Assembly (NCBI RefSeq): GCF_001194135.2
Contig: NC_068984.1
Coordinates: 122,033,209 to 122,090,776 of the forward strand
Reading direction: 5' to 3'
Length of the DNA: 57,568 nt
Source: Octopus bimaculoides
Lineage: Eukaryota
Positions 1 through 57,568 of this stretch are shown here, in pieces. The notes beneath the pieces are model-generated. The model worked only from the letters and a program-made list of their open reading frames with translations, was not told the DNA's origin and searched no databases. Made by a program: the position numbers and the translations under genes. Position 1 is the first letter of the stretch; every line of letters starts with the position of its first letter.

Positions 1-12239: not shown

Positions 12240-12900
12240 AGTCACCAGTAATTTAATATAACTCGTAATGGTGATATATTAATGAATATATAGTGTTTTA
12301 TTATTAACTTTTCAATGATGAAATAATGTATTTTACTCATAGAAATTAAATTCATTTGTGTTTTGTTTTTGAAAAATTTTTATAAGGCTTGAACTTTCAT
12401 TATAGTAGTATCTATGGAAGACCGGTGGGATTATTATTTATATGCACTTAAAGATTGATCACAACTAAGCATATTATTTAGTTACTGCAGTTTATTATTA
12501 GTACCGATACAATGTACATTGGTTATATGCCTCTTTGTTGTAGTTTTATTAAAGTTAGTACTTAATCCTGCCTATATATTCATTGATTGAAATAATGTGG
12601 TTATTAAGCTTTTACTTGTATATTACACTACAGAAGACAATAGGGATTATGACTTAATAGAGTACTCACTGTTTAGTTACTTATTTAGGAGTGGCTGTAA
12701 TTTACTTAGGGAATTTATTTAATGATACGGTTATACATAGGGTAAACGTGCTTCAAAGTTGTGGTTTGTCTGTTCCCAAACAACATTTATTTTAGTGCTG
12801 TTGACACTGCTAGATTGAATGATACTATCCAGGTGTCGAAACCATAATGATATCTGTAGGGCTGCTGATGATGGAGGTATGTTGGATTGTTGGTATGGCT
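12240..12900 (-). mobile_element. Heavily decayed Penelope-like ORF remnant (GIY-YIG-like)
   Basis: Minus-strand pieces ...LPY..., IYK...NEYIGR, EKLII...LN in the expected order, with many stops and frameshifts. Confidence 0.35.
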
Positions 12901-13067
12901 CTGGATATTTATATATATATATGTGTNNNNNNNNNNNNNNNNNNNNNNNNNNNNNNNNNNNNNNNNNNNNNNNNNNNNNNNNNNNNNNNNNNNNNNNNNN
13001 NNNNNNNNNNNNNNNNNNNNNNNNNNATATATATACATATATATATATATACATATATATACATATG

Positions 13068-13100
<33 letters not shown>

Positions 13101-13176
13101 ATATATGTGTGTGTGTGTGAGTGTGTGTATATATATATATGTGTATATATATATATGTGTGTATATATATGTGTGA

Positions 13177-13478
13177 TTGAGCATGATCATTGCCAGTGCC
13201 GCCTGACTGGTCTCATGCTGGTGGCACGTAAAAAGCACCATTCAAGCATGATTGTTGCCAGTACCACCTGACTTGCTCCCATGCCAGTTGCATGTAAAAA
13301 GCTCCATTCAAGCATGGTTGATGCCAGTACGCCTGACTGGCCCTCATGCCAGTGGCATGTAAAAAGCACCCACTACACTCTTGGAGTAGTTGGCTGGTGC
13401 AGCCTTCTGGCTTGCTACCCCTCAGTCAAACTGCCAACCCATGCCAACCCATGGAAAGTGGATGTTAAACGACGATGA
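13177..13478 (+). mobile_element. RTE-tailed SINE-like repeat with three ~66-bp internal units
   Basis: Three CATTCAAGCATG...GCCAGT...AAAAAGCAC units then the CACCCACTACACTC...GATGTTAAACGACGATG tail. Confidence 0.75.
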
Positions 13479-13585
13479 CACCTGATGAAGGCTGGAGAAT
13501 AAATCAGCCAAAATGTTGTGGTAACAACAAACAAGATGAGGACACATATCCATCCAATGTGAATAATGTAAATAATGTACAGAAT
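13479..13585 (+). mobile_element. Penelope-like terminal repeat with decayed hammerhead core (13479-13520)
   Basis: CAC-CTGATGA-A-GGCTG-GAGAATAAAT-CAGCC-AAAATGTT-GTG. Confidence 0.55.
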
Positions 13586-13679
13586 TCTCCATCTCTAACA
13601 TATAGAACAGTATCACTTTACAATATACACCAAGCTAGGATGTATATTTTATACAATTCCCCATTCATATATATATGTT

Positions 13680-13935
13680 TATGCCATGTAAAAAGCACAA
13701 CTCACCTCGCCTGTGCTTGTGCCTGTAAAAAGGACTACTCACCTTACCTGTGCTTCTTTCACGTAAAAAGCACTAAGCCCACTCTGTTGAAGGGTTGGTG
13801 TTAGGAATGGTATCCAGCTGTAAAAATCCTGCCAAAACAGTCACAGAAATCTGGTGCAGGCTTTGGCCTAGCCGGCTCTTGTGGTACCATCTCACCCAGG
13901 CTAGCATGGAAGACAGATGTTAAACAATGTTGATA
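13680..13935 (+). mobile_element. RTE-tailed SINE-like repeat (variant)
   Basis: GTAAAAAGCAC units, GGTGTTAGGAATGGTATCCAGCTGTAAAA, CTAGCATGGAAGACAGATGTTAAAC tail. Confidence 0.65.
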
Positions 13936-14896
13936 TATGGAGCCAGTTTGAAGTGAATACACTAAACTCTAAATTAACCCTACATCCAGCTTCATTCAAA
14001 TCCCTTAAGTTGCAAAAATGTTCCTTCAACTATTTCCAACAAGCCAATCCAGGAATCCTAACTGTTGAGTCATTAGGAAGTGCTTAACTTAAAATTGAAC
14101 TTTGTGTCAGTGACTTTGTTGTTGGGAAGAACAAAAACAGGAAATTGAAGTTATTGGTGAAGTTGGTATGGGTGAAATATGACAAGACAGGAAATTCATA
14201 AGGTAGTTTATTTGAGAATATAAAATAAAGGATGGGACAAAACTTGTCACTCACTGATGAGATAACATAGAAACCAGTTCAGTTGATTAAAGCTTTGTCA
14301 TTGACAAAACATCCAAAGATGGACACATACATTAAAATCAATGAATAGTATTGAATTATATGAACTGACTGTTAATAGGAATGCACTTGATATAGAGGTC
14401 AATGTACCAGGTCATACGCCAGGTGAGGCGGGTATGTTCCGATTCACAATCATTTTTGGTTTCCTATCATAACAGGCCATTTGTATTGTTTCCTCACATT
14501 CGATTAGAAAACTATAGAAGTAAATGAGCTAATTAGGGAGCCTCTGTGTGAGCTGGTGACCCTTCTGGACATTGTAGTTAATTGTTTTGCATATCATACC
14601 TTATCATGAAAAAAAAAAAAAGTGGCCACATTTGATAATGTAGTCCTAAATGTTTCGAAAAAGACAGGATGGTTATAGTTAGAATACCTGGGGGCTAAAC
14701 AGGAATGGCAATGACGACGACAACAACATTGAATGAATTTTTTAACCTTTCCTGATCGGAGCTATTCTGCACTACTGAATTCAGATTGACAATCATTGTG
14801 TGTTATAATATTTATGCATTTTGTGTAATGGCAGTAGTGGTAGCATCATCATCATCATCATCATCATTGTGTGTATGTGTGTGTGTGTGTGTGCGC

Positions 14897-14945
<49 letters not shown>

Positions 14946-14984
14946 TATAAGTGTAGGCATGACTGTGTAAGTGAGGGTGTGGTT

Positions 14985-15150
14985 GTGTAGGTGCAGGCAT
15001 GACTTTGTGTTTAAGAAGTTTGCTTCCCAACCACATGCTTTCAGTAGCACTGGATAGCACCTTGGGCAAGTGTCTTCTATTAGAGCCCTGGCCAACCAAT
15101 GCCTTGTGAGTGGATCTGGTGGATATAAAATTAAAAGAAGCCTGTTATAC
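14985..15150 (+). mobile_element. CORE-like SINE 5' half
   Basis: Head plus CACCTTGGGCAAGTGTCTTC. Confidence 0.7.
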
Positions 15151-15426
15151 ATGTGTGTGTGTATGTATGTATACACACACACACTCACACACACACACAA
15201 ACATACACAGCAGACCTAAAAGTGTTGCTCCCTGAAAGGTGTCACCCAATGCAAATCACTTTTTTGCCTCATCCCACCTAGCTTCATTACTGTTTCATCA
15301 GTCATTATAACTAAAACAAACTGCCTAGGACTCATAAAGCCAGTAACTTGGTTTCTATGGCATATAAGGAACTGAGATCACAACATTCCCCCTGAAAGGA
15401 ACACCAGTCCATCACAGGGTTCAAGG

Positions 15427-15625
15427 CCAACAATTTTGTAAGGAGGGGACAATTTGATTACATCAACCCCAATATTTGACTGGTACTATATTTTATTGAC
15501 TCTGAAGTGATGAAAGGCAAAGTTGACCTTGGCAAGATTTGAACTCATAATATAAAGAGCCAGTAGAAAATGCTGCTAAGCATTTTTGTCTGATGTGCTA
15601 ATGATTCTGCCAGTGCATCACCTTG
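15427..15625 (-). mobile_element. Meta-domain-like SINE
   Basis: GATGAAAGGCAAAGTTGACC...TTTGAACTC...GATTCTGCCAG (reverse complement of the family consensus). Confidence 0.7.
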
Positions 15626-15674
15626 GTTGTAACATGCAGGTGATTAGATATTTGCCAATGAACAGATATATACT

Positions 15675-16208
15675 CTTTTACTCTTTTACTTGTTTCAGTC
15701 ATTTGACTGTGACCATGCTGGAGCACCGCCTTTAGTCAAGCAAATCGACCCTGGGACTTATTCTTTGTAAGCCTAGTACTTATTCTATCAGTCTCTTTTT
15801 GCCGAATCGCTAGGTGACAGGGACATATACACACCAGCATCGGTTGTCAAGCAATGTTAGGGGGACAAACACAGACACACAAACATACACATACACATAC
15901 ATATATATANNNNNNNNNNNNNNNNNNNNNNNNNNNNNNNNNNNNNNNNNNNNNNNNNNNNNNNNNNNNNNNNNNNNNNNNNNNNNNNNNNNNNNNNNNN
16001 NNNNNNNNNNNNNNATATACATATATATATATATATATATACATATATACGACGGGCTTCTTTCAGTTTCCGTCTATCAAATCCACTCACAAGGCTTTGG
16101 TTGGCCCGAGGCTATAGTAGAAGACACTTCCCCAATGTGCCACGCAGTGGGACTGAACCCGGAACCATGTGGTTGGTAAGCAAGCTACTTACCACACAGC
16201 CACTCCTG
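15675..16208 (-). mobile_element. Young CORE-like SINE (tail A), gap in central microsatellite
   Basis: Near-identical to 29446-29849 on both sides of the N gap. Confidence 0.85.
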
Positions 16209-16804
16209 TACTTATATGTGGATATAGCCTCAGATATTAGTGCATAAAGCAGCAATACCAGAAACCCAGTTTTGTGATCAATTCTCAAGTGTATGTTTTA
16301 CTTTTGCACTGCTTCCATAATTGATAAATATTGACTAGATTATTTTCTAGCCCTAAAGAGCATTCCTAATCTTTATGAAGCAATTTTACCAATGATCAAA
16401 GATGTTTTGTCCATGATCATTTCATGGATATTTATTTTCAGATAGAGTATGTCTGTTCGACACTAAACAATGTGTGTTTCTTCTTTTAAATCAGTATGCA
16501 ATTTGGAGGTTATTTGGCTGCTATTTGCAGCATATTGTGCAGCTGCTCAAACAAGTTTTCAGCCTTTGTGATTCCATATACATGGTGATGAGTCAGGTGA
16601 AATGGAGAGGAAAGTTTCTGAAGAAATTTACTGGTAGTGTAGAGGTGGAAGTAAATGTGGTGACAGTAAATTTGGGAGACATCTTAGTTGAAGATTATTC
16701 AATAAGACAGCAAAATTAAGAAACACAAAGGTTTAAGAAGGTTCTGTTGAAAGTTGGGAAACAAGAATACTTGCAGGCTGTGTAATGCTTTAAAGTACTT
16801 ATTT

Positions 16805-17665
16805 TTACCTTTTATCTTTTACTTGTTTCAGTCATTAGACTGCGGGCTATAATGGGGCACCACCTCTGAGAATTTTAGTCAAACAAATTGATCCTAATAC
16901 TTATTTTATCTTGAGCCTGGTACTTAATCTATTAGTTTCTTTTACTGAACCACAAAGTTACTGGGACATATACACACCAACACTACTTGTCAAGTGGTGG
17001 TGTGGTACAAACACGGACACAAAGACACCCATAAATAAATATATATGTATGCATATATATATATATATATANNNNNNNNNNNNNNNNNNNNNNNNNNNNN
17101 NNNNNNNNNNNNNNNNNNNNNNNNNNNNNNNNNNNNNNNNNNNNNNNNNNNNNNNNNNNNNNNNNNNNNNNNNNNNNNNNNNNNNNNNNNNNNNNNNNNN
17201 NNNNNNNNNNNNNNNNNNNNNNNNNNNNNNNNNNNNNNNNNNNNNNNNNNNNNNNNNNNNNNNNNNNNNNNNNNNNNNNNNNNNNNNNNNNNNNNNNNNN
17301 NNNNNNNNNNNNNNNNNNNNNNNNNNNNNNNNNNNNNNNNNNNNNNNNNNNNNNNNNNNNNNNNNNNNNNNNNNNNNNNNNNNNNNNNNNNNNNNNNNNN
17401 NNNNNNNNNNNNNNNNNNNNNNNNNNNNNNNNNNNNNNNNNNNNNNNNNNNNNNNNNNNNNNNNNNNNNNNNNNATATATATATGTATATATATATATAT
17501 GTATATATATATAAGATGGGCTTCTTTCAGTTTCTGTCTACCAAATCCTCTCATAAAGCTTTGATCAGTTCAAGGCTATAATAGAAGACACTTGCTCAAA
17601 GTACCATGCAATAGGACTGAACCCAGAACCATGTGATTGGGTAGCAAACTTCTTAGCACATAGCC
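16805..17665 (-). mobile_element. CORE-like SINE (tail A), gap in central microsatellite
   Basis: Tail on the left and head on the right of a large N gap. Confidence 0.75.
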
Positions 17666-17829
17666 AAGTTTGTGTCTACTATCTTCCTGATGATTATTTT
17701 ACAGTAGTGGAGTAAATGACTCCCAATTAGTGGTGGTGGCAGTGGTGGTGGCAGTGGTGGTGGCAGTGGTGGTGGTTGTGGTGATCATGGGTACTTCTTT
17801 CAAGTGCTACAAGAGGTATTTTTCACCTG

Positions 17830-18470
17830 TACAAGCGTAGCACCACAGCTGTTGCTAACAACTTGGCTTTTAGAGGTTATGGACTTTGGTTGTGTGGAAA
17901 ATTGAATGAGACATGCCAGAAGGATGGTTTAGATTACCCACTTATTTGTTTTGCATTGGTCAAGAGCAAAGCAAGTTGTCATTTGAAATAGTTGTTCTAA
18001 AACTGGTGAAGTTCTAAGTTTGCTAACTTTGAAGAACCAAAAGAATTTGGATGAGGCTGGTGGGGTGGCATACATTAAGATGTGATGTGTGTTGCTTTGA
18101 TTAGAAATAAGGATGATACTGGCTGGATAAAGGTTATGTTTGATAGTGAGAAAAAGGCCAAGAATGTTTAGAGAGTGTCAGTATGTAGGCCAGAAATATG
18201 GGTAAGGGAGGAAACTAACAGGTGCAAACATTAACAAATAATTTGGCCTTTGTGCTGGCATCATCAGTGTAGAAGTAGTGCAAAGGGAAACATTTGTATA
18301 CATTGTATACATTGAAGTTACAGAGGATGTTGAGTACAGGAGAGGAGTAAAGTGAAATGGATACCCTCAATACAAAAAGTGGGAGAGTCAAATAACAGTT
18401 AGTGGTTAGAAGAGTTCAGAGATCAGAAGAGATATGAGATGAAGAAAGACTTTGTGTCAGAGTAATTTGA
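17830..18470 (-). mobile_element. L2/CR1-clade LINE RT fragment (decayed)
   Basis: Minus pieces FTPLLYS..., FYTDDA (YADD-like) and LNILGL in RT order. Confidence 0.45.
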
Positions 18471-19283
18471 AGCTTTTATTGCTGAGTGGTGGAATGGAAT
18501 CAAAATATGCACAGACATCAAATTTTCAGAAATAAATTGAAATATAGAGATGAATTAGAGCAAAGATGAGATAGCAAAAGAATTTGTGAATTTTTTTATC
18601 TCACCATTGGATATGTAAATTTCAAGCAAGGTTCCCAAACTAGCCAAAACAACAAAGTTATGGCCTAATCATCAAAGAATTGATGGTTCGTATTCCTTCA
18701 ACAGTACTGTGCAGTGATTATGGCCCAGAGAATCTGATCTCATTAAATTATTCTAATTAGTTATAAATTAATACCATAAGTAGATAAGAGCACTAAATTA
18801 TCGACAGTGTTTCACTGGATTGTAATATTTTAAAAGTACAATAAAGATAAATGTTAGTTTTGCAGTTTCTTTACAATGACAGTGGATGGAATGTACAAGA
18901 ATAGTTTCAGAATGTTTGTAGAGTACATATAGAATATAGAATTCTACATAATGTTGTTAAAATGTTGTTTGAAAGGTTATAGGATTTTATTTTATGACTT
19001 AAAAGAAAATGATTGTACTCATGAGTTTAGCCAACTCTCACTGACTAGTCAGACTGATGCAGTTGCTGTTCTGCTTAAATTTCAGTAAGCTGATAATTGC
19101 AGAAAGGGAGAGAGAGTCAGGTGGATCAGGCAAACTCGACTGGAACTGGTATGTAACTAGGTTGCTTAGAAAAGAAGAGATCATTGTAGTTGAGACAGAA
19201 AAGACAGAGTAAGGATATGTAAGGGACGACCGTGCGAACTCAAAAAGGAGATATGGTGACGAATGGAAAAACAAAGGACTCCT

Positions 19284-20049
19284 TTTATTTAAACGTGTCA
19301 CACGGTCGAACACAAAATATATATTTCAATGGATGATATACATGATATGTTATGCGACGATAACATATGTGACCAGTAATGAAAGACCACAACCGTATAA
19401 GATGAATAACAGAGATATTTATTGTAGCGTTAAAGATGTATGTCTGTGTGAGAGTGTGAATGCGACATATAAGAACATAATCAAAGACAGGCCGTCATAC
19501 AAAGAAAAGTGTGTATGTGAGTGATACATGTGTGTGAGTGTTTACAGCAGATAGAAAGAGTCAGTAAATGACACGTGAGCAATTATACCAGTTCGTTAGT
19601 ACACTATAGGAAAAGTTCTGTATGTGAAAGTGAGGAGAGGCTGAGTGTGGCAGTGCTGATCACTAGTTGTGATGTTGTGGCNNNNNNNNNNNNNNNNNNN
19701 NNNNNNNNNNNNNNNNNNNNNNNNNNNNNNNNNNNNNNNNNNNNNNNNNNNNNNNNNNNNNNNNNNNNNNNNNNNNNNNNNNNNNNNNNNNNNNNNNNNN
19801 NNNNNNNNNNNNNNNNNNNNNNNNNNNNNNNNNNNNNNNNNNNNNNNNNNNNNNNNNNNNNNNNNNNNNNNNNNNNNNNNNNNNNNNNNNNNNNNNNNNN
19901 NNNNNNNNNNNNNNNNNNNNNNNNNNNNNNNNNNNNNNNNNNNNNNNNNNNNNNNNNNNNNNNNNNNNNNNNNNNNNNNNNNNNNNNNNNNNNNNNNNNN
20001 NNNNNNNNNNNNNNNNNNNNNNNNNNNNNNNNNNNNNNNNNNNNNNCAT
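19284..20049 (-). CDS. Candidate small gene: ATG at 20049, coding sequence hidden in the 365-N gap (19682-20046), 3' UTR with AATAAA at 19423-19418 and 19289-19284
   Basis: GCCATG Kozak context abuts the gap; upstream promoter elements; CpG retention 19.2-20.4 kb; poly(A) signals downstream. The product cannot be read. Confidence 0.5.
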
Positions 20050-20310
20050 GGCTGGACGAAGCTGCTGAAGTGGTCGCTGGCTGCTGCTGCTGTCGTGTGG
20101 TACACGGAACAGTTCTCAAAGAGAAACTGGACCGAGACCAATTTGTGGGGTATGAGTTGATCTATATATAGCGTTAAGAGGGCTCCAAGACGGTGATAGA
20201 ATTTTACTCTATCACGTGACCTTATTAGGGGCTGTGATTGGTCAGTTTGCGTTCTGGCGGGAACGGTTCGAAGAAGTTGCCGATTCGAATAATAATCAGT
20301 CACGTGATGA
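20050..20310 (-). promoter_or_regulatory. Pol II promoter and 5' UTR: TATA (20170-20161), E-box ATCACGTGAC (20211-20220), CCAAT (GACCAATCA, CCAAT at 20241-20237), E-box GTCACGTGAT (20299-20308)
   Basis: Motifs seen directly, in plausible order and spacing, in a CpG-rich patch of an otherwise CpG-depleted window. Confidence 0.7.
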
Positions 20311-20419
20311 CAAGTAATGGGTTCTCTACTACGCTCGCATTTATTTATATTTAAATGAGAAGAATGGCGATAGCAGTTTTGTATCTAATGGCGGTAGGTA
20401 GTTTCACTACAGATACAAC

Positions 20420-21490
20420 AGTACAACACTTCTGTGGGCCAGTGGTTGTAGAGTTGAATGGCCTTCTTTTGGATGTGGTTTAAACACTTGTGTGTGTCGG
20501 AGCAATATCATCTCTTATGTGGGAGCACCACTCCAACATGAGTACAACTTGAGTATTGCGGAAGATTGGTAATTGATCAGAACTGAAGTATTTTATGGCT
20601 TTGAAGGAGGAGCGATTAGTCACTGAGATGCAGCTTTTGCTATACTATGTATATAGGGCTGTCAAGAAGGTTGACCACAGATTGTATTGATTTTGATTGT
20701 TTGTTTTCTAAGACTATGGATGGTAGGGTATAAGATTGTTTCCTTGATATGTATAGTTGATTGTGCTTTTAATTGCCAAACATACTATATTGTCATGGCT
20801 CCATCTGAGGTTATTTCTAAGACCTTTGTTCACAGAGACTGTAGCGATTTGGTATGAAGAGTTGTGGTTGCATATGGATGATGAATGCATGAGGAAGGTA
20901 AAGGAAAAATGAAGATGGTGTCATATACATATGACTAAATGTTAATAGAAGTTGTAGCTAATCAGTTGTTAATGTAGAGCAGGGGTTCTCAACCCTTTTG
21001 TTTTTTATCTATGGACCCCCTTTTATTATTATTTTATTCTAAAAGACCCCTATAGCTATTTGATGTTTACAAGCTAGTTTTATAGAAACTTTTTTCAATA
21101 TTTCTATTTTGTTTCTCACACATTAACTTGTGTAGGTTGAACTATGTAAAATGTTAGAGAAAGAAACCTAGCTGTTTCTAGCAATATATACTAATACATA
21201 CATCTAAAGCAAATATTTTTCAGGGGCCCTTAAAATACTATGGTGGATCCCCAATTTACCATTTTGTTGCATGGACCCCACAAAATCTTATATGGACTCC
21301 AGTTGAGAATCACTGATGTAGAGGGTGAGAAAAAACCAAACCATGGGTCACACCAGACTTGTCAGAGTGTGGGTTGTGGAGAGACTCATCAGCACACAGT
21401 GCATGGTTCTATGTGACAGGAAGCTTTTCAGTCAAAGAGATGAGAAATGGTTGAAGTGTCAAACAGGTTAGCTAAGAGATTAGTAGTGTG
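20420..21490 (-). mobile_element. L2/CR1-clade LINE fragment interrupted by a hAT MITE
   Basis: Minus FLISL...HALCADES (YADD-like, ~21380) and TQV..MLEWCSHI...LNHIQKKAIQL (~20450-20560). Confidence 0.65.
20980..21315. mobile_element. hAT/Charlie-type MITE (336 bp)
   Basis: TIRs CAGGGGTTCTCAAC / GTTGAGAATCACTG; perfect 8-bp TSD ATGTAGAG (20972-20979, 21316-21323); homologous inverted copy at 40904-41254. Confidence 0.9.
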
Positions 21491-21494
21491 TTGG

Positions 21495-21665
21495 TAGAAT
21501 ATCTATAGAACACTCATAAAGTATCAAAAGAGTATTTATAAACCTCTATATGATGTCTAAAATAGTGTGTAAAATGCTTATAGATGAAGTGTATAGACTA
21601 TCTATAGAATGAGTGTATAGAATATCTATGGTATGAGTATAGAGAATGTCTATGCAATGAGTCAC
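21495..21665. repeat. Degenerate ~24-bp minisatellite (GAGTGTATAGAATATCTATAGAAT-like)
   Basis: Recurrent TATAGA/TCTATAG blocks. Confidence 0.5.
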
Positions 21666-22057
21666 TGCATGTGTGTATGTATACAGATCCGTATGTTATG
21701 TTATGTAGAACAGAGAGGGAGGGGAGATCTATGTGAATGAAATATGAATCCATATCTCTCAATTAAGGTCCATAAGTATTTCTCACAACCCACTTCCTAA
21801 GTCTGTTTTCCTTTCTCTTTTATGAACTTATTAGACAAGGACATTTGGCCATTGTGGAATGCAAATCTCACTTAGCTCTCTCTCTTTCTCTCTCATTCTC
21901 TCTCATTCTCTCTCTACTACTCACACACACATTCATGTAGAAATGTAGATATATATACATATTATTTTTCAAGCATTGTAGGTAATATGAACAACTAAAA
22001 TTTCGTCTAAAAATGGAAAAAGGAAAATATATATTTAAAAGTGAAAAAAGAGCTTCC

Positions 22058-22093
<36 letters not shown>

Positions 22094-22259
22094 CATGCTT
22101 GTATGCATGTATGTGCATACATACATACATACATACATACATACAGAAATACATACATACACACATACATGCATGCATACATACATGCATGCATACATAC
22201 ATACATACATACATATATACATACATAAATACATGCATTAATTTTCACAAGGAAAAAGT

Positions 22260-22323
22260 TGACAGTGACTTCAAAGTTTTGACTTGCTCTCTGTCATCAG
22301 ACAAAACTTCAAAGTCACTGTCA
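22260..22323. repeat. Short inverted repeat (22-bp arms, 20-nt spacer)
   Basis: TGACAGTGACTTCAAAGTTTTG ... CAAAACTTCAAAGTCACTGTCA. Confidence 0.8.
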
Positions 22324-22435
22324 GCCTTTTTCTCTTAAAAGTTAATAGACATGTAATCTACAAAAAAGTATTAAGTAATCCTTCAGTTAATGTTAAACTG
22401 TTTTTATATATAACTTAGTATAAAACAAACATTCA

Positions 22436-22655
22436 CCCTTTAGCATTCAGATTTCTTTGTCAAATGATTTGCTTATTTATTCACATTGTTTCACATTAAT
22501 CACACATCATTTTGTAGCTTTTAGATTTGAATGGTGCGTTAGTATATTTTTAGAATGACATTGTAGGTTAAGTGTGAGAGGTTGGATCTGGTCAGTTTTA
22601 ACATATAACAAGTAGAATATTTGGGCTGAACATGGCTGGCTTAAAAGCTAAAGGG
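22436..22655 (+). mobile_element. TTAA-targeting (piggyBac-type) MITE, family 1
   Basis: ttca|CCCTTTAGCATT...AAAGCTAAAGGG|ttaa; homologous to 30525-30741 and 49219-49438. Confidence 0.75.
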
Positions 22656-22674
22656 TTAAAACAATAATAATAAT

Positions 22675-22709
<35 letters not shown>

Positions 22710-23082
22710 TCTTTTTTTTTACTCTTTTACTTGTTTCAGTCATTTGACTGCGGCCATGCTGGCGCACCACCTTTAGTCGAGCAAATCAACCCCAGGACTT
22801 ATTCTTTGTAAGCCTAGTATTTATTCTATCAGTCTCTTTTGCCGAACCGCTAAGTTACAGGGACGCACACACACCACCATCGGTTGTCAAGCGATGTTGG
22901 GGGGACAAACACAGACACACAAACATATACACACTCATACATATATACACATATATACGGCAGACTTCTTTCAGTTTCCGCCTACCAAATCCACTCACAA
23001 GGCTTTTGTCAGCCCGAGGCTATAGTAGAAGACACTTGCCCAAGATGCCACGCAGTGGGACTGAACCCGGAGCCATGTGGTT
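22710..23082 (-). mobile_element. Young CORE-like SINE (tail A), 5'-clipped
   Basis: Near-identical to 29446-29849; the head is replaced by another repeat at ~23085. Confidence 0.85.
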
Positions 23083-23084
23083 AG

Positions 23085-23265
23085 CATCTCGCTCAAATGT
23101 CTTTACATGTGCCACCGGCACGAGTGCCAGGAAGGCGACGCTGGGCACAGGTTCCATCACGATTTCGCTTTTGTTTGCCCCAACAGGTCTTCACAAGCCA
23201 AGTTTTGTGTCCTGCATAGGAGCCAGTCCAGCGGCACTGGCAACGATCTCACTCGAATGTCTGAT
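23085..23265 (-). mobile_element. 5' part of the RTE-tailed SINE-like repeat
   Basis: Reverse complement of motifs at 7090-7170 (GACATTCGAGCGAGATC..., GCCAGTGCC...GGACTGGCTCC). Confidence 0.6.
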
Positions 23266-23679
23266 TGTATTAAATACTTGTTTCTATATGTCTCTAAAAT
23301 AAACTTTCTCAAAACAAATACCACAGTTTAGAAGGCTTTCAATGATATATCTGCTGTATGTATGATACATAGATTGCTATTTTGAACTAATACTGTTTCT
23401 GTCACTAATAACGTGTGTGTGTGTCTGTGTAGATATAGTATGGCTGAATGTTTAAGAAATTTGCTTTGCAAACATGAGCTTTCTGTTTCCAGTCTACTAG
23501 TCTTGGATCAACCTACACCTGTTGAGCAAAACTGAGTAGGCAGAAACTGTATTGACACCCATCACATGGAGTGTACCTGTAATTCAAAGATCGAGTCATT
23601 TCAGACTATATCACACTGATTCTATTCGGAGGTACATGTGTCTGTTTCATCTACCACTCAGTTGCTGATATCATCATCA

Positions 23680-23910
23680 CCATCGTCATCATTTTAACAC
23701 CCACTTTTCCATGCTTGCATGGATCAGATGGAGTTCATTGAAGCAGACATTCTATGACTGGATGCCCTTTCTGTAGTTGCCAATCTTCATCTACTTCTAA
23801 GCAAAGTACTATTTCTCCATGATCAGATAGGTTTTTGTAGAGGATTGGAAATGAAGGACACCACTTGTATGACAGTGATGCTCATTTACAACTATCACCT
23901 AGTCCCAACT
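23680..23910 (-). mobile_element. SINE tail B module
   Basis: TTTTCCATGCTTGCATGG...GGATGCCCTTTC...TGACAGTGATGCTCATTTACAACTATCAC. Confidence 0.65.
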
Positions 23911-24010
23911 CAAAAAAATGCTAACACATATATGTTTATACATACATATATATTTCTCTTGTTTACATCATTTTTCATGTTTACATCACCAACCTATATA
24001 TATATATGTA

Positions 24011-24043
<33 letters not shown>

Positions 24044-24222
24044 ATATGTATATATGTGTGCATGCATATGTGTATATGCATATGTATATATATATGTATG
24101 TATGTATGTATAATTATCAGTTAGTTGTCCATAAGTCAGAAAAAAACCACACTCTAAAAGAAAATAAAGCAAATATATTTTTATATTGTTGGGTATAACA
24201 ATAGAAAGATAGATAGATAGAT

Positions 24223-24280
<58 letters not shown>

Positions 24281-24298
24281 GTAGATAGATGGATACAT

Positions 24299-24408
<110 letters not shown>

Positions 24409-24513
24409 GATAGGCACACACATACATATACACACAAAAAATTCTTATAGAACCATGTCAAGTGAACTTTAAACTCAACGAATTTATTTTTAAGCCATAC
24501 ACAGTTATACAAA

Positions 24514-24558
<45 letters not shown>

Positions 24559-25265
24559 CACATGCATATTCACACACATGTAGTGTCTCACACATTTACC
24601 CACAGAGAAACACAAACATAACAGCATAAAAAAACAAACGCGTAACATAAACAGAATTTCAAATTTTATAAATAAATATATATATAGTTGTTCATTTGTA
24701 TATGTTATATAAATAAATAGTATATAAGTACACACATACACACACACACACACACATACATATATATGCATTATATATAAATAAATAAATACATTGTAAT
24801 TTTTAAGAATTTATTCATCAGTTAATTATTTGTCAAAGTCAAGCCAACATAGAAGAGACATTACTGAGATTATTCCCATTGCAATGTTGTTTTCCTGTAA
24901 ATTCCATCTGTCTGATTAGGTCAGTAAGCACTAAATCTGGGACATTAGCAAGAACTGATAATGTATTTCTATGATATGAAGTGAATGTCTTTCTGTGGCC
25001 AGGCTGGAGATTAGGAAGTTGTTGGTGGGCTGGGGTTAAGGTTAGAGGTTCTGTTAGTAGAACTGTTGATATCAAAACAGAAGCATTTGAGAATATTTTT
25101 AGGTTAGGTATCATGAGAGTATAGCATTGTTTGTTTGGTGGTGCATGTGTGAGAATGAATGTTCCCTTCTGTTTTTAATTATGTGAAGTCTTCCTATAAG
25201 GAAGGAGCTGGTGTCTAATAAAGATGCAAAGCTCCATCATTGGAATGTAGATAACAAAAATAAAT

Positions 25266-25570
25266 TCATGTTTTGAACTTGAGAAAAGTCTCACATAGTT
25301 TTACTGTTCCACTTACAGATTGTATTTGTACTGAGTGAGATCTAGCTGGATGATTTCTTTTTCTGGAAACCCTAATTTACCAAGATAGTCACTTAGGCAT
25401 TTTACTCACAAAACCAAATGCACCGATTATAACTGGTATGAATGTAAATGTATAATCTGGATATAGAAGCTGAAGGTTTTGAAACAATTGCATGTAGTCA
25501 TCTTCTTTCTCTGTGTTTTGAAGAGATATCCACTTCAGCCAGGCAGCTGACCTCTCTGATATGACATACA
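25266..25570 (-). mobile_element. 3' end of a restriction-like-endonuclease LINE (R4/NeSL/CRE-type)
   Basis: Minus EKEDDYMQLFQNLQLLYPDYTFTFIPVIIGAFG...KLGF...QIQSVSGTVKLCETFLKF* resembles the RLE C-terminus (EK..KY..L...P.(V/I)IGA.G). Confidence 0.7.
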
Positions 25571-25949
25571 TTTTCTTGTCTGTCTTACAACAATATCCGG
25601 CCTGTTATGTATATATCTACATACATACTTACGTATGTATCTATGCGTGTGTATATTATATGTATATATGTATGTATATGTACATATGTATGTATATATG
25701 CATGTACATATGTATGTATGAATGTGTATATGTATATAAACATGATGACATGCATATGGATGAATGTGTGTAGGATTATATAATGTATCTAGAATAGTAG
25801 TGCTTGCATATCTCTTTTTTACAGATTACTGTTACTGTTTATCTCATGGAGTGAACTTGGAATCAGTCGAGTGTTATAATCTCAGCTGCCAGTACACTTC
25901 CTCTACTTCCTAAAGTCTTCTGCCAAGCCTCCTAATGGTCACACATACT

Positions 25950-26330
25950 AATTGAGTATTTTACAGCTCAGAGATACAGTATGCAGGCCCACCCTGTGGA
26001 TATGCCCTAGCACCGTTTGATCACTAGTGTGCTGCCTTGTAGGTGAGTTCTGGAAGACACAAGTTAAGAGGAGCCTCTGACAAAAAATGCAGTGATCAAC
26101 TTTAAGACAATTTCTAATGCACTGTATTTCTGGCAGCATTAGAGAAGGTACCAGTGGCCTTGGATCCTTCTTGCCAGTAGATTGATCTCATCTTCTTCAT
26201 TTCCTTTACACAGTAATGGTAAAAATGTGCACCTCCAACAACATTATAATACTTCAATGTATAGGTATCCTTTCCTGTAATGAGGATCTTGGATCTCTAA
26301 ATGGTCTGATGGCAATGGAGTGTCAGACAG
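25950..26330 (-). mobile_element. CR1-like LINE 3' remnant
   Basis: Minus GP....MLP...IRN...VD...F motif resembles the CR1 ORF2 end; decayed. Confidence 0.35.
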
Positions 26331-26808
26331 CAATAGGAGTAGGTTTGAACATATTAGAGGCTTCTTGTTAGAACTTTAAATGTCAGTGCACAACTTAATT
26401 AATGAAATAATTATTTCTTTCAAACATGGAGCATCCTGGATTATATTACCAAACAGGTCCTTTCTTAACATAATGAGGTGTGATTTGAGGGAGATTTAGT
26501 AGCTATTTCTTGCAGGTTGAATGACAACATAAAGGTCTTCTTGAGGTTTCCTCATTATTAAGAGTTACTGAATGAAGAACAGGGGCTGGAAGTAGAACCT
26601 ACTAATAATAGAGCCGAACTTAGGACTGACAGCAGGGATCAGTAAAGAGATGGTGAGTACAATAAATGGTAAGAATATGATTATTGGAAAAGTTGATCCA
26701 AGGTCAACCAGATCTCCAAATCTATATTAGTAAGCCCTAATATATTGGTGGATAGCTGACTTTCTATAGTTTATGCTGTAGATGGTGAATTTATCTCTTT
26801 TTCTTTTC

Positions 26809-27053
26809 TCAGACTATTCTGTTAAGCTTGGTCATAAGAGGTAACATATTCGTTTCACAATTTGAGCAAGTGATTGATGTAACAACCCATGCTGTCACCC
26901 TCAATATATCAGTATCTATCCCTGTGGTTTCCCTTGTCATCATGCATTTAACTGTTGCATTTATCATGTCTTTATAGATCTCTACTACAGCTTCTTCTGT
27001 TGGATAATCCAGCTGAAAGCAGCAACTGAAAAGTTCTTTGAGCAGTGTGCAAC
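26809..27053 (-). CDS. Possible coding exon (…LLKELFSCCFQLDYPTEEAVVEIYKDM…NMLPLMTKLNRIV*)
   Basis: ~80 open non-repeat codons; candidate acceptors at 27053 (cctag|G) and 27012 (ctttcag|C). No firm family assignment. Confidence 0.25.
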
Positions 27054-27097
27054 CTAGGCAGCATGGGGGTGGAATGATAATATGGCAGAGAGAGAGC

Positions 27098-27163
<66 letters not shown>

Positions 27164-27294
27164 AGTAAATCTACCATCTATAACACAAACTAGAAAAAGT
27201 TGGCTATTGAATAGATCTTGATTCAGTTTTCCCAATTATCACACCTTTACCATCTCTTGTATTAGCCATCTCTTTAATGCTCCTTACAGTTAGT

Positions 27295-27672
27295 NNNNNN
27301 NNNNNNNNNNNNNNNNNNNNNNNNNNNNNNNNNNNNNNNNNNNNNNNTTCGATTCCCAGACGGGGCGTTGTGAGTGTTTATTGAGCGAAAACACCTAAAG
27401 CTCCACGAGGCTCCGGCAGGGGATGGTGGCGAACCCTGCTGTACTCTTCCACCACAACTTTCTCTCACTCTTACTTCCTGTTTCTGTTGTGCCTGTAATT
27501 CAAAGGATCAGCCTTGTTACACTGTGTCACGCTGAATCCCTCCCGAGAACTACGTTAAGGGTACACGTGTCTGTGGAGTGCTCAGCCACTTGCACGTTAA
27601 TTTCACAAGCAGCCTGTTCCGTTGATCGGATCAACTGGAACCCTTGACATCGTAAGCGACGGAGTGCCAACA
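27295..27672 (+). mobile_element. Young tRNA-derived SINE, head lost in gap
   Basis: B-box remnant TTCGATTCC at the gap edge; CpG-rich body; (CAA)n tail; 9-bp TSD ACAGTTAGT (27286-27294, 27673-27681). Confidence 0.8.
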
Positions 27673-28168
27673 ACAGTTAGTCCTATTGCTGGTCTATTAT
27701 GGGTAGGTTCAACCTACTATCAACTCTTATTTACCATTCAGCAACTTTTCAGTATGATGAGTCAACAGTGGTGGCATATGTTGTCATTCAACTGCTAGAA
27801 AGAGCGACCAAATCTCACTCAAACCACAGTTCATTGTTTTAAAAAGGAGTCATTTGATAATATTGTCCACGTGGCACTATATCTGTGTAACAGGAGGTAT
27901 CAATATGAGGCGAAATGAAATAATCACCTGTTTAACATATGAATGATGTGCATAGTTGCTAGATTGAGACAAATGGAAAGTTGGATGAATGAATGAGAGA
28001 AGTCATTGTTTTTGATTCATCATTTGCATTGTTAAAAATTTTTATCAGACACAACCATCCAAAGAGGAACTATATAGAGTAACACAAGAAGGGTAATTTT
28101 TTATGTTATTAGATTGTGGCCATGCTGGAGCACTATCTTAAAGAGTTTTATAGTCAAAGAATATATAT

Positions 28169-28619
28169 AGGCGTAGGAGTAGCTGTATGGTAAATAGCTT
28201 GCTTACAAACCACATGGTTCAGGGTTCAGTCCCACTGCGTGGCACCTTGGGCAAGTGTCTTCTACTATAGCCTCGGGCCGACCAAAGCCTTGTGAGTGGA
28301 TTTGGTAGACGGAAACTGAAAGAANNNNNNNNNNTTGTGAGTGGATTTGGTAGACGGAAACTGAAAGAAGCCCGTCATATATATATATGTATGTATGTGT
28401 GTGTATATGTTTGTGTGTCTGTTTGTCTCCCCAACATCGCTTGACAACCAATGCTGGTGTGTTTAAGTCCCCATAACTTAGTGGTTCAGCAAAAGGGACT
28501 GATAGAATAAGTACTAGGCTTACAAAGAATAAGTCCTGGGGTTGATTTGCTCAAATAAAGGCGGTGCTCCAGCATGGCCACATTCAAATGACTGAAACAA
28601 GTAAAAGAGTAAAAGAGTA
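28169..28619 (+). mobile_element. Young CORE-like SINE (tail A)
   Basis: Complete head, CORE, microsatellite and tail ending (AAAAGAGT)n; TA-rich flanks. Confidence 0.9.
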
Positions 28620-28769
28620 TATATATAGGGTTATATATATATATATATATGTACATACACACACACACAGAAAGAGAGAGGGGGAGAGAAAAGGGCAGAG
28701 GAAAGAAAGAGAGACGAAGGGAGAGAGGAGTGTGAAGGGGAGAGAGGGGAAGAGAGAAAGAGAGTGAAT

Positions 28770-28848
28770 GAATGCAAGTATCAGCAGCTATAGGAACAAC
28801 CTAACTCCAGGAGTTAGGTTGTTCCTATAGCAGCTGACACTTGCATTC
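28770..28848. repeat. 79-bp palindrome (39-bp arms, 1-nt loop, 2 mismatches)
   Basis: GAATGCAAGTATCAGCAGCTATAGGAACAACCTAACTCC-A-GGAGTTAGGTTGTTCCTATAGCAGCTGACACTTGCATTC. Confidence 0.95.
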
Positions 28849-29445
28849 TAGTAGGAGTTAGTTTGTTCCTGTTGCAGGCTCATCATATTTGGCAAGTTTG
28901 GCTGTTGACATCAGCTGATGTTGAATAGAGCCTGACATGAACACATAACTGTGTTCAGTTCTCTGTTCTAACATATCTACCCTGCTCTCAGGCCTGTTGT
29001 CTTCCAGTTGAGTTAGCTTATTTAAAGCTTGACTGATTTGCAGTCAACAACTGTGATTCATTAGTATTGTTGCTAATGTCAGTCAATGAAATTAATGAGT
29101 AGTTGTTGAATCTCATTGGTTAGTTTATTTCACTCAATTTGAAGGATCCTGCTTCAGTTTATGAAAATTTTCTGCACTGAAGAAAAAAAGCCCCAATCCG
29201 AGTTCAAACTGAGGCAGGACCTACTAAAACCTGGAATAAAAAAGAAACCTGAAATGCTTTTGATCATTAGTCTGCTGGTCAAGAATCAGCCTAGGGATAA
29301 ACAGCAATAACAATAACATTTCTTCATAACAATATTTTGATGCTTTTATCCTTGACACACTCTGGTCAAATAGGTAAATAGTTCATTTCTATTTTTTAAT
29401 CACAAGAACTCTGGGCTTGGGCCTACTGATGGCATCTTGAGCAAA

Positions 29446-29849
29446 TACTCTTTACTCTTTACTCTTTTACTTGTTTCAGTCATTTGACTGCGGCCATGCT
29501 GGAGCACCACCTTTAGCCGAGAAAATCGCCCCCGGGACTTATTCTTTGTAAGCCTAGTACTTATTCTATCGGTCTCTTTTTGCCGAACCGCTAAGTTACG
29601 GGGACCTAAACACACCAGCATCGGTTGTCAAGCGATGGTGGGGGGACAAACACAGACACACAAACACACATACATATATATATACATATATACGACGGGC
29701 TTCTTTCAGTTTCCGTCTACCAAATACACTCACAAGGCTTTGGTCGGCCCGAGGCTATAGTAGAAGACACTCACCCAAGGTGCCACACAGTGGGACTGAA
29801 CCCGGAACCATGTGGTTGGTAAGCAAGCTACTTACCACACAGCCACTCC
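29446..29849 (-). mobile_element. Full-length young CORE-like tRNA SINE (tail A), ~404 bp
   Basis: Minus GGAGTGGCTGTGTGGTAAG A-box, GGTTCAGTCCC B-box, ACCTTGGGT-type CORE, central (TA/TG)n, tail TGACTGAAACAAGT(AAAAGAGT)n; CpGs intact. Confidence 0.9.
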
Positions 29850-30524
29850 AAGGGTCAACCATAGCCTTGAGACCAAAATTGGTTAGGAAGAAGTTGTAAA
29901 GAAGTTGATTGGATGGACTTTACTTGCAATTCAAATATTGTTGTGGAAGGATCCTGACCATCCCCCCATGACTGAAAGTAGACTAATGCATTTCAATAAA
30001 TAAGGAAACTGAATTGTAAGCAGTTGACAAGTAGTTGACAGCTGTAGTTGACGGCATTGATTGTCCATATTGGCTGCTGTGTTAGTTTAATATCATAACT
30101 ACATTTGGAGTAGTACGGAATGCATTCTGTGTGAACATATTAATTCTGCGAAAGGTCATTCTTGATAACCATATCCAAATATTTATTTGGGTAATACTAT
30201 TCTTATACCTGATGTGCACAATTCACATCATAACAAATATCCAGACTGGTCGCACACTGTGTCACATTGATTCTGCCTGAGGATTATGTTAAGAGTATAT
30301 ATGGCTGTTGAATACTCATTCACATTCACTTACATATTAATTCCATGAACAGATGGATCAGTTGATTGAGCAACTGAAAGCTTATAAACTGGAAATTCTG
30401 ACCAAGAATTATTCATTTATTATGCATATGTGGAAGTACTTTTTAACAGCTGTGATAACTGACACATTTTTGATATCAATGCAGAAGAAATTATGAACAA
30501 CAACAAACTAGATTTATATCTTAA

Positions 30525-30741
30525 CCATTTAGCATTCATATTATTCTGTCAAATGTATTGTTTATTTATTATTTATTCACATCATTTTGAATTAATCATG
30601 CATTATCTTGTGACTTTGAGATTCCAATGATGTGATTGTTCATTTTTAAAATGATACTGTAGGGTAGGTTTGAGAAATTGGATTGGTTAGTTTGAACATA
30701 GAATATTTGGGATGGGTAGGGTGGGTTTAAATGCTAAAGGG
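30525..30741 (+). mobile_element. TTAA-targeting (piggyBac-type) MITE, family 1
   Basis: TTAA at 30521-30524 and 30742-30745 flank CCATTTAGCATT...AATGCTAAAGGG. Confidence 0.85.
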
Positions 30742-31274
30742 TTAAACAGAGAATAATACATCTGTAATTCTTTATGGTGAACAGATTATACTGGCTCATA
30801 CAGATCATATAAACCATAATGGTAGTGGCTAAAATATGGAATCAGTCAGCCAATCTTTGAATTGTATTCCAAATTCATTTGACAAAGACTGTGGTTAAAA
30901 AGCCCATATAGGAACAAATATAACAGTTGGTCTTCGATGCAGTTTTTGAATAACTAAAAGAATTAAACCAATTCATTTTCAAAGGCCATTGCAGTAATGT
31001 TATGCTAATAATATTACATTTGTTTGGTGTGTTTACATGGGATTGGGCTTATTTCAGATGGCTGCTTGCTCAATGTGACAGCCTGGTTATTCAGTGGATA
31101 GAACCTCTGAATGTGAAAGATTAAGTGCAATAATAACTACATCTGGATAAACGCTGTACAATATGATACTGTCAAAGATGGTACCAAAAGAAATTTTGAA
31201 CTCAAAAGATGAGACCTACTCATTTTATATAATAGTATATTGTACTCCTGAACTGAAATATTTTTCTTCATTAA

Positions 31275-31825
31275 CTCTTTAGCATTGAAACCGGCCATAT
31301 CCAGCCCAAATATTCTACCTGTTCTATGTTCAAACCAGCCAGATCTGGCCTCTGACACCTACCTAACAATATAATTCTAAAAATAAACAACTCATCATCA
31401 TCATCATCATCGTTTAACATCTGCTTTCCATGCTAGCATGGGTTGGACGATTTGACTGAGGACTGGTGAACCAGATGGCTACACCGGGCTCCAATCTGAT
31501 TTGGCAGAGTTTCTACAGCTGGATGCCCTCCCTAACGCCAACCACTCCAAGAGTGTAGTGGGTGCTTTTACGTGCCACTGGCACGAAGGTCAGGGCAAGT
31601 GTCTTCTGCTATAGCCCCGAGCCGACCAAAGCTTTGTGATTGAATTTGGTAGGCGGAAGTTACTGCCGCATGTGTATATGTCTGTGTATGTGCTTGTGCC
31701 TCTCTCCGAAAGAGAGAGAGAAACAACTGTATCATATAAATCTCAAATCATGGTTAATACAAACTAATGTGAATAAATAATATTACATTTAACAAAGTGA
31801 TCTGAATGCAAAACTATTCAAAAGA
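31275..31825 (-). mobile_element. Family-1 TTAA MITE split by SINE insertions
   Basis: One MITE part at 31275-31395 and the rest at ~31730-31825, with SINE pieces between. Confidence 0.6.
31395..31590 (-). mobile_element. Young RTE-tailed SINE-like repeat (3' part)
   Basis: (ATC)n-GTTTAACATCTGCTTTCCATGCTAGCATGGGTTGG...GTGTAGTGGGTG. Confidence 0.8.
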
Positions 31826-32386
31826 AATATTCTTTTTTATATTTATTATATATTTATTTCTATTACTATTATACCATTATAAGGCTTGTGAGTGGAATTG
31901 GTAAGCAGAAACTATACAGAAGCTTACATTCTGCATCACTGTCTACTATGGCCAGGTTTCTACTACTGGATGCCCTTCCTAATGCCAATCACTTTACAGC
32001 ATGTATGGGTATTTTTGTTTGTGCCACCAGCACTTGTGAGGTTACTGTGCAGCTTACAAAACCCTGAGAAACGAGGCTTTATGCTAAGAAATGAGGGGCT
32101 ATATGAGTAAAGGGAACAAGGCAGAATAGGTTTCTTGCCATGGAGAAGCTACTCATCAAGCCATCCAACTCATGCCAGTGTTGGACAAAGATGCTAAAAT
32201 GATGAAGATGATGTATGTATGTATGTATGTATGTACGGATGGATGGATGGAAAGAGGGATAGATGGATGCATGTCATTATTCAGTTTTATTTCAAGATTT
32301 CTTGCAAAAAGAAAGAGAGAGAGAGCTGATTTCTAATCTAGATCCAAAGCTCCTTTATTGTAATTTCAACATCAGCAATGTATTTT

Positions 32387-32418
<32 letters not shown>

Positions 32419-32557
32419 TGTATGTATGTCTGTTTGTGTGTGTATGTAATGTATGTATGTGTATGTATATATATGTATGTATGTGTGTGTGTGTGTATGT
32501 ATGTAATGTATGTGTATGTATATATGTATGTGTGTGCGTATGTGTGTGTATGTGTGT

Positions 32558-32656
<99 letters not shown>

Positions 32657-33417
32657 TCCTGGGTATGACAGTGAACTGCATTCAGTGGCAAGGATCCAGT
32701 TCTGGAATTGTAGGGAATGTGGAGTCACCTCTTAATTATCATTACTCCCAGATCCTTTCTGACCCAGAAAAATGGTACCTGTCAAGGTCCCATCAAGGAT
32801 AGAGGAAGCTCCCATTATTTTTGACAAAGCTGTGAAGAAGGAAGTTCTTCTAAGAAAAAGGGACCCTGATGTAAAGCTTTCAGTCAAAATCATACCCGTC
32901 ATCTTCCAATGTTTGTCACAGGAGCCTATACCATGGCAACTGAGAAAATGGCAAAAATCTTAAACAAGCTTTTGTCACTTAAATCCAATGATGTACAGAC
33001 TTGATGTACAGCTATCATCTGACAAGATGAGGCAACCATCATGTATGTATATATGTATGCATGTAAGTACATATATACATATGTAATGTATATATGTATG
33101 CTTGTATGTACATATATGAATACGTATTTATGTATGTATGTATGTATGTATGTATGTATTTATAAATGTATTTATGTGTATGCAAATGGAGTAAACAGAG
33201 AACCAAAAGTATTTTTTTCTGTTGTGTCAGTAGTAAAAAATCCCAGAATAGAATGAAACCTTGTGATTTGAAAGTCTTTTAGTTTTGCAAAATGACTAAA
33301 TATTGTGACTGCATTTTTGTGTGTTATGGAAATAGTATTGGCAGAGAGCTGGAGAATGGAATGATCACCTCTCACTGGAATCACATGTTTTTTAATCTTT
33401 CATATGTCATTTTTCTC

Positions 33418-33504
<87 letters not shown>

Positions 33505-34283
33505 TTGTGTATACGTATGTATATATATGTGCATGTGATTGTTTATATGTATGTATGATTTTATGTGCATTAAGTTAAAAATGATGATGATGATGATAAT
33601 GATGACAGCAATGTTAATGATGATGATAATGATGACTATAAGAATGATGATACCAATGATATGCTGACAATGATGTTGAGGATGATGATGATGACAACAA
33701 TGACAACAAGGATGATGATGATGATGATGGGGGTGGTAGTTTTGGTGGCTGTGATGATGATGATGATGATGAATACATCCTGACCATGGTTGACAATCAC
33801 AAATGCAGTATCTTGGCTGTCTTACCAGTCTCTGAAGATCTTTGGTACAACCCCTTCCTTCGAAGCAAACTTCTGAAACAAATATCCAGTTGTGTCCACC
33901 CCTTTTCCCTTTGTCTATCATCATACTTTTATGCCTTTTCCCCTCACACTTCCTAGGTCTCTGACATATTGTTCTGTCACCCTAGGTCATGTATGTAATG
34001 TATGTATGTGTATGTAAATATGTGTGTGTGTGTGTGTGTGTGTATGTACGTACGTATGTGTGCATCCCTCGTACGTATGCGTGCATCCCTCATACATATG
34101 TGTGCATCTTCAATATCCCTCTGGATCTTTCCATTGCCCCCAACGGGGCAGTACTGCTCACTTTGGGAACCACTGGTGTAAAATGTGAGGTTGTGAATTG
34201 TCTTTGGTCTTGTCAAGGACATGACATCTCTCTAATGCTGGTCCAACAAAAACAAATGAATAAAACTTTTCAAAATAAACTGC

Positions 34284-34692
34284 AGGAGTGGCTGTGTGGT
34301 AAGTAACTTACCCACCAATCACATGGTTCCAAGTTCAGTATCACTGCATGGCACCTTGGGCAAGTATCTACTACTATAGCTTCAGGCCAACCAAAGCCTT
34401 GGGTGTGGATTTGGCAGACAGAAACTGAAAGAAGCCCGTCGTATATATGTGTGTGTGAGTGTGTGTGTGTGTGTGTGTGTTTGTGTGTCTGTGTTTGTCT
34501 CCTTACCATCGCCTGACAACTGATGTCAGTGTGTTTATGTCCCTGTAACTTTGCAGCTCAGCAAAAGAAACCCAATAGAATAAGTACTAGGCTTACAAAG
34601 AATAAGTCCTGGGGTCGATTTGTTCGACTAAAGGCAGTGCTCCAGCATGGCCGCAGTCAAGATGACTGAAACAAATAAAAGAATAAAAGAAT
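34284..34692 (+). mobile_element. Full-length CORE-like SINE (tail A)
   Basis: AGGAGTGGCTGTGTGGTAAG ... TGACTGAAACAAATAAAAGAATAAAAG. Confidence 0.9.
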
Positions 34693-34897
34693 TTAAAGCA
34701 GCCAGTACATTCTGTAAAGTGGTTTGTGTTAGGAAAGGCAACAAGCTGTAGAAACCAAATCAAAAATGAAACATGAGCAAAATGAAATCCTCCAACCAGT
34801 CTAAGCAAGCACTGGCTCTGAAAATGCACTGACTGACTGTGACAGCCCATCCAACCATGCCAGCATGTAAAGCAGATATAGAACAATGGTAATGATA

Positions 34898-34938
<41 letters not shown>

Positions 34939-35709
34939 AGCAATACATATATGCACAGGCATAGACACATGCTCATACAGATATATATACACACATGCTC
35001 ATACAGATATATATACACACATGCACACAATCACACGTGTTTGCATGGAAAACAGACACAGAGTAAATGAATGAATAATATACACACATATGCATACATA
35101 CTTATAGCCATATATGCATGCATACAGACAAACATACATTCATACGCACACGCATACATTCATTCATACATGCACAACTACCGACTGAAATACATACGTG
35201 TGTGTGTGTGTGTGTGTGTGTGTACGTGTGCACATGTGAGTGTATCAGCCTACATCTTTATACAGAAAGTGTGAGAGTGAGAGAGAGGAATGAGAGAGAG
35301 AGAGGGAACGAGTGAGAGAGAGAGAGAGAGAGAGCAAGTTGTGGTTTGTATTTATGAAATATTAATATATATCTCATCCCAAATCAATATATGTATACAA
35401 AAATATATATATATATACATAGCTACAGACCGAGTTCTGTCCAGAGATTGTGCATGGTACAGATTGTGCGTAGTACAGATTGTGAAGTGTTAAATGTGTC
35501 GTAGCAAGTTTGCATTTGTCTGCGTTCTACATCGGCTATGTTTGATGTAGTATAAAATAACAGTCACTTTTGTAATCAATATAATATTTTTAATTTCTCA
35601 TAAATTTTCCTATGAAACAAAAGGGCAGTAAACGTCTTTGTCTGTTAAGATGGGTTTTGTGCATGTGCATGTGTGTTCATGCATGTATGTGTGTGTCTGT
35701 GTGTGTGCT

Positions 35710-35746
<37 letters not shown>

Positions 35747-35814
35747 NNNNNNNNNNNNNNNNNNNNNNNNNNNNNNNNNNNNNNNNNNNNNNNNNNNNNN
35801 NNNNNNNNNNNNNN

Positions 35815-35855
<41 letters not shown>

Positions 35856-36354
35856 AGAGAGAGAAAGAGATGAGAGAAAGTGATCGATGGCAGAATTGCT
35901 AGAGCACTGGACAAAATGCCTTGCAGCAATTGTGTAGTTCTAATGGCTCTTTACATTCTGCATTTATATCCTGATGAGGTCAACCTTGGTTTTGTCCTCC
36001 TGTGGTTAATAAAACCAAATAGTACCAATAGCTAACAAATGTGGAGGATCAATTTAATTGCCTACAAATTAGGAGCTGAATTTTCTGAGGCAGATCCAGT
36101 GTCGTCTTCAACTGCTTTCTGGCGATTCCTGAAACACTAGTGCAAAGTTATACAATCCCTTCTTTGCTTTTCAATCAATATTTGTAACATAGAAAGAAAA
36201 GACCTCCTGCAATGGACAACTGCTAGGTTTCCATACATCCTTGACCAGACCTATCCCTTGCCTAGGACACTACAATGTCACATCACTTTGCTCTGTCTAT
36301 AGAATGAATCAAGTTTTTCCAGATGCAGATTTTCAGATCCATGGCTTCAGATGA

Positions 36355-36705
36355 TTCACAAAGCCTTGTAAATGGATTTGGTAGACAGAAACTAAATGAA
36401 GCCCACTCTGTGTGTGTGTGTGTGAGTGTGTGTGCGTGTGTGCGTGCGTGCATGTTTGTATGTGTGTGTAAGTTACTGTCTCCTTGCCTTGACATTGTGA
36501 GTTAGCTTTGAGTGTCACCATCAGGCATCTTTCATTTCCAGTCTTCTGAGACATGTCTGGTCATGGGGAAATATTACCTTACTTGGAAAGAGGTGTGTGT
36601 TGGTGACAGGAAGGTCATCCAGCATTAGAAAATCTGGCCCAACAAATTCCATCCAATCCATGCAAGCATGGCAAAGTGGATGTTGAAATAACGATGATGA
36701 CATAT
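36355..36705 (+). mobile_element. CORE-like SINE body plus (TG)n plus tail B
   Basis: AAAGCCTTGTAAATGGATTTGGTAGACAGAAACT, (TG)n, then the tail B module ending GATGTTGAAATAACGATGATGA. Confidence 0.7.
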
Positions 36706-36734
36706 TGTTTTTTTTTTTTTAAAGATATATATAG

Positions 36735-37129
36735 TGTTGTATTTTGGGATGGTCATTTCTTTTTTTTTTTTTTTTTTTTGGCCAAATAAACTCATGCACT
36801 ATATATTCTTTCTTCACTCATTTATTACTGTTCTTATTTTAACTCATGTCCATTGTCCAGAAATCTTTTGTCACACATCTATGACCACTTCTGCAATACT
36901 TTCTGTCCTTGTGTGTGCTCCTGCTCCCATTAGAGAATGGACTAAGTGGAACAGGAGCACACACGAAGACTGAAAGTGTTGCTGAAGAGGTCACAGACAT
37001 GTGACAAAAGATTTCCAGACAATGGACATGAGTTAGAATAAGAACAGTAATAAACAAGTGAAAAACAAATAAATAGTGTGTGAGTTTATTTGGCAAAAAG
37101 AAAAAAAATGACCAACCCAAAATACAACA
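36735..37129. mobile_element. Foldback element / MITE with ~190-bp arms and ~20-nt spacer
   Basis: TGTTGTATTTTGGG...CCCAAAATACAACA; arms align along their whole length (mirror ORFs 36734-36973+ and 36839-37120- are near-identical). No clear TSD. Confidence 0.85.
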
Positions 37130-37200
37130 ACATCTGTTTCAAAACACAGTTTCACATCAGGAGTCTTGTAACACAAATTCATAACTGAGAAATATATTCT

Positions 37201-37555
37201 TTCATTCTTTTACTTGTTTCAGTCATTTGACTGCAGACATGCTGGAGCACCACCTTGAACATTTTCTTTTAGTTGAATGAATTGACTCCAGTACTTATTT
37301 TTTGATACTTATTCTATCAGCCACTTTTGCTGAACTGCAAAGTTACGGGGTTGTAAGCACACCAACACCAGTTGTCACATGGTGGTGGGGTCAAACATAG
37401 ACACTAAGACACACACAAATATATAATATATATATGCGTATATATATGATGGGCTTCTTTCAGTTTCCATCTACCAAATTCATTCACAAAGCTTTGGACC
37501 ATAGCTATAGTAGAAGACGCTTCCTCAAGGTGCCCTGCAGTGGGACTGAACCCAG
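37201..37555 (-). mobile_element. CORE-like SINE (tail A), head in gap
   Basis: Colinear with 29446-29849. Confidence 0.8.
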
Positions 37556-37776
37556 NNNNNNNNNNNNNNNNNNNNNNNNNNNNNNNNNNNNNNNNNNNNN
37601 NNNNNNNNNNNNNNNNNNNNNNNNNNNNNNNNNNNNNNNNNNNNNNNNNNNNNNNNNNNNNNNNNNNNNNNNNNNNNNNNNNNNNNNNNNNNNNNNNNNN
37701 NNNNNNNNNNNNNNNNNNNNNNNATATATATATATATATGTGTGTGTACATACACACTCACAACATAAATATATAT

Positions 37777-37814
<38 letters not shown>

Positions 37815-38119
37815 TAAATATTGAGATATGCTATTGACTATCCAATAATTTATTTATATTACAATATTACATTAAATACTATGAATATAATATAACATAA
37901 CATAATATTATATAACGTAAGGTGAGAGGTATTGGTATCCAGAAGATCCAAGATGGTAGGTAAGGTTATGGGAAGATCGTAGTTAGACTCTTGGTTCGAT
38001 AATAATACGAGTGAGGAGTCTCATGTGGGTCTTGTGTGAGTATGTATATGTTAAATAAAATGAGACAACAAAGCCAAGGCTGTGTGGAATTTATAGGACA
38101 TTTATAAAGAGAAAGAGAG

Positions 38120-38165
38120 TCTTACGGCTGTTTCTGGGATATTAGGGATATCCCTTCATCAGAGA
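38120..38165 (-). ncRNA. Minimal type I hammerhead ribozyme candidate (Penelope-like)
   Basis: UCU-CUGAUGA-A-GGGAUAU-CCCUA-AUAUCCC-A-GAA-AC-AGCC-GU-A-AGA: full core, 7-bp stem II, GUA triplet, 3-bp stem I. Confidence 0.5.
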
Positions 38166-38773
38166 TGATATGAGAGAGTTAACTAGAGGGAAATAGTAGA
38201 GTTCAATACAAGGAGTTATTTTGGAAAAGGATGGATATGTATGTATGTATGTATGTGTGTGTGTGTATGTAAGTATGTATGTATAGGTGTGTGTGTGTGT
38301 AGGCTTGGTAGTAAAGCAATAGAACTCGATATATGAGTATATACTTTTAATGGTGATTAAAATATATATAGAGTAAAACTGTTTAAAGTTCCACATGAAC
38401 CAAACATATATAAATATACCATATGTGTGTGTGTGTGTGTGTGTGTGTACTGTAAGTCTGAGGTAAATGTCTTAAGTACTAGTGAACTCTGTAGGGGTGA
38501 AGGGAATGTTCAATTTTCAGGCTTCTACTAGACACTATGTAATTAAGGCAGCTGAAAATGAATATTCCCTAAGAAATCATGATACTCTGATTGTTTGTTG
38601 TGAGTGTCTGCATGATCCATCATATCAGATGCCAACAGTTGCTGCTAAGCATTCTTCACCGTGCACTTGAAAAGGCACACCACAGTCCCTGATTATCATT
38701 AAGAACCTAATACTATTTCTGATTCATTCTCACATTGGGATTTTTCATGATTTAGCTTTGAATCTTATAGTAA

Positions 38774-38992
38774 CCCTTTTGATACCAACCCGCCTGAGAC
38801 TACCCTTTGTTCTACGAAGTAAACTCTGTTTTACAGTGATCTAAATTAAAACTAACCCTCAAAATTTTATGTTAATTTATACTCCAAACACTAGATAAAT
38901 AATGACAAAAATTATTTTACTAAATTCTTCCTTGTTTTCAAGATTAATTGAAACAAAAGCACTATTTCAACAGAAATATGGCAACAAAAGGG
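38774..38992. mobile_element. TTAA-targeting MITE, family 2
   Basis: gtaa|CCCTTTT...AAAAGGG|ttaa; internal sequence unrelated to family 1. Confidence 0.65.
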
Positions 38993-39939
38993 TTAATTCT
39001 GTTTCTGAAATTGAGGTTTTTGTTTGTGGGATGGTGGTTAGGTTCATGTTTTCTTCTGCTATTTTTTCTGAAATTGAACTCTCTCTCTCTCTCCCTTTCC
39101 CTCTTTCTATGTTCCAATGTATTCTACCACAATTTTTTTCAAAGCTATTTTGTTTGAAAGCTATCAATCCAGAATCTGAAATTTCCTTTAAATTTCCTGA
39201 TATTTTGGTCAGCTTTTTTTATTTGCAATGCTTGTATTATTTATGTATTTATTTGTGTATTTATTGTGGTAATAGCTTACACAAGAAACTCATGTAAGCG
39301 TATTGCAAGCTGGAAGGTATATATTACAGTAGAATCCACTATTGAATATCCTTTACAAACTGACATCAGGTTATATTAAGTCTGTAAAAATTCTGGGAAG
39401 GAAAAAAAAAAATCACATGAATAAAATAAAGAAAAAAATATAATGACTTAAAAAGAATTTCGATAAATAAATAAATAAATAAATAAATAGATAGATAAAT
39501 AAAAACTAAAAACTACTAAAGAGAAAATATTTCCTCTCAGAAATAAATAAAGTACTTCTAAGACTGTAAGGAGTGTTTTGAAGATAATTAAAGACTAAAT
39601 ATTCTACAAGGATTCACCAAAGACAGTGAGGTTTACCACACCTTCCATTGGAATGTTTTCTGTTTTGTTGGGATTTTTTTTTCTGTTTATTTTTTCTTTC
39701 AAACATTTGAAACCTTGAAATTGCTGAGTCATGTGACTTTTGCTACACTTATTTACTTACTGACAGGAATTTTAAGGAAAATGTTTTGGGTCTAACACAT
39801 AATAAATGCTCTACAGACATTCAAGGCTTTAAACTCAAACAGACATTCTTCAAATGACTCTTAGTACTGGGCCCAGCTCCCCTGCCCCACCAACTCCACC
39901 ATTCCAGAAATAAGATAAAGCCCCCTATTGCCATCAACA

Positions 39940-40094
39940 CCACCAATAACAACAACAACAACAACAATACTATCATCATCATCATCACCTACCAAGACAG
40001 CAATCATCACCACCACTAACACTAGGCCTCCGTCATCATCATCAACAGCATTGTCACTACCACTGCCACTATCATCATCTTCATCATCATCATC

Positions 40095-40126
<32 letters not shown>

Positions 40127-40640
40127 CATCACCATCATCATCACCATCATCATCAATATCATTGCCACCATCACTGTCCCTATTATCAATATCATCTCTA
40201 TCGTCAGCTTCCTCATCATCATCTACTTCTCTTCTCTCATTCTCTTATCTGTCTCTATTATCCTTCTCTCATTTGCCCTTATACCTTTCTCTCCCTCTCT
40301 CTCTCTTACACACACACATGCACACAAACTCTCTCTCTCTTTCTCTCTCTCAACGATGCAGTCTTTCTCTCGGTCTTTTACTCTCTGTCTAATGAATTAT
40401 TACTGTTATTCACTCTCTCTCTATGTTTGCTTCTTTCTCTATCTCCGTGCATTGCAGTTTCTTTCTTTTGCTATGTTGCTGTCTCTTTCCCTTATTATAT
40501 TTCTCTCCCTTCATCTAGATGTCTGTTGCCTTTTCTTTGTGAGTCTCTCCCCTACTCTTTCTCTCTCTCTCTCTCTTTCTCTGTTTCACACCTCTCTGTA
40601 TATGTTATTCTTCTCTCTGTCTATCTCCTTTTTTCTCTCT
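39940..40640. repeat. Low-complexity (CAT/CAC)n and (CT)n tract
   Basis: Direct inspection. Confidence 0.9.
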
Positions 40641-40903
40641 TAATTCCTAATTTTAAGTTGCTTATCATAATATAAGACAAATATCACTCTGATCAGGACA
40701 CCGGTCTAGCACAGATAATATTCCCTGGTACTATGCTATCTTTTCTCCCTGGACTTCTAAATAAACCAAAGTACTGTACAACATAATGTCCTCTCCAGAA
40801 ATGCAGCCAAACACATACAAACTGCCGACTCAAACTCCCAACAATAAGAGCAGCTTACTAAATGCCTTATGCATTTGGTCTTCTCCCATCTATTACCTGA
40901 AAC

Positions 40904-41254
40904 CAGTGGTTCTCAATTGGGATCCATATGGCTCATGAGAGTCCATTAAAGATTTTGTGGTGTCCATACAATAAAATAGTAAATTGGGGATCCACAATAG
41001 CATTTTAAGGGTCCCCGAAACAATTTTGCTTTAGATGTATGTATTGGTATGTATTGCAAGAAATAGAAAGGTGTCTTTCTTTAACATTTTACATAATTCA
41101 ACCTACGTAAATTAAAGTTTGAAAAACCAAATAGGAATTTTGAAAGAAGTTTCTATAAAACTAGTTTTTAAGCATCAAATGGTTATGGGGGTTCACTAGG
41201 ATAAAATAGTAATCAAAGGGGTCCATAGATAAAAAAAATGGTTGAGAACCCCTA
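40904..41254. mobile_element. hAT/Charlie-type MITE, same family as 20980-21315
   Basis: CAGTGGTTCTCAA ... TTGAGAACCCCTA; TSD CCTGAAAC / CCTTAAAC (7/8). Confidence 0.85.
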
Positions 41255-41524
41255 CCTTAAACCATGAAAAATATTTTAATGACACAGCTCTTGCTTCTGG
41301 AGTGGTCAGAAGAATAAAGAATCATTATCAAGGATAACCAAAGGTCACCTAAATGCTACTTGTTAAAATATCCTGGTCCTTATCTGATATCAAAATTCAG
41401 AAGCCTTCAACATAATATTTTGGTTTTATATTTCTCAACAGGACATAAACATCATAATGAGCTCTCCCGCAAAATATTTTACATGATATATAATCTGACA
41501 ATTTTAAACAGTAGGTGCAAGTGT

Positions 41525-41754
41525 TATTTCTTTACTGCCCACAAGGGGCTACACACTGAGGGGACAAACAAGGACAGACAAACAGATCAAGTCGATTATA
41601 TCGACCCCAGTGCGTAACTGGTACTTATTTAATCGACCCCAAAAGGATGAAAGGCAAAGTCGACCTCGGCGGAATTTGAACTCAGAACGTAGCGGCAGAC
41701 GAAATACCGCTAAGCATTTCGCCCAGCGTGCTATCATTTCTGCCAGCTCACCGC
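41525..41754 (-). mobile_element. Young Meta-domain-like SINE
   Basis: CpG-intact head GCGGTGAGCTGGCAG, GAGTTCAAATTCC B-box and GTCGACTTTGCCTTTCATCC...GGGGTCGAT domain. Confidence 0.9.
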
Positions 41755-41756
41755 AA

Positions 41757-41890
41757 GTGTGGTCTGGGATTCAATCCCACTGCACAGCACCTTAAGCAAA
41801 TGGCTTCTACTATTCAGCCCTGTGATGGTCAAAACCTTGTGAGTGGATTATTTAGTAGACAGATACTTGAAGAAGCCTGTTGCATATATG
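41757..41890 (+). mobile_element. CORE-like SINE fragment
   Basis: GGATTCAATCCC B-box and CACCTTAAGCAAATGGCTTCTAC. Confidence 0.6.
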
Positions 41891-42024
41891 TATATATACC
41901 AAGCTTTGAAAAAGTCCTGTTACACTCATTACAACGCTCTCGACAAAGGACACGATGATAGTTTTGATGCAGTTAGACATGTTTTTATTGTTTTAACATA
42001 TAAATATGTGTTTAGATATTAATA

Positions 42025-44185
42025 TTAATCACTGTGGCTGCCTTTGGTGGTGGGCATGCACTCCAGGCTTGACCTGAACGCTGCACACATGTTGCAGATG
42101 AAGTCTTTCCTCATGTTGGCCCACACACATTGACGGAGTGATTTGGATTTCCTGCAGTGTTCCTGATCTGATTGATCACAGTAATGTGTCCAGCAATAGT
42201 CAGCTAGTTTACTGTCATTCCAGAAACCTTGGTACCATTTCTCCTTGGCACTAATGTCCTGTTGAAATCTTTCACCATGTTCATCAGATGCTGCTCCAAA
42301 GTTATCTGCAAAGAAATTCAGATGGGAGTCCAAGAAGTGAACTTTCAGTGACATGTGACAACCCATTGCTGAGTAACATTTCAGAAGATTCTTGATGTCA
42401 TCCTTTGGCCTTCTTGTTTCCCAAGAAATTCTCACAGATCCAATTGAAAGCATTCCAGGCAGGCAGTTCCAGTTCATCTAGTGTTGTCTTGAAGTTGACA
42501 TCTTTGAGTATTTCTGTAATTTGGGGTCCGATGAAGATACCCTCTTTCAACTTCACCTGTGTGATTTTCGGAAACTTTTCTACAATATACTCAAACCCTC
42601 TGGCATTTCTCTTTCTTAGTGTCTTTACAAACTGTTTCATCAGTCCAAGCTTTATATGCAAAGGAAGCAATAGGACATTTCATGGATCTACAAGTGGTGT
42701 ATTCTTGACGCTAGACAGTCCTGGCTGGTATGATGTTCTTGTCTGCCAGTTTGATCCTGAGTAATGTTTTGCAGTTGTCCAACTACCCAATAGACACAAG
42801 AAACAACAGTATTTTGTGAATCCTGACTACATTCCCATTAACATACCAATGACTTGTAAATCTCCACCTATTTTCCATGAGTATCTTTCATAGGCAATAG
42901 CATGAAATAAGAGCTTCATATTCTCATATGATTCATGAAGATGAATGGAGAGTGCAATAAGAATGGAGGGCTTCAACTTACCATTACGGAGAAGTACAGC
43001 TTTTAAACTTCGTTTTGAAGAGTCAATAAACAAACACCACTCTGCAGGATCATGATTTTGTAATAAACATTTGAAAGGTCCATTGATGCTACTGCAAAAG
43101 TAAAGTGAGCCTTCAACAGAAGAACATGCTTCTAGAACCATATTTCTCTACTAAAAATAAGTTATATGAACACCGTGCTCTAACAGATACTTTTCCTTTA
43201 GTCTTGTGCCAACAGTTCTGCTTTATCTTTTGAGAGGGACAGGTCTCTGACAAGGTCATTTAGTTCAGCTTGGAAAAATTTCTGAGGTTCAAAGGTATCG
43301 TCATCAGCCACGTAATCTTCCTCAGCAGCACTATCATGACAGTCAGCACCATCAGCTGATGTTTCAATACCATCATCTGGTGGAACTAGAATTGGCAGAC
43401 TTCCATTGTAAGGCACAGGTCTCATTGCAGAAACCAAATTGGGATACACAATTTTGTATTTATTCTTCATAGAAAATCTTGTGACATTTATTTTGCAAAA
43501 ATAACAGTCATTAAAATGGTCACTTGGCTCCTCCATATCATCGGACTGGCAAAAGGTATAGACTTCTTATTGAACCAGTCATGTAAGCCATTTGAGCCAG
43601 CTGAACAGATAAAATGTGGTGTCAATAACCTGTCCTGATCTCTAAGAGGAAAGTCAAAGTATAGCTTATAAATCTTCTTGATCTCTGGTATTATCGTAAG
43701 TTTTTGAGCTTTCACAATAAATTGTCCACAGACATAACAAAACACATCAGGACGATTTCTAAACTGTCTTGACATTGTTAACACTGTAAAACAAGTAAGA
43801 AAATAGATACAAATGGTTATACTTGTATTGAATTTGAGATGATGAAATATTTCATTAAACCAATTACGACTGGAAAATTTGAGATGCTGAAACACCTATT
43901 TCATCAGACAAAACTTGATTTAAAATGAAATATTGCATCTGAACTATGCAGCAATAAATAATGTAGTTTATTTTAAAGGTATGTTTCCATGACGTAAATG
44001 AAATACATGCATACACGTCATTAACTGGAATTTCTATATAATGCATGAACTAAAACCATAACACTTTCTTACCTTGGAAACTGTACGTGATGTCAAAAAA
44101 CTAATGGTATATTTGAAATCAGCATTAAAAACTACATTGGGCACACCTTGACATATGCTTGATCAAAAATACTTGCTGACCTGTG
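42025..44185 (-). mobile_element. Chapaev3-like (CMC superfamily) DNA transposon; one terminus at 44185, the other not found
   Basis: Minus-strand terminus CACAGGTCAGCAAG flanked by TTA (44186-44188); subterminal CTGATTTCAAAT...CATCACGTACAGTTTCC motif; transposase motifs listed in the next feature. Family name is from recalled motifs. Confidence 0.75.
42110..43775 (-). pseudogene. Disrupted Chapaev3-like DDE transposase (~550 codons; several stops and frameshifts)
   Basis: MSRQFRNRPDVFCYVCG; EPSDHFNDCYFC...YPNLVSAMRPVP; LFIDSSKRSLKAVLL; GGDLQV; TKYCCFLC; LPLHIKLGLMKQFVK; GIFIGPQI; MSLKVHFLDSHL; SDEHGERFQQDI; LADYCW. Confidence 0.9.
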
Positions 44186-44730
44186 TTATAGGACTGCTTG
44201 ATCAGGGCTGACCTAGGGTTAATGAAACGCCATCGTCACAGTAATTATCATCATCATCATCATCATATGAGCCACTATGCAGTTGTTTATCTTGCAAGAA
44301 ATATTTGCAAATGTCCCACAAACCATACCCTATTGTCTTAAAAATTGAAGGACATGTTAGTTCATGTACTTCTAGATACATTATCTCTGAATAAATGTTA
44401 GGATGGACACAGCCAAAATTTTTTTGCTTTTGATCAAAGGTCTGTTCAAATGAGGCTGAATAACTACAACAGTTTCCAACTGAGACATATATCAGGGGAA
44501 TAGCTAGGAAGTGGGATGCAGTCCAACCCCAGGTAACACTTTTGCAGGAGTGGCACTTTTGGGTCTACTGTATAAGCCGGTATTTTTTTTGTAGAAACCC
44601 AAGGGTTACGCCAAATGGCACAACAAGTAGGGGAGGAAAAAACAAACTCAAGAGTTACGATGAGTGGCACGCACACACACACACACACACACAAGCCAAA
44701 CCACTGATACATATTTTGGAGAACTGAAAT

Positions 44731-44839
44731 ATTGTCCACAGACATAACAAAACACATCAAAACGATTTCTACACTGTCTTGGCATTGTTAACACTGTAAA
44801 ACAAGTAAGAAAATAGATACAATTTATTTTCTTACTTGT
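44731..44839 (-). repeat. 92-bp copy of the transposase start region (43721-43812) ending in a 15-bp foldback
   Basis: 4 mismatches versus 43721-43812; inverted repeat ACAAGTAAGAAAATA (44801-44815) / TATTTTCTTACTTGT (44825-44839). Confidence 0.9.
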
Positions 44840-44859
44840 AATTTTAGCCAGCAATTTTG

Positions 44860-45026
44860 GTGAGGTGGGGATAAGTCGATTACATGGACCCCAGTACTCA
44901 ACTGGTACTTATTTTATTGACCTCAAAAGGAGGAAAAAGGCAAAGTTGACCTCAGAACATAAAGATGGATGAAATGCCACTAAGCATTTTGCCCAGTGTG
45001 CTAATGATTCTGCCAGCTTGCTGCCC
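44860..45026 (-). mobile_element. Meta-domain-like SINE
   Basis: AGGCAAAGTTGACC and GATTCTGCCAG motifs (reverse complement of consensus). Confidence 0.7.
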
Positions 45027-45232
45027 TGGAGAGTTGAAATATTGCTGAGAGAATATTCATTCAATTCAGTTCTTGTAATTGATAAGTAATTATTTTGCTT
45101 GACTCCTGAAGAATAAAGGCAAAGATTTGAACTCCTAAAGTAAAGGGATGTAACAAGTACTCAGCTGACTCTACCATCCAAACACTTGTTGCAGTCTTTG
45201 TACTGCAGCCATACTGAGGCATCATCTTAAAG

Positions 45233-45660
45233 CAACGTTTCTCAACTGGAGTTCCCCAGAACCCTAGGGCTTCCATGAGAAAGAGTGAGATAAGCTAAGG
45301 ATAATTTCCTGACCGTAATGTTACTATACATGCACAACATAATTATTGGTTATTGTAATATAGACATCATCCTGTTTAACCTATTATGTTATCAAAAAAA
45401 TATAACAACTATTGGGGATATATTTAATGATGTCTGTAATTTATGGACACCCTATATATATATCTAAAGGATGTGTTATAACACTATTCCATATATACAC
45501 AAACAGCCATACCAACAATCCAACATACCTCCATCCACATGAACTACAATGAAAAAAATATGAGGAAAATATGGTATGTAATTTTTTTTGTGCAGGGGTT
45601 CCTTGAGACATGTAATTTATTTTAAGGGTTATGCAAGGGTAAAAAGGTTGAGAAACACTG
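45233..45660. mobile_element. hAT-type MITE, third family
   Basis: CAACGTTTCTCAAC / GTTGAGAAACACTG; TSD TCTTAAAG / CCTTAAGG (6/8). Confidence 0.7.
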
Positions 45661-45824
45661 CCTTAAGGGGTTTAGTCAAACAAATGAACCCCAGTACTTG
45701 TGTGTTTTTAAAGCTTGTGTGTTCCATATTTTTATGACAGAGCACCAAAATATGTGGTGCATTGCCGTACTTGAGAAAACCCATTCATCACAACAGAATT
45801 GAGATCCTAAAACCAAATGCCACA

Positions 45825-46060
45825 TAAAAGCATTGGTGTGGGTGCTGGTACCATGTAAAAAGCACTGGTGATGGTGCCACCAAGGACATTCTGTAAAGTA
45901 GTTGGCATTAGGAATGGCATCCAGCCTGAGAAACCTTGCCAAAACAGACAATTGGAGTCTGGTGCAGCTCTCTGGCTGCTAGCCCTTGTCAAACCATCCA
46001 ACCCATGCCAGCATGGAAAGTAGTTGTTGAATGATGAGGATGACGATGACGATGATGATG
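45825..46060 (+). mobile_element. RTE-tailed SINE-like repeat (3' part)
   Basis: GTTGGCATTAGGAATGGCATCCAGC...CCAACCCATGCCAGCATGGAAAG(GAT)n. Confidence 0.7.
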
Positions 46061-46061
46061 A

Positions 46062-46431
46062 TACTTATTCTATTGGTCTCTTTTGTCAAGCTGCTAAGTT
46101 ATGAGACATAAAGAAACCGACACTGGTTGTCAAGCAACTTTGGTAGTGGTGGTGGTGGTGGTGGTGGTGGTGGTAGTAGTAATTGGAAGGACAAAGACAC
46201 ACACACACACACACATGCACGCATGCATGCACACACAGACACATACACATACATATACGCACACTAACACATATACTACAGGCTTCCACAGTTTCCAATC
46301 ATCTAAATTCACTCAAAAGGCATTGTTTGGCTTGGGGCCATATTTAGAAGACACATAACCAATGTGCCACACAGTGGGATTGAACCTGAAACCACATGGT
46401 TGCAAAACAAGCTTCTTAACCACACAGCCAT
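46062..46431 (-). mobile_element. CORE-like SINE with truncated tail A
   Basis: Head at the right, (CA)n and (GTG)n in the middle, TACTTATTCTATTGGTCTC at the left. Confidence 0.7.
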
Positions 46432-46809
46432 AATTCTAACATATATCATCGACCCTGAAAAAACGAAAAATCAAAGCCATACTCAGCTGGATTTGAACTC
46501 AGAATGTAAAGAGGTGTAACTAAATACCAAAAGGTATTTTGCTTGTCAGTCTATGGGTATTTAGTTGGTGAGAGACTCAGACAATAATGAAATAATAAAT
46601 GCTCCATTTCTTTGTCTCTTTCCTCTTCCCTACCATCAACGATTCATCCCCATGAGCTCCTCTGCCAACATCCACCAACACACTAAGTACTATATCATAT
46701 TCTCTAAAACAGTTTTCATCTGTTCACCAGATCGTATAACAAACAACATAGTTGAAATATCGCTGACAACTTCACCCTATATGTGGTNNNNNNNNNNNNN
46801 NNNNNNNNN

Positions 46810-47445
46810 NNNNNNNNNNNNNNNGGTGATGGTAGTGGTGGTGGTAGTGGTGGCGGCGGCAGCATTGGTTTAGCTGGTGGTGACAATGATGTGACTAGGC
46901 TGGAGGTTGAGATGATGATGATGATGGTGGTGATGATAATGGTAATGGTAATGGTAGTAGTGGTGGGGTTAGGGTAGTGTAGGGAGAAGAGATACCAATG
47001 ATGGTTATGATGATGATGGCGGTGGTGGCGGTTGTGGAGGTGGTGGTGATGGTTGAAAACAATNNNNNNNNNNNNNNNNNNNNNNNNNNNNNNNNNNNNN
47101 NNNNNNNNNNNNNNNNNNNNNNNNNNNNNNNNNNNNNNNNNNNNNNNNNNNNNNNNNNNNNNNNNNNNNNGTGGTGGTGGTGGTGGTGGTGGTGGTGGTG
47201 CTGGCTGTGGTGGTAGTTGTGGTGGGGGATGATGGCAACAAGGGTAATGGAGGTGGTGATGGTGCTGATGGAGGTATTGGTTGTGATGTTGGTGATGATG
47301 ATGGTTGTCAGAGTGCAGGTGGAAACAATGATGGTAGTAGTGTGGGGGCAATGGTGTTGGATGTCATGGTGGAAACAATGATGGGGTTGGCGGTAGTAAG
47401 AATGCCAATAGTGATATTGGTAACAGTAATGGATGGTGATGATGG

Positions 47446-47476
<31 letters not shown>

Positions 47477-47515
47477 GGTGGTGGTGGTGGTGGTGCCAGT
47501 GGTGATGGGAGGTGA
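46810..47515. repeat. (GTG/GAT)n low-complexity tract with gaps
   Basis: Direct inspection. Confidence 0.9.
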
Positions 47516-47562
47516 CAATTAATAGCTGGAGAGAGATAGTAATTAATATATGTTCTAGGGAA

Positions 47563-47775
47563 GGCAGAGAGCTGACAGAATCGTTAGCATACTGGGCGTG
47601 CATAGCGGCATTTTGTCCATATTCACGTCCTGAGTTCAAATTCCACTGAGGTCAACTTTGCTTTTCCATCCTTTTGGAGTCAATAAAACAAGAACCAGTT
47701 GTGCACTGGAGTCGATGTAATTGACTTGCTCTACCTTTGGAATTGCTGGCGTTGTGCCAAAATTTGAAATCAATA
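47563..47775 (+). mobile_element. Meta-domain-like SINE
   Basis: GAGCTGACAGAATCGTTAGCA, GAGTTCAAATTCC and GGTCAACTTTGC motifs. Confidence 0.75.
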
Positions 47776-47925
47776 TATGTTCTAGGTGCTGGTGGTATTG
47801 ACGGTGGCTTTAAGATGGCCTAATATCAAAGGTCATTAACTGTTAGGGGTAGTTAAAGTAGCATGATGATGATGATGGTGATGGTGATGGTGATGATGAT
47901 GATGATTTCGTTGGTGATACAGTAA

Positions 47926-48140
47926 GGCAGTGGGCTGGCTGAACCACTACCACACCAAACAAAATGCTAAGCAATATTTCTTCTGTTTCTTTATGTTCTA
48001 AGTTCAAATACCACTGGGGTTGACTTTGCCTTTCATCCTTCCTGGATCGATAGCATAAGTAGCAGTTCAGCACTGGGGTTGATGTAACTGTTTTCCCCTC
48101 CCCTCAAAATTGCCAGCCTTGTGCCAAAATTCAAAAGAAT
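47926..48140 (+). mobile_element. Meta-domain-like SINE
   Basis: GGTTGACTTTGCCTTTCATCCTTCCTGGATCGATAGCATAAGTAGCAG. Confidence 0.7.
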
Positions 48141-48464
48141 ATTGGTGATGCTTGTGATGATAATGGTAGTAGAGGTAATCATGAATATGGCGCTAATGGT
48201 ATTGATGGTAGTCATGACCAACTAGAAGTTAGAAGTTACTTTGGCTCAAGGTTATGTGGTAGTTGCCATAGTTAATCTAGCAATGCGTTGTATCTGCATT
48301 AGCAATCATCACAACCTTCAAAATACATGAGTGCCACATCATCAGGTAGTGATTATCTGTTAGGTTGATTATAGAAGATCAAGCCTATAAATATATAAAG
48401 AGGAGAACTCTTTAATTATTGTAATTTTTTAAATATATCATTATCATCATCATTATCACCACTA

Positions 48465-48716
48465 CTATCGTTATCATCATTTTAATGTCCATTTTTCATA
48501 CTTTCATGAGTTAGACAAAATTTTTAGAGGTATACTTTCTAAGGTTTGGTGCCTTTCCTATTTCCAAGCAAGGGAAAATTTCCCATGGCTAGATATGGTT
48601 TTCTTGACAGAATGGAAATGAACAAGATCATTTGTATGATAGTGATGTTCATTTACAACCATTGTGTGATACCAAGGCAAGGGTACACACACATATGCAT
48701 ATCACTCATGCATGTA

Positions 48717-48763
<47 letters not shown>

Positions 48764-48931
48764 GTATGCAACAGGCTTCTTTCCGTTTCTGTGTACCAAA
48801 TCCACTAATAAGGTGTTGGTTGGCCCAGGGCTAAAACAGAAGCCACTTGCCTAAAGTGCCACACAATGGGACTGGAGCCAAAGCCAAATGGTTGGAAAGC
48901 AAGCTTTTTAACCATACAACCAAACCTGCAC
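48465..48931 (-). mobile_element. CORE-like SINE head plus (CA)n plus tail B
   Basis: Head/CORE at 48772-48931, (CA)n at 48720-48760, tail B at 48465-48700. Confidence 0.7.
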
Positions 48932-49218
48932 TAGAGAAAGGAAAATATAGGGAGTGGAAAATCCCTGAGCACATAACTGATACACATTTTGTGAAAACTA
49001 GAACAATAAAAGCTACTGTAAACCCTCATTGGATTTCAACTTTAAATACAGAGAGACAAAAATAAAATTGAAATTTAGCATAACACACTACCATTTCTTT
49101 CAGAACACTACTGTAGACACATTGATATATCTGTAAATATATTAGCATGTAGTAATATGGAGGAAAACGGTTGTATTTCAATTTGAATAAAAAGCTTTTG
49201 CTGCTTCAAAATTATTAA

Positions 49219-49438
49219 CCCTTGAGCATTTAAACTGGCCGTATCTGGCTCAAATATTCTACTTGTTTTATGTTCAAACTGGCCAGATCTGGCCTCTCAC
49301 AGTTACCCTACAAAGTCAGTCTAAGAATAAACACTCATATCATTCAAATCTCAAAGCCAAGAGATAATGCATAATTAATTCAAAACAATGTGAATAAATA
49401 AGGATTACATTTGACAGAGGAATCTAAATGTTAAAGGG
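49219..49438 (-). mobile_element. TTAA-targeting MITE, family 1
   Basis: ttaa|CCCTTGAGCATT...AATGTTAAAGGG|ctaa. Confidence 0.8.
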
Positions 49439-50614
49439 CTAAAGAATGGGAAATGAATTGTAATATTTTACCATTATTAACGAAGCAGAAATCTCTTTTA
49501 TACTAGGCATAATACTATGAGAACAAATTTTTTTTCCCCATTCTCTTCCTTCTCCTTGGATAGAAGATATTTAAATGCGATGAATGTTTCCATTGGAGTA
49601 GGGGAAAAAAATTTTCACCCTTGTTTTTTCTAGCTCATTCTCTGGGCCACTGTTTGTACTGTTGCTATCAAGCAGAGAAATATTGCATGACCAATACTTT
49701 TCAAAGAATAGTAAATGCCCATAATGGTCTCAGATAACAGTAAGAGTTCTACAGGCAGGTGTGTAACATGTACTTGGAGGATGGCTTAAAGGCTGGCTTC
49801 TTCATTCTTCACAATTCAGCCACTTCCAAGTGTTTTTTACTAGTATGCCAGTTTATTTTGACTCCCTAGACTATGAGTTTAAATTCCATTCAGGATTAAT
49901 AAAAAATAGAAAAGCACTAATTTAGGATGATAAATTGATGAAACAATTAGAGAGTTGAGTATGATGTCTTCTGGCATCTGTTTCAGCTCTTTGCATTTTG
50001 ACAGCAAAACCTGCACCAATATCAATGCCAAGCCATATGCTGTATCAAATCAAGTCGGTAGCCTTTCCTTTGGATTGATATCAGTGGTACAAAGAGAAGA
50101 AACTTGCATGTATAGGCAACTGCCAAGACTCTTCTCTCTATACAAAACTATTAGAAAGCTGAGTCAGATTCTCTGTAATATCTCTTCCAGCTCTTTGACA
50201 AGAAATCCTGCAATGATACTGGTGTCGAGTAGCATCAGTCAAAGTCAGCAGCCTTTGACTTAGATAAACATCAGTGGCAGGGACGGAGGAGGCTTGCATA
50301 TATTGGCAACTACCCGTCTTCCTTTAAAAATTTGCCTATGCTTACATGTACAAGTGCAGGGGCACGAGGAATCTTGACCACATACAAGTGTATGCCTGTA
50401 CAGTTTATTTCAAACTGGATACATCAATCTGTAGCAGTGCCAGACCAGATATGTCAGGAAATTGTCCATATTTCTGTATTTGAAATTCATTTGTAAAATG
50501 CTGAGCAAATCTCTCTTATTGATGTTCAAAATGTCTTTGGGCCACTGTCATTCTCACATTGTTTGTTCTCTAAAGAATGTGAGGTTGAACATTTTACACT
50601 CATTAACTAGGTGA

Positions 50615-51180
50615 CCTAATTAACAGTGGAGAAGGAAGTTCTAAAAGCATAATTGCTAGAATAAGAACAGGATGGATAACGTTCAGAAAGCTGTTGCAAC
50701 TGTTGGTCATGAAAGGTTTCTCTCACAGAGTGAAAGGCAGACTGTTTGATGCTTGTGTACAAACAGTGATGCAACTTGGTAGTGAAATATGGGCTGTGCA
50801 TGCAGAGGATATGTGAGAACTAGAAACAGATGAAGCAAGCATGCTTTGCTGGATGTGCAGTGTCAGTATGCTTATGCAACAAAGTGCAAACATTTAGAGA
50901 GGAAAAAAGCTGAGCATGAGAGTTATCAGATGTAGTATACAAGAGAGAAGACTGTGTTGGTATGGTCATGTATGTGTATGGATAAAAACAGCTGCTTAAA
51001 GAAGTGACGGTTTGTAAATGTGGATAGGACTTGTGGAAGAGAGAGACCAGGAAGACATGGGACAAAGTAGTGAAGGCTCACCTCAGAATGTTGAGCCTTG
51101 TGGAAGAGATGACAAAGAAATGAGATGTCTGCCAATTCAATGTATTCAAGAAGAACTGTCCACTCCAGCAAACATGAGGT
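50615..51180 (+). mobile_element. RTE-clade LINE 3' fragment (decayed ORF)
   Basis: ...RTGWITFRKL...KGFSHRVKGRLFDACV...GSEIWAV...E.SMLCWMC...RRLCWYGH... motifs of the RTE ORF C-terminus. Confidence 0.85.
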
Positions 51181-52018
51181 CCTAAAAACATATAATTTTG
51201 TCTATGATCCCATATTCAAGCCACTACTTCTTCATTCAACCTGTAAGATATAGCAGTTAAATGTCCCCCACAAATTTCACTAATATTTGTTTCTCTTATT
51301 GCCCAAGTCTGCACCAGTTTGCAATGTTCTACTTCAATTTCCGCTCAACCGCAGTGTTAGTCTCAAGAATCACTTTAATTAATAAGCAAAACAGCAATGA
51401 AAATTTAGAATTTCTGATGCTTGTATCCTACCAGTGGAACTTGGTTCTGAACTGTGACTGTTTCCTTTTAAGAAAGCTGTAAACAATTGAGGTGAAAAAG
51501 AAGAACAAAAATATTAGTAGAAAGTCTCATGGGAACTTCTTCCTTTGATTACTGAAATACAACACACACATACACACGCACACATCACCCACACCACACA
51601 CATCATCCACACCACACAAACATACACATGCATACATAGATACATTTATATACAAATATAATGCTTATATATATATGCACATACATATCTTTCAAAATGT
51701 ATACCAACTCATATACATACAGATACATACTCTAACACATATACACAACTTACTGTATATGAATGTATATATGTATGTGCATATGGTGTGTGTGTGTATA
51801 TATATATATATACAAATATATGTACATATTGCAGTAAATATGTATATGTGTGTGTGTCTCTGTGGCATTGGTTCAATTAATCCAATGAACTAGGACATAT
51901 TGTGTAATGTTTAAAGAATATGTTCACACATAGACATTCTTTTCATTCAACAAGCTTTTTTTGGTCTGACTATATTACAGTTGGACAAACTAAACGTCGC
52001 ATATGTGAATGTGTGTGT

Positions 52019-52076
<58 letters not shown>

Positions 52077-52248
52077 TAAAGGGGTACATGTATGCCAGCA
52101 TGTGATTCATACATAGAGGGTCTATGCATGTGTGTAGCGGAAGTGTTTGTTTGTACGTCTGAATATATATACTGGTGTGTGTGTGTGTGTGTGTGTGCGT
52201 GTGCACGTGTGCACGTATGCGTGTGTGTGTGTATGCGCGTGCGTGCCT

Positions 52249-52297
<49 letters not shown>

Positions 52298-52574
52298 AGA
52301 TGTATCCTTGTGTTTCTGTATGAGTATGTATGCCTATGCGAAAGGGAGAGAGAGAAAAAGCAGGTGAGAGAGAAGAGGGAATATTTCATTTTATTGATCA
52401 GTTAGGACAAGAGCATGCAGTGCCCACAGCCTTGTTTTGGTAGTTCAAAGATTAACAAAAAAAGAAAAAAGAAAGAAAGGAAAAGGCAATCAGATAAGGA
52501 GTGAAATTGTAAGAAGAAAAAAGAAACAAATAAATCTGATAAATAAATGAATAAATTAAACCTCAGACAAGCTA

Positions 52575-52800
52575 GTGTCACATAAGATAAATAAGCTCAA
52601 CAAATGTAAGTTAGTCTTAACAAAAAAAAAAGTGAGACTCAACAAAGATAAGTGAAGCTAAGTAAAGATAGGCATGGCTCAGCAAAGATGAATCAAGCTC
52701 TGTACAGATAAATAGGACTCACAAACTAAAAGTGAATCTTAGGAAAGATAATCGAGTTTCAACAAAGATAATCAAATCACATTAAAGATAAATGAGCAAC
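52575..52800. repeat. 20-bp-period degenerate minisatellite rich in AGATAA
   Basis: AGATAR at 52585, 52646, 52666, 52706, 52746, 52766 and 52786. Confidence 0.75.
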
Positions 52801-53084
52801 AGCACACTAGAAGTAACTAGATTCTTTATGATTGCTTGAAATATTGGGTCTCACTATCCCTAAGGATCTCTCTTGGCCAAACTAAGAAGGATCCTCAGGG
52901 AGACTTAACATCATTAACATCGCTAGAACCACAGCTCAGCAACTTGGCTCTTCTCTTTAGCCTTCACTTTCTACAAAGTGTAGGTCACCAAATATTCTTC
53001 TGTTCTCAAATCTGGGCTGCTTTTCAGCTTCTCTCCAATTGATCCCTGTTTTTTCAACTCTACCTCAGTATCCTGCATGCTTAT

Positions 53085-53295
53085 GGAGGTGTGTGGTGTA
53101 GTGGTTAGGGTGTTGGACTCGTGATCATAAGATTGTGGTTTCGATTCTTGGCTCAAGCTACATATTGTGTTCTTGAGCAAAACATTTCGTTTCACATTGC
53201 TCAAGTCTGCTCAGCTGGCAAAAATGCATAATCCAGTGATGAATGAAGAATATATATGCCATGGAAACCAGGAAACCAGCCCTTATGGGTTGGCA
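53085..53295 (+). mobile_element. tRNA-derived SINE, second head type
   Basis: GTGTAGTGGTTAGGG A-box, GGTTTCGATTC B-box, GTGTTCTTGAGCAAAACATTT. Confidence 0.7.
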
Positions 53296-53729
53296 TGATT
53301 CAGGAAGGAAATTTTTATCCTGCATGTTTCCCTAAGAAAAGGCCTTCCTTTCCCAGAACTTGCTGGTTTTGAATTGTTATCAACACCTCTGTAACTTTGC
53401 TTTTTTTCTAGATAAGGGTGTTAGCCCTATGAAAACCTATTTTTGCCTCTGGGTAGAGATAATCCATATTAGTCTGGCCTCTGTCCTTTGACCTGTCCAG
53501 CATGGGAGGCCCTACAAGGAGCTTATGCACCACTGACATTGCTCTGATAGTCATTGTGGTGCACAAACCACCACATTATAACAAGGACCAACTTCGTAGT
53601 GACAGAAGACACTACAGTTATCATTATTCAGCCCCAACACCTCTACAAAACATAAATGAAGGTCTCAATGGAATATTACTTCCACATCTACAATAGGGCT
53701 CCAAGGCTGGTACAATTGATGCAGTTCAT

Positions 53730-54130
53730 GTTCAACTGTGAGTCAACTACTGTTGAAAAATAGTGAATGGAAGGGAATTCTAGATGGCTGACAAATTAGG
53801 AAGGAAGAAAATAGGTATAGCAGTTAATCCTGGGGTGAAGAGTGACAGGGTTTCAGTGGTGAGAGAAAGAAAGACAGTTGTCTCCAGTAGGTTTAGGTGG
53901 AGGTGGTATGCAATCAATTATCTCTGAGAAACAGCAACTTTTCTAATAGCAGAAGAAACGGCAGAATAGAAAAACACATGTCCAAGAAAGTGATTGAAGT
54001 GTGCTGCAGAGTTAGTCTTTGGTAATTAGATTTTTGTTGGATGCAGACTAGAATGTTTGTATTTGTAGGAGCAGCATCTTCTCAGATTTGGGAACAATAC
54101 TCCATTCCTAGTATTACTTGATCTTTTTAG
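53730..54130 (-). mobile_element. L2/CR1-clade LINE 3' fragment
   Basis: Minus QVILGMEYCSQI*EDAAPTNTNILVCIQQK, same motif as 20450-20560. Confidence 0.65.
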
Positions 54131-56439
54131 AAAGTTAATGACTGTTTAGAGCTGATATATTCCTTAGCTCTGACGGACAAAGCAGGTCTTTAGGACTGTT
54201 TTTATTCTGTTTTGAATGTGAAATCATTGGATGATATTGTCAGTGATTATGCACCCTTGTATTTTTAACAATGTTGAGTTTTTTAATTGCATGTTGCCTA
54301 AGCTCTATAGAGGGCAAGAAACAAGATTTTCTTCTTGATGTATGCAGTGAACGTTTTGAGTTGTAGACAGAGATGACACTGATTTGCAGCTGCATTAATT
54401 TCAGCAGCCTGAGAAGGCCAAAGAAAGTTACGGACAGTACCCTGCTTCATCAAACTAAATAAAAACATGAAGGAGCCTCTGTAAAGTTGTTCACCCAACC
54501 AGAAATAGCTGTATTATTAAGTCTTATGGATAAACATATTGGAACACTGTGTGAAGTACAAGTTTGAGAGTTCAATTCTGACCTAATATATTTTGAAGAC
54601 ATGTACAGAAACTGAGCAAACAGTACCATTGATAATGAAGATAATGTTAACAGTACTAAGAAAAATTCATTCCATCAATATTCCAAAGTAAAATTAAACT
54701 TGTTTCCTAGTTTCCATGAAGTAAACCCAAGACTGATGATCCAAGTTAGCACAAGTTAAAACTTAGCTCTATATTTCTGGCCCATCACAATACAAAACCA
54801 AACCATACATGTATAACCCTAATCTTATACACTTAAGAGGTGAGTGAAGTGTTACTTTGCCACAGCAGTTCATCTGATTAAAGACATGTGAGATTTAGCA
54901 ATAATCACCCAAACACTACTTACCTTTAATACCTTTTAATTGAGCCATTAAAGAATTATCCATGTTCATCTGTTCAACATTATTATCCATATTGATTTAG
55001 TCTGGTCTGTGTTAGTCTGTTGCTGCATACTTTGGCAGTCTGTTAGACATCGGTTTTTAACTGTAATATAGAGGTGATAGTTGAGATGCTGCTACACACA
55101 CACACAAACATACTAGACTTCATAAAGAAAGATCATTCAGCTTATTAAGAAAGATTCTGTAACCCATACTCCACAACCACTAGCTACAAGATGTGCTGTT
55201 TCTTCTCTCTGTTACTTTTACTTCTACTGCAATGGTTACAGCATCTTTCAAACAACAACCTGCACACTTGTCTTCATATAGGCCCACCACATCAAATTCA
55301 CATCTTCCTTATTCCATTTTCCTTATCATCTCTGCTCTGTCTTGCTTCTCAGACCCCTTGCATAGAACACTTCCCAATCATTCATCTCCAGAATTCCAAC
55401 TCTGTAGAATCTTCTCCCTGGGTATGTTTCTTTCTTCTGCAGGGTGTAACCTACAGATATTGAAACTGAACAAAATACTGCATCAGTCCTATCAGTCTGC
55501 TGGTGATGGTGGTGGTGGTGGAACTGCCCATCTCTACAGACTAATTAAAAATGATAAAAAAATAGTAAAGAACCTTTTCTCTGGTCTGTCTCTCTTACTT
55601 CTGAATTAATCATTCCAGAGGCCAGAGCATTCAAAAGGAACTTTACAACATGGAACAAGGTCCCAATCTCCTCCACAGCAGAAAGGAATTCTTTCAAAAT
55701 TTAAGGGATCTGTGAGGTATTTATTTTTTCAAGTGAGATTCATCAGATATTCTTAGGCCTCTCTTAGCTCTTCTTTCTTATAGGCTTTGTTACCAAGTGG
55801 TTTCAGGTTCCAATTCACTGAGCAAGGTTGACCGATGTTCTCTGAGTGAAATTCAGTAGACAGAAGTCTAATGTGTGTGTAAGAGAGTGTGCATGTGTGC
55901 GTGCGTGTGTGCCTGTGTTTGTATGCATATGTATTTGTTGTTTCAGCATGTCTTCTCATCAACAGAATTTGAACTTAGGTGTAATTGTTTGCTTCTATAA
56001 ACATTATGCTTTCTGGACCAGCAGCAGTTTCAGCAATTTCATTGTTTGAAAAGCAGTGGAATAAAATTTTTTTTAAATGCCTTGGCATTGAGAAAGGCAT
56101 CCAACTATAGTATACTACCTAAATAAATCTTGTCCAACTTATACCAGTGTGGAAAAAGCAGATGTAAAAACTACAATAATGATGTATGATAAAAACGAAC
56201 ATGGGAAACATGATACCAGGACACACTTTTATAAATTTTACACATAAGTACAATATTAAATTAAATAGCTTTACACGAAATGCCATAAAAAGTTAGCTTG
56301 TAAGTGCTCCTTGCAGTCAATATACTAATTTGAACTTAACTATTATGTTTCATGCACATGGTATCATAGAATTATATATTTTCTAAACAATCCTATTTTC
56401 CAACAGAAACTATTGTACAATCTTTTAATCTTTACTGAT

Positions 56440-57152
56440 TTTCTCATCTCTACTTTGGCAACAGTCACATGGCTAGAGTTAGGCTAAAAATCAGCTCAGA
56501 AAAGACAAAAGTCATGCCAGTGAAGGAAGAAAACCCTATTAAAATACAACATGCAGATGAAACTGAGAGGTACATCTGTTTGGGTAGCATCATTTCCAAC
56601 AGGGGTGATACAGAGCATGACATGCTGAGCAGAATTGGAAAAGCAGGCTCTGTCTTTAGAAGGCTAAGAAACATCTGGGAATTTAATCAGACAAATCTTA
56701 AGAAGCAAGATAGTTTTGTACAATTCTTTGGTGGTCCCTGTCACCATCTATGCTACTGGAACAGGACTTTTTCACAAACTCAATGTATTCCACTAGAGGT
56801 GCTTCTGAAAAGCTTCTTAACATCTCTTGGCAGAACAGAATAACCAACGAAGAAGTCTATGGGAGAACTAAGCAGAAACTACTGAGCATAACAGTGAAAG
56901 ATCATTGTCTGAGGTTTCTTGGACATGTCTTTAAAATACCATCAACAAGTCAACTAAAGTTCTCCCTCGATTGAAAAAGCCAGAAGATGGGAAAAGGAAA
57001 TGTGGACACCAATAAATAACATGGAAGAGGATAGTTCTGAAGGATCTAGATGCAGAAGAGCTGGAAGGATGCCAAATCTCTTGCAGAAGACCACAGAGGA
57101 GGGAGATCTTTTGCTGCTGCCCAATGTTCCACATAGAATTTGAGGAACTAAC
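56440..57152 (+). mobile_element. RTE-clade LINE 3' fragment including the 3' end
   Basis: LKISSEKTKVM...LGSIISNRG...RIGKAGSVFRRLRNIW...NISWQNRITNEEV...LRFLGHV; ends ...TTCCACATAGAATTTGAGGAACTAA. Confidence 0.9.
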
Positions 57153-57279
57153 TTTGGTAACATCTACAGAGATTATATGTTTCTGATGAGGGTATAAAAC
57201 CAAAAGATATTGTGAGTTGACACTTGTAATTAGGGACAAAAATAAAAATAATATTACTATTTCCCTTGCTGTTTCTGCT

Positions 57280-57510
57280 TTTTTCTATCTTCTTTTCCTT
57301 GTTTTGGTCATAGGATTGTGGTTATGCTGGGGCACATCTTTAAAAGATTTGGGTTAAATTAATTGCCCCCCCCCCCAATCCAGTACTTCTTTATCTTTTT
57401 AAGCCTGGTATTTATTTTATTGTTTTCTTTTTCCAAACAGCTTGATTATGAGGGTGTAAACAAACCAACACCAGTTGTCAAGTGGTGGGGGTTGGGAACA
57501 CAGACATAAT
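57280..57510 (-). mobile_element. Old CORE-like SINE tail A
   Basis: AAGCCTGGTATTTATT...CCAACACCAGTTGTCAAGTGGTG...ACACAGAC. Confidence 0.6.
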
Positions 57511-57568
57511 GACAGACATATATAGATAAGCACACATATTACATATATACATATGCATATGCATACAT

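What the first reader, a model, noticed from the sequence alone, without database searches (positions are those of the whole stretch)
19200..20330. A complete promoter and GCC-ATG run straight into a 365-N gap: a small gene appears to be missing from the assembly
Seen on the minus strand: two E-boxes that are exact reverse complements (GTCACGTGAT 20299-20308, ATCACGTGAC 20211-20220), an NF-Y-type GACCAATCA, TATATATAG, ~90 nt of UTR and a GCCATG whose ATG (20049-20047) is the last readable codon before the gap. Beyond the gap lie ~400 nt of UTR-like sequence with AATAAA at 19423 and 19289. CpGs are retained across 19.2-20.4 kb, unlike the rest of the window. Unlike most gaps here, this one has no flanking microsatellite. 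Inference: the gap hides a CDS nearly identical to paralogues elsewhere, which collapsed during assembly. Histones fit the size: H4 needs 309 nt after the ATG, leaving ~56 nt, and the first post-gap bases GCCACAA resemble the end of a histone stem-loop; H2A/H2B need roughly 366-384 nt. TCACGTGA is also the established USF/MITF-TFE(CLEAR)/SREBP-type E-box, so a small lysosomal or stress gene is an alternative. The product is not determinable from this sequence.
Basis: partly seen in the sequence, partly recalled or inferred. Interest (0 to 1): 0.72.

Follow-up and report, generated by a model that had tools for sequence, protein, structure and literature searches.

The report
Probable gene promoter cut by gap
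An ordinary-looking animal gene promoter and start codon in an octopus scaffold run into an unsequenced gap, so a probably small gene (or its first exon) is missing from this assembly; what it encodes cannot be told here, and the histone guess is not supported.

Summary
The two TCACGTGA boxes are the only ones in 57.5 kb (0.33 expected) and lie 88 nt apart. They sit with a CCAAT box and a TATA box at the upstream end of the one clear CpG-retaining patch (19227-20392; CpG o/e about 1.0 against 0.26 for the window). The ATG at 20049-20047 is the first ATG after the TATA box. It has a purine at -3 and an in-frame stop 17 codons upstream. The CpG patch continues past the gap and ends just after the second AATAAA, so both flanks probably belong to one unit of about 0.9 kb.

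I could not find what the gap hides. No readable flank peptide, and no unique ORF peptide of 30 or 42 residues upward (by zone) within about 10 kb, matches any protein in the 5.8-billion collection. A positive control did find an Octopus sinensis protein. It showed that window 37-57.5 kb is collinear with O. sinensis CM016862.1 at about 90% identity, but the fetched DNA stops about 17 kb short of the gap.

The histone idea has no support: no purine-rich downstream element, no stem-loop match, no histone genes nearby. Interest is low: a likely real but ordinary promoter beside an assembly gap.

The parts
19227..20392 (-). CpG-retaining patch, probably unmethylated in the germline. It spans the promoter, the gap and the post-gap sequence.
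   Evidence: CpG positions; CpG o/e 0.96-1.2 against 0.26 window-wide.
20299..20308 (.). Distal palindromic E-box with TCACGTGA core, about -168 to -159 from the inferred start site.
   Evidence: It sits in a 21-nt direct repeat shared with the proximal box (D2).
20235..20243 (-). CCAAT box (GACCAATCA), NF-Y type, about -101 to -97.
   Evidence: the only copy of the 9-mer in the window.
20211..20220 (.). Proximal palindromic E-box with TCACGTGA core, about -80 to -71.
20162..20171 (.). TATA box CTATATATAG. It is palindromic, so it does not set the direction of transcription by itself.
20050..20140 (-). Inferred 5' UTR of about 91 nt. The start site is placed about 30 nt after the TATA box and is not mapped. 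It contains (CAG)4 and no upstream ATG.
   Evidence: start-site position is inference.
20047..20049 (-). Putative start codon in GCCATG context. It is the last readable triplet before the gap.
19682..20046 (.). Assembly gap of 365 N (estimated length). It hides everything after codon 1.
19265..19681 (-). Post-gap sequence, either 3' UTR (preferred) or the start of intron 1. All three frames close within 5, 25 and 27 codons.
   Evidence: no protein matches these frames.
19572..19577 (.). Third CACGTG E-box core, 105 nt beyond the gap.
19418..19423 (-). First AATAAA, with a GU-rich stretch 28-40 nt downstream.
   Evidence: 89th percentile of the downstream U/GU score.
19284..19289 (-). Second AATAAA, followed by TTTGTTTTT. 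The CpG patch ends about 55 nt beyond it.

Best explanation
This is an RNA polymerase II promoter of an octopus gene on the minus strand. The promoter sits at the upstream end of a patch of about 1.2 kb that has kept its CpGs.

The inferred mechanism is as follows.
- Two palindromic class-B E-boxes (TCACGTGA) would be bound by bHLH-zipper factors of the USF, MiT/TFE or Myc/Max type.
- An NF-Y-type CCAAT box lies between them.
- A TATA box places the start of transcription near 20140.
- After a 5' UTR of about 91 nt with no upstream ATG, translation would start at ATG 20049-20047.
- The assembly gap removes everything from codon 2 onward.

The CpG patch resumes after the gap and stops just past the second of two AATAAA signals. 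My preferred reading is therefore a compact, probably intronless unit of about 0.75-0.9 kb. Its coding sequence would be at most about 120-150 codons if the gap estimate is right, and it would lie wholly or almost wholly in the gap.

Shown: the motifs, the CpG retention, the ATG context and the closed frames after the gap. Inferred: factor binding, the start site, use of the ATG, use of the poly(A) signals, and the existence and size of the coding sequence. The product is unknown.

The confidence of 0.5 is for a real promoter plus a real start codon of a protein-coding gene whose coding sequence starts in the gap. The narrower single-exon small-gene version gets about 0.3.
For: - Motifs are at the stated places.
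- TCACGTGA is expected 0.33 times per window; the only two copies lie 88 nt apart.
- CpG density is 34.8 per kb against 8.2 per kb, and o/e is about 1.0 against 0.26. The patch runs from 19227 to 20392, that is from just upstream of the distal E-box to just past the second AATAAA.
- ATG 20049 is the first ATG after the TATA box, with G at -3 and an in-frame stop upstream.
- The CpG patch extends toward lower coordinates from the activator sites and not toward higher ones. This fixes the direction even though the TATA box and E-boxes are palindromic.
- GC content rises toward both gap edges (62% and 54% against about 37% for the window), as expected for hidden coding or GC-rich sequence.
- The flanks carry no TE hallmarks, no tandem repeats and no other copy in the window.
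- No readable translation beside the gap matches any known protein. A positive control with a TE ORF found Octopus sinensis proteins. So if there is a coding sequence, it lies in the gap.
- TCACGTGA is the published CLEAR-type site of MiT/TFE factors (PMC6355916).
Against: - There is no transcript, CAGE or cross-species evidence for this spot.
- The start site is placed only by the TATA rule. The single perfect Inr match (TCATACC, 20155-20149) is too close to the TATA box.
- The AATAAA signals are not statistically unusual.
- No protein in the collection could be tied to this locus, so the gene may be unannotated or may not exist.
- An ATG at a contig end can be coincidence.
- A weaker TATA-like run (20340-20354) with a 42-codon ORF on the + strand (20355-20483) leaves a divergent or opposite-direction reading open.
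- Octopus TEs are also CpG-dense on average (PMC9476566).
Confidence: 0.5

Rival explanations
1. First exon of a multi-exon gene. The promoter and ATG are real, but exon 1 ends inside the gap, possibly right after the ATG as in some calmodulin and ribosomal-protein genes. The post-gap DNA is then intron 1 and the AATAAA hexamers are chance. Only part of one exon is missing.
For: - AATAAA is frequent on this strand (63 copies), and the two sites have only moderately good downstream elements.
- All three post-gap frames close within 27 codons, and none matches a protein.
- CpG-rich promoter patches commonly extend into the first intron (general knowledge).
Against: - The CpG patch ends within about 55 nt of the second AATAAA.
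- No minus-strand ORF of 30 or more codons between 9 and 19 kb matches any protein in the collection, which includes O. sinensis proteins.
- Nothing exon-like is visible in the 19 kb downstream.
- Exons shorter than 30 codons, or exons beyond the window, are not excluded.
Confidence: 0.22
2. A promoter-like patch that makes no protein. It could be the promoter of a non-coding transcript, an enhancer, or a single-copy fragment of a repeat that carries its own promoter. The ATG at the contig end is then coincidence, and the gap hides a microsatellite, a trinucleotide tract or a SINE like the other gaps.
For: - Of the other 10 gaps in the window, 8 abut microsatellites and one lies inside a SINE.
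- (CAG)4 and a CTG-rich imperfect repeat lie at the pre-gap edge (D3).
- The post-gap edge (CCACAACATCACAAC) resembles the CAY-type trinucleotide tracts that flank the gaps at 46.8 and 47.1 kb.
- Octopus TEs are CpG-dense and mostly unmethylated (PMC9476566).
- No annotated protein maps here.
Against: - No target-site duplication, terminal repeat or second copy was found in 57 kb or in 36.8 kb of O. sinensis DNA.
- Two E-boxes, a CCAAT box, a TATA box, an ATG-free leader and a Kozak ATG all in the right order and spacing is more than a random CpG-rich fragment usually offers.
- TRF finds no repeat touching either edge.
Confidence: 0.2
3. A replication-dependent histone gene (H4, H2A or H2B). 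Its coding sequence collapsed in assembly because of near-identical paralogues, and the post-gap GCCACAA is the 3' end of the histone stem-loop.
For: - The size fits. H4 needs 309 nt after the ATG against 365 estimated.
- TATA and CCAAT boxes are usual in histone promoters.
- Poly(A) signals downstream of mollusc histone genes are on record (Mytilus H1 orphon genes, cited in PMC6210712).
- A contig break at the ATG is what conserved paralogous coding sequences could cause.
Against: - No RF00032 match in the readable DNA at E <= 10.
- No purine run of 4 or more in the 60 nt after the gap, where the U7-binding downstream element should be.
- No histone coding sequence elsewhere in 57.5 kb, so no cluster.
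- Only GCCAC matches the stem-loop consensus.
- A leader of about 91 nt is long for a histone mRNA (general knowledge).
Confidence: 0.04
4. A chance cluster of motifs with no function.
For: - Each motif is short.
- E-boxes contain CpG, so they are likelier inside any CpG-rich patch.
- The TATA box lies in AT-rich DNA full of TA runs (18 TATATATAG matches in the window on both strands).
Against: - The CpG patch itself needs an explanation. Both flanks rank among the top four 400-nt windows of the window for CpG o/e.
- The only two TCACGTGA copies in 57.5 kb lie 88 nt apart.
Confidence: 0.04

Closest known systems
TATA- and CCAAT-containing RNA polymerase II promoters with NF-Y and USF-type E-box partners
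   Same: CCAAT about 100 nt and TATA about 30 nt upstream of the inferred start site; CACGTG E-boxes flank the CCAAT box; the patch retains its CpGs.
   Different: The start site, factor binding and activity are all untested. GC content is only 38-45%, so the patch is not a CpG island by the vertebrate GC criterion.
CLEAR-element promoters (MiT/TFE targets: lysosomal, autophagy and v-ATPase genes)
   Same: Two perfect TCACGTGA cores, each with T at -4 in both half-sites, within 170 nt of the inferred start site (PMC6355916 for the motif).
   Different: The same sequence also binds USF, Myc/Max and SREBP-type factors. The gene product is unknown, so membership in the lysosomal network cannot be claimed.
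Replication-dependent histone genes
   Same: A small, possibly intronless unit with TATA and CCAAT boxes; the size would fit H4.
   Different: No stem-loop match, no downstream purine-rich element, no neighbouring histone genes, and a long leader.
Assembly gaps at first exons or repeats in short-read scaffolds
   Same: Estimated-length N run; GC content rises toward both edges; the other gaps of the same scaffold sit in microsatellites or a SINE.
   Different: Here neither edge touches a recognisable repeat, and the break falls exactly after a start codon.

Membership tests
Replication-dependent histone gene | Histone-fold coding sequence | not testable with these tools
   It would lie wholly in the gap. 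No gap-free copy could be fetched.
Replication-dependent histone gene | Conserved 3' stem-loop (Rfam RF00032) shortly after the stop codon | tested here: inconclusive
   No match in the readable DNA at E <= 10. The element could lie in the gap. Only GCCAC at the post-gap edge agrees with the consensus.
Replication-dependent histone gene | Purine-rich histone downstream element about 10-20 nt after the stem-loop | tested here: not met
   No purine run of 4 or more in the first 60 nt after the gap; the first is AGAA at +62.
Replication-dependent histone gene | Location in a cluster with other histone genes | tested here: not met
   tblastn with H2A, H2B, H3 and H4 against the window gave nothing better than E = 3.7.
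CLEAR-network (MiT/TFE target) promoter | One or more TCACGTGA elements close to the transcription start | tested here: met
   Two perfect copies at about -75 and -163 from the inferred start site. The start site itself is inferred.
CLEAR-network (MiT/TFE target) promoter | Bound and activated by a MiT/TFE factor; product acts in the lysosome or autophagy | not testable with these tools
   There are no binding or expression data, and the product is hidden in the gap.
RNA polymerase II core promoter | TATA box 25-35 nt upstream of a mapped start site with an initiator | tested here: inconclusive
   The TATA box is present. No start site is mapped. The only perfect Inr match (20155-20149) is 17 nt from the TATA box, which is too close.
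CpG island (vertebrate criteria) | Length over 200 nt, CpG o/e over 0.6, GC over 50% | tested here: not met
   Length and o/e are met (about 1.0 over about 800 readable nt). GC is 38-45%, below the criterion. It is a CpG-retaining patch in an AT-rich genome, not a textbook island.
Transposable element or solo LTR carrying a promoter | Terminal repeats, target-site duplication, other copies | tested here: not met
   None in 18300-21100. No other copy in the window or in 36.8 kb of O. sinensis DNA. Genome-wide copy number is not testable here.

The most novel reading that the evidence does not exclude
The gap hides a lineage-restricted small protein gene of about 120 residues or fewer. It would be one of several near-identical cephalopod paralogues that short-read assembly collapses, driven by a CLEAR/USF-type promoter and missing from current annotations.
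Probability: 0.1. Interest if true: 0.35.

Novelty: new member of a known kind. Interest (0 to 1): 0.18.

Why it matters
If the reading is right, one small octopus gene, or its first exon, is absent from this assembly and possibly from its annotation. That matters for the completeness of gene catalogues built on short-read scaffolds. It is also a reminder that gaps can start exactly at coding sequence. It does not bear on any open biological question. The promoter architecture is conventional, and the question is settled by looking at a long-read assembly or a transcriptome.

Tried and rejected
1. Rfam on the whole window at gathering thresholds, and on 18500-20900 at E <= 10. Only chance-level hits; no histone stem-loop and no IRE. 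No tRNAs.

2. Exact look-up of flank ORFs 19038-19313(-) and 6073-6573(+) in public assemblies. Neither is on record.

3. Protein search with a 338-residue concatenate of translations beside the gap: one pre-gap frame, two post-gap frames, the 91-residue ORF downstream at 19038-19313 and the opposite-strand peptides. No hit at E <= 10.

4. Exact-match DNA scans with the 5' UTR/ATG junction, the post-gap edge and the CCAAT/E-box block. No hits in JGI metagenomes or in prokaryote genomes, as expected for animal DNA.

5. Positive control and walk.
- The TE ORF 42025-42477(-) hit Octopus sinensis LOC118762843.
- Its locus L001 (CM016862.1:17667740-17704512) is collinear with window 57.5 to about 37 kb at a weighted 89.7% identity.
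- L001 ends about 17 kb of window sequence before the gap.
- The second-best hit (ENA contig, L002) shares only the TE and is not orthologous.

6. Last protein search, with a 4721-residue concatenate of unique ORFs from 9-19 kb and 20.4-30.5 kb. The aim was to find any annotated gene within 10 kb of the gap as a handle. No hit at E <= 0.01.

7. TE reading. No terminal repeats, target-site duplication or tandem repeats, and no other copy of the flanks.

8. Heat-shock elements, the ER-stress element (CCAAT-N9-CCACG), metal-response elements, BRE and DPE were checked by eye against the sequence. None fits.

9. Pfam on eight window ORFs gave nothing significant.

10. Bacterial promoter/terminator scan. 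Not applicable to a eukaryote.

Full report
**The observation**

The window is animal DNA, rich in microsatellites and SINE copies, with 11 N gaps.
- ATCACGTGAC at 20308-20299
- GACCAATCA at 20243-20235
- GTCACGTGAT at 20220-20211
- TATATATAG at 20170-20162
- GCCATG at 20052-20047

The 365-N gap follows at 20046-19682. Beyond it lie AATAAA at 19423-19418 and at 19289-19284.

**Is it more than chance?**

- TCACGTGA is expected 0.33 times in this window. It occurs twice, both copies here, 88 nt apart.
- CpG dinucleotides are dense from 19227 to 20392: 35 in 1006 readable nt, or 34.8 per kb, against 8.2 per kb in the rest of the window.
- CpG o/e is 0.96 for 19200-19681 and 1.13 for 20047-20400. 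The window as a whole has 0.26, and the median 400-nt window has 0.20.
- ATG 20049 is the first ATG after the TATA box, 122 nt downstream of its start. It has G at -3, and an in-frame TGA lies 17 codons upstream.

- AATAAA occurs 63 times on this strand. The downstream U/GU-rich scores of the two sites rank only at the 78th-89th percentile of all AATAAA sites in the window.
- An ATG at a gap edge is not rare when 11 gaps give 44 oriented edges.
- The TATA box (CTATATATAG) and both E-boxes are palindromes. Direction therefore rests on the order of the elements and on the CpG patch, which extends from the activator sites toward lower coordinates only.

**Continuity and frame across the gap**

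The letters cannot be joined directly, and the end sequences do not overlap. By contrast, the ends of the 10-N gap at 28325-28334 repeat the same 35 nt on both sides.

Both flanks of the present gap rank among the top four of all 400-nt windows for CpG o/e. They also share the same strand skew, with the minus strand poor in G. Two unrelated contig ends would rarely both look like this, so I take the flanks as parts of one unit.

Frame cannot be tested, because the gap length is an estimate. The three post-gap frames close after 5, 25 and 27 codons.

**What the gap might hide**

- GC content rises toward both edges: 62% in 20047-20096 and 54% in 19632-19681, against about 37% overall.
- Neither edge touches a tandem repeat. 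The flanks have no second copy in the window.
- (CAG)4 and a CTG-rich imperfect repeat lie 5-50 nt from the pre-gap edge.
- The post-gap edge (CCACAACATCACAAC) resembles the CAY-type trinucleotide tracts that flank two other gaps.
- Of the other ten gaps, eight abut microsatellites and one lies inside a high-copy SINE. The base rate therefore says the hidden piece is repetitive in some sense.

It could be a coding sequence shared with paralogues, a trinucleotide tract (coding or not), or an inserted repeat. The data do not decide.

**Attempts to identify the hidden sequence**

- Rfam gives nothing at gathering thresholds in the window and only chance-level hits around the gap.
- A protein search with translations beside the gap, on both strands and including the 85-codon open frame that runs through the promoter, found nothing at E <= 10 among 5.8 billion proteins.
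- That negative result is meaningful because a positive control worked. A degenerate transposon ORF at 42025-42477 hit Octopus sinensis LOC118762843 at 83% identity.
- The genomic locus of that protein, L001 = GCA_006345805.1 CM016862.1:17667740-17704512, has no N. It is collinear with window 57568 down to about 37765 in reverse orientation. Anchors are 84-93% identical, 89.7% weighted.
- So the window comes from an octopus close to, but distinct from, O. sinensis.
- L001 stops about 17 kb of window sequence short of the gap, and only one gene is called in it.
- A final search used 4721 residues of unique ORF translations from 9-19 kb and 20.4-30.5 kb. It found no annotated or called protein at E <= 0.01. 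I therefore had no handle to fetch the orthologue of the gap.
- The same result means that no downstream coding exon of 30 or more codons within 10 kb matches any protein on record.
- Exact-match DNA scans of metagenome and prokaryote collections were empty, as expected.

**Best explanation (confidence 0.5)**

This is a conventional RNA polymerase II promoter.
- bHLH-zipper factors would bind the two TCACGTGA boxes. This sequence is the CLEAR-type site of MiT/TFE factors (PMC6355916), and it also fits USF, Myc/Max and SREBP-type proteins.
- NF-Y would bind the CCAAT box.
- TBP would bind the TATA box.
- Transcription would start near 20140 and translation at ATG 20049.

The CpG patch continues after the gap and ends about 55 nt past the second AATAAA. 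I therefore prefer a compact unit of about 0.75-0.9 kb whose coding sequence, at most about 120-150 codons on the estimated gap length, lies in the gap. I give this narrower version about 0.3.

[quoted passage not shown] That paper counts 80.7 million CpGs over both strands. With my own rough figures for genome size and GC content, this gives a genome-wide CpG o/e near 0.5. The window's 0.26 is then low, and the patch stands out as a region that escaped CpG loss. This step is inference.

**Rivals**

- First exon of a multi-exon gene, with the post-gap DNA as intron 1 (0.22). The AATAAA signals are weak evidence. Against it stand the coincidence of the CpG boundary with the second AATAAA and the lack of any matching downstream exon.
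- A non-coding or repeat-borne promoter-like patch with a coincidental ATG (0.20). It is favoured by the base rate of repeat-caused gaps and by the lack of any annotated protein. Against it stand the ordered motif set and the absence of TE hallmarks.
- A histone gene (0.04). See the next section.
- A pure chance cluster (0.04).

**The histone hypothesis**

The arithmetic is right: H4 needs 309 nt after the ATG. But three defining features fail or cannot be shown.
- No stem-loop match in readable DNA. The element could hide in the gap.
- No purine-rich downstream element. There is no purine run of 4 or more in the 60 nt after the gap.
- No other histone gene in 57.5 kb.

Poly(A) signals do not exclude a mollusc histone gene (PMC6210712, citing Mytilus H1 orphon genes). 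They do not support one either.

**Novelty and interest**

This is a probable unannotated or unassembled member of a very well known kind of feature. The finding is sound as an observation, but it is mainly an assembly issue. The decisive test is simple: read CM016862.1 at about 17.721-17.730 Mb in O. sinensis, or any long-read assembly or transcriptome of the source species.

Noticed in passing
window 37765-57568 and L001 6315-35906: This part of the window is collinear, in reverse orientation, with Octopus sinensis CM016862.1:17667740-17704512. Unique DNA is about 90% identical, and the O. sinensis interval is about 1.5 times longer. The source is therefore an octopus close to, but not the same as, O. 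sinensis.
   Followed up: yes
window 42025-43895 (-): Five consecutive ORF pieces of a degenerate transposon-like gene, broken by frameshifts. The best relative is O. sinensis LOC118762843, and many unnamed relatives occur in arthropod and metagenome data. Pfam finds no domain.
   Followed up: partly
window 28290-28369 (gap 28325-28334): The last 35 nt before this 10-N gap are identical to the first 35 nt after it, and the gap lies inside a high-copy SINE. The two contig ends overlap, so the gap is probably spurious and the 35 nt are duplicated by scaffolding.
   Followed up: partly
window 16027-16206, 17491-17670, 22935-23114, 28125-28534, 29670-29849, 34282-34690, 48746-48925 and others: A SINE family (core GGGCTTCTTTCAGTTTCCGTCTACCAAATCCACTCACAAGGCTTTGG) with at least 12 copies in the window at 70-96% identity. 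It is also frequent in the O. sinensis locus.
   Followed up: partly
window 11600-11733: A second short CpG-rich stretch (10 CpG in the 333 readable nt of the 400-nt bin from 11401, o/e 1.3) directly abuts another gap (11734-11930). Its nature is unknown.
   Followed up: no
window 11320-11384: A near-perfect hairpin palindrome (ATTCAAGACACTGCCTGGAATTGAACTTGCAAGTTCAATTCTAGGCAGTGCCTTGAAT) sits between an (ATT)n run and an (AAT)n run. It looks like a MITE.
   Followed up: no
window 20355-20483 (+): A 42-codon ATG ORF on the opposite strand starts just upstream of the distal E-box and next to a TATA-like run (20340-20354). Its N-terminus (MRRMAIAVLYLMAVGSF) looks like a signal peptide, and a GTAGGT follows codon 13. 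A divergent transcript from the same control region is possible.
   Followed up: no
window 17700-21150: A 3.4-kb stretch in which the minus strand is strongly C-rich and G-poor (GC skew +0.25 to +0.49 on the + strand). It extends well beyond the CpG patch on both sides. Unexplained.
   Followed up: no
window 20199-20219 and 20287-20307: The two E-boxes lie in a 21-nt direct repeat (GAATTTTACTCTATCACGTGA / GAATAATAATCAGTCACGTGA, 16 of 21 identical). The pair may have arisen by duplication of one module.
   Followed up: no
window 33400-33924, 39922-40392, 46716-47640: Long degenerate trinucleotide tracts (CAY/GGT type) give His-, Ser- or Gly-rich pseudo-ORFs. Two of the assembly gaps lie inside them.
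   Followed up: no
window 25392-25604 (-), 50607-50813 (+), 56439-56971 (+): ORF fragments that look by eye like C-terminal parts of non-LTR retrotransposon reverse transcriptases. Pfam gave nothing for 56469-56843.
   Followed up: no
window 3475-3708: A tandem repeat of a 26-nt unit, 7 or more copies at 62-86% identity.
   Followed up: no
L002 19745-19963: On the unrelated ENA contig ctg44389 (sample ERZ25067561), which shares only the transposon with the window, a 72-residue called ORF carries an HSP70 Pfam hit.
   Followed up: no
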